A stretch of DNA of 64,000 bases from an uncultured virus (IMG/VR IMGVR_UViG_3300013121_000030) (Duplodnaviria; Heunggongvirae; Uroviricota; Caudoviricetes): positions 1-64,000 of the IMG/VR virus record IMGVR_UViG_3300013121_000030; one strand, given 5' to 3'. The translations under genes and the position numbers were made by a program. This document shows positions 1 through 64,000 of this stretch, piece after piece. Numbering within the stretch: position 1 is the first letter of the stretch; every line of letters begins with the position of its first letter. The notes beneath the pieces were generated by a model. The model was not told where the DNA came from. It was given only the letters and a program-made list of their open reading frames with translations, and did not search any database.

Positions 1-43
1 AGATCCTGCACATTCTTCGCACGGTATAACCGAGGCACCATCT

Positions 44-253
44 ATGACTTCTGAACATCGAAAGCAGGTGCGTGCGGCCCGCCTGGCCGCCAAGGCGAAG
101 CGTTCAACCCCACGAGAACGGTCTTCCTTGGGAGGAAAGTGCCGATCAGGAGATGCTGCAAACTTCCTTCCCACATTCTCAGGAGAGGAAATTCCAGTGG
201 ACCCTCAGGATCCAGAGTCCCTCACGCGAAACCTGGAGAAGATTCAAGATTGA
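44..253 (+). CDS. hypothetical basic protein
   Basis: 69-aa ORF preceded by GGTATAAC and GAGG; no recognisable motif. Confidence 0.4.
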   Translation: MTSEHRKQVRAARLAAKAKRSTPRERSSLGGKCRSGDAANFLPTFSGEEIPVDPQDPESLTRNLEKIQD

Positions 254-273
254 GGTCGAAAGGGCAACCCAAC

Positions 274-846
274 TCAGGGGGAGGCTTGAGTCATCTCGTG
301 TTGCACAAAGGCACGAAGTCGCTTGCGTGTGATGGGTGCTCTCCCATCCCATGGCAAGGGTTGCCCCCACAGGAATCCCAAGGAGAAGCTCAAGTTCCGT
401 GCCTTGGAGAAGAGGGAGGAGTCTGAGGCCAACTCGAAGACTGGATCCCCCTTGGGATCCACAGCCACCTCGGCCCGAGGAGATCCCTTGAGATGGTAGA
501 GGCCAATCACTCCTCCGGCGGATTTGTAGATCACAGAGTCCTGAGTGTATTTTCGCCCAAGCTCAAACAGGACCCCAGGGGCAATCCCAGGGATCAGGAG
601 GGATCGCTCTGTCACTCCTTCCCAAGATCCCTTGAGGGGAATTATGCGAGCATAGCCAGCTCGCTGGAGATCTGCCACCAGCTCGCCATGGCGAGCCTTG
701 TTGAGGGACTTGGGGCCGTTGGTGTAGGCAGACATGACCCCAAAAGTCCCCCCCACTTGCAACAGCCGAAGGAGCTGCCGCTGTCGGAAGGAAATCTTCT
801 GCTGGGCAGCTTCAAACCACCGCACCATCTGCTCTGAGAAGGACAT
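274..846 (-). CDS. DUF3293-like phage protein
   Basis: Pattern FGVMSAY...N..R..EL..DL...GY...GSWEG..ERS...LGRKYTQDSVI resembles the DUF3293 family; GGAG upstream of ATG. Confidence 0.55.
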   Translation of the reverse strand: MSFSEQMVRWFEAAQQKISFRQRQLLRLLQVGGTFGVMSAYTNGPKSLNKARHGELVADLQRAGYARIIPLKGSWEGVTERSLLIPGIAPGVLFELGRKYTQDSVIYKSAGGVIGLYHLKGSPRAEVAVDPKGDPVFELASDSSLFSKARNLSFSLGFLWGQPLPWDGRAPITRKRLRAFVQHEMTQASP

Positions 847-877
847 GCTCCAGTTAGCTCAATAGAGTGGATATCCC

Positions 878-906
878 GTGTAATGCCCGCCGATGCGTGC
901 TACACT
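878..906 (+). promoter_or_regulatory. phage sigma70-like promoter GTGTAA-N17-TACACT (TG-extended)
   Basis: GTGTAA 878-883, 17-nt spacer, TGC-TACACT 898-906; ATG 6 nt downstream at 913. Confidence 0.8.
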
Positions 907-912
907 CGTGAA

Positions 913-1149
913 ATGAAGATCTCAAAGTGGGAGTCTTGCTGGAACCTGGGCCGATCCCAGTGGGGACGCCGATGGGGAGATGGGCTGGAAGCCGCTCGTT
1001 GCATCGAACTCGTCCCGGGCGAATGGACGTGGCTGGTGTGGGGCCCTGGGGCTGGGAGTGGAGCGACTCTCAGCGGAACCACATCCTCTTCCGACGAGGC
1101 CAAGAAGGCGGCAGACACAGCGCTCAAGTCGTTGGGTGTTTGCCTCTGA
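913..1149 (+). CDS. hypothetical Trp-rich protein (probably leaderless)
   Basis: ATG at 913, 6 nt after the -10 box; MKISKWESCW... Confidence 0.6.
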   Translation: MKISKWESCWNLGRSQWGRRWGDGLEAARCIELVPGEWTWLVWGPGAGSGATLSGTTSSSDEAKKAADTALKSLGVCL

Positions 1150-1160
1150 GTATCTCAAAC

Positions 1161-1595
1161 ATGGCGTTGTCAAACTACCTCACCCACCATGAATGGGATC
1201 TCGCGTACTTCTCGTTTTACATGTTCGTGGGCCCCGAGCCCGTGGATCTTTCGACCCATCTTCGTCTTGGGATCTTGGCGGCGAACCACAACGGATATGT
1301 GAACTGGAATGGACTCGAAGTTACCAACCCTCCCGAGAACCCTGAGGAGTTCACACAGGAACACCTCTACAGCCTCGTCCGAAAAGCTCATCCTGTGGAG
1401 GAATCCTCATCTCGTCTGGTGGAGATGGTCCGGGGAGAGTTTGATCCCATCGCAGCCGGAAGGGAATTCCGCGATTGGCTCACTGGGGATGCTTGCGACA
1501 TCCCTGAGCCACTGCGCAACAATCTCATCACGTTCCTTACCTCGATCACGGAGGAGAATCGTCTTGACGAAGAAGGCGAAAACACCGCCGGGTAG
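1161..1595 (+). CDS. hypothetical protein
   Basis: 3' part of ORF 927..1595 from MALSNYLTHHEW; follows the 913..1149 stop by 11 nt. Confidence 0.6.
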   Translation: MALSNYLTHHEWDLAYFSFYMFVGPEPVDLSTHLRLGILAANHNGYVNWNGLEVTNPPENPEEFTQEHLYSLVRKAHPVEESSSRLVEMVRGEFDPIAAGREFRDWLTGDACDIPEPLRNNLITFLTSITEENRLDEEGENTAG

Positions 1596-1929
1596 GTTTC
1601 TTGCCAAAAAGGACTACTATCGAAGGCGTCAAGCTGTCTTTGATGCAGTCAAGGAGGCTAGGATCCATGGCAGTGCCCTCGTCGAATGGAAGGGAAAGCT
1701 GTACACAGTGCTTCCTTTCAAGGACATTGGGTTTGATGGGGGTCCAGATATTTTCTACGTGGAGGGCAACCGCTTGAGGAAAGGCGTCGCCATTCCATCC
1801 AAGAAAACTTCAGATGGGTCCCAAATCCTGGCTGGTGTTCGCCAACATCGCGTGGGAGGCCGGGTTCTGGCCATTTTAGTCCCAGCCCAACCTTAGGTGG
1901 GTGGGTTCGGGTAGTTTCACACAATAGAA

Positions 1930-2238
1930 ATGACCCAGCACGACCTCGTGAAGTCTAGGTTGGAAGCCCTCATTGGAGAAATCTTGGGGGTTCGATCCGT
2001 GGTTTCCTTCAGCGAAGGGAAGCCCTTGTGGCTCCGCATCAAGTTCAGGGAACCCATGGCGGAGAAATCAGACCTTGTGCAGCAATGCGTTGGTTTGGTG
2101 CGGACTCAGCTCGCCCTCTGGGCGATGTATCCGTCCTCAAACCCAATCCCTGTGGAGGATCTCTTCATCAGGTTGGATGATTTTGGGCCATCCAACCTGG
2201 AGTGGTGGAAAGAGAGGTCTTCAAAACCTCTCACTTGA
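1930..2238 (+). CDS. hypothetical protein
   Basis: 102-aa ORF filling the gap; converges on the next gene. Confidence 0.5.
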   Translation: MTQHDLVKSRLEALIGEILGVRSVVSFSEGKPLWLRIKFREPMAEKSDLVQQCVGLVRTQLALWAMYPSSNPIPVEDLFIRLDDFGPSNLEWWKERSSKPLT

Positions 2239-3496
2239 GGTCATCGCACTGGAATCCCCCAGTCATGACACGAACCGTGGACTTGTGCTGGGATCCATCG
2301 AGGAGCAACTTCCATTTCTTCTCAGGGAATTTGCAGTTGTAATAGTTCTTGGGTGGGCCCTTGGAGGTCAGGAGGATGGTATAGCTTTCACCACGATCCC
2401 CCATGCGAAGGCACCCAAGGGAGGGCTCACCCAAACACATGTCCAGCCCAAGAATGGACGGCCATTTGGGCTCGGAATTCCGCTCCTCAGCCACAAGGGG
2501 GCTGGTGGAGACAAACCGATTGATGGTGTAGTCACACCACCAGTCCTCCACAGGAACTGAACGATACTTGGTGTGGCACTCCGTGCGGGCCGGGCTTCCC
2601 GAAGTGCAAGTTTTCGTGCAGTCCACGGAGAAAGACCCGTTCCCTCGATCTACATTCCTACAGGAATCCGAACAAACTGGAGCAACCGCAGGAATCGTAG
2701 AGCATTCCTCACCATCAGGAACCTCTCTGTAAGAGCGAGTCCGAGAGTACGAGGAGACGTTGTAAGCTGCGTGGGGCTTGGAGTCACACCATGACCCGTC
2801 TTGGACTGCCGTGAAGCGCTCCATCTCCACAGTGCGCTTCCACGAATGCCCAGTGACCGTTACCTCCACAGGCTCCTTCCACACAGCACAAGTGATTCCC
2901 AGAATCACCACCAAAATCCCCGTCAAGGTGATCAGGATCTTGGGCCAGTCCCTGGGGCGGAAGTCCTCCATCACCGCATTCGCCGGTTCCTCAAGAAGGG
3001 GCGGCAGAAGTGGGGCATCCAGGTCAATCTCCCCAGGGGCAGAAGGGAGAAGAACGGAGGGAGCGGAGGGAGCGTTCCTCTCGGAGAACGAGACTCGAAC
3101 CCCTCGTCGTGCGTGCGCTTCTTGTGAGCGGCGCTTCTCTGCCTGGCGAGCTTCCCACTCGACCGCAGCTTGGTGGCCAGAGTCACGCGCCCCCTCAGGA
3201 ATCGAGGCCCGGCGGGGAGCCAACACCGTGGACTTGGGTGCTCCGCAGTTCACACAGTGGATGTCGTTGTTACGGTTGGGAGTGGAACAATGTTCGCACA
3301 TCCAGTCCGAAGCTGACGGGATGTTGGTGCGGATCGCTTGGCCAGATCGGGGAAAGTAGCGGAGATGTGCCGCCTGTGCCTGTCCGCAGGTGGGGCAGTG
3401 TCGGTGATCGACCCCCAAGAGGCCCTTGGACCCACATTGGGGACAATCCCACAGCATCTGGAAAGTCCCCTTCGTGTAGTGTGTGATGGTTGTCAT
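2231..3496 (-). CDS. Zn-ribbon (RanBP2-like) membrane protein with Cys-rich extracytoplasmic domain
   Basis: WDCPQC..HCPTC and WMCEHC..HCVNC ribbons, one TM (ILITLTGILVVILGITCAVW), Cys-rich C-terminus (VTGHSWKRTV...). Confidence 0.75.
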   Translation of the reverse strand: MTTITHYTKGTFQMLWDCPQCGSKGLLGVDHRHCPTCGQAQAAHLRYFPRSGQAIRTNIPSASDWMCEHCSTPNRNNDIHCVNCGAPKSTVLAPRRASIPEGARDSGHQAAVEWEARQAEKRRSQEAHARRGVRVSFSERNAPSAPSVLLPSAPGEIDLDAPLLPPLLEEPANAVMEDFRPRDWPKILITLTGILVVILGITCAVWKEPVEVTVTGHSWKRTVEMERFTAVQDGSWCDSKPHAAYNVSSYSRTRSYREVPDGEECSTIPAVAPVCSDSCRNVDRGNGSFSVDCTKTCTSGSPARTECHTKYRSVPVEDWWCDYTINRFVSTSPLVAEERNSEPKWPSILGLDMCLGEPSLGCLRMGDRGESYTILLTSKGPPKNYYNCKFPEKKWKLLLDGSQHKSTVRVMTGGFQCDDLK

Positions 3497-3618
3497 CGGA
3501 TGTGCTCCAAGTGGCCCAGGATACCCCCCACAAAACTCACAACCAGAACTGTGATGGCGAGGGCAAGAACGACCGCAAAGGCCCGAGGATGTTCAGGCGG
3601 AAGCTCTCTGTACTTCAT
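3493..3618 (-). CDS. small membrane protein (41 aa, not in the ORF track)
   Basis: MKYRELPPEHPRAFAVVLALAITVLVVSFVGGILGHLEHIR; ATG 7 nt after a promoter -10; stop overlaps the next ATG (ATGA). Confidence 0.65.
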   Translation of the reverse strand: MKYRELPPEHPRAFAVVLALAITVLVVSFVGGILGHLEHIR

Positions 3619-3625
3619 TGCCAGA

Positions 3626-3654
3626 AGGGTAGCATGCCAGGGCACAAGTTACAC
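3626..3654 (-). promoter_or_regulatory. promoter GTGTAA-N17-TACCCT
   Basis: TTACAC at 3649-3654 and AGGGTA at 3626-3631 on the + strand; TG-extended. Confidence 0.8.
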
Positions 3655-3683
3655 GTGTAACTTTGGTCTTGACGTGCTACTCT
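3655..3683 (+). promoter_or_regulatory. promoter GTGTAA-N17-TACTCT
   Basis: Back-to-back with the previous promoter via the palindrome GTTACACGTGTAAC. Confidence 0.8.
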
Positions 3684-3694
3684 GAGGGGGAGAC

Positions 3695-4336
3695 ATGGAA
3701 TCAGAACATCAAAAGTTCTCCCGGTTCGTGGGGGAGTTGGGGCTTGAAGGGGTGCCTTTTGGAGAGATCACTCGGGACCTTCTTCGTCAGAAGGCGAAGA
3801 AGTTTCGGATTGATAATCACCCCGACAAGTTCTCGTCAGACCCAGACCTTCAACGTCTGAAGACGCAGGAGTTCCAACGTTTCCAAGAGGCGCTGGACAA
3901 CCTTTTGGAGGTGATGGGCCCCACGGATGACAACCTCCAGATCTTGGATGATCTCTTTCACGAAGGTAGGGATGAAGTCCAGTTCAAGATGTCTGTGGGT
4001 GCGGAGGAGTTGTTGTCTGCGATCTCCTTCCTTCTAGGGGAGATTCAGGCCCATCCCCGCTGGGAAGTCAAGCTCTCAACAACCAACGGATTCCGGGCGG
4101 CGGTCGGACTTTACGATGGGAGGATTGCAGGGCCATATTCTGCCTGGAAGAGTTCCAGGGTTTCCTCGATCGTTGATGCTGGGGGTAGCTTGTCTCTTTT
4201 GAAGATCCTCATGGATCTTCCGCGCGGGAGCATCTGTTATCTTCGGTGGGGTCCAGGTACGATACGTTCGTACCGATTGTGGATTGTTTGGCAGGAGGGC
4301 ACCAGGTACCATTCTCAAGCCTGGTATCCCTTCTAA
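3695..4336 (+). CDS. J-domain (DnaJ-like) protein
   Basis: N-terminal helical region with HPD motif (KKFRIDNHPDKF...EFQRFQEALDNL); SD GGGGGAG. Confidence 0.65.
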   Translation: MESEHQKFSRFVGELGLEGVPFGEITRDLLRQKAKKFRIDNHPDKFSSDPDLQRLKTQEFQRFQEALDNLLEVMGPTDDNLQILDDLFHEGRDEVQFKMSVGAEELLSAISFLLGEIQAHPRWEVKLSTTNGFRAAVGLYDGRIAGPYSAWKSSRVSSIVDAGGSLSLLKILMDLPRGSICYLRWGPGTIRSYRLWIVWQEGTRYHSQAWYPF

Positions 4337-4354
4337 ACTGAAAAGGGAGGTGGG

Positions 4355-4684
4355 ATGGTGGGGGAAGTTCACGATTTCTTGCTGAGGCAAGGTTTTTTCA
4401 CAGGAAAAGGCATTTCACGGGGATGCCAGAACTATTGGCATCCAACGAAGCACATCAAAATCGTGCTCTTTTCTAGGGTCGTTCCCCTGAGTTCGGTTTA
4501 CTCGGGGGAGATCCTCGAAGCTGAGGCTGAAGTGATTCTTTCCTGCCCAGGAAGCGATCTCGTGGAGGTGCGAACTACATGCGCCGCCACTCCAAAAAGG
4601 CTGGAGGAGGTCCTGGTCTCTCTTCAACGGGGGGCTGAGATTATGGACTCAGTCTTTGGGGATCAAGCGGACTCACGGGTATAA
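4355..4684 (+). CDS. hypothetical protein
   Basis: 109-aa ORF with SD GGAGG. Confidence 0.55.
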   Translation: MVGEVHDFLLRQGFFTGKGISRGCQNYWHPTKHIKIVLFSRVVPLSSVYSGEILEAEAEVILSCPGSDLVEVRTTCAATPKRLEEVLVSLQRGAEIMDSVFGDQADSRV

Positions 4685-4694
4685 GTGAGCCGAG

Positions 4695-4766
4695 GGGCTG
4701 GTAGCTCAATGGTGGAGCGACGGACTTTTAATCCGTAGGTTGAGGGTTCGAGTCCCTCCCGGCTCA
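4695..4766 (+). tRNA. tRNA-Lys (anticodon TTT), CCA not encoded
   Basis: Acceptor GGGCTGG/CCGGCTC, D-arm GCTC/GAGC, anticodon arm ACGGA-CTTTTAA-TCCGT, T-arm GAGGG-TTCGAGT-CCCTC, discriminator A. Confidence 0.93.
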
Positions 4767-4768
4767 CA

Positions 4769-5278
4769 ATGAAAATTGTAACGGGCATCGGGTCCAGAAA
4801 CACCCCCGCATTTTATCTAGGGTCCATCGCCAGAATCGCCAAGGACCTGTCTGACCTCGGATGGGTTTTGCGCTCTGGCGGAGCTGCGGGGGCAGACACT
4901 GTTTTTGAGGCACAATTCCCACCCCATCAGCGTCAAATCTTTAGACCTGGAGAACACCTCCAACAGGAAGACAAAGCCTGTGATCTTTTTGATCAGAAGG
5001 TGCGTCCCATCGCAGGATGTGTTTCCATCCGACGTATGAAGCCTCAAACACGGGAGCTTCTTGCACGGAATATGTTCCAGGTCCTGGGCTTGGACCTCCA
5101 GACGCCTTCCACTTGTGTGATATGCTGGACCCCCACCCTTGATTATTCCAGTTTTGATGCTGGCGGCACACGATATGCTGTAATCCTTGCCCAAGTCATG
5201 GGGGTCCCCATCTTCAACCTTCTGAAGATGGGTGAGAGTGAGGTTCTCACTCAGGTGAAGCTTCTGCAAGCATCATGA
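4769..5278 (+). CDS. SLOG-superfamily (DprA-like) phage protein
   Basis: TGIGSRNTP, LRSGGAAGAD, ARNMFQVLG, VICWT and GGT motifs. Confidence 0.8.
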   Translation: MKIVTGIGSRNTPAFYLGSIARIAKDLSDLGWVLRSGGAAGADTVFEAQFPPHQRQIFRPGEHLQQEDKACDLFDQKVRPIAGCVSIRRMKPQTRELLARNMFQVLGLDLQTPSTCVICWTPTLDYSSFDAGGTRYAVILAQVMGVPIFNLLKMGESEVLTQVKLLQAS

Positions 5279-5858
5279 GGACGTGCCACCGCATCGTTTC
5301 CAGACGATACGGCTTGGCTGTGGCCCACATCAACATCCTCAATGCCTCTGGGGGAGCATCCAACATCCAGGACTTGAACGCTTCCGTGTCCAAGTCCCGC
5401 ATCTCCCGAACCTCCTCCGTGAGGAGAGGGAGATGCTCTACAAGCTGCCCAACAACCTCATACCTCTTCATGTTCCGCCACATCTTCCGGGGCAAGAGGT
5501 TCTCCGCAACACCTGGGTCAATCGACCGAATTGGGTGTGACGGGGCCTCCCTGACTAGAGGAGGCAAAACCACTTCCAGTTCTGGCTCCGGTTGTGGAGC
5601 CTCCACGATTTTGGGTGCCTCCTCAACCACCACAGGGGGCTGAATGGGAGTCCCCGAAGACAGAATCCCCAAGACTGAATCTGTGGACATCCCCGAGTCC
5701 CATTCAAGCCGAGTGACCCCACCTCCCCGACCCAGCGTCACCATCCCCCCCACCGAAGGAGCAAAAGCACGCATGTCCTTCAGAATTGTGGAGCGGTTGG
5801 GAGGAGTGTTGGGGACCCCTCTTCGTCTCAAGATGTCATCAATCGTGATCGTGGGCAT
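5247..5858 (-). CDS. hypothetical protein with Pro/Glu-rich linker
   Basis: From MPTITIDDILRRRG; the longer start in the track overlaps the divergent promoter and gene. Confidence 0.55.
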   Translation of the reverse strand: MPTITIDDILRRRGVPNTPPNRSTILKDMRAFAPSVGGMVTLGRGGGVTRLEWDSGMSTDSVLGILSSGTPIQPPVVVEEAPKIVEAPQPEPELEVVLPPLVREAPSHPIRSIDPGVAENLLPRKMWRNMKRYEVVGQLVEHLPLLTEEVREMRDLDTEAFKSWMLDAPPEALRMLMWATAKPYRLETMRWHVLMMLAEASPE

Positions 5859-5874
5859 GGCTTTCAATACCCGA

Positions 5875-5903
5875 GTGTAAAAAAGAACGCTGAGTGCTAC
5901 ACT
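5875..5903 (+). promoter_or_regulatory. promoter GTGTAA-N17-TACACT
   Basis: Exact family match upstream of the DHH gene. Confidence 0.8.
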
Positions 5904-5923
5904 GTGCTCAGGTACTCTCAACC

Positions 5924-6799
5924 ATGCTCCCACAGTCCCCCAATGACATCGAAGTGGTCCTCTATCATGCGTCCTGTACAGACGGATTCGGAGCGGCATG
6001 GGCTGCTTGGGAAAGGCTTGGGGACCGGGCAGTCTACATCCCCATGGCTTACCACGACCCTCTTCCCGAGATTGTTCGTGGGAAGAATGTGGCGGTCGTC
6101 GACTTCCACTGTGAGAAGCAGGACCAGCACGCTGAACTCCTTCACCTTGCTCGGTCTGTGATCATCCTGGACCATCACAGCTCTGCTCAAAAGAAGCTGC
6201 ATGCGGATCCTCATGCAGTCTTCGACATGAACAAGTCTGGAGCTGTCCTCGCCTGGGAATACTTCCACCCAGGCAAGCCTCTCCCTGTTCTCCTCTCCTA
6301 CGTCCAGGATGTGGACCTGCACGCCAAGAAGATCGCCAACTCGTCCGCGTTCGTGGTCGCCCTCTATGAGACAATCCCCATGGACTTCCAGGCGTGGCAC
6401 CAGATCCACGTGGAGATGGCCCACCGGGAGTGGGAGCTGATTTCGCGGGGTCGGGCCATCCAATCCCTGATGTCAAACCTCGTCGACCAGGCTGTGCAAG
6501 GGGCTGTGCTCATCACCTTCGAGGGAGTTCGGATGTGGTGCGTGAACCACACCAGCAGGTTCTACAGCTCCGTTGGCAATGCACTGTGTGAGCGCATTGT
6601 GGAGGGAGAAGAGACTCCTGTGGGAGTGGGGATGGTTTGGTGGTGGGACGCCTCCAAGCGGAGGTTCAAGGTTTCTCTCCGCTCGAAATCCCTCGTCATC
6701 AATCACATCGCCTCCAAATATGGGGGAGGCGGTCATGATTTTGCAGCCTCCTTCTACTTGGAAGACATTACTTCCTTTTTTGCCCGGGGGTCATGTTGA
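5924..6799 (+). CDS. DHH/DHHA1 family phosphoesterase
   Basis: YHASCTDG, VVDF, ILDHH, SLRS and GGGGHDFAASF motifs. Confidence 0.88.
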   Translation: MLPQSPNDIEVVLYHASCTDGFGAAWAAWERLGDRAVYIPMAYHDPLPEIVRGKNVAVVDFHCEKQDQHAELLHLARSVIILDHHSSAQKKLHADPHAVFDMNKSGAVLAWEYFHPGKPLPVLLSYVQDVDLHAKKIANSSAFVVALYETIPMDFQAWHQIHVEMAHREWELISRGRAIQSLMSNLVDQAVQGAVLITFEGVRMWCVNHTSRFYSSVGNALCERIVEGEETPVGVGMVWWWDASKRRFKVSLRSKSLVINHIASKYGGGGHDFAASFYLEDITSFFARGSC

Positions 6800-7811
6800 A
6801 CATGCCGCTCAGGCGATTTATCACAAGGTGCTGAGTTTCTTTGGTGGACTTGGCGAGAATGTCCACTACATTCTCGCCGTTTCTATTGGCGACCCGAAAG
6901 TAAATTCGTACCCCTCCATGGGTGTTGTTTCGCACTTCAGCGAGCCCGCCGGCCAAAATCTTAATGTTGCTGAAGAGCCCCTGCTTCATGTTTTCCACAA
7001 GGCGATCAGCGGCTTTCTGAGCCAGCGGATTTTTCCCCATGGATTCTGCGATTTCCACCATAGTTGGATCCTGGTTAATTGAGGAGACAACTTTGGTTGG
7101 CTTTCCTGAAGCCAACCCTGGGAGAGCAACTTTGGACTCCATCCCTCCTGAAGCTTCCACAAGTGTGGAAGCCACAAAGGCCTCTTGAGCCAGAGGCGAA
7201 GAGTGCTCATACGAAATTGAGTTGGGCTGCTTGACTGACTTCCCAAGGACTCGACCACTCGCCGGGTCCAGATAGACCCTGACCCTTCCTTCGGAGAAAT
7301 TCTGGTACGACTTTACAGTGTCATCCACAACGCGCTGCACGCGACCTGGAAGCGAGAGGTCGTAGACCACCCCTGCGACCCCCTTGGCAACGTCAGAGAC
7401 GACTTCACAAACGGTGCAGGTGCCCTGGGGATCTGCAATCACCAATGGACTCGACTGTGCATACTGGTAGGGATGCAAGTCCTCAGGGTTGGTGGGGAAG
7501 CTCAGGTCTGGCGATGCCCATTGCGCTGACTCGATCCAAAGGATCCGCGACCCAAAGAGGACAGCCTCCCCAAACACCGCATCCTCGCCACCAGCATAGC
7601 GCTCTGTAATTTCCCACGGACCCTGAGAAAGAGGAGCCCCAAAAGGACTTGAGAGGACTTCCTGGCGAGTGTGGATGCTGAATCTGGCCGACCCAAGAGA
7701 ATCCATCACATAGGCTTCTGTGCGCTCCGATGGAGCAAGAGGCCCCCCCTCGGAAAGGCCACCACCACATCCTGCAAGCAGAAGTCCAACACAAGCCATC
7801 CAGCGCTTCAT
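6768..7811 (-). CDS. lipoprotein: Rhs-associated core plus C-terminal RelE/ParE-like toxin domain
   Basis: MKRWMACVGLLLAGC lipobox; core motifs DSLGSAR, SPFG, GSR..WASPD, PYQYAQSSPLVIADPQG; C-terminal LAEVR..GGVRIYF...ILAKSTKETQ; ATG overlaps the upstream stop (ATGA) with GGAG SD. Confidence 0.75.
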   Translation of the reverse strand: MKRWMACVGLLLAGCGGGLSEGGPLAPSERTEAYVMDSLGSARFSIHTRQEVLSSPFGAPLSQGPWEITERYAGGEDAVFGEAVLFGSRILWIESAQWASPDLSFPTNPEDLHPYQYAQSSPLVIADPQGTCTVCEVVSDVAKGVAGVVYDLSLPGRVQRVVDDTVKSYQNFSEGRVRVYLDPASGRVLGKSVKQPNSISYEHSSPLAQEAFVASTLVEASGGMESKVALPGLASGKPTKVVSSINQDPTMVEIAESMGKNPLAQKAADRLVENMKQGLFSNIKILAGGLAEVRNNTHGGVRIYFRVANRNGENVVDILAKSTKETQHLVINRLSGMFNMTPGQKRK

Positions 7812-17433: not shown

Positions 17434-17863
17434 GGGGGCAAAGATTCCCCCGTTGGAGAGCACCCTGAATGCTCTCCAACGACCTCCCCATTTCCCTGAG
17501 ATCTTCAGAGATGGATTGGATGCGGATTGGGAGGTCCTCACGGAGGTCGCTGTTAGCGACCACCATGTTTTGGATTCGATTGATTCGGCTCGCTTGAGCA
17601 TCGAGACGAATCTCAGCGGCTCGGACCTTGGAGTAGAGCACTACAAACCCCACAACAAAGGCCATTGCGGACAAAGTGATTCCAGCAGTGATGTAAGGAG
17701 ACCAGCGGTCCCGCACCAAACGGATCAAAGTCTCAGATGCGCGGGGCAACACCCCAACCATGGAATCGGAGGGGGATTCTGGTTTCACTCCAAGGCGATG
17801 CACTACCTTCTTCTCTTCTTCTATAGTTGTTGGTGAGAGTGGCACTTCTTCCTCCGTTCCCAA
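17408..17863 (-). CDS. single-TM coiled-coil membrane protein
   Basis: TM YITAGITLSAMAFVVGFVVLY followed by a heptad-like region. Confidence 0.55.
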   Translation of the reverse strand: MGTEEEVPLSPTTIEEEKKVVHRLGVKPESPSDSMVGVLPRASETLIRLVRDRWSPYITAGITLSAMAFVVGFVVLYSKVRAAEIRLDAQASRINRIQNMVVANSDLREDLPIRIQSISEDLREMGRSLESIQGALQRGNLCPPTGSEPSP

Positions 17864-19047
17864 CCCTACCTTTCGCGTTGCCTTTCAACCTTTCACTGCC
17901 TACCTCCCACATCCTGAAGCTGCCTCCTGAGAAAGAAAGTTGCCCATGCTGCACGAAGGCATTTCTAAAATGCCTCAAGTCGGCCGCGATTCCCTATGTG
18001 GGGTGCAGTTGGGTCATCATTGCCAACCGACGAGTCTACTTGGCGTTGTGGAGGGACAGGCCTCCAAGACCCCCACAGACAGCTCAAGTGTGGGACATTT
18101 TTCGGATTGATCCGCCTTCTTGCTCTGGCTGCCCTTCCTCTCAGGTCTCGTTGGGGTGGCAGTGGTGTTGGGAATATGTCATTGATACGATCTATCACGA
18201 TTTATTTCGGAAGTGGATCGACGATGATGTCGACGGGGGAGGACACACCCACACCCTTGTTGGGACTAACCTTTTCAGTCCAGCCTCTTCCTTTCCTCAA
18301 GTTGGGCCTGTGCTCCATTTGGATGCCACTGACACAGCCTCCGTCCAGACCGTTGGGGGAAAAGTAGAGAAGTGGTTCGACAAGAGCACCAAGCAAAACC
18401 ATGCCTTCCAAGCTGCACCTGCATCGCAACCCACACTCCAAGTGGCCTCGTTTCAGGGGATGAACACCATCTCATTTGCTGCAGGAGAATTCTTGGACAT
18501 CTATCTCAAGGCACAAAGCGCTTGGCACCTCTTTATCGTTGGGAGATATGACCCCCTCTTGGGGGTTCGGGGGACATTCTTTTCCGCAACAGGAGCGGAG
18601 GCCCCATTCTCGGGGTTCGAGGCAAAGATTTACCAACTAACGTCGGGTCTCCTTCAAGGAACTTCGTTCACGTGGGTCAATCCTAGCGAAATCTCACTCC
18701 TGGATGTCCAGCTCCCCCCAGCCACGTGGGGGATTCTTGAATGGTCCGAGGACCAAGAAAGGATCCAGATTGGCCAGAATGGCTATGTGTCCCACATGGG
18801 GACCAGTCCTGGGGAAGACTCCATGTGGGACCCAACCCAACAGACTGGGGGCAACCAAATCCCTCTTCGGGCAGCTATTGGCCGTTCAGTGTGGGGGATG
18901 GGAGGGGTTCAGCCGTGGGATTACTTGGATGGGGGAGTGGCGGAAGTGGTGTTGTATCCTCAGGTCCTTTCATCGGGGCAAAGAATCCAGGTCCTGAATG
19001 TCCTCCGCAGCAAGTGGGGTTTGGGGGCACCGATGCCACTCCCGTGA
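17827..19047 (+). CDS. LamG/concanavalin-like domain virion protein (start uncertain)
   Basis: LHLDA..V..W.DKS...NHA.Q....QPT ... GGVAEVVLYPQVLS..R..V...L.SKWG, typical of phage LamG-like domains. Confidence 0.7.
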   Translation: MLVRVALLPPFPTLPFALPFNLSLPTSHILKLPPEKESCPCCTKAFLKCLKSAAIPYVGCSWVIIANRRVYLALWRDRPPRPPQTAQVWDIFRIDPPSCSGCPSSQVSLGWQWCWEYVIDTIYHDLFRKWIDDDVDGGGHTHTLVGTNLFSPASSFPQVGPVLHLDATDTASVQTVGGKVEKWFDKSTKQNHAFQAAPASQPTLQVASFQGMNTISFAAGEFLDIYLKAQSAWHLFIVGRYDPLLGVRGTFFSATGAEAPFSGFEAKIYQLTSGLLQGTSFTWVNPSEISLLDVQLPPATWGILEWSEDQERIQIGQNGYVSHMGTSPGEDSMWDPTQQTGGNQIPLRAAIGRSVWGMGGVQPWDYLDGGVAEVVLYPQVLSSGQRIQVLNVLRSKWGLGAPMPLP

Positions 19048-19107
19048 CCTGGGTATAGGGCACTGCGCGGGTCACGTCCGCAGTCTCTCACCCAACCACA
19101 ATCCACA

Positions 19108-20127
19108 ATGAAACAGCCAACATTCGTCAAGAAGACTATCACCCCGAGCGAAGCCATGGAGATGCTTACCAAGGCATCGGCGAATCGCTCTCTCTCTCGT
19201 CAGACGGTCATCCGTTATCGGGACGAGATGATTAGCGACAACTGGCAGCTCACCTACGAGACTATCAAGTTCGATGGCGATGGCCGCCTTTTTGATGGCC
19301 AGCACCGACTGGCAGCTTGTGTGGAGGCGAATGTTCCCTTCACCACTTACGTGGTCTATGGGGCGGATCCTTCTGCAACAACCTCCCTGGACACGGGACG
19401 GCGTCGAACCAACGGGGATTTCCTTGGCATCAAGGGGATTCGCCACGGGACGGCCAAGTCCGCAATCGCCAAGTTCCTCCGGGATCTCCTCCTCATCGAG
19501 GATGGGAAGTGCTCCATTCCTTCCTTCGGGAAGCGGCAGCTTCCGCAGAAGGAGCTTCTTACTTTCGTGAGTCAGAACGGACCGCTTCTGGAGGAGGCAA
19601 TCTCCTACGTCTTCTCTGGCAGCGGAAATAACCTCCTTCAGTCTCCCTCCGTGTTCGGGGCTCTGTTCCTGAGGTTCTCCATGGTGCTCCCGGTCCACAC
19701 CAAGGACTTTTACGAGACGTTGCTGAATAGCGCAGGCTCCAAGTCTGGCTATCACGACAACTTCTACACGGACGGCCATTGGGATCGGAATCCGATCTTC
19801 GCACTCCGAATTGTCCTGGAGGAGATGGAGGAGCGGAAGCACTCATCCCACACCAAGGGTCGGGTTCGGCCGGAGGCCCTTGTCAACGTCACGATTCGGG
19901 CCTGGAATGCCTGGATCGAGGGTGAAACTCTCACCCCCAACGAGTTGCTCTCCTCGGTTCGGGAGGCGTGGCCCGAGATCAAGATCTCGGGTGCTCGTGC
20001 CCCCGCAAAGGTCCAGGAGACGCACGTCACCATGGCGATCCCCAAGGATCGCCCCAAGCGCCGTATCGTGGGAGCAGCCGCTGCCGCTCAGGCAGCCAAG
20101 CTCAAGGGTTCGCGGTCGGGACTCTGA
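19108..20127 (+). CDS. DGQHR (ParB/DndB-like) domain protein
   Basis: ITP..A..ML...NR.L....V..Y..EM...W....I.FD..G.L.DGQHRL.A. Confidence 0.8.
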   Translation: MKQPTFVKKTITPSEAMEMLTKASANRSLSRQTVIRYRDEMISDNWQLTYETIKFDGDGRLFDGQHRLAACVEANVPFTTYVVYGADPSATTSLDTGRRRTNGDFLGIKGIRHGTAKSAIAKFLRDLLLIEDGKCSIPSFGKRQLPQKELLTFVSQNGPLLEEAISYVFSGSGNNLLQSPSVFGALFLRFSMVLPVHTKDFYETLLNSAGSKSGYHDNFYTDGHWDRNPIFALRIVLEEMEERKHSSHTKGRVRPEALVNVTIRAWNAWIEGETLTPNELLSSVREAWPEIKISGARAPAKVQETHVTMAIPKDRPKRRIVGAAAAAQAAKLKGSRSGL

Positions 20128-20140
20128 GGAGGGGTAGGCT

Positions 20141-21385
20141 ATGGTCACCTTCGCTTCTCCAAAGATCGTGGAGGAAGTCCGCACAGCGATCGAGGCGAAG
20201 GTCGCCGTGCCCTCTCTCCTCCAAAATCCCCCCAGTGGCCTCAGAATGGCCACGAGCAACCAAATCCTCACGATTTGGGGCTATCTCCAATGTCGTGGGG
20301 ATTTGGAAAGTGTCATCTCGGGCATTGAGGAATATCGTCGAGAGGACTTCCCCAAGTTTCGAGACTTTGCCACAAAGTGGGAGTGGAACCGCGATTACCA
20401 CACCCAGTCTCTCTCCTTCTTCATGGCTCTTCTTCGAGAGGTCCCGTCGTTCAAGGGGACCTATCTCAATGCAGACTCGATCCTGAGAAGTTCCCGGACG
20501 TTTCGGCAGATGCATTCTTCACCACAGCCCAACGGCTCTGCTGAGGAAATGCGAAGCGATATCATCCGTATCTTGGCATTGTGTGGCATCACGGATTTGT
20601 CCGTAGGGGGGCAAATCGTGGATCCAGGGCCCGAGGAGACCTTGGCGATCCGAAAGATCGCCGAGGAACGGTTCGGGTTGGACCCGAAACATCGAATGCC
20701 GATTATGGGGACTGTCTGCCAGATCCTGCTCCGCTTTGGGATCCGCACATCCTCTTCGGTCCACAAAACAAAAAAAACCCGTCGCCGTGTCCACTCACTG
20801 AGTCCCCAAGATCTGGCAGTCTTGGGTGTGAAGCCGCCATCCTCCGAACTGAAACCTGTGCCCATGGGGTTCTCGGATGAGGAGAAGGATTTCATCTACC
20901 TCCTCACCCTTGGCGGGCGCACCCCAAGCCAAGTCAAGCAGATTACGGGTGTGATCAATCTTCAAATCTACCTCCCGCGTCTCCAGCGTCGGCTTCAACT
21001 GGTTGAATCCCTACCTCCGATCCACGAGAAGAATCTCCGGTCCTACCTGGAAACCTACAAGGTAATCCCCTACCTCATAAGTCAGGTGGCGGTCGCGGTG
21101 ATGGAGAATGGCGGATATGACTTCGATGTACCATCGAAGACAAGGGATTTGTGGATAAACGTCAAGACGTACCTGCCAAATGGTCCTGAAAAGGACTTCA
21201 TTGATAGGGTAGTCTCTCGGATCGGAGATTTCCGGCTTTACCACTTTCGTGGGCAAACCACTCCGTTCAGAGTAAAGATGCGTGACGATACGATCGTTTC
21301 CCCCTCTGTGATCGCCGGGTTGCGTGTCAAGGATGGCCACATTTGCCATCTTCGGAAGTGGGGGGCTGTACATGTCGCAAAGTAG
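20141..21385 (+). CDS. hypothetical protein (possible DNA-binding)
   Basis: 414-aa ORF with SD GAGGAGG; basic patch and HTH-like segment. Confidence 0.6.
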   Translation: MVTFASPKIVEEVRTAIEAKVAVPSLLQNPPSGLRMATSNQILTIWGYLQCRGDLESVISGIEEYRREDFPKFRDFATKWEWNRDYHTQSLSFFMALLREVPSFKGTYLNADSILRSSRTFRQMHSSPQPNGSAEEMRSDIIRILALCGITDLSVGGQIVDPGPEETLAIRKIAEERFGLDPKHRMPIMGTVCQILLRFGIRTSSSVHKTKKTRRRVHSLSPQDLAVLGVKPPSSELKPVPMGFSDEEKDFIYLLTLGGRTPSQVKQITGVINLQIYLPRLQRRLQLVESLPPIHEKNLRSYLETYKVIPYLISQVAVAVMENGGYDFDVPSKTRDLWINVKTYLPNGPEKDFIDRVVSRIGDFRLYHFRGQTTPFRVKMRDDTIVSPSVIAGLRVKDGHICHLRKWGAVHVAK

Positions 21386-21734
21386 AGATCCCCGCATGGA
21401 GAAATTGTCATCGTTTCTCCAAGTAAAAACATCTCAAGATGTCCTCGCAGTGGGCATTGCTGGGGGCACCAGCACTCGTTCTCCAACAACAACTAGTTGG
21501 GGAGCGATTTTTCAGTCTGCTTTCCGAATCATGGAGATGACGAAGGAAGACCCAAATATCATCTTGGGGGATGCCTCCCAAAATGAGTTGTCACCTCAGG
21601 TCCGGGTGATGGGGGTATGCCACCCACAGGGAATCCCTGTTGTATGTGCAGTGGTTAGGAACAGCCCAACCATCAAGGGGATGAGTCAATCTCTTCGACG
21701 TCTTTCCCTTCGTCTTGGGAGAGTCCCCCAATAG
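21372..21734 (+). CDS. hypothetical protein
   Basis: ORF overlapping the previous stop. Confidence 0.45.
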   Translation: MSQSRDPRMEKLSSFLQVKTSQDVLAVGIAGGTSTRSPTTTSWGAIFQSAFRIMEMTKEDPNIILGDASQNELSPQVRVMGVCHPQGIPVVCAVVRNSPTIKGMSQSLRRLSLRLGRVPQ

Positions 21735-22317
21735 GTTCTGGGAGATTTGAAGTGATAGCCCACTCTAAACAGTGGGCTATCGCTTCATGCATGCTGAGCC
21801 CCCATCCTGGGCTTACATAGATGGAAGGCATTCCTTCCTGAACTTTGACCTCTTTGCATAGGGACCCATCCCCATAAGAACAATGGGATCCCTTTTTCCA
21901 CAGGGATACGGACCCTTGTCTTGATAGTCCCACGGGGGGTCTGAGGGAGACCCCAATCGAAGGGCACCTCAACAAATATCCCAAAAAGCTGGCAACCCCA
22001 CACCCTGTTGGGTGTGACACTCCATGTCCTGGCACAAAAATGAGATCAGGAACCCATGGGGCCACCAATCTTCCCCAAGCTTGAACGACTGCAAACTCAA
22101 GGACCGTAGGGTCCTCTTCCAACGTTTGAGAGGTAGTGCGGATCACATGGCGGTTGGAGGAGGAGAAGAGACTGGCCGAGGCCTCCTTCGTGGAGGAACG
22201 AAAGGAGACCCCAACTACTCGCTGAGGCTTCGGGCTCCGCCTACAAGTTGGGGCCAGCGCACGTTGGATTGCGCGCCACTCTTCTGGAGAGGAAGGCTCT
22301 GCCTTCTCTAGTCCCAT
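21673..22317 (-). CDS. endonuclease V (Nfi)-like protein, catalytic residues degenerate
   Basis: PDLIFVPGHGVSHP..CGVAS.LG....PSIGV and IYVSPG...LPEPI match Nfi, but the catalytic Asp positions are altered. Confidence 0.75.
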   Translation of the reverse strand: MGLEKAEPSSPEEWRAIQRALAPTCRRSPKPQRVVGVSFRSSTKEASASLFSSSNRHVIRTTSQTLEEDPTVLEFAVVQAWGRLVAPWVPDLIFVPGHGVSHPTGCGVASFLGYLLRCPSIGVSLRPPVGLSRQGSVSLWKKGSHCSYGDGSLCKEVKVQEGMPSIYVSPGWGLSMHEAIAHCLEWAITSNLPEPIGGLSQDEGKDVEEIDSSP

Positions 22318-23027
22318 TTTTTCCGGCTCTTTTCGACTTCATGGAGCACCTTGTGGATGTGCATCATGAAGTCGTAGTATGGCCGAGCCAAGTCGTCATA
22401 GCCTCCGATGAAACGCTTGGTGAGACGATGGCCGCGAGGATCTTGCTGGCCTGTGCTGTAGACATAGACATCGAACACGACTACGGGATCATCTGCCTGA
22501 CCCCTAGTCAGGCGAAACAGATCGCTGCGTTTGAGAAAGCGATATAGGACCAGCATCTTGCTGGGAGCATCTGATTCGAGGTCTGTGACCCCAAAATCGA
22601 ACATGCTCTTTACGGGGTCGTACTCCACGTGATACTTCCGAGCTACCTTCAGCAACATCTGATCAAAAAAGTGGGGCTTGAATGGTTTCGGTAGATCTTT
22701 GACTCCATGGTAGGTCAGGTCCTTCTCTCGAAGGTTGTTGAAGGCAACCTTCATCCTCCACTGGGTGGCCACCACCCAAGCAGAAGCGACGCGAGAAGCC
22801 ATGTAGAGTCTGCGCTTTGTTTCGTGTCGGCGCTTGCTTCGTAATTTCTTGTACATTGGGTTGTTCTTCAGCTTTTTATAGCGCATCTTCTGCTGACGAC
22901 GCAGCTTGGCCCGATTTCGACGTCTGTAGCGTTGGAGTTGGCGTCTTTTCTTGGGGTCTCGGATGCGGTGTCGAGGTTTCCACTGGAGTTGTGGATGGTA
23001 AGTTGCTTCTTTTTCGTCCTCGTCCAT
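22308..23027 (-). CDS. basic (Arg/Lys-rich) protein with RVA/KVA motifs
   Basis: From MDEDEKEA just after the endolysin stop; very basic N-half, then MASRVASAW...MKVAF. Confidence 0.6.
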   Translation of the reverse strand: MDEDEKEATYHPQLQWKPRHRIRDPKKRRQLQRYRRRNRAKLRRQQKMRYKKLKNNPMYKKLRSKRRHETKRRLYMASRVASAWVVATQWRMKVAFNNLREKDLTYHGVKDLPKPFKPHFFDQMLLKVARKYHVEYDPVKSMFDFGVTDLESDAPSKMLVLYRFLKRSDLFRLTRGQADDPVVVFDVYVYSTGQQDPRGHRLTKRFIGGYDDLARPYYDFMMHIHKVLHEVEKSRKKWD

Positions 23028-23031
23028 ATCC

Positions 23032-24060
23032 TCACCACATCCTGTACTTGCTCGTCCGCGAGGGATCCCATTCCTTGGGGATGGGGTATCCGCCCAAACA
23101 GTATTTGTCCCCACCATCCGTCAACCCATAGACACGTTGGGCCCACAACCCAATCTCATTCCAAACTCGGCTCCCTGGGTCAGATGGCCGACTTTTGCTT
23201 GATTGGCGGTGCGCAAAGATGTTTTGGATTTTCCCGCCGTGAGTGTGGACCGTCGCCAAGACCCATTCGATAGCTTTCTTGGTGGCTTCTACTTGTTCAG
23301 GGGTCACGACCAGAGGACGTCTGTTGGGCTGCTGTTTTGGCCTCCAATAGGTCTTTGGGTCACCCTCTACTCCCTCGAAATGTCCGTCGATTTCAATGCC
23401 AACCGTGTGGGAGTTGAAAGCGTTCCCATGGTAGACGATCTGATTGAGCCCATTGACGAGGACTACTCTTCCGTTTTTGGGGACGGCGAGGTGACAACGA
23501 ACGTTTTTATACCGCGTGGGCACAACACCCAGTTCTGTCGCCGTTTGGTGGAGAGTGATCCCTGTGATTGTGGCCCACTCTCTCTTTCTTTTTGAAGAGA
23601 GGCCTGCCGCATCTTCGGACACGAGACGGGTAAGAAACCCAACTTCGGTTGGTGTTGGGAGATCAATGGCATTTTTGATCCGCCCGTTTAGATAAGATTG
23701 GCGGATCGACTCGTAGGTTTGTGGACCTACCCCGCGAACACGAAGGGCATGCTCCTTCTCTTTGAGGCCATGATCTTCCTGGTAGTCACAGACCGCCGAG
23801 AGAGTCTCAGTCCCCAATTCCCCATCGATGCCGAATCGGGGCAGCGAGTATCCCAAGAAAACCAACCACCCTTGGAGATCCTCAACTTGAGTCCCTTCCT
23901 CGCCCTCAACAAGGCTCAGATGGACTTGCCCCAATCCCCATTCTGTCGGGGACCTCGAAAAAGGCTCCCGGCTGAGAAGGTCGCTTTCCTCCTTACTCAG
24001 TGAAGATGGTGAGGATTCCCTCACTCTTTTTAGGATAGATTCAATCCACCTCATAGACAT
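23032..24060 (-). CDS. endolysin: peptidoglycan-binding domain plus Amidase_2 (N-acetylmuramoyl-L-alanine amidase)
   Basis: G..V..LQ..L..LGY...GIDG.LG..T..AV..YQ..HGL; ITLHQTA, YHGNAFNSHTVGIEIDG, AHRQ..SDPG. Confidence 0.85.
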   Translation of the reverse strand: MSMRWIESILKRVRESSPSSLSKEESDLLSREPFSRSPTEWGLGQVHLSLVEGEEGTQVEDLQGWLVFLGYSLPRFGIDGELGTETLSAVCDYQEDHGLKEKEHALRVRGVGPQTYESIRQSYLNGRIKNAIDLPTPTEVGFLTRLVSEDAAGLSSKRKREWATITGITLHQTATELGVVPTRYKNVRCHLAVPKNGRVVLVNGLNQIVYHGNAFNSHTVGIEIDGHFEGVEGDPKTYWRPKQQPNRRPLVVTPEQVEATKKAIEWVLATVHTHGGKIQNIFAHRQSSKSRPSDPGSRVWNEIGLWAQRVYGLTDGGDKYCLGGYPIPKEWDPSRTSKYRMW

Positions 24061-24086
24061 GCCTGTTCCCACTCAAAGGCGGGATA

Positions 24087-25301
24087 TTATCTATCCATTC
24101 GAGGGATGCGATGGTTCAGAACCTCTTGGAGTGAACTGCTGTCCTCTTTGGGCCCGTTTTCTTCCGACAAGAGTTGATTGAGCCTGGACATGTCGATTGG
24201 GACGGTTGGGGCCACTGTGTCTCCTCGGGCTTCGAGGTTTCCTGGAAGGATGGTCTTGGTAGCCAGATATTTTTCATAGGCGCTATTCCTACCTTCGCCA
24301 TAATAGACCTGGACAGGTTGTGGCCTCATGAACCGATCCATCTCCTCTGGCGTCAGAGTGCGAAGGATCTCTGGTTTGCCGACATTTCGATTGCTTTCCT
24401 CCTCCATTGCCACTCGGAGAGCCTCAGCACGATCAATCTCCATTTGCTCTCGGGCTTGGACTTCGTCTCGGATTCTGTTTTTGACGGACTCCACGATTCG
24501 GTCGTGGTCATCCAGGTTCCCTCGAACCCAGTTCTTCATCTCCTCTTGGAGTTCCTCAAACGTCTCCGCCTTGCGGACTTCGCGGATAGACATCTCTCGG
24601 TCTTTCCCGCGCAATTTAGGGATGACACCCAACGCCTCCCAAAAAGTCCTGTCCTGAATCTTGGCTCGTCTTTCTCGAAGTTCCCGCTCCCGCTCGCGGT
24701 CCTTATCGCTGAGCTTCTTGATCCCCTTGGGGGCATGTGGGCCCACCATGAACTTCACCATGGTCCATTGGTGTTCGCGGTTTTCGCGCTCATCCTCCAT
24801 GGTGTTGTAGAGGATCCAATACTTCTGGACGGCGTTGATTGTTGATGGCCAAGAGACCCCAAAGGCCGGCTCAAGGATGTGTCGTCCCTCGCTCTTCCAC
24901 AGCTCGCGGGACTCAGACTCGTAGAAATAAGATTCGAGGAGGTCCAACGCGAGCTGGACTCGCTCAGCGAGCCTCAACACCATGGTAAAGAGGACACGCA
25001 TGGTCGAAGTGGGCAATCCGCGCAAAACCTGGTAAGCCCGAAGAAGGGGTTCTTGAGTCCCCACAAGGATTTGGCCGTCGATCATCCAAATCGACATTGC
25101 AACTGCCCACGGTCTCCATTCGGCTTGGACAGATGCAACACGCTGTTGAAGAAGAAAAAAATCTTGAGGGTGGAGGGAACGCATTGTGAGATGCGTTTTC
25201 CCCACCTTGGCGGTTACGGACAAAAAGCCGGGAGAGAGGAGAAGCCGTAAGTCCTGGTAGATCTCCCGGCGCTGTGCCGCGGTTGTGGATGGGAGGCTCA
25301 A
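24087..25301 (-). CDS. putative tail assembly chaperone-like protein
   Basis: MRSL...AVAMSIWMIDG N-terminus similar to the upstream gene; TTG overlaps the upstream stop. Confidence 0.4.
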   Translation of the reverse strand: MSLPSTTAAQRREIYQDLRLLLSPGFLSVTAKVGKTHLTMRSLHPQDFFLLQQRVASVQAEWRPWAVAMSIWMIDGQILVGTQEPLLRAYQVLRGLPTSTMRVLFTMVLRLAERVQLALDLLESYFYESESRELWKSEGRHILEPAFGVSWPSTINAVQKYWILYNTMEDERENREHQWTMVKFMVGPHAPKGIKKLSDKDRERERELRERRAKIQDRTFWEALGVIPKLRGKDREMSIREVRKAETFEELQEEMKNWVRGNLDDHDRIVESVKNRIRDEVQAREQMEIDRAEALRVAMEEESNRNVGKPEILRTLTPEEMDRFMRPQPVQVYYGEGRNSAYEKYLATKTILPGNLEARGDTVAPTVPIDMSRLNQLLSEENGPKEDSSSLQEVLNHRIPRMDR

Positions 25302-26452
25302 CGTCCCTTGAAGCGAGGATTATTCAGATCGGGATTCAACTGAACCTTTGATAGGTCAGGTTTTGGGGTCTTCCTCAACTCTTGGGACTGTCCACTCCAA
25401 ACGGAGTCCTCAGGTACCTGTTGTCCCCAACGTTGGGGATGAGGGGCTTCGTTCTGATAGGGAACCTCCTTTGTGTTTAGGACGGCGTTGTGGAGATTTG
25501 CAGCCTCTCGAAGGCCCTGCACTCTGGGGTCAGTCGCGCGCGACTTGGCGGCGAATTGCTGTGCCAGCCGCTGGTGGCGTACAATCTCAGCCTCCACCGA
25601 GGCTTCAGGATTTGCATCATCCAGGAAGGTGTTGTCTGGCAAGATTCTCTCTTCCATGCTCTCCAACTCACTCGGCTTCTCCTCCTGTGGAGGGGAGGGG
25701 GGACGCGAGATAGGAGAAGCCTGGACTCCCGTAAATGCCTTCTGTCGCCGTGGTGGTTGGGGAGGTTCTTGCTGCTGGGTTTCCTCTTGGGGTGCAAGTG
25801 CGGGCGGAGTGATCTCCTGTTCGGGGACCAATCCCTCAATGTTGACATCCGGAAGAGATCCCCCCTTGGCGTAAGCCAAGGCATCTTCAAAGGTCTTCTG
25901 GGACCACCCCTTGGTAGCTGCGGACTTGTCTTCCCGAGCCTTCTTGAGTTCGTCCAAACGCTCCTCTGAGCGCTTGATTTCAGCCTCCAAATCCATAGGT
26001 TCAAACCGAACCCGATCTGCGGCTTTTGAAGACAAGCGAGCTACGGTCTCTGTCACAGCGACAAAAACCCTGGTAATCAAAGGTTTTGTCCAATGCTGGA
26101 GAATCACATCTCGAATAACATCGATGCGGTCTCGAAGCTGAGGCAAGCCAGAGGGAAGAATAACTCCAGTCTCAATCTCAGCCGATCTCAGATCTTGATC
26201 CCCAATCTGAACAACTGCCGCTGCGATGGTCATCACGTGGATCCTAAACAAGAAGTCCATGGTGGCGACCTTGGCGGGGCGAGAACCTTCCTGGAAGGCG
26301 AGGGACGCATATTCAAGAAGGGCAATCTCATCCTCTCCCCGCAGGGGGCGGACAACCATCTGAAGATCTCCAACAAAGATCTTCTCCTCCTCTTGGAGGA
26401 TGGATTCCACGCGCGCAAGGGCCTTCTCTACCAATTCCAGACGGATGGGCAT
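25298..26452 (-). CDS. putative tail assembly chaperone-like protein with Pro/Gln-rich tail
   Basis: VVRPLRGEDEIALL..IAAAVVQIGD pattern; coiled coil followed by a disordered C-terminus. Confidence 0.4.
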   Translation of the reverse strand: MPIRLELVEKALARVESILQEEEKIFVGDLQMVVRPLRGEDEIALLEYASLAFQEGSRPAKVATMDFLFRIHVMTIAAAVVQIGDQDLRSAEIETGVILPSGLPQLRDRIDVIRDVILQHWTKPLITRVFVAVTETVARLSSKAADRVRFEPMDLEAEIKRSEERLDELKKAREDKSAATKGWSQKTFEDALAYAKGGSLPDVNIEGLVPEQEITPPALAPQEETQQQEPPQPPRRQKAFTGVQASPISRPPSPPQEEKPSELESMEERILPDNTFLDDANPEASVEAEIVRHQRLAQQFAAKSRATDPRVQGLREAANLHNAVLNTKEVPYQNEAPHPQRWGQQVPEDSVWSGQSQELRKTPKPDLSKVQLNPDLNNPRFKGR

Positions 26453-26460
26453 GACGAATC

Positions 26461-27339
26461 CTACCGATTGAAACGGTCCGGCCAGATGTAATCTAGCAAC
26501 CCTGCTCCCAATCGAGGATCAGGAGATGCCCACCCCATGCCAAAAAGACTCATGTTTGGGTGTTCGCCGAGAGAAAAAGCCCCCAGAGTCGAAGGCCACC
26601 AAACCGGACCTCCGGTCACTCGGTTGTGGACCATCCTCAATCCTGCAACCTTCCCCAAACGATCCCAGATTTCTTGGAAGTGTCTCCACTCTTGGGTGGT
26701 GGAAGTCACCACCAGAACAGGGGACCAAAAAACATCAATCTCCCTGAGTTTTGGGTGAGCTTGGGAGGAATCCTGCCGAGGATGCCCCAAATTTTGGCAG
26801 AATGAAAGAACGATCCCTGAAAGGCCGCCAATGCCTGACGGACAATCGAAGATGAGGATCTTTTTCTGATAGGGGGAAGACACCCCTACAATAAGGTCCT
26901 CAATCTTGCGGGTAAGAACCTCTTCAGTCAAACCCCAGTGAGCTGCACTGGGGCGTGCTGTGATGATCCGAAGGTTGGCAGGAGCATTCACAACCTTCCA
27001 CAGAATTGATCGAATGTCGAACTCACGCTCATCTGGCCAATCCTTCTCAGGCCACAAGAGAAAGGTGGAAAAGTCCACCTTTTCCTGAAGAGTCCGAGTC
27101 TCGTCTTCCGTGCAATGCCCTGTGGGCGGGAAACTCCCATGAGGACGTCCATCCCAGCGAGTCGCCCGCAGGGGCATTCCCTGCCCCACAGAAGCCCCCG
27201 TGAGGTCCAAATCCACAAGGATGACTTCCACATCGGGATTGCGGCGAGCCAGGCCATAAGCCGAAATGACGGCCAGGGTTGATTTACCAACACCCCCCAT
27301 GAGGGAGTGAAACGAGATACAGTGCATGGATCCGCTCAC
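26461..27339 (-). CDS. ParA/MinD-family ATPase
   Basis: SFHSLMGGVGKST, LVDLD and IFDCPSG motifs. Confidence 0.8.
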   Translation of the reverse strand: MSGSMHCISFHSLMGGVGKSTLAVISAYGLARRNPDVEVILVDLDLTGASVGQGMPLRATRWDGRPHGSFPPTGHCTEDETRTLQEKVDFSTFLLWPEKDWPDEREFDIRSILWKVVNAPANLRIITARPSAAHWGLTEEVLTRKIEDLIVGVSSPYQKKILIFDCPSGIGGLSGIVLSFCQNLGHPRQDSSQAHPKLREIDVFWSPVLVVTSTTQEWRHFQEIWDRLGKVAGLRMVHNRVTGGPVWWPSTLGAFSLGEHPNMSLFGMGWASPDPRLGAGLLDYIWPDRFNR

Positions 27340-27342
27340 GGA

Positions 27343-27561
27343 TCACAATGTACCAGGTGAGTCCTTCCCCAAGAGCCTTCGGAGCTGACCCGCAGTGATA
27401 CAGATGACCATGGAGTCCCCCATCGACCCCAAGTCATCCTCTTCATCGCCCGTCCAGATCCATGTGGTGGATGAAGCCTCACGCAGCTCCTTTCGGAGTG
27501 CCTCGATTTCCTTGTCCCGATGTTCCAGGACAGCCATAAGTGCTTGAGTTGAAGGTGCCAT
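27343..27561 (-). CDS. hypothetical protein
   Basis: 72-aa ORF downstream of a promoter-like element. Confidence 0.55.
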   Translation of the reverse strand: MAPSTQALMAVLEHRDKEIEALRKELREASSTTWIWTGDEEDDLGSMGDSMVICITAGQLRRLLGKDSPGTL

Positions 27562-27575
27562 AGCTAGGAGTCAAC

Positions 27576-27603
27576 AGTATCACTGTTGGTCCCCATGTTA
27601 CAC
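27576..27603 (-). promoter_or_regulatory. weaker promoter-family copy GTGTAA-N16-GATACT
   Basis: TTACAC 27598-27603; degenerate -10 and 16-nt spacer. Confidence 0.45.
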
Positions 27604-27650
27604 AACAAATCTATGTGAGTCACGGGGCCCACAAAGATCCTGAATCCCCT

Positions 27651-28775
27651 TCAGGTGTGGTCGAGAATGGAAAGGATGATACGGTCGATGGCTTCCCGAT
27701 CAGGAGCCCGAGGGAGGCAGGTTGGGGCGTCCTTGATGATGGACTCCAGACGACGAAACTCCGCCTCCAGCTCCTCGTAGCGAAGGCTGCCACGGCGGAC
27801 CGCGAGCAGCTCCTCTGCGTCAGGACGACGGACGAGGACTTGCCCAGTGGTGAGGATCTCCAAACACATCCTGGAGAGCCGAAGGAGATGGGAGGCATGT
27901 TTGGTGTCGTAGCCGAAGTCTGCTTCCAACTTCTGGCGCGCCGGGTTCCGCTCCGTCTTCCACTTGAGGTAGGAATTCCAGTGTGCAAGCGCAGCACGGT
28001 AGCGCTTCTCCGCAGAGATAATGGAGCGGATTCCTTCCGGGACACCCAGATCCTGGGCCGCGAGGTCCTCAACAGACTCACGACCCTCAGCCTTCAGGAC
28101 TGCCTCCCAAAAGTCCAACATGCGCTCTCGCAATACATCGAGGGGAGCACCCTCAAGGAGGTGGTCTGCATCCCAGGAACGAACCCGCTCCTGGATGGCC
28201 TCCTCGATCTCTGATCGCACGTTGGCGGGGAGCAGCGAACTTTCAGGGAGGCCAAACTCCCTCCGCTCAGGCTTGGCCTTGGGAGGTCGGAGGAGCCACT
28301 CCCGATGAGACTGGATCCGCCGAAACTGAGAGACGGCGTACCCCATGAACGTAAACCTGCACCGCTGACTCAAGAACAGGCTACGAGCCTCTCGAATCGT
28401 CTTCCACGGCAGGGAATCCACCACGATGCAGTCTTCAGGGAGAAAGAGCAGCTCCAACATGTTCGGGTTGGCATCCGACATGAGACTCACAGCCTTGTGG
28501 AGACCAAAGATCACTGTGTCCTGCCACGAGCCGCGCAGTGCCTCCAAGTATGCCGAAGGGAGCTTCCGCGAGAACGCCCGCTCCAGGACCTCTCGATCCG
28601 GAGCCGAAGGTTCCCCCTGGAACTGATCGAACTTCCGAAAGAAAGACTCCCGAATCTCTCGTGGCGGGATACAAACACCCCGCAGATCGAGGTCAGAAGT
28701 TGGAGTCGCCATGCCATAGGCATGGGACCCTGAGATCCCCAGGAAGATGACCGAAGGTGCAAGATCGAAGTGCAT
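27651..28775 (-). CDS. Pol-beta-superfamily nucleotidyltransferase (RlaP/YcgL-like)
   Basis: GSHAYG...SDLDLRGV, NPNMLELLF, GYA..Q and GYDTKHASHLLRL motifs. Confidence 0.88.
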   Translation of the reverse strand: MHFDLAPSVIFLGISGSHAYGMATPTSDLDLRGVCIPPREIRESFFRKFDQFQGEPSAPDREVLERAFSRKLPSAYLEALRGSWQDTVIFGLHKAVSLMSDANPNMLELLFLPEDCIVVDSLPWKTIREARSLFLSQRCRFTFMGYAVSQFRRIQSHREWLLRPPKAKPERREFGLPESSLLPANVRSEIEEAIQERVRSWDADHLLEGAPLDVLRERMLDFWEAVLKAEGRESVEDLAAQDLGVPEGIRSIISAEKRYRAALAHWNSYLKWKTERNPARQKLEADFGYDTKHASHLLRLSRMCLEILTTGQVLVRRPDAEELLAVRRGSLRYEELEAEFRRLESIIKDAPTCLPRAPDREAIDRIILSILDHT

Positions 28776-28782
28776 CAGGCAC

Positions 28783-28811
28783 AGTGTAGCACGCCGAGCG
28801 CCAGATTACAC
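28783..28811 (-). promoter_or_regulatory. promoter GTGTAA-N17-TACACT
   Basis: Exact family match; ATG 7 nt downstream. Confidence 0.82.
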
Positions 28812-28978
28812 TGTGGTTGGAGAAAGTCGTGGGAAAACAGGGAGGGTTCTTCCCCAGCCAGAAGACTCGTGCCTAAACCCTTGCGGGATCACTGACTTGA
28901 AGTCTCAGACCCGAAAGCCGAAGAGCACGAGGAAGATGATGAGCGAGGAGAGGAGGATGAGAAGGAGAGCGCGCATGG

Positions 28979-29473
28979 CTACACGATGGTGGTGCTGCTG
29001 TGGTTGTGGCGATCGATGATCGTGACCGTGCCGGACCAACCCAAGCGACGGACCAGGGCGAGGTCTCGCTCCCTCTCCCCAAGGCAAGGAACCGTCAGGG
29101 AGACCGCAGGCGAGGAGCAGTTCAGCACGATGTAGGGGTTGTTCACCCCCACGATGATGACGACATCCTCGACCGTGAACGAGAGGAGATTCCCTGTGGG
29201 AATCTGCACACACCCATTCTCACGGGGAACGGGGTCTGTGGAGGGCCCCTTGACAGGGAGATTGAAGTTGGAAGGCTTCCCGAGTCGCTCCCACCGAGCG
29301 TAGAGCCCATTCCACGACGGATGGGGGACAAGAGGGGAATCCAATGCCTCACGGCGAAGAGTCTCTTCGAGTCCCTCCCCCATCAGCTTGTTGGGGGCCT
29401 CAGCACAGAGGTCGGCTGCGCCCACGTGGTAGACCCACCCTCGAAAGTGGGGATTGGTGTAGTTTTGATTCAT
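28979..29473 (-). CDS. hypothetical protein
   Basis: From MNQNYTNPHFRGW; GAGG SD and family promoter directly upstream. Confidence 0.6.
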   Translation of the reverse strand: MNQNYTNPHFRGWVYHVGAADLCAEAPNKLMGEGLEETLRREALDSPLVPHPSWNGLYARWERLGKPSNFNLPVKGPSTDPVPRENGCVQIPTGNLLSFTVEDVVIIVGVNNPYIVLNCSSPAVSLTVPCLGERERDLALVRRLGWSGTVTIIDRHNHSSTTIV

Positions 29474-29482
29474 GTCTACCTC

Positions 29483-29511
29483 AGTATAGCATGTCAGTGC
29501 CGGAGTTACAC
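29483..29511 (-). promoter_or_regulatory. promoter GTGTAA-N17-TATACT
   Basis: Exact spacing, TG-extended; -35 overlaps the phosphatase stop codon. Confidence 0.8.
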
Positions 29512-30012
29512 ACGGCGGATTTGACGGACACTTTGGGTGAGCCGGCCGCCCAAGCCAAACAACTGGTCTGCCATCTGGATCATGGCGGAGTTTGGACAGG
29601 CAATGGGCCTGTCCTTCAATACCCATTCGAGAGCGGCATCCACGCCGCCCTGAGTCTTGGGCAAGTGCCGTAGGTAGGAAATCAAGGCAGCCGCCGTGCT
29701 TCGGCTGATGCCGGCATAGCAGTGACACAACACTCGCATCTCAGGGCGGATGTGGGTGGCAAACTTGGCGATCGCCTCAACATCTTCTTGGGAAGGCATT
29801 TGGTATCCCGCAAAGGGCCGAGAGATGTCGTGGAAAAGAAGACGAAGAGAGTTTGGTGGGAGTCCGGGAGGGGGTTCTTCAGCAAAGGACTCTCCATGGA
29901 TTGCCGGATCCCCAATGGAGATCGCTAGATCCCATTTTTCGGCAAGAAGAGCCTCTTCGGTCTCTTCAAGGGAGAGGACCCGGATTTGAAAAGGTTGGGT
30001 GAGATGGGGCAT
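29506..30012 (-). CDS. Cys-based (PTP/dual-specificity-like) phosphatase
   Basis: HCYAGISRSTA (CX5R), FHD acid loop, R..ACPN. Confidence 0.88.
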   Translation of the reverse strand: MPHLTQPFQIRVLSLEETEEALLAEKWDLAISIGDPAIHGESFAEEPPPGLPPNSLRLLFHDISRPFAGYQMPSQEDVEAIAKFATHIRPEMRVLCHCYAGISRSTAAALISYLRHLPKTQGGVDAALEWVLKDRPIACPNSAMIQMADQLFGLGGRLTQSVRQIRRV

Positions 30013-30020
30013 AGGACTCT

Positions 30021-30063
30021 CAACCTACCAAAAAGGGGAGGCAGGACAAACCAGCCTCCCCTT
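30021..30063 (-). terminator. intrinsic terminator after the TROVE gene
   Basis: Minus strand AAGGGGAGGC...GCCTCCCC followed by TTTTT. Confidence 0.75.
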
Positions 30064-30085
30064 ACGGGATCCCAGATACCCTTTG

Positions 30086-31693
30086 TCAGGCCAGCGGGAT
30101 CGTGCGGATCTCGTCGGCCATGTTGTCGACCTTCCCAGAGAGGATCCTCTGGACCAGGGGGAAGATCGCGTCGCTGAAACCAGCGATGTGGTGTGCGCCC
30201 GCCACCTTCTCCTTCAAGAGGGAGTAGCCGCCCCCAGAGAGGTCGATGCAGACCATCTGCGCCTTGGGGGAGAACTTGTTCCGCCACTCCACCCAGCTCT
30301 GAGCGAGTGGGGCCCCACGACTCCAGGTGTTCCCATTGAGGTGGCCATAGCTCTCCGTGTCGGAGAGGACGAGGACGGTATCCACCACAACCTTGTGCTT
30401 CTTCATCCACTCCGTTGCCTCGTGGAGGTAAGTCCCTCCCCCTCCGTAGGAGGAGATCTTCCTCTGGAGAGAGAGAATCGAGTCCCGCGGGTTGAGGTCC
30501 ATGGGGTGAATGGAGGTGTCCACCCCCATGACCCGGCATGAGGTGGGGTTCTGCTTCAGGACAGCCGCAGCGAAGACCGCGGCCACATCAGTCACCCGCA
30601 TGGAGGATGACGAAGATCCGCGATTGCCCGTGAGGGGCGAACCCATGGAGCCAGAGACGTCGACCCACACCATCACGTTCCCCTGAATCCAGGGGACGCT
30701 CTTGAGTGAGATCTCCAGAGCGTCCTGGAGAGCATCCTGGAGCTTGGCCTGGGCCAGGCCCATCGAGGAGTCGACCTTGGAGAGCGCAGCCAGGATCTGG
30801 GTGGGCCACACCCTGGAACGGACAATCTCCTCCTCTGACCGGAGCCGGTCACACACCAACGAGAGGGTGGAGGTGTTGGAGAAGACCCCATGACGAGCGA
30901 AGGTTGCCAGGTTCATGCGGATCGCATGCCACCCCATCTTGGGGATGAGGTGGGTCCACTCCGTTGCCGTGAAGGCGTGAATGCCCTCCAGAAGACGGTG
31001 CTCGATGCCCTGGGGCATGTCCTCGATGCGCCCACTCTCCTTCCACTTCAGGACCTCCTGAAGTGCCTGGGGAGCCTTCTCGGGCTGGTACGGGAACCCA
31101 CAGACGTGGGCCCACAGCGCAGCCTGGGCCTCGTCAGCCGGCTTGGGGTGGCAGATGCGGATCACATCCGCAAGGGACATCCCCCCATCACCCACGGACT
31201 CCGAGAGGATCCGCTTGGGGTGCTTGCTGGTGAGGTAGTTTCGCACATAGCGACGCCACGTGCGGGGGACCGAATGCTTCCCCTTCTCACCGCTCCGGAG
31301 GATCTGGGTGACGTTGCGGATGATCTTGCCGTTGTCCGCCACCTTGGGAGCGACCTTCTCAGCCAGAACCGCATCCTTGCGGAGGAGAGCCGCAAGGAGG
31401 TAGGACGGCATGTCCTTCATGAACCCGAACTGGCGGCTCCAGATCGCCGTCTGGGCGATGAACTCGGGCGAGCATCGATCGACGAGCTTGCGCACCTCGT
31501 CGAGGTTCGTCTCGGCCGAGACGTAGAACGAATCCGCGAGACATCCCGCAGCGGCGAAGCGCGCGAGCGCGCTCTCATCCGTGAGCGAGTATGCTCGACC
31601 ACCCGCCGCGTTACGGGTGTTTGCAGCGGGCACGTGGGAAGGAGAGTTGGGGTTGGCCGCAGGGCGGCTCGGAAAGAGCGTCTTGAGAGTCAT
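30086..31693 (-). CDS. TROVE-domain (Ro60/Rsr-like) RNA-binding protein with vWA domain
   Basis: NAAGGRAY, FMKDMP, RMNL.TF.RHGVF, vWA MIDAS DVSGSM, GGGT, SDTES, IAGFSD. Confidence 0.92.
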   Translation of the reverse strand: MTLKTLFPSRPAANPNSPSHVPAANTRNAAGGRAYSLTDESALARFAAAGCLADSFYVSAETNLDEVRKLVDRCSPEFIAQTAIWSRQFGFMKDMPSYLLAALLRKDAVLAEKVAPKVADNGKIIRNVTQILRSGEKGKHSVPRTWRRYVRNYLTSKHPKRILSESVGDGGMSLADVIRICHPKPADEAQAALWAHVCGFPYQPEKAPQALQEVLKWKESGRIEDMPQGIEHRLLEGIHAFTATEWTHLIPKMGWHAIRMNLATFARHGVFSNTSTLSLVCDRLRSEEEIVRSRVWPTQILAALSKVDSSMGLAQAKLQDALQDALEISLKSVPWIQGNVMVWVDVSGSMGSPLTGNRGSSSSSMRVTDVAAVFAAAVLKQNPTSCRVMGVDTSIHPMDLNPRDSILSLQRKISSYGGGGTYLHEATEWMKKHKVVVDTVLVLSDTESYGHLNGNTWSRGAPLAQSWVEWRNKFSPKAQMVCIDLSGGGYSLLKEKVAGAHHIAGFSDAIFPLVQRILSGKVDNMADEIRTIPLA

Positions 31694-31734
31694 GGCGAGT
31701 GTCCAATGTCCTTGTGAAGGTTGTTGACTCGGGG

Positions 31735-31763
31735 AGTGTAGCACGTCCCCATCTAAGTTACAC
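31735..31763 (-). promoter_or_regulatory. promoter GTGTAA-N17-TACACT
   Basis: Exact family match upstream of TROVE. Confidence 0.82.
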
Positions 31764-31764
31764 G

Positions 31765-31810
31765 AAAAAAACGAGGTCAAGGACGCGCCATGTGCGCATC
31801 TCTGACCTCA
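31765..31810 (-). terminator. intrinsic terminator
   Basis: GAGGTCA...TGACCTC stem followed by a T7 tract on the minus strand. Confidence 0.7.
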
Positions 31811-31838
31811 CTTCAGACCCACGACAGGGTCTCAGTCC

Positions 31839-32444
31839 TCAAGAGAGGCCCAAGCGTCGGAGGAGCCAAACCTTTATTTGTTTGAGGTTCATGTCTGGGA
31901 AGCTGTTTGTGCTCTTGTGGTCATGCAGGAGCTTGGCGCCCTTTTCGTGGAGTCCTTCGCTGACGATCCAATTCACATCGCCCTCTTGGTTATGGACCCA
32001 GCCCCAAAGTTGACCATTGACGAAGATCTTCCAGGTGTTGATACCTGACTTCTGGCTCTCTTTTGAGGCGTAAGTGAACCTCACGCCATAATTGCCAGAC
32101 ATGACCAGTTTCCTAAACTCTAGTGCTGCGATCCCCTTTTCCGTGATTTTCCACCAGTCACCGAGGGAAGAAAACCCGGGAGAAGTGTGTTCCCAGGCCA
32201 CGAGACCTTCCTTCGCCATCTTCTCATACAATCTCTCAAAAAAAGCATTGTTTGCAGTTGGGCCAAAACGCCGATCCCCTTGAGGCTTCAGCAGGTCCTT
32301 CAGGAGTAGCTCTTCGTCTTCCGAGATAGTCTTTGGAACGGGATTAGGCCCAGGTTCCTGCGCCATTCCAGGAGGCCGGCGTGGTGAGAAGTTCAGGCCA
32401 GCGGCGAGTCTTTTGAGGCTTGAACGAAGTTGTTTTGGGGTCAT
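31839..32444 (-). CDS. hypothetical protein (N-terminal KRLA motif)
   Basis: MTPKQLRSSLKRLAAG...; AGGA SD. Confidence 0.55.
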   Translation of the reverse strand: MTPKQLRSSLKRLAAGLNFSPRRPPGMAQEPGPNPVPKTISEDEELLLKDLLKPQGDRRFGPTANNAFFERLYEKMAKEGLVAWEHTSPGFSSLGDWWKITEKGIAALEFRKLVMSGNYGVRFTYASKESQKSGINTWKIFVNGQLWGWVHNQEGDVNWIVSEGLHEKGAKLLHDHKSTNSFPDMNLKQIKVWLLRRLGLS

Positions 32445-32509
32445 GCGAGGTTCCTGGGCATAGTCCATTCACCGTCAATGTGCCTTGTGGGTGGGGTATG
32501 AGGCATACC

Positions 32510-33775
32510 ATGTCTAAAAAGTCGAGCAAGCCCCCCAAACCAAAAATCTACTGGAAGATTCGGTTGTCTCAACTTGGGGATGCTGTGATCGAAGTTGCAT
32601 CTTGGACCCAGACTGCACTCCCCCTAGCTCTCAATCCAAAGGTGGCAACGGGGCTTGGGTTTCTCACAGGGATTCTCACCCTTCGGAAGAGGACTCTTGG
32701 AACAAATCATCCTTCCAAGGTCCTGGAAGGGTGGTCTGAAGTTCTTGAGGATTTCCCCAACACTGAGGTTGTTAAGAAGATCCTTCGGCTGGCGGATGGG
32801 GTGCATGTCCAGGGAAAAGGTTTCTCTGACCGGGATCCGTGGGCAGCAGGAAGTGCATCCTTTACGCTGCGGCACACCACGTTTCAGCACGAGACAATTA
32901 ACATCCTCGAAGTCGCGCATGGGGGCCAGGGGAATCAGGTCCACACCATTTATACAGACCAACCCATTCTCTTCAAAGAATGGTTCTCGGAGAAGTTCTG
33001 GGAGGCTTACTCTCCAGCCAAGATTTGTTATGAGGATCTGTATTTTCGGCCTCGGACTCTGGACGTCGGGAAAGAAAAGGAGGTGGATCCTGAGTTCCCA
33101 ATGCCCGCGTACTGCAAACCTCTCATTGAAGATATCAAGCAGGCACATTCCGTGGGGAAAACTAGGAACCTAGTTTTCACGGGTCCTCCAGGGATTGGCA
33201 AATCTACCATGGTCCGTCAGATTGCCTGTCAGGTTGGGGCTTCGCGGATCCTCAGTATGAGTGGAAGTGGCTGGAATGTGATCTCTGCTCTGGTAACGGT
33301 GGCGGAGATGCTGAAGCCCCAGGTCCTGATCATAGATGATTTGGATGCCATGGGGGCATTTGGAGCCAACTCACTGGGATTCTTCGAGTCTCGGAAATTC
33401 CCTCTGATCATGGCGACCATCAACGACCCGAAGAAATTTGGGGACGCAGATCAGATTGGGGCGTTCTTTCGTTGTGGACGTTTCGACCGATTCCTCCGTG
33501 TTGAATCCTCGCATCTTGGGGAGATCCAAGACTTTTTACGCCGACGAATCCCGTTCTCGGACCAGGTTGAGATTCCTGAACTACCCCCCGCTTATCTCCA
33601 AGAAATCGTCAACCTGTCACGGACTGCCGGCACGCCCCAAGATGTAGAATCCGCCGTCAGAATCGTCCGAGAGCACTACGATTTTCTTCAAAGCATCCAA
33701 TCAGGGGCCGCAAAGAAGGATGGGGGGTCCGCCGCCGCGGTTGCGGATCCCGACATTGCGGAGGCAAAGGAGTAG
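32510..33775 (+). CDS. AAA+ ATPase
   Basis: GPPGIGKST, LIIDDLD, ATIN and RCGRFD motifs. Confidence 0.82.
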   Translation: MSKKSSKPPKPKIYWKIRLSQLGDAVIEVASWTQTALPLALNPKVATGLGFLTGILTLRKRTLGTNHPSKVLEGWSEVLEDFPNTEVVKKILRLADGVHVQGKGFSDRDPWAAGSASFTLRHTTFQHETINILEVAHGGQGNQVHTIYTDQPILFKEWFSEKFWEAYSPAKICYEDLYFRPRTLDVGKEKEVDPEFPMPAYCKPLIEDIKQAHSVGKTRNLVFTGPPGIGKSTMVRQIACQVGASRILSMSGSGWNVISALVTVAEMLKPQVLIIDDLDAMGAFGANSLGFFESRKFPLIMATINDPKKFGDADQIGAFFRCGRFDRFLRVESSHLGEIQDFLRRRIPFSDQVEIPELPPAYLQEIVNLSRTAGTPQDVESAVRIVREHYDFLQSIQSGAAKKDGGSAAAVADPDIAEAKE

Positions 33776-33776
33776 C

Positions 33777-34250
33777 TCAGCCGAAGTCGTAGGCCACTAG
33801 CCGGCCATCTACGGTGAGGCCCACTTGGCAGCAGTCAATGCTATTGACCCAAGGGGGCAAGGTATTTGGAAGTTCTTGGCTGACCCACTCCATGCAGGAG
33901 ATGCACACCCCAAACCTTTGGGTCAACTCCTGGTGAATCCAGCTTTTGGCCAAGTTGGGGTTTCCCTGTTGGCGGATTTCGGAAAAGTTGGCAGCTTCCC
34001 CCTCCTCCCAGTGGGGGATCTTCACTACATGGTCCTCACACAAGAACACAATGCGGTGTCGTCCGATCCCAATCGGATTGCCAAAGAGCCGCATGGCTTC
34101 CGCCTCAGGGCGGAGGTACCGTTCAATCTCGGGGAGGCCACTTTTGACCAGTCGCTTCCAGTGGGGGATATGGTCCCACCATCCCAGGCGGGATCCCATG
34201 GGCATCGGTTTCCCCAGATTAAACTTCATGCCGTTGAAGTCGAACTTCAC
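33777..34250 (-). CDS. minimal protein-kinase-like phage protein
   Basis: IGIGRHRIVF (Gly loop), VVKIP, N..E, terminal YDFG. Confidence 0.55.
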   Translation of the reverse strand: MKFDFNGMKFNLGKPMPMGSRLGWWDHIPHWKRLVKSGLPEIERYLRPEAEAMRLFGNPIGIGRHRIVFLCEDHVVKIPHWEEGEAANFSEIRQQGNPNLAKSWIHQELTQRFGVCISCMEWVSQELPNTLPPWVNSIDCCQVGLTVDGRLVAYDFG

Positions 34251-34256
34251 CTATCA

Positions 34257-34285
34257 AGGGTAGCACTATGAGGCACGAGTTACAC
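34257..34285 (-). promoter_or_regulatory. promoter GTGTAA-N17-TACCCT
   Basis: Exact spacing, TG-extended; GTG start 6 nt downstream. Confidence 0.8.
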
Positions 34286-34442
34286 GGAGGATGCGATGTG
34301 TAGGACGTGGAAGACAATCCAGGGGGTTCTGTTTGCTACTCCTGTTCTGGTGTGGGTGTGGGTAGGTCGTATGAGGACCTGGAAGGAAGAGTAATCTGGC
34401 GCACGATAGCGTCCTTATCCCCTCCCGTTACCAGAGGGGACG

Positions 34443-34739
34443 ATGCCGCAACCTACAAATAACTCAAGGGACGGCGTGGGGATGTCGGGGTTCTTGGACA
34501 TCGCCATGAAGATCTTGGCTTCATTGGTGGTGCCTTTAATTATTTGGGCGGTTAAGCTTGAGGTTACCAACGCCTTGCAAGATGAGAGAATCAATGAGTT
34601 GCAAGGTGACCTGTCCAAGCTCTCGAATATCACGTCGCAAGTTCAAACCATCAATCTGTCGCTAGTCGGGCTGGAGGCCAAGATCCAAAATGTCAACGAA
34701 AAAGTCGCTAACATCGAAGATCTTCTTCGGTCTCATTAG
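34443..34739 (+). CDS. putative i-spanin (N-terminal TM plus coiled coil)
   Basis: TM ILASLVVPLIIWAV then heptad repeats; 3' end overlapped by a lipoprotein gene. Confidence 0.5.
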   Translation: MPQPTNNSRDGVGMSGFLDIAMKILASLVVPLIIWAVKLEVTNALQDERINELQGDLSKLSNITSQVQTINLSLVGLEAKIQNVNEKVANIEDLLRSH

Positions 34740-34938
34740 CCTGTTGGGGTGTGAGGGGACTGAAGACCCCAATCAAGAGTCCTCAGCCGAACAACTCCAC
34801 ACCGAGTTGGAAGAGTGTTCAACAAGGGTTCAGTCAGGCCTCAGCTCTCTTCAGGAGACAGAAGAGACATTGGACACAATTCTTCAAAGAATGCTGGAGG
34901 ACGAGGGTAGGGTGGGAAACAATGAGCAACACCACTGA
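34690..34938 (+). CDS. lipoprotein, putative o-spanin
   Basis: MSTKKSLTSKIFFGLISLLGC lipobox; starts inside the previous gene in the +1 frame. Confidence 0.55.
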   Translation: MSTKKSLTSKIFFGLISLLGCEGTEDPNQESSAEQLHTELEECSTRVQSGLSSLQETEETLDTILQRMLEDEGRVGNNEQHH

Positions 34939-35188
34939 ATCCCCTGAGGTTTTTGGCCAACTGACCCCTGAAGAGGTCCAACAGATCTCTGCCTTCAAGA
35001 AGTCCTTCGAGGAGGTCCTTCGGACTCTTGGGGAGTTGAAGATGCGCGAGGCACAACTGGTCAAGCAGGGCACAATGCTTGACGAGGCTGCCGCCGAACT
35101 TCTGAAGACCATCGCGGTCCGGATTGGGGTTGGACATGACCTGTCGGGGTACGCGATTCGTCAAGATGGATCGGTGATCAAAGTATAG
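34922..35188 (+). CDS. hypothetical coiled-coil protein
   Basis: From MSNTTESPEV. Confidence 0.5.
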   Translation: MSNTTESPEVFGQLTPEEVQQISAFKKSFEEVLRTLGELKMREAQLVKQGTMLDEAAAELLKTIAVRIGVGHDLSGYAIRQDGSVIKV

Positions 35189-35212
35189 ACACGATCCCCA
35201 TAAGAGGGGATT

Positions 35213-36751
35213 ATGTCTACATGTGATCCGTGTCAACCAAACAATGGCCCGTGGGTGGGAAAAGAGAACCCCCTCGGGCCAGAGTCTTGTGGCACCTCAG
35301 ATGGAGGTGAAAATGACGGATCTGGGGATAACTGTGGCCTGGAGGGACCCACCCCCACAGGGGCCGACTGTCCGGGATGGGCCATAGGCCCAGGGGAGTG
35401 CCCCACACCTCCTCAAAATGTCGAGGTCGTCCACACCTTTACAAAGGGTGTGATGGATGTACGGTGGGACAATCCCGCAATTTTGGCCCACAATGGGAAA
35501 TACCAAGTCGTGGGTGTCAACATCTATCGTTCTGATACCTCAGAACGAGGTCCTTTCCGAAGGATAAATCTGGCCCCAGTGGGGGGGACTTTCTTCAGGG
35601 ACTTCACAAACAATATTCTTGTTCAGAATGAAGTTGTGGATTGGTTTAGTGGATGGCTCAATCGTGGGGAGGCAGCCAACAACAACCTTTGGAAGTTGAG
35701 GACTCGTCACTTCCCCATCGTGAAGCGAGCAGGTACAGCGATCCCCGCAAACAGTTGGGCGGATGTCCAGGTGACAATCAATGGTCAGGCCGTAGAGGTC
35801 CACGAAGTTTTTGGGCCAACTGGAGAAATAACCCTCGCCAACGTTCCTGGGTTTGATGTGGCGACTCAACAGTGGGTCTACCCCAACCTCCCCATTGGGC
35901 CTGAAACTGAAGTGGCGGTGACGTACAACTACGAGGGGAATGCCCTCCGTACGGATCTCGACCGCAAAATTTGGTACCGCGTTACCACAGTAGCTCTCAA
36001 CCCAGCATCTCCAGAAGGTTATCTGGAGACCCCCCTCATCCACACTGAGCCTGTCACATTTCGTGCCGTGGAGAAGCTCAGCTACATTTGGCGTGAGGCA
36101 ATCCGCCGCAACAACTGGATCCTTGAGCAGGGAGGGGAACGTGTGAAGGTCCTGGTCCGGAAGACCTCGGGGATCCCATGTTTCTGCCGAACTGATCCCC
36201 GGTCCTTGGAATACAACCAACAACCCAAGAACAACTGTTTGGACTGCTACGGGACCGGGTTTTTGGGGGGATACGAAGGTCCTTATGACCTCATCATCAC
36301 ACCCGATGATGCTCCACGAAGCGTGCGCCAGACGCCACAAGGAAGATACTTGGACCACACCCAGGATGTGTGGACAGGGCCAAGCCCTCTCCTCACACAA
36401 AGGGACTTCATCGTCAAACAGACGAATGAGCGCTACAGCATTGGTCCCGTTCACAAGCCTTCAGAACGTGGAAACATCATGCAGCAGCAGTTTCAGATCA
36501 AGTACCTGGACGAGCAAGACATCCGATACCAGGTGCCCATGATGTCCGTATCCGATTTGTGCTGGCCTGAGATCCGGTGGCGTCCAGCGGTGGTTCAGGG
36601 TGGAGCATGGATGGCAGAATACCCACCCCAAGGGCCGTGGCCTGTTGGAAACCAGTACCAACAGACGCCAATGCAAACCGAAAAAGAGAACATCCCAGAC
36701 ACACGCGAACAGCGAGGGCGAACGCCTGTGTGGGCAAACCGCACTTACTAG
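35213..36751 (+). CDS. putative neck / head-closure protein with FN3-like N-terminus and Zn finger
   Basis: ILEQGGERVKV..R...CFC...CLDCYGTGF.GGY pattern; position at the start of the virion module. Confidence 0.6.
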   Translation: MSTCDPCQPNNGPWVGKENPLGPESCGTSDGGENDGSGDNCGLEGPTPTGADCPGWAIGPGECPTPPQNVEVVHTFTKGVMDVRWDNPAILAHNGKYQVVGVNIYRSDTSERGPFRRINLAPVGGTFFRDFTNNILVQNEVVDWFSGWLNRGEAANNNLWKLRTRHFPIVKRAGTAIPANSWADVQVTINGQAVEVHEVFGPTGEITLANVPGFDVATQQWVYPNLPIGPETEVAVTYNYEGNALRTDLDRKIWYRVTTVALNPASPEGYLETPLIHTEPVTFRAVEKLSYIWREAIRRNNWILEQGGERVKVLVRKTSGIPCFCRTDPRSLEYNQQPKNNCLDCYGTGFLGGYEGPYDLIITPDDAPRSVRQTPQGRYLDHTQDVWTGPSPLLTQRDFIVKQTNERYSIGPVHKPSERGNIMQQQFQIKYLDEQDIRYQVPMMSVSDLCWPEIRWRPAVVQGGAWMAEYPPQGPWPVGNQYQQTPMQTEKENIPDTREQRGRTPVWANRTY

Positions 36752-36785
36752 GTAAGCTTCAAATAATCCGACCAAAGGGAATCCC

Positions 36786-39700
36786 ATGCCCATCGAAAAC
36801 AAGGCCGAACGTAGTTGTAGTTTTGTGGACGCGCTGGTCCTGGGGTCCGCGCTTGCCGCCTTTTTGCGCCATCTTAACGGCGACGCGACAAATGGCCTCT
36901 ACAAGAAGGGCCAACAGCTCTGGCAGACACGGTATTCCGTGTCCTTTAAAGATGACCTGAAGCTCTTCCTGATTGAGCCTTTCGTTCAGGCGGGCAAGGC
37001 TCCCCAGCTTTTGGCCTCCAGTCGAGAGTTGATGCGTCTGACCCAAGCCAAGCGTATTATTTCGATCCTCCCGGATTTTCTCGCTTCGTTCTCGCAATGG
37101 CTTCCTGCACACCGGAACTCGTTTATTGAGTGCATGGACATGAGAACCAGAACGGAGGTTCTGGCACTGGCTAAGGTGGGCATGGATGCTGAGCCCGTGA
37201 CGCAGTTGGCGCAGCTTTCTGTTATCCGTCTGACAGGCCCCAACAAGGGAATGGTGGAGCAGTGGATTGATCGGGCTGCAAATGAAGCTGGAGTCATCGC
37301 CACCGATGATGCAGAAGCTCCGCTCAAGGGCATGGAGTCGATCCACGATTTGGGGGTTCAGATCTCGGAGTTGAACCAACAGATTACGTTGGAGCCAGAT
37401 GGCACCCCCCGTGAAGCCGAACTCATTGAGCATCGAGGAGATCTGCTCCAGAAACTTCAGGCAGAAGCTGACAAGAGTGCCACACCAGAGGCTGCTTTTG
37501 CGGTTGCAGCAGCAGCTGCGGCTACTCAGGGAGAGGACGGAGCTTCACGGATCTCCAGGAAGTACACTCTCACAGATGAACAGGAGGCTGTGATCCGCGC
37601 CGAGGGGTCCATTGTGGTGGCTGCGGGCGCCGGATCAGGGAAGACAGGGACTCTCATTGCTTGGCTGGACCACCTCGTTCACAACAAGGGGATCAACCCG
37701 GAGCGGATGGCGCTCATTTCGTTTACCCGGGCGGCATCCGCTGAGATTGCAGAACGGGCAAAAGGTCGCGCGGGGATTAGTGGGTCCTACATTGGCCGGA
37801 CGACCCACGCAATCGCAAGGACGGTTTTGAAATCTTTTGGTCCTTCCCATCAAGAACTCAACAGCCGTTACAAAGGCAAACTCCGTGAGGCCATCTTCAA
37901 AACGGAAGAGGCAGACAAGCTCTGGGACATTGCTCTCAAACAGGTTGAGATGGGGACTCCCAAAGGGGATGACGCTGACAAGGCTCAATACCTCAAAAAG
38001 GTATTGTTGACACTTATCCGGTCTGCCGCCTACCCTGACTTCTTTCAGAGCCTTCTGGATCAGCTCGATCGCGGAAAGATGCTGACCACCAACCAGTTGG
38101 GGGCTCTTGTCACCGACAAGTACAAGAATCTGCGCAAATTCCCTGATCTCTATCAGGGTGTCAAGGATATTGCTGAGGGGAGGGCTCCTGGGGCATCCAA
38201 AGTTGCTGCTCGGGAAGCCAAGCCGAAATCCCCCTACATGACCCAGCCAGCTGGAATGCGTTTCAATATCGGGGCCAAGGATTTACACGATCCGAAGGTT
38301 GACGTGGAGATGGTGCCCGGCAGAATTCGGCTGATCGTGGACAATTACATGTCTTCGGGGGTCAGTGTCGAGGAAGCCTATAAGATGGCCAAAGACGATC
38401 CAGACGCTCCGATCGTCCCGGCAGCTGCCTACGATGCTTATACTTGGCTCAAGCTCAATGACCCCATCCTGGGGCCGGCCATGGACTTTACGGACCAGAT
38501 TGTCTTGGCTCTCAAGGTGCTGGATGATCTGCCTCAAGCACGGGAAGCCGCGCAACGCATGTTTGATGTGGTGGTGGTGGACGAGGCTCAGGACTTGAGC
38601 GAAGTCCAGTTCCGGTTCTTCCAACACTTGATGAAAAAGACGCGCATTGGGGCCTACATTGGGGATGACAAGCAGAGCATTTACCGATTCCGCGGAGCGA
38701 TCCCCGAGAACTTCATCGCGCAGTCCAAAAAGTCCAAGCTTTTCCAGATGACCACCAACTTCCGAAGTGGGGAGGCCATCGTCAACGCAGCAAATCAACT
38801 CATCGCTCACAACAAGGGTCAGATCCCAATGGTCTGTTCGGCAGACCCCAAGAAGGGGGAGGGAGAAATTGGCTTCGTCCGAACCGCCTCTCATTCTGAG
38901 AGTGCTGAGATGGTAGCGGCCTCCATCGCAGAGTCCATCTCTTCGGGGGACTCTTCTGCCGCTGACTTCGGGATCTTGGTGCGAAACAATGCCGAGCTGG
39001 ATGCCTACGAGAAGGAATTGATCTCCCGGGGGATCCCATTCAAGAAGCTTCGCCCAGGGCCTATGTTCTTTGACAAGCCCCTTGTACGGGCGGTGATCTC
39101 GTGGATTCGCCTTGCGTCCCAGGTTGGGAGCCGGGAAGAGTTGAATGAGGCTGTCATGCATGCCTCCATGTTCCCAAGTTTTGGGCTCGGGCCTTCGTTC
39201 ATTTCAGCTTTGGCTAACATGACGCCATCCAATATGAGCTATGTGGATTACCTCCAAAGTGGCGCGAAGGTCTACACAGACCCAAAGTCCGCCTGGAAAA
39301 ACGCCAAATCCGTGGCTCCGTTTGTCGATGAAATGCGGGCAATGATGGCGATGGGAGGGGACACGGAGAGCCTGATCCTGGCGATCCTTGAAATCAAAGG
39401 CACCAAGGGTTCCCTCAAGAAGACCTTGAGGGGAAATGTCAGCGTTGATGACGTTGCCTCCAGTGGAGGAGGGGGGGCAGAGGCGGAGGCAGAGGCGGAG
39501 GCAGAAGCACTGGGTCCTTTGGCCCCAATCCTCAACATTGCGCGATCTGCTCCGAATCCTCAAGCATTCCTCGACTTCATCGTGAAAATGAAGGAAGCCA
39601 ACAGTAAGCTCCAAAAAGATGAGGAAAACTCAACGCCAGCAGTCTTGCTGGGGACAGTCCATACCTGGAAGGGACTCCAAGCACCTCATGTGTTTGTCTC

Positions 39701-40016
39701 CATGGCAGACGGGGTGTTCCCCAACACATTCTTTACTGGGGAAGAGGGAGCGGAACTGGAGGAAGAGCGTAGGCTTGCCTACGTGGCGCTCACTCGTGGC
39801 CAGTCTAAGGTCACAGTGATGGCTGCCAAGCTCAACTATCGTGCGGAGATCAATCCCCCGAAAACCCCTCCTCCCCAAAGTCCGTTCATCGGGGAGGCTT
39901 GCCTCAAGCCTGTGGGGACTGCCAAGAAGGCATTCTCTCGTCAGGCTTCTCGCTACGACTCAGATTTCTGGGAGAGTCGTGAAACTGCAAGGTCTTCAGG
40001 ATATTTCTGGAGCTAG
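36786..40016 (+). CDS. UvrD/PcrA-family SF1 helicase
   Basis: AGAGSGKT, SFTRAA, VVDEAQD, GDDKQSIYRFRGA, NFRS, TVHTWKGLQ, EEERRLAYVALTR. Confidence 0.95.
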   Translation: MPIENKAERSCSFVDALVLGSALAAFLRHLNGDATNGLYKKGQQLWQTRYSVSFKDDLKLFLIEPFVQAGKAPQLLASSRELMRLTQAKRIISILPDFLASFSQWLPAHRNSFIECMDMRTRTEVLALAKVGMDAEPVTQLAQLSVIRLTGPNKGMVEQWIDRAANEAGVIATDDAEAPLKGMESIHDLGVQISELNQQITLEPDGTPREAELIEHRGDLLQKLQAEADKSATPEAAFAVAAAAAATQGEDGASRISRKYTLTDEQEAVIRAEGSIVVAAGAGSGKTGTLIAWLDHLVHNKGINPERMALISFTRAASAEIAERAKGRAGISGSYIGRTTHAIARTVLKSFGPSHQELNSRYKGKLREAIFKTEEADKLWDIALKQVEMGTPKGDDADKAQYLKKVLLTLIRSAAYPDFFQSLLDQLDRGKMLTTNQLGALVTDKYKNLRKFPDLYQGVKDIAEGRAPGASKVAAREAKPKSPYMTQPAGMRFNIGAKDLHDPKVDVEMVPGRIRLIVDNYMSSGVSVEEAYKMAKDDPDAPIVPAAAYDAYTWLKLNDPILGPAMDFTDQIVLALKVLDDLPQAREAAQRMFDVVVVDEAQDLSEVQFRFFQHLMKKTRIGAYIGDDKQSIYRFRGAIPENFIAQSKKSKLFQMTTNFRSGEAIVNAANQLIAHNKGQIPMVCSADPKKGEGEIGFVRTASHSESAEMVAASIAESISSGDSSAADFGILVRNNAELDAYEKELISRGIPFKKLRPGPMFFDKPLVRAVISWIRLASQVGSREELNEAVMHASMFPSFGLGPSFISALANMTPSNMSYVDYLQSGAKVYTDPKSAWKNAKSVAPFVDEMRAMMAMGGDTESLILAILEIKGTKGSLKKTLRGNVSVDDVASSGGGGAEAEAEAEAEALGPLAPILNIARSAPNPQAFLDFIVKMKEANSKLQKDEENSTPAVLLGTVHTWKGLQAPHVFVSMADGVFPNTFFTGEEGAELEEERRLAYVALTRGQSKVTVMAAKLNYRAEINPPKTPPPQSPFIGEACLKPVGTAKKAFSRQASRYDSDFWESRETARSSGYFWS

Positions 40017-40025
40017 GAATTCATC

Positions 40026-40997
40026 ATGGCAACCAGTTACGTATCAATCAGCCGCGAAGAGTTTGAAGAGTTCCTTGACTCCGAGGTAACTCCCTTGGTG
40101 CGCCATAAATGGCAACGCAAGGGGTCGACGGCTGGAGTGTACTTCTTCCCTCTCTCTAAGCACACATTTTTGGAGATCAGCTCTTCCATTGGGTCTTCGG
40201 ATGATGCTTTAGGCCGAGGGGACGCTGCCATTCACGTCCGTCTGAAGAGCGCAGATGGCAGAAGAACCCTCAATGGGAGGGGCACCGACGAAACAAAGAT
40301 GCGTGTCAATCGGACTACCAATTGGAGAAGAAACCTCCAAGCAATGGTCAAACAGTACATCGCCACATACCAAAAGAGTCCACGATTTTACGACACCATA
40401 AGTTCGTATGAGGGCTTCGACAACTATCTGAACACATTCAAGGATCTCGTTCAGGGGGTTCCCAATTGGAACGCCAACAAATTCTTGAGGGACATGATGT
40501 CCCTTCTGGAAGGGAAGCGCCTCCTCACTGAGGCCCAAGAAGCAGCGATTATTAAGGCTTCACAGGCGGGGTCGAAAAGTTCAGAACGAGATACCTATCA
40601 ATCTGATTTTGAGATGTGGAAGTCTACCATTCAGGGACTCCCAGACTGGGAAAGATCAAAATTCTTGACCAGTCTTTTCAACGACCTCAACCAGGGGAAA
40701 ATGATTGGCCCGAGAGCCCAAGACATCGTCAAGGAGATTGTCGCCAAAAACAAGTGGTTGGTGAAGCTTAGAGAAGTGTGGAAACGTGCCAAGACGCTGG
40801 ATGAGAAACAGTTGGTGGAGGAAATTGGGACTAGCTTGAAGAGGATCCCAAAAAAGAACCTCCCCACGGATGCTGAGGTCCAAGCTCTTATTGAGAGGTT
40901 CCCTGGGGCCTTCGACGATCTCCTCCATCCTGGGACCACAAAAACTAGGCTTGCCCAAGTGATTGCGCGAGTCGCCTCATCCTATATGATGAGGTGA
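40026..40997 (+). CDS. hypothetical protein ending in an RVASSY motif
   Basis: 323-aa ORF with two internal W...FL..L...L..GK repeats. Confidence 0.6.
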   Translation: MATSYVSISREEFEEFLDSEVTPLVRHKWQRKGSTAGVYFFPLSKHTFLEISSSIGSSDDALGRGDAAIHVRLKSADGRRTLNGRGTDETKMRVNRTTNWRRNLQAMVKQYIATYQKSPRFYDTISSYEGFDNYLNTFKDLVQGVPNWNANKFLRDMMSLLEGKRLLTEAQEAAIIKASQAGSKSSERDTYQSDFEMWKSTIQGLPDWERSKFLTSLFNDLNQGKMIGPRAQDIVKEIVAKNKWLVKLREVWKRAKTLDEKQLVEEIGTSLKRIPKKNLPTDAEVQALIERFPGAFDDLLHPGTTKTRLAQVIARVASSYMMR

Positions 40998-41530
40998 TGT
41001 TCAATTTCAAGGCACATTCCAAAAGTGGATTCAGTCTGCCAATCAAGGAGGCAGACATCTACACTTCGGAGCTGGCGAAGGACTTGGGGGCCATCCTTCT
41101 CGAAGCCGTCGTCTATGAGATAAGAAAGACTCAGGCTCGTCATCGTGGTTTGAAGCGTGCTGCCGGGGCACCTGTCCAAATCCCCTTAGACCCCAAATTT
41201 GCGGACTCCATGTGGGTGAAGACTACACCCACCTCGATCGAGGTGGGTTCTTCATGGCCCACCTTCGATGCTGTGGTTGAGGGGAAGCAGCCTTTCCCGA
41301 TGACGTGGCTAACCCAGCAAAAGGGAGTCAAGGTGGTTCCCTTTCCCAAGGGCCCGTTGGGGACAGTCCTCCTGAGAACGGCACCAAAGACCAAAGAAGA
41401 TGCGTGGGTTCACCCTGGCTTCTCCAAACAGTCATTTCTGGAGGATGGCTTGAAAAGGGCAATGCCATCAATGCAAAAGAGACTGGAGGAGCAAGTTCGG
41501 GCAAAATTGGCCAAGATTCGGTATTTATGA
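40997..41530 (+). CDS. putative tail completion / HK97 gp10-like protein
   Basis: V.EG...WVHPGF..QSFL..G pattern; located in the neck/tail module. Confidence 0.45.
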   Translation: MFNFKAHSKSGFSLPIKEADIYTSELAKDLGAILLEAVVYEIRKTQARHRGLKRAAGAPVQIPLDPKFADSMWVKTTPTSIEVGSSWPTFDAVVEGKQPFPMTWLTQQKGVKVVPFPKGPLGTVLLRTAPKTKEDAWVHPGFSKQSFLEDGLKRAMPSMQKRLEEQVRAKLAKIRYL

Positions 41531-41533
41531 GCG

Positions 41534-42169
41534 ATGGAACCTGTACAGATCTCCTGCCTGGAGGCGGTGTACTTCAAATCTCTCTCTCGACAATTTAAAA
41601 AGGGGGATTCCTTCTGGGTGAGCCCAGAGGTCGCCGCAGGCCCAGAGATGGTAAGCCTCGCCAGGAACAGGAAGATTCGCATTTACCCATCCAAGGACAG
41701 TCCCATGCCTCCGTCAAAAGAAATCCGCATCCCAGCTGTTGGAATGTCGCTTCGAGGACCAAATCTCAAGCTTCCTCCCCTCCAGCCTTCTCCCACTCCC
41801 CAGCCTTCTCCCACTCCCCAGCCTTCTCCTTTGGCTTCAAGACCAACCGAACCTGTGGGGACGGCAGAGATTCTACGGGGAATGTCAAGGATCGAAGAGA
41901 AGCTGGGAAGTCTCAGCTCCATTGAAGAGCGCCTGCGCAGCCTTGAAGAGAAGCCTGTTACGTTGACTGCGCCTCTCCAGGAAGGGAAGAGTTTGGCTGA
42001 AAAGCCTCCAGTCGAGAAGACCACCAAGAGCATCCTGGATCAGGAGTTCGTGCCTTCTATGGTGGAGGTACAAGGGGAGGTCAATGTCGAGGTTCCGAGT
42101 TCAGAGGCCTCAGGTGTTGGTGAGGCCATGAAGAGTCTTCGGAGGCTGCGAGCTGAGAAGAAAGGGTGA
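41534..42169 (+). CDS. hypothetical protein with PQPSPT repeats
   Basis: 211-aa ORF coupled to the actin-like gene. Confidence 0.6.
   Translation: MEPVQISCLEAVYFKSLSRQFKKGDSFWVSPEVAAGPEMVSLARNRKIRIYPSKDSPMPPSKEIRIPAVGMSLRGPNLKLPPLQPSPTPQPSPTPQPSPLASRPTEPVGTAEILRGMSRIEEKLGSLSSIEERLRSLEEKPVTLTAPLQEGKSLAEKPPVEKTTKSILDQEFVPSMVEVQGEVNVEVPSSEASGVGEAMKSLRRLRAEKKG
41782..41829 (+). repeat. 18-nt tandem repeat (about 2.7 copies) encoding QPSPTP
   Basis: CCAGCCTTCTCCCACTCC x2 plus CCAGCCTTCTCC. Confidence 0.85.
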
Positions 42170-42174
42170 GGAAG

Positions 42175-43173
42175 ATGTCTGGAGTTGGAATCGATCTTGG
42201 AACCATGAACATTGTCGCCGCACGGAGTGTGGATGACAAGATTTCAACCAAGCGAATTAGGGATGCTTTCATTGATCTCCCCTTGGGGTCTGAACGCATG
42301 CTGAAGCTCGCCAAAGTGAGCCACATCCGTAGGGATGATGCTCTCTTGATTGTGGGAGACGCTGCCTATGACATGGCAAACATGTTGGCGAAGGAAGTAC
42401 GTCGACCTCTTCAGGGAGGACTTGTTTCGTCGGGAGAGTTGGATGCCCTGAGTGTCTTGGCAATCTTGGTCCGCGAGGTCTTGGGGGCCCCCGCAGTCCC
42501 CAATGAGATTTGCCGATTCTCCGTCCCGGCCGCTCCTGTGGATGCTCCAAACCAGGATGTCGTCTACCATCGCCGGGTCCTGGAGAAGATTGTCGGCGAC
42601 TGCGGATATCGCGCCATGGCCTCTAACGAAGCCTTGGCGATCGTATTCTCTGATTGTGCGGACAGCAGCTTTTCTGGGATTACGATGAGTTTTGGGTCTG
42701 GGATGACGAATGTTTGTCTTGCGCTCCACACCTTGGAAGCAATGTCTTTCTCGGTGGCAGTGGGCGGAGACTACATCGATGCCAAGTCAGCCCAGCAGCT
42801 TGGATCCCAAATGACTCGTTCGAGAATCTGCTCCCTGAAAGAGAAAGGGATTGATTTGCGGTCCCCTCGTACTCGGGAGGAGCAGGTTTTGGAGTGTTAC
42901 TACCGAAACCTCATCGAGCACGTCTTCGAGAAAATGATTGAGGAGTTTGACCGTCAGCGTGGGAAGATTGCCGCACCATTCCCAATTCCGCTGGTGGTAT
43001 CGGGTGGCACCTCCAAGGCTGGAGGATTCTTGGAGCTGTTCAAAGAGATTTTTGAAAAGAGGAAGGGTCGCTTCCCAGTTGAGATCTCTGAGGTAAGACC
43101 TGCCAAGGATCCTCTAAATGCAGTTGCCATGGGTCTTTTGATCCAAGCCATGCAAGATTCTGAAGAGGATTAG
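42175..43173 (+). CDS. actin-like ATPase (MreB/MamK-like)
   Basis: Phosphate-1 GIDLGTMN, RRPLQGG, NEALA, phosphate-2 SFGSGMTN, GGDYID, adenosine motif SGGTS. Confidence 0.85.
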   Translation: MSGVGIDLGTMNIVAARSVDDKISTKRIRDAFIDLPLGSERMLKLAKVSHIRRDDALLIVGDAAYDMANMLAKEVRRPLQGGLVSSGELDALSVLAILVREVLGAPAVPNEICRFSVPAAPVDAPNQDVVYHRRVLEKIVGDCGYRAMASNEALAIVFSDCADSSFSGITMSFGSGMTNVCLALHTLEAMSFSVAVGGDYIDAKSAQQLGSQMTRSRICSLKEKGIDLRSPRTREEQVLECYYRNLIEHVFEKMIEEFDRQRGKIAAPFPIPLVVSGGTSKAGGFLELFKEIFEKRKGRFPVEISEVRPAKDPLNAVAMGLLIQAMQDSEED

Positions 43174-43179
43174 GATCCC

Positions 43180-44421
43180 ATGTACTACTTTCTCACGGAA
43201 GCAGTCCAAAGACTTTTCACGAGTGAGCTACGGAGGTTCTGGCAGTACCACCCGGAATACCAGGGCATCGTGGACAAGATCATTGGGAAGTATTCCTTCC
43301 GTGAACGTCCTCAAATGGGGATCATTGTTAAGAACAGCTCGGGGAACATGGTTGGGTTGTCCGGCGACAACTTCCAGGGGACTGTGATGTCCTATGTCTA
43401 TCTAGCCCATGTGGATGGGAAGTTGGGGATGAGTGTGGAGTGGGTTCGGGAGAACTACCGGGCGATCCAGGCAAATCAGGGATTCTTCCCTTCTCCTCCT
43501 GGTATCTACTATTTGGACTTCTGCGATGAGAATGGAACACCCACGGACACGAGTTTTTATGTAGATCCTCTCTTGGATGTGGCGGGGGAGTCAGTCTTGA
43601 CAGTCGACCCCACGCATGGACAGCTTCAGAATCCTTTTGTGGCCGGGACACTTAGGCTCTGGAAAATGCCCGGAGATGTTCCACTAGTGCCTTCTCAGTT
43701 CACAGCTGACCCAACGACGGGATCGATCACGCTTCACACGGCGTTGGAGGGGGACGAGTTTTTGTCTGCGGACTACCGCTACCCAGGAGAAACCACGGGG
43801 CCCTGGGCTGTTCAGCCTGGGAGGGCTCTGATTGAACCCATTCCAGGGGCTGTGTTGGCCTTTGGGAGGAGGATTTGGCCTGGGGACCGCCTTGCTGTGG
43901 TAGTGCAGTCCTCTCGCCAACTTGCTGCTTTGGAGTACGGCGGGCGGTGGGAATTGGGGCTGGATTTTGATGTGATTGCGCGGGATGTGAATGCGCAGCG
44001 AGAGATTTTGGATCTCTCCACGATGTACCTCTGGTCAGTAGTTCGTCCTCGGCTCAGTTCCATGGGAATTGAGATCATGAATGTGTCTCTTGGGGGAGAG
44101 TCTGAAGAAGCCTACGATGAGAATGCGGACGACTACTTCTACACAGGATCATTTTCAATCCAGATCCAGACGGATTGGTCGGTCCAGGTTCCGCTGGGGA
44201 TTGTGATCCAACGGGTGGATACGGTCCCCCCCAATGCAGAAGGAGGACCAGCCACACCTCCACAATATCTCTCAAAGTATGGCCTCTCTGATGACCAGAT
44301 CAGTCAGGCGATGCTCCAGTTCCAGGTCGTCGAGGGAATGGGCCTCAACCCATTTGATCCTTTCTTCACAGGGAAGATCGGAAACCTGGGCCGCATGGGC
44401 ACAGGAGAGAAGCTCTTGTAA
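43180..44421 (+). CDS. putative tail terminator / virion structural protein
   Basis: Beta-rich; C-terminal GGRWELGLDFDVIARD..QRE..D; just upstream of the sheath. Confidence 0.5.
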   Translation: MYYFLTEAVQRLFTSELRRFWQYHPEYQGIVDKIIGKYSFRERPQMGIIVKNSSGNMVGLSGDNFQGTVMSYVYLAHVDGKLGMSVEWVRENYRAIQANQGFFPSPPGIYYLDFCDENGTPTDTSFYVDPLLDVAGESVLTVDPTHGQLQNPFVAGTLRLWKMPGDVPLVPSQFTADPTTGSITLHTALEGDEFLSADYRYPGETTGPWAVQPGRALIEPIPGAVLAFGRRIWPGDRLAVVVQSSRQLAALEYGGRWELGLDFDVIARDVNAQREILDLSTMYLWSVVRPRLSSMGIEIMNVSLGGESEEAYDENADDYFYTGSFSIQIQTDWSVQVPLGIVIQRVDTVPPNAEGGPATPPQYLSKYGLSDDQISQAMLQFQVVEGMGLNPFDPFFTGKIGNLGRMGTGEKLL

Positions 44422-44852
44422 TGCCGGTATTTGTGTTCCAATGTGAGTCTTGTGGCCTCTCTTTTGAGAAGCTCACCTCTGCAACAAGAGCGGAATGCAA
44501 GAAATGCAAGAGCCCCTGTGAGAGAATTATGCAGAGTCAGGGGGGGATCACCTCTGGGCATGTCCCAGACATGCCCGCACCCCAGAATTCAGGGGCGAGT
44601 CTTGTGGACCACGAGGTGGACTGGGTGATCGCCACTGAGTCCAGGATGCGGCTTCACGAGATGCAGTTGCGCCAAGACTTCAAACGGCGAAAGGCAGAGC
44701 AGGCGAAGGTTTCTGGGCATTACCTGTCCCGCCTCTCAGACGGCGATTATTTTGTGATGACGGAGGATGAGCGGCAGGCGGCCAAACGGGCGAGAGTCCT
44801 TCACCAGGATGCTATTGACGAGATCAACCGAATCTCACGTCGTAAGCAATAA
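44421..44852 (+). CDS. FmdB-family Zn-ribbon protein
   Basis: MPVFVFQCESCG..FE...CKKC. Confidence 0.75.
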   Translation: MPVFVFQCESCGLSFEKLTSATRAECKKCKSPCERIMQSQGGITSGHVPDMPAPQNSGASLVDHEVDWVIATESRMRLHEMQLRQDFKRRKAEQAKVSGHYLSRLSDGDYFVMTEDERQAAKRARVLHQDAIDEINRISRRKQ

Positions 44853-44896
44853 TTTGATGATGCAGGGAAACTTTCAAGGGACACCGAGGAGTTTTC

Positions 44897-47800
44897 ATGC
44901 CTTTTTTCGGGACTGCCTACCAACCAGCAGGCGTATATGTTCGGACTCTTTACGACAATCCGACTCCATCTGTTTTGTCGAACGTCCGAATCCCCGTCTT
45001 TGTTGGTACGGGCAATGAGATTCTTACGCGGTTCGACCTTGAGCTGATCCGCGGATCTAGCTCCTTTAGCTCCCAGTTTGTCCCTGATGAGGACATGACG
45101 GGACGGTCGGTGGTCACGATTACCACAGCTGGCCAAGTCATCTTGGGGGACTTCAACGGGGAGCGCAGGCGGGTTCAGGTCCGGAATTACCCGATTGTTG
45201 ACCCGACGACCAATGAGCTGGTCGTCGACCCCAGCTCGATTTCCGTCCTCATCAATGGTCGACCCGATGTGGTTTTGGGTGTCGCAGATGCCAACCTTGG
45301 TGTCATTGAGATCAGCACAGCACCTGAACTGAATGACGAGGTGTTGGTCAGCTACAACTTCAAGCGTACCGACACCCAAATCACAGACGATGTGTCGGAG
45401 CAGGTATCCCCACTTCCTGCTTCTCTGGCGGGGGCTCAGGGGGATTCTTTTGTCTTCACAACAACTACAAATATCTTCCGGTTTCGGGTGGACGACGACC
45501 AGAATCAGGAGATCACGGTCAATCTGGGGACGGGCACAAAAAACCCTGCCACTGTGGTGAGCTTGATCAATGGTGCGGCAGCCTCCACATCCTTGGTGGC
45601 TTCGACCTTCACCAACAACTACGGGAAAGTAGCCATCCTCCTCTCGGCTGAGAGGGACATTGAAATCCTGGAGGGTTCTGCCAACCCCATTTTGGGATTC
45701 ACGACAGGCCAGCGCACCAACCGCAAGAAGACATTCTATGTCTTCAACGGGCCTATTGTCGACGGCTCTAATGGTGGGGTGACGACAACGGACGTCACCA
45801 AGGTTGAGGTTCGCGTCGATGGGATTTTGACAACGGCATCTGCGGTCGATGGGCAAAATAGGGCTGTAACCTTGTCCTTCGCTCCTGAGGTAGGGAGCGA
45901 GGTCAAGATCACCTACTACTTCAATGCCTGGCAGGATACCTTTGACTTCTTGCCGAACACCAACGTCACGGCGATCCTTCGGTGTGGCATTATCCCTGGC
46001 AACTCAGATTTTGTTCAAGGAGTAGACTACGTCCTTCAAGACAACCACGTTGTTTGGGGGACTGCTGCACTTATCTCAGCGGGCGTGGTGGCACCTTCTT
46101 CGGCTGCCTTGGGTCCAACCACACTGGGGGCATCCAGCCAGATCACAGCCACTCTTGTGGATAATCGGTGGTATTTGGCGGAAGCTCCTCCAGTCGTAAA
46201 CTCGACTGTTTCCCCCCCTGTGGAGTCCAGGACTCAGTTCACACTTCCTGTCCAGCCGACGACTGGGAACGGGCGAGACTTCCCGTTGGGGGCTGAGGTC
46301 TTTGAGAGCATCTCCAACAACCGTATTGACCTCCCCACCAACAACCCCAACCTGGTCCAGGCGTACTGGGGATTTGACCTCCAAGATGCCTTTAATCGGG
46401 GAGCAGTCGAGGTTTTGGAGGTTGATGGGACCACGATCACCCTGAAGAATGCAGTCCCAGTTGGGGCCCAAGTTTGGGCGACGTTCTACTACAACATTCT
46501 TGTTGATAACGAGTACACCCTCAAGGTTCAGACCCCAGGTCCCAGCGGGATTGGCACCTACTTCATCTTCGACAAGAACGAAAACCCCATCTACAACCCA
46601 CTTTTGGGCACCAAGGGACCAGCCCTCACGGGAATCACACTGGTGTTTCCGTCAGGTTCTGAGTTGCTCCCAGACGCGCATTTCGAGGGAGGAACAGGGG
46701 GACCCGTTGAAGAGACAGTGACGGTCTCCTTGGCAGAGAAGGATGCCACACTTGCCAAGTTCTCCTTTGATGGATCTGGGCCATACTCCTTTATCTCTGG
46801 AGCCTCTGATCGTGCCTATCTTCAAATCGATAGCGCACTCCTGGCAGGTGGAGCCGCTGGAATTTCTCTTTCGGCCCCCATGGGAATTTCAGGGCTTGGG
46901 TTCTCAGCATCCCTCTTGGGAGAGGAGATTGAGTACAGCATTGACTCAGGTCTGACCACCTACGACATCCTCCAAGGCATCAACGACAACGTGTCGATGA
47001 CACTGGATGGGATTACGATCACAACGGTCGTCCCCGAACAGTTGGGGGTGGATGCTTCTGCCTATGTTGAGGCTTTGAATGCTGTAGCCAAGACCTCCAG
47101 CTTTGCGCCTTCCTATGTCGCGCAGACACGGTTTGTGGGGACCACAACGATCACTGCGGGTGTTTATGACACCTTTACGATGTACTACACGGGTGTGACC
47201 AACGGGGCTTCGGGTCCCCTCCAGATCACAATCCCCCCAGGAAACTATGTCGCTCCGTCGTTCTTGGCCACGGCGGTTCAGAACGCGGTCAACACTGCTG
47301 TGGCGGCCTTGCCAGTCCAATTCGAGGGGTTGGCCATTGGGGTGGAGGCCAACTACAACGGCCAGTTGGCATTCTCTCTGGTCGCTGCGGACAGCGACAC
47401 AGGAACCTTCGCTTCCGGAACGATAACTTCCAGTGGGGCCCTCCTCGGAGACACCATCTCAATTGGTGGAATTACTCTGACTGGTGCGCTGGACTACACA
47501 GCTGGAGGCCTAAACTTCGACACTGGGCAGGCCTCCGCCACCATTCTGGCCAATGGTGTCCGGCCAGGGGATACTTTCACCATCGATGTTGGGGGCGGAC
47601 CAATCACCATCACCGCTTCTGGCTCCCAGACCCCGGGGGGTTTGGACTTCAACGAGGGTGTTCAGGCCACAGGGACCATCACAGTTGCAGGCCCCATTCC
47701 TGGGGATACCGTAACGGTGGCGGGAATCACGCTGACAGCTTCGGGTTCTCAGACTCCGGCAGGATTGGACTTTGACGAAGGAACTCGCGCTTCAGGAACT

Positions 47801-50800
47801 GCGACGCTTTCGGGGGTCCTTTATGGGGACACGATCACGATTGCGGGAGTGACGCTCACAGCGAGCAACACTTTGACTCCTGGAGGGCTCGACTTCAACG
47901 TCGGCCAAGCTGCCTCAGGAAGCATCAAGTGCGTCGGGATTCAGCCTGGCGACACCGTGACGCTCAATGGAACTGCGTTGACGGCTGCTGGGGCTCAAAT
48001 TCCAGGTGCTTACAACTTCAACGAAGGAGTTCAGGCCACTGGAACGATCACAACCTCCGCCGTTCTGACAGGTGACCAAGTGGCCATTGGTGGGATCACC
48101 CTCACCGCGGCTGGCGCTCAGACTCCGGGTGGCCTCAACTTCAACGAGGGCACCAAGGCGACGGGATCCTTCACGGTCACCACCTTCCCGACAACTGCTT
48201 CTCTCACCATTGGTGTCAACGTGTTGGCGCCCGCGGGTGGGCCGAGGACTCCAGGTGGGGATGATTACGACAACACCTTGGGTTCGGCCGCTGCAATTGC
48301 GGCCGACATCAATGCCGCTCTCAACGATCCCCTGAATAGCTTTGCGGGAACCACAACTTCTTCCGTTGTGGGCACCACAGTCAACCTGACTGCGGTTGTC
48401 CCCGGAGCTGTGGGTAACGCCATCGTTACCTCGTCCACAGACGGCACCATTACCGCAGCAGCAGCGACGTTGTTGGGTGGTGTGGGTGACGATAACACCG
48501 TTGCCGCATCGATTGCGGCCGCCATCAACGACGCTCTGAACGGCTTGAATGGGACAGCCTCTGCCACGGCGCTTCTCAATGTCGTCACGGTGACTGCGGT
48601 AACTCCGGGGTCGGCTGGGAACTCTATCCCCCTCACCACAACAACCCCGATTCGGTTGGCAATTTCAGCTGCCACTCTTTTGGGTGGCGTTGGAACCAAC
48701 AACACCGTTGCAGCCAGCTTGGCTGCTGCAATCAACGATGCTCTAAATATCCCATTGCCGACAACCTTCTCGGCAACGGCTATTGGAGATACTGTTTTCC
48801 TCACGGCGGTGGTTCCGGGGGCTGCTGGAAACCTCCTTACGCTCGCAACCACTGCTCCAGGAAGGGCCCAACTCTCTGGGCCTCTCATGACGGGAGGTTC
48901 AGGGACCAACATTACAGCAGCTTCGAGCCTTGTGTCGGCGATTTTGGATCCTGCCAACGGTTTGGTGGGGACTGTCATCGCAGACAATGGCGCTGGCACC
49001 CTGAACATTGTGACGATTGAGGCTTATACGCCAGGGTCAGGAGGCAACGCCATTATTCTGGCGTCCTCAACCCTGGTTCGGATCCTCCTGTCTGGAGGCA
49101 CACTGGCAGGAGGCGTTGGGGACAACACAACGGTCGCAGCATCAATCGCGGCGGCCATCAATGATGCTGGAAACGGCATCGTTGTCACAGCCACGGCCGT
49201 CGCCGCACTCAATGTGGTGACGGTTACGGCGGTCACTCCAGGAAATATTGGAAACCTGATCACGCTGGCTACCAGCAACAGCACCAGGCTTCTGGCAAAC
49301 GGGGCGACACTGTCGGGGGGGATCGGGACGAACTTCACCGTTGCATCCTCGATCGCGGCGGCCATCAATGACGCTGGAAACGGATTGGCTGTGGCAATCG
49401 CCGCCAACAATGATGGGGGGTTGTCCGCCACAGTCACCGTCTGGGCACTCACACCAGGGCTCGTTGGCAACACCTACACCCTCGCGTCCTCGAATCCTGT
49501 CCGGCTGGCCATCTCTGGGGGATTCTTTGTGGGTGGTGCAACAACCACCCAGGTCGCCAGCAGCATCGTCCAGGCAATCAATGATGTTCTGAACGGGCTG
49601 ACAACGTTGGTGGAGGCTGACAATAGCGCGGGCACCTCCAACATCATTACGGTAACGGCAGCCGATCCTGGGTCTCAAGGGAACTACATCAGTCTCGCCA
49701 GCTCGACTGGGGTACGTCTCCCAGTCTCCGGAGCATTCCTGACGGGAGGCTCCAATCTGGGCGGCGGATATTTGGAGTTCTTGGATGCCCCCACCATTAC
49801 TTCGGACTTCTCCATTCTTGCGGGAATTTCGACGGACTCGTTGCCGGGCCTGTCTCAAACCAAGCTGCTGAACTGCGATATTGCACGTCGCTTCACGGTT
49901 GCGGGAACTTCAGGACGGTTGATCTACGACCGGATCATCTTGAGGAACCGCATCGTCCCAGGATCGGGCTCGATCACCTACCATTCTCAGCTTTCGCAAA
50001 CTGAACTTGTCATCCAGGGCACTAACGCCCAGTCCTTCACAGGACTGGTTCCCAAAGCAGCTGGGTTGGCAGGCTTTGCTGCGACAGTTCAACCTGCCTC
50101 GATGTTCGGCGAGGTTGGTTTCAAGGACGGGCAAATCGCGGTTGGGACCTATGGTGATGCTCGGGATGGGATGCCAGCGGTTCGGTTCTATGCGCAGGGA
50201 GGCGTCAATCCCCAGAACAACGTTGTGAAGATCAACATTGACGGAAAGCCGTTCACGGTGGTCTTCACGAATGCCTCCGGAGCTGCAATTCCTTCGGGAA
50301 GCTCTGCACTGGTTCCACTTGGTCCTGTATCCATTGCGAACACTGTCCTACACCAAATCCAAACTGCAGCTTCTGCGGCAGGACTTGGGACGGTGATCTT
50401 CCAAGAGGGGGCAGGGATCCGTTACGTTTCGCTGTTGGACACAGCAGACTCCCAGATCACGATTGGGACGGGAAATGGGAACTCGACTCTGGGGCTCGTT
50501 GCTGGGGCAACATCCACTCGGACCCTTGTGGAGCCAGAAGTTGTGGCCTCGGCACTCATGGCTCACCATGCGGGTTCGGTGGCGTCGGTCCTTTTGGACT
50601 ACCAGTCGCCCACGAACACTTACTTTGCAGCCCAAGCACTTGCAGGGGTGGTGAGGGATTCAACCAATGCGGAGTTCCTCTTCATCGAGTCTCAAGCCAA
50701 CAACGTCATTGGGTTGGGGCCATCCAGCAACATTTTGGTGCTGGATGCACTGACGTCCTCGTGGCTGCGTGTGGGCACGGGTTTGGATACTTCCTCTGGG

Positions 50801-52237
50801 GAGGGATCCGCAGGAGAGTCAGGGTACCAGGGATTCTACGTCACCTCTTCGGATTCTGTAGATGGATCCGGAACTGCGAACACTTCCGAATTCAACTTCG
50901 GGGTGGGCCAGGATGGTGTGGTTGGCCAGACTTACCGTGACGAAGTGACTGGGCTGGTCTTCACACTTCTTCCTCGTGAAGGGAACGCCTCGTACCCGAC
51001 TGGGGTTGGAGCCACCTTTACCTTTGAGGTTCGCAAGTTGGTGGCAACAGATGCGAACATCCCCATCAATGCCATCCCTGGGATCCAATTGTTGGTCACC
51101 AACACCACGGGAACAGCGACGGGGAATACTGCGGTTGTAGAGACGATCGAGAGGGGTGGAGCGGAGCCTGCGGTGGGGGATAGCTACTTTGTGAGCTACA
51201 ACTACCAGAAGGATCTGGATCGTGAGCCCTGGAGCATTGTGCAGTTGTACACATCTCTCCAGGCGGTCATCTCCAACTACGGATCAATCGACCCAGATCA
51301 TCCCCTGACGTTGGCATCCTATCTGTCCAATCTCAATGGGTCGCTGTTGTGGGGTGTGCGTCAAGTCCCCAAAGAACCCGGCTCCAACCAAGCGTCTGTT
51401 GAAGATTATTTGGCGGCGTTTGACTCGTTGTCCGGAATCTTGCCCAGCGGGTTGACTCTGGACACGATCACTCCTCTTCGGGGAGATAGTTTGGTCCTCT
51501 TCCAGGCCCTTCGGAAGCACTGTGATGTGCAGTCCAGCTTCAAGTTCAGGGCCGAACGGACAGGGATCATTGGGGTGTCCTCCGGAACCCAACCCACTCA
51601 GGTAGGGAATATCGCCAAGGCGATCGGGTCTGAGCGGATGCGCCTGGTCTACCCAGACATTGTGACCCTGATTTTGGAGGATGCGGTTGGGAACCAGAAG
51701 ACCTTCTTGGTGGATGGGACCTACATCGCTGCGGCGTGGGCAGGCAATCGTGCCTCCCCAAATATTGACGTTGCGACTCCATGGATTGGGCGCACGAGCC
51801 TGATGTTCGGGTTTGATCGTCTGGCGCGTTCTCTGAATGACATCCAGAAGAATACGGTTGCCACCCAGGGTGTGGTGGTCTTCGAGCAAAAGGGATCCGC
51901 GATTCAGGTCCGGGACGCCTTTACGACCGACATGTCAACAATCTTGACACGTCTCCCAACGATTCGGACTATTGGGGATGAGGTTCAGAGAACGACACGA
52001 CGGGATCTGGAAAGGTTCATCGGAATCAAGTTCTTGTCTGGGATCCTCTCCGAGATCACAGGCCAGATAACGACGACCCTGAAGACCCTGAAGCGAGAAG
52101 AGATCATCTCGAACTTTACAGGTGTGGCAGCCAATGTTTCGAGTGAGGCAACAACGGTGGAGGCTCAAGCAGCCTACCAGCCGGTGTTCCCACTGAAGTA
52201 CATTCTGGTCACCTACAACCTTCGGAGCCGTCTCTAG
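44897..52237 (+). CDS. tail sheath protein (2446 aa) with large inserted repeat domains
   Basis: N-terminal YQPAGVYV..PVFVG; C-terminal sheath core (HC..QS...ER, SER..LVYP, GVVV.E, YQPVFPLKYI). Confidence 0.9.
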   Translation: MPFFGTAYQPAGVYVRTLYDNPTPSVLSNVRIPVFVGTGNEILTRFDLELIRGSSSFSSQFVPDEDMTGRSVVTITTAGQVILGDFNGERRRVQVRNYPIVDPTTNELVVDPSSISVLINGRPDVVLGVADANLGVIEISTAPELNDEVLVSYNFKRTDTQITDDVSEQVSPLPASLAGAQGDSFVFTTTTNIFRFRVDDDQNQEITVNLGTGTKNPATVVSLINGAAASTSLVASTFTNNYGKVAILLSAERDIEILEGSANPILGFTTGQRTNRKKTFYVFNGPIVDGSNGGVTTTDVTKVEVRVDGILTTASAVDGQNRAVTLSFAPEVGSEVKITYYFNAWQDTFDFLPNTNVTAILRCGIIPGNSDFVQGVDYVLQDNHVVWGTAALISAGVVAPSSAALGPTTLGASSQITATLVDNRWYLAEAPPVVNSTVSPPVESRTQFTLPVQPTTGNGRDFPLGAEVFESISNNRIDLPTNNPNLVQAYWGFDLQDAFNRGAVEVLEVDGTTITLKNAVPVGAQVWATFYYNILVDNEYTLKVQTPGPSGIGTYFIFDKNENPIYNPLLGTKGPALTGITLVFPSGSELLPDAHFEGGTGGPVEETVTVSLAEKDATLAKFSFDGSGPYSFISGASDRAYLQIDSALLAGGAAGISLSAPMGISGLGFSASLLGEEIEYSIDSGLTTYDILQGINDNVSMTLDGITITTVVPEQLGVDASAYVEALNAVAKTSSFAPSYVAQTRFVGTTTITAGVYDTFTMYYTGVTNGASGPLQITIPPGNYVAPSFLATAVQNAVNTAVAALPVQFEGLAIGVEANYNGQLAFSLVAADSDTGTFASGTITSSGALLGDTISIGGITLTGALDYTAGGLNFDTGQASATILANGVRPGDTFTIDVGGGPITITASGSQTPGGLDFNEGVQATGTITVAGPIPGDTVTVAGITLTASGSQTPAGLDFDEGTRASGTATLSGVLYGDTITIAGVTLTASNTLTPGGLDFNVGQAASGSIKCVGIQPGDTVTLNGTALTAAGAQIPGAYNFNEGVQATGTITTSAVLTGDQVAIGGITLTAAGAQTPGGLNFNEGTKATGSFTVTTFPTTASLTIGVNVLAPAGGPRTPGGDDYDNTLGSAAAIAADINAALNDPLNSFAGTTTSSVVGTTVNLTAVVPGAVGNAIVTSSTDGTITAAAATLLGGVGDDNTVAASIAAAINDALNGLNGTASATALLNVVTVTAVTPGSAGNSIPLTTTTPIRLAISAATLLGGVGTNNTVAASLAAAINDALNIPLPTTFSATAIGDTVFLTAVVPGAAGNLLTLATTAPGRAQLSGPLMTGGSGTNITAASSLVSAILDPANGLVGTVIADNGAGTLNIVTIEAYTPGSGGNAIILASSTLVRILLSGGTLAGGVGDNTTVAASIAAAINDAGNGIVVTATAVAALNVVTVTAVTPGNIGNLITLATSNSTRLLANGATLSGGIGTNFTVASSIAAAINDAGNGLAVAIAANNDGGLSATVTVWALTPGLVGNTYTLASSNPVRLAISGGFFVGGATTTQVASSIVQAINDVLNGLTTLVEADNSAGTSNIITVTAADPGSQGNYISLASSTGVRLPVSGAFLTGGSNLGGGYLEFLDAPTITSDFSILAGISTDSLPGLSQTKLLNCDIARRFTVAGTSGRLIYDRIILRNRIVPGSGSITYHSQLSQTELVIQGTNAQSFTGLVPKAAGLAGFAATVQPASMFGEVGFKDGQIAVGTYGDARDGMPAVRFYAQGGVNPQNNVVKINIDGKPFTVVFTNASGAAIPSGSSALVPLGPVSIANTVLHQIQTAASAAGLGTVIFQEGAGIRYVSLLDTADSQITIGTGNGNSTLGLVAGATSTRTLVEPEVVASALMAHHAGSVASVLLDYQSPTNTYFAAQALAGVVRDSTNAEFLFIESQANNVIGLGPSSNILVLDALTSSWLRVGTGLDTSSGEGSAGESGYQGFYVTSSDSVDGSGTANTSEFNFGVGQDGVVGQTYRDEVTGLVFTLLPREGNASYPTGVGATFTFEVRKLVATDANIPINAIPGIQLLVTNTTGTATGNTAVVETIERGGAEPAVGDSYFVSYNYQKDLDREPWSIVQLYTSLQAVISNYGSIDPDHPLTLASYLSNLNGSLLWGVRQVPKEPGSNQASVEDYLAAFDSLSGILPSGLTLDTITPLRGDSLVLFQALRKHCDVQSSFKFRAERTGIIGVSSGTQPTQVGNIAKAIGSERMRLVYPDIVTLILEDAVGNQKTFLVDGTYIAAAWAGNRASPNIDVATPWIGRTSLMFGFDRLARSLNDIQKNTVATQGVVVFEQKGSAIQVRDAFTTDMSTILTRLPTIRTIGDEVQRTTRRDLERFIGIKFLSGILSEITGQITTTLKTLKREEIISNFTGVAANVSSEATTVEAQAAYQPVFPLKYILVTYNLRSRL

Positions 52238-52247
52238 GAGAGAAGTC

Positions 52248-53039
52248 ATGGCGAACCAAGACAGAAATGCGCAAAATGGAATCCAAGGTTCCAGCTACCT
52301 CTACGACTATGGGACGACCGCCAACACTCGCACCGCAGTCTCCCAGAAGGTACGGATCCTCACTCCCATGTATGGATCGAATGCCAACATCCTCCTTCAG
52401 ATCGGGGTTCTGAGTTCTTTCAGTCCATCTGAGTCCAAGAATGTTGAGCCTGTTCGGGGGATTGGCTTCGGAGACCAAATCGCCGAGTTGGTCCCAAGCG
52501 TCACAGAGCCCATGGCAGCAGATATGGAACGGGCCTTCCTGTACCTCTCAAACTTGTGGCAAGCCACAGGTTACGCTGGAGGCATTGATGGGCCTGTGCG
52601 GTCTCTGCGCCACCATCGGTGGCCCTTCGACATTGAAATGCAACTTGTGTTTTCAACCCTGTCTGATGCAGACCTTACAGGCCAGGGTGGGGTGGGGTAC
52701 ACAGGTCCCTCGGGTACCTTCACAGGAGGGACCAAAGAGATCGTCTACCCAGAGGTGACCAACGATCTTAGCGGTCGACCAGGAGCCCTTCGTGGACACT
52801 CGGCTATCATCACGCTCTATGAGGCGTGCTGGTTTACGAGCTACTCCATCTCGAACATCAACAAGGACTCAGGAATGCTCATGGAGACCGGAAACGTTAT
52901 GATTTCGGATGTCCACGACTTCAACTCAGAGTACGGGGAGTTCTTGGCAACCGGGAACGACCCTCTGGCAGGACAGCTTGGATCTGTTAGGTTCAACTTC
53001 GGCAGCCAGAAGGGCGGGACGCCCTTCATCAACGTCTAA
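52248..53039 (+). CDS. tail tube protein
   Basis: Follows the sheath; IG.L.S.....VRGIG.G....E.VP, PFDIE, YEACWFTSYS. Confidence 0.8.
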   Translation: MANQDRNAQNGIQGSSYLYDYGTTANTRTAVSQKVRILTPMYGSNANILLQIGVLSSFSPSESKNVEPVRGIGFGDQIAELVPSVTEPMAADMERAFLYLSNLWQATGYAGGIDGPVRSLRHHRWPFDIEMQLVFSTLSDADLTGQGGVGYTGPSGTFTGGTKEIVYPEVTNDLSGRPGALRGHSAIITLYEACWFTSYSISNINKDSGMLMETGNVMISDVHDFNSEYGEFLATGNDPLAGQLGSVRFNFGSQKGGTPFINV

Positions 53040-53054
53040 TCCTTGAGAAGGATG

Positions 53055-53090
53055 GAGGAGGATGCTTGGGAATTCCCAAGCATCCTCCTC
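53055..53090. terminator. 36-bp perfect palindrome between convergent genes (probable bidirectional terminator)
   Basis: GAGGAGGATGCTTGGGAATTCCCAAGCATCCTCCTC. Confidence 0.7.
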
Positions 53091-53091
53091 T

Positions 53092-53424
53092 TCAATTGGG
53101 GAGGACCACAAGATTTGGCTTGCGAGTCTTCTCCTCCTCATGGAGGTCCTCATCCAGCTGGAGACTACGTTCGATGAACTCTGCGAAGACCCGTAGGAAA
53201 TCGAAGGTCGTAGCATCCATAGTATCCTCGCGGACAGAAGATAGAGAACGGGTGGGATAGTAACGTACATAGGAAGTTACCGTGGAGGGAATTCCCTTGT
53301 ACGTCACGGTGGTGGGAGAGAGGGCATAGAAGACCCCATCTACTTCATAGATGAACCCTCGGTTTTCGTCCCAAAACCACCCAGCAAGCTCTTCTGCGAT
53401 TTCGTCGTGCTCGATTCTGCGCAT
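53092..53424 (-). CDS. hypothetical protein
   Basis: 110-aa ORF. Confidence 0.5.
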   Translation of the reverse strand: MRRIEHDEIAEELAGWFWDENRGFIYEVDGVFYALSPTTVTYKGIPSTVTSYVRYYPTRSLSSVREDTMDATTFDFLRVFAEFIERSLQLDEDLHEEEKTRKPNLVVLPN

Positions 53425-53471
53425 TCAGGTATCACCTCGCGTCCCTGATACCCTCCCGAGTATCAGGTAGC

Positions 53472-54083
53472 ATGAGCCGCGAGAATCCCCCATGCTTTGG
53501 GAACTTTGATGTTGTAGAACCCTGCAAAGAGTGCCTTCTGTGGTCTTCTTGCTTGACAGACACACTCCCACGGAGGGAGCATCTTGTTCGCGCGGAGCTA
53601 TTCCGCACACTTCCAGAAGTGGTGACAGGAGTTGCAACGATCCGTGTTGGGAAGCAAGATAGGGAAACGCTTCCGATTATGTTTCACCGGGTTTCGGTGG
53701 AGATGGACCCCAAGAGAAAGAAGCATCAAGCTGCTTATCTTTCGGAGGCGTTGTCACCCTCCTCTTTGACCCTTGATGTAGGTTCTGTCTCAAAGGCTGT
53801 TTGGAAAACAAATTTCCAGAGTCGACGGATCAATTACTTTGTGAACGTCGCGCCACGTTCGGTCGTAGAGTTTGCATGGAGCATCCGAGAGAAGCTCTTC
53901 CCAAACCTCTTCTCAGCCCAATCTCGCTATGAGATCAACATTTTCAAGGACCCCAAGACAGGTTCAGGGTGCCTCGTGAAGTATATGCCTCACGAGGCAC
54001 AGATTCAGGACATCCCTGAAGACCCCACGAGTGATTGGGATGAGGTCCCCATAAGGCTTCTCTTGGCCCTCAAGGAAGTTTGA
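53472..54083 (+). CDS. hypothetical protein with N-terminal Cys cluster
   Basis: PCFG....CKEC...C. Confidence 0.55.
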   Translation: MSRENPPCFGNFDVVEPCKECLLWSSCLTDTLPRREHLVRAELFRTLPEVVTGVATIRVGKQDRETLPIMFHRVSVEMDPKRKKHQAAYLSEALSPSSLTLDVGSVSKAVWKTNFQSRRINYFVNVAPRSVVEFAWSIREKLFPNLFSAQSRYEINIFKDPKTGSGCLVKYMPHEAQIQDIPEDPTSDWDEVPIRLLLALKEV

Positions 54084-54086
54084 TCT

Positions 54087-54842
54087 TCAGGATTTCCCCT
54101 TCATGGCATCCTTGGCTCCACCGATCCATTCCTCTTCCTCGACTCTCTTCGAGAAGTCATTGATGATGACTTCCGCCTGATCTTCTGGCACATCTGAGGC
54201 GATCATAGCTTCTTGGAAGGTGCGGACGATAAACTCGAACAACCGCAGGAAGGGAACCCCTTGGAGATCAATCGCCTTATTGGCGTTGATCTCATTGCGT
54301 TTGATCCATGTCTGGGCTAGTGCCTGAAGAGCTTTCAGGCGCCTCAACGAAAACTGGCTAGCATCCTTTGATCGGCCTTCTGACTCAGCTCGCATTCTCT
54401 CATAGGAGAGAGAAGACGACTCCAAGGCAAATTCCTTGATTGTGATCGCCAGGATGGATTCCGAATCCGGGTTGGTGAGTGCCGCCTGGAGAAGTCGATC
54501 CTGGGCGTAGAATTTCTTGCGCCGAGAGGATGCTTTGTTTCCAGACACAGCTTGGACGATTGTGTCCTTGGACCCTCCTGGATTCTCAACACTTCCCAAG
54601 TGGTGTTTGTACCCCAAGGGTTTTCCGGGGTGGTTGGCCATCGTAACCGCAGCTCCCTTCCGGAACACCACCATGTCCTTGGGCTCTACAGAATCCACCC
54701 TCTTCCATCGATTTTTGCCCGTCTCTCCATCTACAACAGCAATTCGGGCGATACCCTCGGGGATGGTGTCCAAGACCTCACGAGTCGCAGGCCTCAACTC
54801 AATGTCGTCAGCGGGGTCTGGTTTTTGGGGGATATTGACCAT
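54087..54842 (-). CDS. hypothetical helical protein divergent from TerL (small-terminase candidate)
   Basis: 251-aa ORF; the function guess rests on position only. Confidence 0.45.
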   Translation of the reverse strand: MVNIPQKPDPADDIELRPATREVLDTIPEGIARIAVVDGETGKNRWKRVDSVEPKDMVVFRKGAAVTMANHPGKPLGYKHHLGSVENPGGSKDTIVQAVSGNKASSRRKKFYAQDRLLQAALTNPDSESILAITIKEFALESSSLSYERMRAESEGRSKDASQFSLRRLKALQALAQTWIKRNEINANKAIDLQGVPFLRLFEFIVRTFQEAMIASDVPEDQAEVIINDFSKRVEEEEWIGGAKDAMKGKS

Positions 54843-54913
54843 ATCGATACTCTACACATGGATTTTGTGCGTGTTGCGCGCTGGCTTGCCCTGGGTTTGG
54901 TATTTATGGGGAG

Positions 54914-56869
54914 ATGGGACGAAAAAATGAAGGTAATGGTCTAGCTCTCTCCCGAATTGCTCTCAAGGCGAGTCGCAAGTCTGAGGTGGCCCCACAGGCA
55001 CCGCCTATGAGCAGCTCCTCGGCCCCCGAAATCCCCCAGCTGGGGAAGATGGACATCATCGAGTTCGTGGAGTCGGCTTGGGGACTGGGTGTGAAGTTGT
55101 TCCCCGTGCAGAGGGTTGTATTGAAGGCCCACTACGGGATCCCGCTGGACGACACTCTCAAATTTGAGATAACTGACTGGAGACGTGAGAACAAGAGGTA
55201 CTTCACAGAGAAGACCTACTTGGAATATCTGTTCGACACAGGGCGAAGCAACATTCGGGAGGTCGTCCCAGGGAAAGAGCTGCGCAACATGGTGTTGGCG
55301 TTTGGCCGGAGGTCTGGAAAGACCTCAATCAGCGCTTGCATTGTGGCCTATGAGGTTTATCGTCTTATCCACACCTACAATCCTCAAAAGTATTACGGGG
55401 TGGTCCCTACCAACCCCATCAACCTAATCTCGATCGCTACTTCCAAGGACCAGGCTGGTCACTTGTTCCAGGAGGCATCCGGGCACTTTGCCAAGTGTGG
55501 GTTTTTCAAGCGCTACATGGCCCGCGATACTATGACGGCGATTTGGTTCCAGAGCCCCGCGGAAATCGAAAAGTATGGGATGTACTCGGACAATCCCAGG
55601 GCACGGGCTACTATTCGGGTGAAATTTGAGCCCTGCAACGCCAAGGGTCTTCGTGGCGCTGGTAACTACGTGGTCATCCTGGACGAGGTGGCCCACTTCG
55701 TGGAAGTTGGTTCCAAATCGGCTGAGGATGTGTTCAATGCCGTATATCCGTCCACGGCAGCGTACTCCCCCAAGGACGAGAACAAAAAGGCGCTCAGGGA
55801 CCAGTCGGACGCCCGAGTCATTATGATCTCTAGCCCATTGGGAAAAAAGGGTCTCTTCTGGGACCACTTCCGCCGGGGGATGGAGGGGGCGGACAACATG
55901 CTCTGCATTCAAGCTCCAACGTGGGAGGTAAACCCAACGGTCGCGGCAGGGGTGTTTATTGATGCGCACTCCGTGGACCCACGCCAGTTCGATGTGGAGT
56001 ACGGCGCGGAGTTCTCGGAGCGGACCCTCGGATTCTTTGAAGAGGCCAAGGATGTTACAGACTGCATCGACCCGACCTTGCGGCCCAAGCTTCTTGGTGT
56101 TTCAGGTCGCCGCTACTTTATGGGCTTCGACTTGGGCCTCGTCGTGGACGCCTCAGCCATGGCGATTGTTCATTTGGAGGACGGCCGCATTGTGACGGAC
56201 TTCGTGGACCAGATCAAGGCAGGGGAAGGGGAATACCGAGATCGCAAACGCCTTGAGTTTGATGATGTGGCGGACTGGATCCACGAGCAGAGCCGAAAGT
56301 TTGCGATTGTGGAGGGGATTTTCGACCAGTGGGGAGGCATTCCTTTGGAGCAGGCTCTTGTCAAGAAGGGGCTCACCCAGATCAAGACGGAGCATATGAC
56401 TGGGCAGAGAAACTCTGAGATCTACCAAAATCTCAAAGCCATGATCTTCGATCGTCGACTGGTGCTTTTTGACCTCAACGAAGAGGACAGGCGTCGTCAT
56501 CATCAGGAGACGGGCAAGCCTGCTCCCGAACATGCTCCCTACATCATGCAGCTTTTGGGACTTCAGGCGGAGTACAAATCGAAGTACGTTATCAACGTTG
56601 AGGCCCCCAAGGGTCAAGGGAAACATGACGATTTGGCAGACGCCTTGGCACGGGCTGTGTGGTTGGCTTCTCAGGCGATGGGGAAGGCATCGTACATTGC
56701 AGGGGCACGGTCTTCAACGCCAATCTCGAATGGCTATACGCCGAACCATATGGACATGGTAAAGGCACGCCTCCAAGGCCGATTGGGGGGGTCCCATCCC
56801 ATGAGGATGAATCCAACCCGAAACCCTGGGCTCTTCAATCTCTATGTCAAAAAGTATTCTTCCAAGTGA
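54914..56869 (+). CDS. terL: terminase large subunit
   Basis: GRRSGKT, VILDEVAH, MISSP, EYGAEF, GFDLG, HDDLADA. Confidence 0.93.
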   Translation: MGRKNEGNGLALSRIALKASRKSEVAPQAPPMSSSSAPEIPQLGKMDIIEFVESAWGLGVKLFPVQRVVLKAHYGIPLDDTLKFEITDWRRENKRYFTEKTYLEYLFDTGRSNIREVVPGKELRNMVLAFGRRSGKTSISACIVAYEVYRLIHTYNPQKYYGVVPTNPINLISIATSKDQAGHLFQEASGHFAKCGFFKRYMARDTMTAIWFQSPAEIEKYGMYSDNPRARATIRVKFEPCNAKGLRGAGNYVVILDEVAHFVEVGSKSAEDVFNAVYPSTAAYSPKDENKKALRDQSDARVIMISSPLGKKGLFWDHFRRGMEGADNMLCIQAPTWEVNPTVAAGVFIDAHSVDPRQFDVEYGAEFSERTLGFFEEAKDVTDCIDPTLRPKLLGVSGRRYFMGFDLGLVVDASAMAIVHLEDGRIVTDFVDQIKAGEGEYRDRKRLEFDDVADWIHEQSRKFAIVEGIFDQWGGIPLEQALVKKGLTQIKTEHMTGQRNSEIYQNLKAMIFDRRLVLFDLNEEDRRRHHQETGKPAPEHAPYIMQLLGLQAEYKSKYVINVEAPKGQGKHDDLADALARAVWLASQAMGKASYIAGARSSTPISNGYTPNHMDMVKARLQGRLGGSHPMRMNPTRNPGLFNLYVKKYSSK

Positions 56870-56891
56870 TCCTTCTCGTGCAGACCACCGC

Positions 56892-57092
56892 ATGATCCTG
56901 TATCTCACAAAGGGGAATGGGGTTCATGTGTCCCCCTCAGCGTGTGAGGTCGTAAGTAAGGTATTCCGAAAGGCCGGAGGGTCCTGGAAGAGGATCTTCC
57001 TGGGATCCACCGCAGATCTCAAGCTCCTCCGGCGCGTGATCAAAGTGGCCATTAAGGCCAAGGTGCTACCCAAAGAAGAAAAGTGGCCATGA
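56892..57092 (+). CDS. small basic hypothetical protein
   Basis: From MILYLTKGNG; coupled to the next gene. Confidence 0.5.
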   Translation: MILYLTKGNGVHVSPSACEVVSKVFRKAGGSWKRIFLGSTADLKLLRRVIKVAIKAKVLPKEEKWP

Positions 57093-57526
57093 TCTCACCT
57101 ACCCTTGAACGAATTTCGGTTCCCTATAGAGAGGCCGTTGACCGAATAAATCGGGAGTTTGGGGCTGAGCTTGCCTCAAAGAGAACCAGGGTAGAGGACC
57201 TCCTGGGCTCTGTTGATGAGCAAGAACTTCGACGAGCCCTTGAGAAAGTGGGGATAGATGGTCATCGCCAACGTCTATTCCAGTTAGCTTTTCGACTTCG
57301 GTCGGAGGCTCTGAATCGTCAAAAATTGGCATCCGTCGTGGGTTCTGTGAACCCCCACCTGAGGACTGTCAGTCATACCCTTGAGTCCATCCTCCGAGAG
57401 GTTTCTGCGGTATCTGTCCCACCAGGGACAGTCGAAAGCCAAAAGAAGAAAAAGATCCTGCGTCACCTCCAGGGGATGATGGACGGATGCAGAGCCCTAA
57501 AGAAGGAAGTCCATGGCGCAGTCTAA
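57083..57526 (+). CDS. hypothetical helical protein
   Basis: 147-aa ORF overlapping the portal start. Confidence 0.6.
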   Translation: MAMISPTLERISVPYREAVDRINREFGAELASKRTRVEDLLGSVDEQELRRALEKVGIDGHRQRLFQLAFRLRSEALNRQKLASVVGSVNPHLRTVSHTLESILREVSAVSVPPGTVESQKKKKILRHLQGMMDGCRALKKEVHGAV

Positions 57527-59378
57527 AAAAAGAACGCAGAGGCGCTCGCCTGTTGTTGCTGGTGGCCAAACACCTGCATCGAAGTCTTCCAACGAAGATA
57601 TGAGGGTCGTCGCTGAGGTGCCGCCAAAAAAGAGGGACCTGTATATTGGTGTCCCCACGTTTGCCCCTCGGCCCCCCACCCGAAAGATCGCAACTCTCCG
57701 AGAGAAAGTTGCAGCTTCTTGTGGGCCAGGAACAGGATCTTTTGGTGGAACCGGGGGAGTTTCTGTTGGAGGAGGCGGCGGTGGTTATGGTGGAGGATAT
57801 GGGAATCTAGGTGGGACAGTCACTCAGTCGAGTGGGGGGAATTTTTATTCTCCAGAGCTTTCCACGGACTTCCTTCAGCTTCCACAGAGCCTAATTGAGC
57901 AGTGGAACTTCTACCGATTCTTTTACTACAACCACCCATTGGTGGGGAGGGCACTGGATACGCATGTCCAGCTCCCACTTTCCAAGATCCGCCTGAGCCG
58001 TCCTGTCTGCAAGAACAAGGAATTGGGGGAAGAAGCTCTCCGGTTTTGTTTGAAGTGGGTGCGCAAGGTTGAGCTTTCTGAACGTCTCGCGGAAATTGTC
58101 TTCAATTTCTTCCTGATTGGGGAGGTCTTCATCTTCTGCGAAGACACCAACCCTGAGATGCCCGAGGAAGTCTCAAAGAGGGTGGTGACGAAGGTTCAGG
58201 AGGATGGGACCGTTACCTCCGAGTGGGAGGAGTACCCAAACGCGGATGATAGGATAACTTCGTGGATGAGGAAGAACTACAAGGGATGGACCAAGATCAG
58301 AGTGCTCCCTCCCGAACAAGTCCACATTGAGACCTTCCCGTTCACGGATGAAGTTTTGATTGAGATCATCCCTGACGCGAAGACCAAGTTCCTCATCGAA
58401 CAGGCCGACTCAGGGGACCCTAACGCGATTAGGGTTATGGAATCCATGGATGATTCGGTGATTGCGGCGGTTCGGGGAGGGAAGAATATTTCCCTGAACA
58501 CAGACCCCAACGCAGGTTCGTTTGTCTACTACATGAGCAACAAGCCCTCCCAGTATGAGCCTCGGGGGCACAGCATTCTTCAGCGGTGTCTTAGGACACT
58601 TGTCTATTCAGACATGCTCCGACAAGCCCAAAATCAGATTGCTTCTCGGCACATGACACCTGTGCGTCTGGTTTATGCGGAGGACATGAACGAGCAGCAA
58701 GTGGAGGAACTCAGATTCCAAGTTGACTTGGCGCTCCAAGACCCTGACTACTCCATCGTCACTAACTTCCAGGTTACATGGGAGGAGATGAACTCCAATG
58801 GTCGCCTCCTCGAACTTTCGGGAGAGTACGACATCATTGCTCGGGAGCTGTACGCTGGTTTAGGGGTCACAGAGTCCCTCCTCTCAGGGGAATCCTCCTA
58901 CGCGGGGGACCGAATCAACCTGGAGGTTTTGAATACCAGGTACATGGCCTTGCGGGACAAGGTTCAGAGCCTCGTGGAAAAGCACTTCCTGGAGCCCATG
59001 TGTAGGCGCATGGGGTTTGTGGAGGAGGACGAGGACGGGGACTTGGTGACTGTATTTCCCAGGTTCTCGTTCACACGGCTGGCCTTGCGGGACCACCAAG
59101 AGATTTTCGATGCCCTCATGCAGCTCTACAACAAGGGATCCTTGGATGTTGAGACCATCTATGAGGTCCTGAACCTGGACACCCAGACCATCAATGAGCG
59201 CCTCCAACGCGATTTTGGCTCTCTGGCAGATGCTTCATTCAATGATCTGGTTCGTGGTCTCTACGGTGAAGTGGGTCGTGCCTTGGCAGAGAGGACAGAC
59301 TTCACCAAGAAAGTGGCCGCACTTTTGAACCTCAAGTACACAGAGCCACCTCCTGAGGGAGGCGACAGGTTCGGGTGA
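57513..59378 (+). CDS. portal protein
   Basis: FY...PLV...LD.H..LPLS, GEVF, RG.SIL.R, GLGV..SLL.G..SY; downstream of TerL. Confidence 0.85.
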   Translation: MAQSKKRTQRRSPVVAGGQTPASKSSNEDMRVVAEVPPKKRDLYIGVPTFAPRPPTRKIATLREKVAASCGPGTGSFGGTGGVSVGGGGGGYGGGYGNLGGTVTQSSGGNFYSPELSTDFLQLPQSLIEQWNFYRFFYYNHPLVGRALDTHVQLPLSKIRLSRPVCKNKELGEEALRFCLKWVRKVELSERLAEIVFNFFLIGEVFIFCEDTNPEMPEEVSKRVVTKVQEDGTVTSEWEEYPNADDRITSWMRKNYKGWTKIRVLPPEQVHIETFPFTDEVLIEIIPDAKTKFLIEQADSGDPNAIRVMESMDDSVIAAVRGGKNISLNTDPNAGSFVYYMSNKPSQYEPRGHSILQRCLRTLVYSDMLRQAQNQIASRHMTPVRLVYAEDMNEQQVEELRFQVDLALQDPDYSIVTNFQVTWEEMNSNGRLLELSGEYDIIARELYAGLGVTESLLSGESSYAGDRINLEVLNTRYMALRDKVQSLVEKHFLEPMCRRMGFVEEDEDGDLVTVFPRFSFTRLALRDHQEIFDALMQLYNKGSLDVETIYEVLNLDTQTINERLQRDFGSLADASFNDLVRGLYGEVGRALAERTDFTKKVAALLNLKYTEPPPEGGDRFG

Positions 59379-59410
59379 AGCCTTGATATCTTGGACTCAT
59401 CGAGGACGCA

Positions 59411-60307
59411 ATGATTACCATTGACAGCGACTTCGAGCCTATCCCCTACGAAGATGGGTCTTTGGCAGCACCAGGAGATGCCGTCAACTATCGTCTAGGG
59501 CTGGAGGAAATCCCAGGATGGTTGGCGTTGGACCCCAAGTCCAATGTCTTCTGGACGGGTGACTTTGGTATTCGATACCAAGGCCGACGATTTGTTTTTG
59601 TAGGGGAAGAGAAGGAGTCAGGGGAGATCCCGCCGATCTACACCCTCGTCCGAGGCAAAGTGTCTCCCCGACCCGCCAAGAAGCCTCCCAAGGAGTGGAT
59701 TGGCTCAGATGGGTTCCTGACTTCAGAACTGTATACCGCCCAAATGCTGGTAAGCAAGACCGCGGCCAAGTATGTGAAGACTGCCAAGATCCATGGGGTG
59801 AAGCGTGGGGATGGGTCATCGGTCGGACTTTTCATCCCTCTCCCGCGTCGCCTCGCTCGCAAATTTCCAAGTCTCCACCCAGAAGACTCCTCTCCCTCTC
59901 ATGTGACTCTTATGTTTCTGGGGGAAATCAAGGATCCCGCAGAACAAAAGAGACTCGTCCAGACTCTTCAGAAGGAGATGGGATCCTGGTGGGACGATGC
60001 CACGGCAACACTCGGGCCCATGGGGATCTTTGAGAATGACGGGAACACAATTCCACATGCAAAAGTAGATTTTGACAGGGACTTTCGTGGACTCCGCTCA
60101 AAACTGAAAGTGGTTTTGGAATCGGCAGGTTTCCCGGTGGACTCCACACATGCGGATTACAAGCCGCATGTGACCATGGGATATTTTCCCAGCGGGGAGT
60201 GGGACCAGGATAAGGTTCGAGTTCCCACGGGGACATGGACTTTCGATTGCTTTGAGGTCTGGGGCCTTCCCAAGGTGTACCGGATCCCCTTCAATGGGGG
60301 CGCATGA
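59411..60307 (+). CDS. 2H phosphoesterase (2'-5' RNA ligase / Acb1-like fold)
   Basis: Two HxT motifs: SHVTLMFLG and YKPHVTMGY. Confidence 0.85.
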   Translation: MITIDSDFEPIPYEDGSLAAPGDAVNYRLGLEEIPGWLALDPKSNVFWTGDFGIRYQGRRFVFVGEEKESGEIPPIYTLVRGKVSPRPAKKPPKEWIGSDGFLTSELYTAQMLVSKTAAKYVKTAKIHGVKRGDGSSVGLFIPLPRRLARKFPSLHPEDSSPSHVTLMFLGEIKDPAEQKRLVQTLQKEMGSWWDDATATLGPMGIFENDGNTIPHAKVDFDRDFRGLRSKLKVVLESAGFPVDSTHADYKPHVTMGYFPSGEWDQDKVRVPTGTWTFDCFEVWGLPKVYRIPFNGGA

Positions 60308-60308
60308 G

Positions 60309-62507
60309 ATGAGACTCCGGCAGGCTACAAAGAGCAAGTCCGAGTGGGAAGACGAAAAGATCCAGGAGGTCCACGGGAAGCCCCTCCCGCGGAAGAAGCC
60401 CCCTCGCCAAGACTTGCGGACTCATTCCAACGACACGGAATACGAGGATCGAAACGAAAAAGAGCGGGAATACCGTCGAAGTCGACGTGCAGCAGACCAT
60501 AAGCCAGGAGATGTTTGGCGGACGGAGTCTGGTTGGCGAGGAATGAATGAGGATGGGGACTCCAAGACCTATCCTGGGAAGGATAGTGCTGAGGAGTTCG
60601 CACGAGGGTCTGTGGAAGAGCTTGGGGAGGAGGATATCCTTCCTGAGGACGACACGGAGACTCCAGAAGACGAAGGGTTGGAGGAGGTTTCGGAGGAGGA
60701 TCTGGACCAAGATATTGAGAAGAAACGGAAAGCTGAGTCACGAACAAGGGAGCAGCTCGCACGGACTATGGAGAGGGCTCGGTCTGTCCTCCACAGTGTC
60801 CTTGGTTCCGCCAAGACAGACCTCCCGAAGGGGATTGAGGAATCTCTTTCCAAGGCAGTGTCATCCTTCAAAGGGAAGGACTTCAGGTCCCTCCTCCGAA
60901 CTTTTGAGTCAAAGATCAGAACGTATTCTTCTCAGAATGCTTTCTCCAGTTGGGCACGAGATCAGGCTAACCACATCGTAAGCTTCAAGAATTGGGCTGA
61001 GGTGGAGTCCCCCCAAGCCATGGGTCAGAAATTGGCTCAAATGGCAATCGCATTTAATGTTGTCGCCAACCCCAAAATCCTTGGTGGAAAGCCGATCTCA
61101 TCGAAACCCAAGACTCCCCAAGAACTCGGGGATCGAACACAGGAGGCCTACTCTCACTACAGCAAGCTCGACCCAACGTTGATTGAGCATGCAGCTTCGC
61201 AGATTGAGGAGGAACTCAAAGGACTGGAAGAAGGATCCCCACGAGCGCAGGAACTCAACGCCATACTGACCGGAATCGCCCTCGCCAACATTGTAAAGAC
61301 GGGGAAATCTGTTGCGGGCAGACCTGAACCGAGTGCAGGAGCAGTGGCCCTTGTGAAGAAGATGTCAGACCTGGGACAGGTGGATTTGCTGTTCCGGCCT
61401 GTGGAAGACTTTTTCGCTACAGATAGCAGGGATGATATCAAGAGGGCCTTGTCCCTTCTTGAGCCAAAGGAACTGATCGAGGTAACGATGGGTGGAGACA
61501 GTGATCATCCCTATCGCGCCTTGGGTGACAAGCTCCTCAAGGGTGAAATACCGGAACCCTTTGATGCAGGAGTTCGGGAGTTTTTGGAAGAGGAGTTCAT
61601 GTTAAGCATGTCCTGGAAGGATCGGGCATTCCGAGATGCTCTTGAGTCCACAGGACGAAAAGTAGACGCTGAGACACGGGGGCGGGAGTTGGGGGCGGCA
61701 ATCAAGGTGCCCGCGCCAGAGATCGAGGATTTCCTGGATGCGGTGGACAAGGTGGCCGCAGAGGAGCCCTTGAGTCGTGAAGAGGATGTGGCCATCCGTA
61801 ATTATGATGCATCCAAGGGTGCAAGTTTGCTCCGGGGGAGTGCCAAGCAGTTCGTCAAATGGGTTTCCCAAGCCTTCTCAAAGCCCATACAGGGCTCGGC
61901 TCTTCCCGTGATGAAGAAGTTTGTGGAGACTGGGGACAAGGAGTGGCTCACACGACCCGCTGTTCCGCACCCAGACCGCCCCCCTGTGGCCAAGAAAGCC
62001 TCTTTACACTTTTCCACCTATAGATCCCAAGGTAATCGAAGAATCACGGATTCTATACCCCCGAGGAAAATCATGGCAAAGAAAATCGAGAAGAAGGCCG
62101 CCCTCATCGTCACCGATCTGATGGATCGAGTTGCGAACCTCCTGGAGTACAACCGTGCATCGCTGGGTGTTCCTTCGCATGTTGTGAAGGACCTTGCAGG
62201 TCGGTTGGATGCGGTTTCTGACCATATCAATCGCCGTTCCGGAACTCTGAAGCAGGTCCAATCGCGCACTGCACAGATCAACTCATCTCCTTACGATTTT
62301 GATGAGAATTTCACGGAGACAGACCTGGCTCCGGGGAATTTTGACCCATCTGAGATCGGGGAGATGTATGATGGGGCGTTTCTTCGAGACGAAGATGAGC
62401 CCTACGTTGACTGCATTGGCGAGCAGGATGAGTTTTACCAACTGGGCAGGGTTCAGGAGAATGGTCTCTTCTCCAATGCCAAGACTGCCGCCCGTCGTCG
62501 TAGGTAA
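60309..62507 (+). CDS. putative head/internal protein, with an in-frame internal start at 62073
   Basis: From MRLRQATK; acidic region; several [KR]xA motifs; GAGG SD before ATG 62073. Confidence 0.6.
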   Translation: MRLRQATKSKSEWEDEKIQEVHGKPLPRKKPPRQDLRTHSNDTEYEDRNEKEREYRRSRRAADHKPGDVWRTESGWRGMNEDGDSKTYPGKDSAEEFARGSVEELGEEDILPEDDTETPEDEGLEEVSEEDLDQDIEKKRKAESRTREQLARTMERARSVLHSVLGSAKTDLPKGIEESLSKAVSSFKGKDFRSLLRTFESKIRTYSSQNAFSSWARDQANHIVSFKNWAEVESPQAMGQKLAQMAIAFNVVANPKILGGKPISSKPKTPQELGDRTQEAYSHYSKLDPTLIEHAASQIEEELKGLEEGSPRAQELNAILTGIALANIVKTGKSVAGRPEPSAGAVALVKKMSDLGQVDLLFRPVEDFFATDSRDDIKRALSLLEPKELIEVTMGGDSDHPYRALGDKLLKGEIPEPFDAGVREFLEEEFMLSMSWKDRAFRDALESTGRKVDAETRGRELGAAIKVPAPEIEDFLDAVDKVAAEEPLSREEDVAIRNYDASKGASLLRGSAKQFVKWVSQAFSKPIQGSALPVMKKFVETGDKEWLTRPAVPHPDRPPVAKKASLHFSTYRSQGNRRITDSIPPRKIMAKKIEKKAALIVTDLMDRVANLLEYNRASLGVPSHVVKDLAGRLDAVSDHINRRSGTLKQVQSRTAQINSSPYDFDENFTETDLAPGNFDPSEIGEMYDGAFLRDEDEPYVDCIGEQDEFYQLGRVQENGLFSNAKTAARRRR

Positions 62508-62537
62508 TCAATCACCCCACACACGGGGAGGCGAACC

Positions 62538-63140
62538 ATGGGACGCTTCAAACAGGCGGACTCTGGCAACTGGCAGGCTCGCGCCAAGGACTTCAAGGTT
62601 GGTCAAGCAGTTCGACTGACCTACGGAGGGGACGCGGATGAGGGCCGCGTCGTGGCTGTTTTGCCCGCGATTGGGATGGTGGATGTCCAATTCCCCAACA
62701 CCAACTATCGCCTCCCCGTCGAGGACCTCCAAATTCGGAATCCCGACTTTGATCCCTTCATTGCCCCAACCCACGAGGAGATTCCTGGAGGAGTTGGGAG
62801 TGCAGCGTTGCTCCCTGAAGGAGCCACCCAACGGCCTGGAGAGCAAGTCCCTCCAGATATGTTGGTGAGGACAGCACAGACTGTGGCTGCACGGCATTTG
62901 CGCAAGAAGGCCCTCTACTGGGCAGACCTAGGCCGCAAGTATCGCTCAACACGGTCCGAATTTGAAAGTGGTCAGTTTACCTGCCCACGATGCGGGGAAA
63001 TCCTCAAGAAGACCGTATACAAGCGAGAGGACGGGCGCTCTGTGAAGCTTCGTGGGTGTCCGGGGTGCATGTTCCTGATTCGTGAGCAGGACATCCTGGT
63101 GGACCATTGTGCCCCCTCTCTCGCGGAGGAGGAAATCTGA
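62538..63140 (+). CDS. head-module protein: SH3/KOW-like domain plus C-terminal Zn ribbon
   Basis: FKVGQAV...GRVVAV..IGMVDVQFP; CPRC..CPGC; SD GGAGG. Confidence 0.65.
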   Translation: MGRFKQADSGNWQARAKDFKVGQAVRLTYGGDADEGRVVAVLPAIGMVDVQFPNTNYRLPVEDLQIRNPDFDPFIAPTHEEIPGGVGSAALLPEGATQRPGEQVPPDMLVRTAQTVAARHLRKKALYWADLGRKYRSTRSEFESGQFTCPRCGEILKKTVYKREDGRSVKLRGCPGCMFLIREQDILVDHCAPSLAEEEI

Positions 63141-64000
63141 TGGCCTTCCGAAAACTTGCCAAGGCATATGTTTCACACCCCATCTTTGGGGCCGACAAGT
63201 GGCAGTCCTTCATTGACCACCACAAGCGCCAGCTCGTTCCCGCAGGAAAGGTAGCCTCCAAGACTGCCAACCTGGCAATGCAGGCGAGCGAGATTCTTGG
63301 AGAAGATTTTGATCCGGCCAATTATCTCCTGACGCACTGTACGATCGTAGCTTCCGTGGACGTGGAGGAAGCTCCCTCCACGATGACCAAGTTGGGTCGC
63401 ATCAAAGATCCTGAATCTGGGGAGATGATCACTCGGAAGTGGTCCAACTTCAGGATTGCCCCCCAAACAATCCCGTGGATCAATAACAACAACGATGCTT
63501 GGTCACGGCCAGTCCTGATGAAGTCCTACCGGACTTTCATTGGAGGACATAACTTCCAGGAACATGTCCAGATTGAAGCCCAGTCCAAGGGACGCATCAT
63601 CGATGCGGTAGCTCGGGATGTCGGGCCCTCCGTCTATACTGACATCCTTTTGGCGACGCATCGGAAGCACGCCCATCTCATCCAAGACATTGAGGGTGGG
63701 CGCCTGAACACGTTGTCAATGGGGTGTTCCGTAACCGAAACTCAGTGTAGCAAATGCGGAAATGTCGCCAAGGATGAGACGGAGTTTTGTTTCCCACCGG
63801 AAACCAGGGTCCTCTTGGCCAGTGGCAACTATATCCCCATTTCCGATATTCGAGAAGGGGAACAGGTGGTAACCCACCTGGGCAACCGGGGGACAGTTAC
63901 TCACACTTTCACTCGCCACTATAACGGCGAGGTTGTAAATATTGAGGTTGATGGTGTTCCTGTCCCTATTCAGGCAACTCCGAATCATCCGTTCCTCGTG
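63140..64000 (+). CDS. prohead (capsid maturation) protease, partial, intein-interrupted
   Basis: Open frame from ATG 63140 (not in the ORF track): NNNNDAW, HNFQEH, KGRIIDA, TLSMGC, CSKCGN. Confidence 0.85.
   Translation, partial: MAFRKLAKAYVSHPIFGADKWQSFIDHHKRQLVPAGKVASKTANLAMQASEILGEDFDPANYLLTHCTIVASVDVEEAPSTMTKLGRIKDPESGEMITRKWSNFRIAPQTIPWINNNNDAWSRPVLMKSYRTFIGGHNFQEHVQIEAQSKGRIIDAVARDVGPSVYTDILLATHRKHAHLIQDIEGGRLNTLSMGCSVTETQCSKCGNVAKDETEFCFPPETRVLLASGNYIPISDIREGEQVVTHLGNRGTVTHTFTRHYNGEVVNIEVDGVPVPIQATPNHPFLV
63788..64000 (+). mobile_element. intein (N-terminal part)
   Basis: Block A CFPPETRVLLASG...I.DI..GE.V.TH and block B ATPNHPFLV. Confidence 0.88.

Follow-up and report, generated by a model that had tools for sequence, protein, structure and literature searches.

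The gene P0001 (44897..52237, + strand), identified as an ORF and its translation, encodes a protein of 2446 residues and lies in a window of 64,000 nucleotides taken from the 234-kb record of an uncultured jumbo phage. P0001 is a contractile-tail sheath protein, as originally predicted, an assignment upheld by its C-terminal fold and by its similarity to an annotated sheath. The conserved sheath core occupies the C-terminus (about residues 2110 to 2446, 51224..52234, + strand), as delimited by an AF2 model of residues 2020 to 2446, in which the blocks from ∼2110 onward mostly have pLDDT values of 70-88, and by Foldseek. Compared with the PDB, this model has 74 Foldseek matches at E≤1e-3 (best E 1.5e-10), and contractile sheath proteins fill the whole of the top 50, among them those of phi812, DSY3957, phiCD508, Lin1278, pyocin R2, T4 gp18, AFP and PVC. 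By tblastn, P0001 matches the ‘tail sheath’ gp326 of Tunturiibacter phage Tunturi_5 (29% identity, 95% of the query, E 2e-22) and the sheaths of Gordonia phages (E 2e-6), and the sheath of a 485-kb phage (LR745208) is 45% identical to it. Family searches with the whole protein gave only weak matches, to DUF4815, phrog_28344 and Phage_sheath_1C, the last at residues 2356 to 2442 and below cut-off (E 5e-4, 20.5 bits vs 26.9), while sequence and profile searches of PDB chains with the repeat zone, the full-length protein and the C-terminal profiles found nothing meaningful. No Pfam or PHROG names were obtained for the adjoining genes. A 263-residue downstream gene product is 40% identical to the ‘virion structural protein’ gp329 of Tunturi_5, and a Mu-like portal gene is encoded in the same window (57513-59378). 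At 2446 residues, P0001 would be the largest sheath subunit known to us.

The central region of P0001 is built from two kinds of repeat. Residues 839 to 1623 consist of seven A units (40-45 residues, ∼41) followed by seven B units (69-72 residues, ∼70). The original prediction had placed seven A and then seven B half-repeats at residues ∼839 to 1619 (47411-49753), with a turn near 48283; the segmentation agrees, extending the B zone to residue 1623 and locating the turn at residue 1129 (nt 48281). All units lie on the + strand. The A units, numbered along the chain, represent the N-terminal halves of domains D1 (outermost) to D7 (innermost, the tip): a1 (residues 839 to 878, 47411..47530, delimited by segmentation and orthologue alignment), a2 (879 to 923, 47531..47665, pairing with b6), a3 (924 to 964, 47666..47788, with b5), a4 (965 to 1005, 47789..47911, with b4), a5 (1006 to 1046, 47912..48034, with b3), a6 (1047 to 1087, 48035..48157, with b2) and a7 (1088 to 1128, 48158..48280), which is contiguous with b1. 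The B units are likewise numbered b1 to b7 along the chain, the mirror partner of a_i being b_(8-i), and represent the C-terminal halves in the reverse order: b1 for D7 (1129 to 1200, 48281..48496), b2 for D6 (1201 to 1269, 48497..48703), b3 for D5 (1270 to 1339, 48704..48913), b4 for D4 (1340 to 1411, 48914..49129), b5 for D3 (1412 to 1480, 49130..49336), b6 for D2 (1481 to 1551, 49337..49549) and b7 for D1 (1552 to 1623, 49550..49765). The assignment of b1 draws on segmentation and VIA-align, and those of b2 to b7 on co-evolution as well.

In a dot-plot, the A and B zones each resemble ordinary tandem repeats, as expected if the seven A repeats formed a beta-rich rod and the seven B units after it folded autonomously, in which case their equal numbers would be coincidental. 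The relationships between the two zones make this arrangement very improbable. When the A and B identity matrices within P0001 are compared in a Mantel-type analysis, mirror order gives r=0.82 and ranks first of 5040 permutations, whereas same order gives 0.12 and ranks 1652nd of 5040; with the a7/b1 pair, the most divergent A and B units, removed, mirror order ranks fourth of 720. Residual evolutionary distances across 44 orthologues show the same pattern, each a_i pairing best with b_(8-i) in 7/7 rows, and here the mirror permutation ranks 1/5040 against 4653/5040 for same order. The correlation is strongest for a3/b5 (r=0.65), followed by a2/b6 (0.41), a5/b3 (0.33), a1/b7 and a6/b2 (both 0.27) and a4/b4, whose value is small (0.07) yet still its row maximum, as are the others. 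An A half and its mirror B half agree on their best within-protein paralogue partner in 100 of 308 cases, compared with 63/308 in the same-order control and 51 expected by chance. Similarity and co-evolution are thus congruent between the A and B halves in mirror order only, as the original prediction had anticipated.

Structural modeling points to the same pairing. The AF2 model of residues 830 to 1630 (801 residues) has a mean pLDDT of 91.3 and a pTM of only 0.52, too low to define how the stalk is shaped overall. Within this single model, the pairing was read from the first and last aligned model residues in the VIA-align rows: single solved domains (∼60-100 aligned residues) fall on seven discontinuous model ranges, and the ends of all seven coincide with a_i/b_(8-i) boundaries. 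These ranges are 7..792 for a1/b7 (D1), 48..720 for a2/b6 (D2), 91..631 for a3/b5 (D3), 133..577-582 for a4/b4 (D4), 174..506 for a5/b3 (D5, a weak match with an rmsd of 9.3), 217..435 for a6/b2 (D6) and 256..365 for a7/b1 (D7). A single solved domain spanning a_i to b_(8-i) speaks against autonomous A and B arrays, and the expectation that structure prediction would pair the halves was borne out. A Foldseek search with the entire 801-residue model found nothing at E≤1e-3.

The distribution of the units among relatives extends this picture beyond P0001. Using HMMs built from the P0001 units, all 44 orthologues, down to 45% identity, carry 7+7 units and read AAAAAAABBBBBBB; where the most divergent of them score fewer A units, detection has failed, since the alignment of P0045 shows seven A units. 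Across 150 representatives of the wider family, 107 have equal numbers of A and B, and all 107 form balanced-bracket strings. AB is the commonest architecture, and others include AABB, AAABBB, A4B4, A6B6, AABABB and AABBAABB. The remaining 43 representatives have more B than A, including some scored as B-only strings such as BBBB, which taken at face value would fit independent arrays. Those inspected by eye (P0060, P0114 and P0173) proved to contain divergent A units that the search had missed, or B units interrupted by insertions, and the divergent A units upstream restore the balance in P0060 (6+6) and P0114 (4+4). The first-pass A HMM under-counted divergent A units, making iteration and visual inspection necessary, and some B-only arrays may exist among the 43. 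The predicted equality of A and B counts in homologues thus holds for 44/44 orthologues and 107/150 representatives and fails, as scored, for 43/150. The block also behaves as a unit: the LR745208 sheath aligns to residues 1 to 834 and 1615 to 2446 of P0001 and lacks exactly the nested block, a clean indel that further disfavors two independent arrays. No convincing A or B units were found in the sheaths of LR745208 (1651 residues) or Tunturi_5 (1204 residues).

Similarity, co-evolution, the model and the relatives together support the central claim of the original prediction, that A and B form one domain and that each copy resides in a loop of the previous one. We conclude with high confidence that P0001 carries seven nested copies of one domain as an insert of its conserved sheath core. 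In the proposed architecture, this core would be formed by the N- and C-termini, with ∼2000 residues of extra domains inserted between them. Residues 839 to 1623 would comprise seven homologous copies of an alpha/beta domain of ∼110 residues, each combining an N-terminal beta-meander (A, ∼41 residues) with a C-terminal helix-plus-sheet part (B, ∼70 residues). Because each copy sits in the A|B junction loop of the next outer one, the chain would run outward through the A halves of D1 to D7, turn at residue 1129 and return through the B halves of D7 to D1, and neighboring domains would be joined by two chain crossings.

Beyond the orthologues, the AB module is found in 740 representative clusters at E≤1e-3 and occurs, as one copy or nested, in many virion proteins of unrelated kinds. 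The free-standing gene P0047 equals the inner a4..b4 block, and P0046, an unrelated protein of 2042 residues, has AABB at its N-terminus. Ten AB-containing representatives gave no Pfam family matches, and the only PHROG matches among some AB representatives are to phrog_28344 (unknown function) and phrog_165 (tail sheath), small AB proteins matching the latter at its positions ∼96 to 210. A look-up of the clusters gave almost no source names, although one AB protein of 133 residues is called ‘phage tail sheath gpL-like’. Among phage virion proteins, AB very probably acts as a mobile insertion module, able to accept its own copy and so to generate an A^nB^n ‘grammar’.

Judged from the model, the AB domain has an already known fold, that of the external domain in the sheaths of A-1(L) and PhiTE. 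The tip domain a7/b1 superimposes on residues 91 to 186 of the A-1(L) sheath (8kee_C) with Z 11.2 and an rmsd of 2.0 over 92 residues at 21% identity, and domain D3 of the PhiTE sheath (9cb9_A, residues 86 to 179) has the same fold (Z 9.6). Such external domains sit outside the conserved core, away from the tube (PMC11972413; PMC9230969), a location shared by the AB domains of P0001. The A-1(L) and PhiTE sheaths have 450-500 residues and one copy, whereas P0001 has 2446 residues and seven nested copies. In a 2022 survey, type-2 sheaths range from 426 to 713 residues, and the highest domain counts, ‘five and more’, belong to Ackermannviridae and jumbo phages (PMC9230969). In sheaths, the two termini of the chain build the core, and an outgoing and a returning chain segment make up each additional domain (Evseev et al. 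2022, PMC9230969). The nested sheaths of the T4 gp18 type and P0001 are alike in this termini-built core with out-and-back additional domains; P0001 differs in the recursive insertion of one domain into itself, seven levels deep. We know of no described sheath, T4 included, whose nested domains are homologous copies of one another.

The same or a similar fold recurs on other phage and bacterial surfaces. A domain of the T7-like nozzle protein gp12 (residues ∼150 to 248; 9jyz, 7ey9) matches at Z 8-9.7, and T4 gp11 contains the same small alpha/beta insertion fold (Z 6.3), which shows how widely the module is spread over the surfaces of phage tails; in these unrelated host proteins it occurs as a single copy without self-nesting. 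The D2-D3 domains of FliD and the outer domains of flagellins also resemble AB at Z 6-7.4 (P. aeruginosa FliC 4nx9, 7.4; E. coli FliD 5h5v, 7.3). Flagellins and FliD are likewise hairpin-type filament subunits in which inserted surface domains thicken the filament. The likeness is structural only, and Flagellin_IN (PF07196) is absent from the Pfam hits of the whole protein at E≤1. Giant flagellins have been enlarged by internal domain duplication (PMC6248924); their repeats are tandem, whereas the order in P0001 is strictly A^7B^7.

The nested block would leave a host beta-hairpin and rejoin it at one and the same point, and should therefore run out and back as a stalk of seven domains. From this topology, it is reasonable to infer that each sheath subunit bears such a stalk on its outer face. 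The likeliest, though still tentative, role of such a bristly tail would be weak multivalent adhesion or surface scanning, with lateral cementing of the sheath as the alternative. According to Evseev et al. (2022, PMC9230969), extra sheath domains may serve to cement the tail, and the nested domains might lie flat and interlock with neighboring subunits in an outer mesh that stabilizes a very long jumbo-phage tail. Conservation among the 44 orthologues, highest in the outer base domains (mean distance 0.30-0.36) and lowest in the tip domains (0.44-0.46), is compatible with mesh and stalk alike. However, the greatest variability at the tip would be expected more of an exposed end that faces a ligand than of an interface conserved for packing, and the presence of AB domains in so many unrelated virion proteins also weighs against a mesh, which we regard as rather unlikely. 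A projecting stalk would predict a jumbo-phage tail with a long bristle on every sheath subunit.

How the stack grew is less clearly recorded in the sequence. The original prediction proposed mirrored similarity with a period of three and growth by a three-domain block. In its simplest form, a nested three-domain block would have been copied and inserted once, so that D1 resembles D4, D2 resembles D5 and D3 resembles D6, with D7 as a separate tip. Within P0001, a1/a4 (0.60), a3/a6 (0.61), b2/b5 (0.67) and b4/b7 (0.54) rank with the best pairs, the paired identities move in step, the best self-comparison diagonal of the B zone has an offset of 211 residues, and D7 is the most divergent domain in both halves. 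In the A zone, however, the best diagonal is offset by one unit, and neither the family-averaged matrices nor the trees of A and B units show a consistent period of three. The family-averaged best partners are a1-a6, a2-a4, b2-b4 and b6-b7. In the trees, D1 and D4, D2 and D5, or D3 and D6 do not consistently come out as sisters, and the copies of D2, D3 and D6 from different orthologues do not form monophyletic groups. Which domain is closest to D3 depends on the lineage (D2 in 18, D5 in 10-11 and D6 in 9), identically in both halves, which suggests later whole-domain replacement or conversion instead of an ancestral period of three. At the DNA level, the P0001 repeats are 60-80% identical to one another and appear to be old, which further weakens the single-block scenario, and no recent gene conversion between them was seen. 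A single block insertion is therefore unlikely, and growth by three-domain blocks looks weakly supported and specific to the lineage of P0001, where a faint signal persists.

Domain insertion is common, and insertion of a domain into its own copy usually reaches one or two levels. P0001 is an unusually deep case, and literature searches on Russian-doll or nested insertion, covering sheaths and flagellins, turned up no account of this architecture. Conserved at seven levels and accompanied by relatives of depth 1, 2, 3, 4 and 6, the stack belongs to a natural series that bears on the folding of discontinuous domains whose halves are up to ∼700 residues apart, and on how recursion arises at the DNA level. 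We lean slightly towards a reading in which any contiguous inner block a_k..b_(8-k) is a self-folding cassette, transferable by a single copying step into the A|B loop of another domain copy, making stalk length adjustable; it covers rigid stalks of n = 1 to 7 on sheaths, spikes and free-standing virion proteins. If true, this rule would represent recursive protein building (A^nB^n), unlike ordinary tandem repetition. For protein engineering, the double-linked nested stack offers a possible design for stiff, loop-displayed stalks of defined length. AB itself is an uncurated and widespread virion surface module.

The window covers the initial 64 kb of a virus record that is 234 kb long. Its plus strand carries an open reading frame (44897-52237, 7341 nt) whose 2446-residue product is identified as a jumbo-phage tail sheath; a tail sheath had been predicted from the sequence. 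Pfam yields a match to Phage_sheath_1C that stays below threshold (residues 2356-2442, E 5e-4) as well as a weak one to DUF4815, and PHROGs returns phrog_28344 alone, a family without an assigned function. The identification follows from structural modeling and tblastn matches. An AlphaFold2 model of the C-terminal part (residues 2020-2446, 28 orthologues; pLDDT mostly 70-88 from about residue 2110 on) retrieves 74 PDB chains in Foldseek at E<=1e-3 (best E 1.5e-10), and the best 50 of these are contractile sheath proteins without exception; the sheath matches include phi812, DSY3957, phiCD508, Lin1278, pyocin R2, T4 gp18, AFP and PVC. In tblastn, the C-terminal part is 29% identical (E 2e-22) to gp326, annotated as the tail sheath of the 308-kb Tunturiibacter phage Tunturi_5, and 45% identical to the product of a gene of the uncultured 485-kb phage LR745208. 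Tunturi_5, which belongs to the Acidobacteria phages, is the closest relative in culture; other relatives come from metagenomes of soil type.

Residues 839-1619 of the sheath (nt 47411-49753) had been described as seven A half-repeats followed by seven B half-repeats, with a turn near nt 48283. Self-comparison reveals a period of ∼41 residues in 839-1128 and of ∼70 residues in 1129-1623, and segmentation resolves exactly seven A units (40-45 aa; a1 to a7 in chain order) and seven B units (69-72 aa; b1 to b7), switching at residue 1129, or nt 48281. The copies are only 60-80% identical in DNA and therefore old. All 44 orthologues, from metagenomic contigs as long as 618 kb (2439-2489 aa, 45-77% identity across the repeat region), share the 7+7 layout; in the most divergent of them the HMM undercounts A, a detection failure caused by indels, since the alignment of protein P0045 displays seven A units.

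The similarity between the two arrays runs in mirror order, as originally predicted. Within the sheath, the 7x7 identity matrices of A and B correlate at r=0.82 when B is reversed (rank 1 of 5040 permutations) versus r=0.12 in the same order, and mirror order ranks 4 of 720 when the divergent a7/b1 pair is omitted. Co-evolution points the same way: when per-unit pairwise distance matrices over the 44 orthologues are stripped of their global trend and the residuals correlated, the best partner of each a_i is b_(8-i) in 7/7 rows (a1-b7 0.27, a2-b6 0.41, a3-b5 0.65, a4-b4 0.07, a5-b3 0.33, a6-b2 0.27, a7-b1 0.18). Among 5040 assignments the mirror ranks 1 and the same order 4653. Neighboring units of one array do not co-vary in these orthologues, which rules out linkage of adjacent DNA as the cause of the signal. 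Divergence across the orthologues climbs from the base towards the tip in A and B alike, with values of 0.36, 0.30, 0.36, 0.33, 0.44, 0.42 and 0.45 for a1 to a7 and, read backwards from b7 to b1, of 0.32, 0.33, 0.40, 0.38, 0.39, 0.46 and 0.44. An A half and its mirrored B half share their best within-protein paralogue in 100/308 cases (same-order control 63, chance 51). For D3, the domain formed by a3 and b5, the best-partner distributions of the A and B halves are nearly identical (D2 18/18, D5 10/11, D6 9/9).

Structural modeling pairs the same units. The AlphaFold2 model of residues 830-1630, built on a 44-sequence alignment, has a mean pLDDT of 91.3 and a pTM of 0.52; an A unit comprises three or four strands, and a B unit opens with a helix of 12 residues, after which come strands and a second, short helix. 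Topology was read from the first and last model residue that VIA-align superposes on each solved chain (∼60-100 aligned residues each). The tip domain a7+b1 is contiguous (model range 256..365) and is enclosed in turn by a6+b2 (217..435), a5+b3 (174..506, a weak match with rmsd 9.3), a4+b4 (133..577-582), a3+b5 (91..631), a2+b6 (48..720) and, at the base, a1+b7 (7..792). The range ends fall at most a few residues from the sequence-derived boundaries, which on the A side lie at model residues 10, 50, 95, 136, 177, 218 and 259, and on the B side at 371, 440, 510, 582, 651, 722 and 794. Tandem arrays that fold independently would not yield matches of ∼90 residues stretched over 200-785 residues of the chain. 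By structure prediction and sequence comparison, the chain follows the nested topology A1..A7-B7..B1, each B half being numbered by its A partner.

The LR745208 sheath (1651 aa; positions 5305-10257 of stretch L002, from LR745208.1) provides a natural ‘minus-stalk’ control. It matches residues 1-834 colinearly and jumps from there straight to 1615-2446, at 44% identity in each flank, and lacks precisely the A7B7 block (residues ∼835-1614). Since one sheath has the block and the other lacks it at a point between neighboring residues of a host hairpin, its two ends must lie at one place, as expected of a nested stack.

The module extends well beyond the orthologues. A profile of the repeat region matches 740 representative clusters at E<=1e-3, and A and B units were counted with HMMs iterated on the best 150. 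Equal numbers, which had been expected throughout the homologues, are scored in 107/150, and all 107 are balanced-bracket strings in which A opens and B closes: AB (44), AABB (22), ABAB (15), ABABAB (7), AAAABBBB (3), AAABBB (2) and AAAAAABBBBBB (1), together with AABABB, AABBAABB and longer strings of the tandem kind. None of the 107 starts with B or shows BA or ABBA order. The remaining 43/150 score an excess of B; in those inspected by eye, divergent A units are present in equal number (6+6 in relative P0060, 4+4 in P0114), and in P0173 one B unit is interrupted by another insertion. In P0173 and P0112 the inner copy occupies other sites, within A before the last ‘F..G’ strand and within B just past the helix, yielding strings such as AABABB and AABBAABB; more than one loop of the domain is therefore permissive.

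On comparative and predictive evidence, the inner blocks are also autonomous. P0047 is a complete 521-aa gene product (L006 3221-4786) that aligns at 436 bits to the inner a4..b4 block (profile positions 129-615) and consists of four nested AB domains. Ribonucleotide reductase and RecD-like helicase genes adjoin its gene on a phage-like contig, and this free-standing gene suggests that nested cassettes may be exchanged between genes. P0046 carries AABB at the N-terminal end of an otherwise unrelated 2042-aa protein; a short natural AABB relative, P0049, comprises 302 aa. Outside the window, the same phage genome encodes single AB domains in two more genes, a 532-aa open frame (G000:C1 ∼145894-147489; L004 841-2436) with the unit in mid-frame (A 178-218, B 223-289) and a 354-aa open frame (G000:C1 ∼163670-164731; L005 1105-2166; A 85-128, B 138-206), so that the module decorates several proteins of one phage.

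The history of the stack is less regular than the proposed growth by duplication of a three-domain block. The period of three is visible in the sheath itself (unit identities a1/a4 0.60, a3/a6 0.61, b2/b5 0.67, b4/b7 0.54), and it is possible that a contiguous three-domain nested cassette was copied once into the tip loop and a divergent tip then added. This period is not general, however: in family-averaged identities the best partners differ from the period-three pairs, and trees of A, B and concatenated domains recover no consistent sister pairs D1+D4, D2+D5 or D3+D6. The same trees form position-specific clades for D1, D4 and D7 but not for D2, D3 and D6, and partner choice differs among lineages yet is concordant between A and B halves. 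We read these sequence patterns as a seven-deep stack probably older than the orthologue family, in which whole domains were later replaced or converted from one position to another, events that would have hit both halves jointly.

The fold of the modeled AB domain is already known; no Pfam family covers it. The best match (Z 11.2, rmsd 2.0, 92 residues) is to the external domain in the sheath of cyanophage A-1(L), residues 91-186 of 8kee, and domain D3 of the PhiTE sheath (Z 9.6), also external (PMC11972413), shares the fold. Further matches are the T7-like nozzle gp12 (Z 8-9.7), the Mu, Milano and 7-7-1 sheaths (Z 8-9), the outer domains of flagellin FliC and cap FliD (Z 6-7.4) and T4 gp11 (Z 6.3). 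By comparison with these external sheath domains, the nested block is predicted to be surface-exposed. Every sheath subunit would then bear seven ∼110-residue domains in a double-linked stack, in addition to ∼1150 more residues of other inserted domains, and the tail may be bristly or thickened as a result. Giant flagellins, whose duplicated inserted domains make flagellar filaments thicker (PMC6248924), are a functional analogue.

Proposed roles of extra sheath domains are host-surface adhesion and tail cementing (PMC9230969). Here, adhesion or surface scanning is tentatively favored, because the tip is more variable, over lateral stabilization, which is somewhat less likely. In a survey of 112 modeled sheaths, type-2 proteins span 426-713 aa, and sheaths of Ackermannviridae and jumbo phages reach ‘five and more’ domains (PMC9230969). 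Additional sheath domains of the out-and-back type are already known; homologous self-nesting, a seven-deep stack and an A^nB^n grammar of the module were not found in the literature on nested insertion in sheaths and flagellins. Support for the predicted self-nested stack is strong and wholly computational.

The neighboring genes are all on the plus strand. Immediately 3' of the sheath, a 263-aa gene (52248-53039), without a match in Pfam or PHROGs, encodes a candidate tail tube; its product shares 40% identity with gp329 of Tunturi_5, a ‘virion structural protein’, and 61% with the product of the gene adjoining the LR745208 sheath. A weak match to a Mu-type portal follows (57513-59378, E 4e-4), and directly after it a 2H/LigT-like phosphoesterase (2_5_RNA_ligase2, 59411-60307, E 1.4e-8). 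Just upstream of the genes preceding the sheath lies a gene for a 1076-aa UvrD/REP-type SF1 helicase (36786-40016; Pfam E 1e-41; phrog_1967 DNA helicase).
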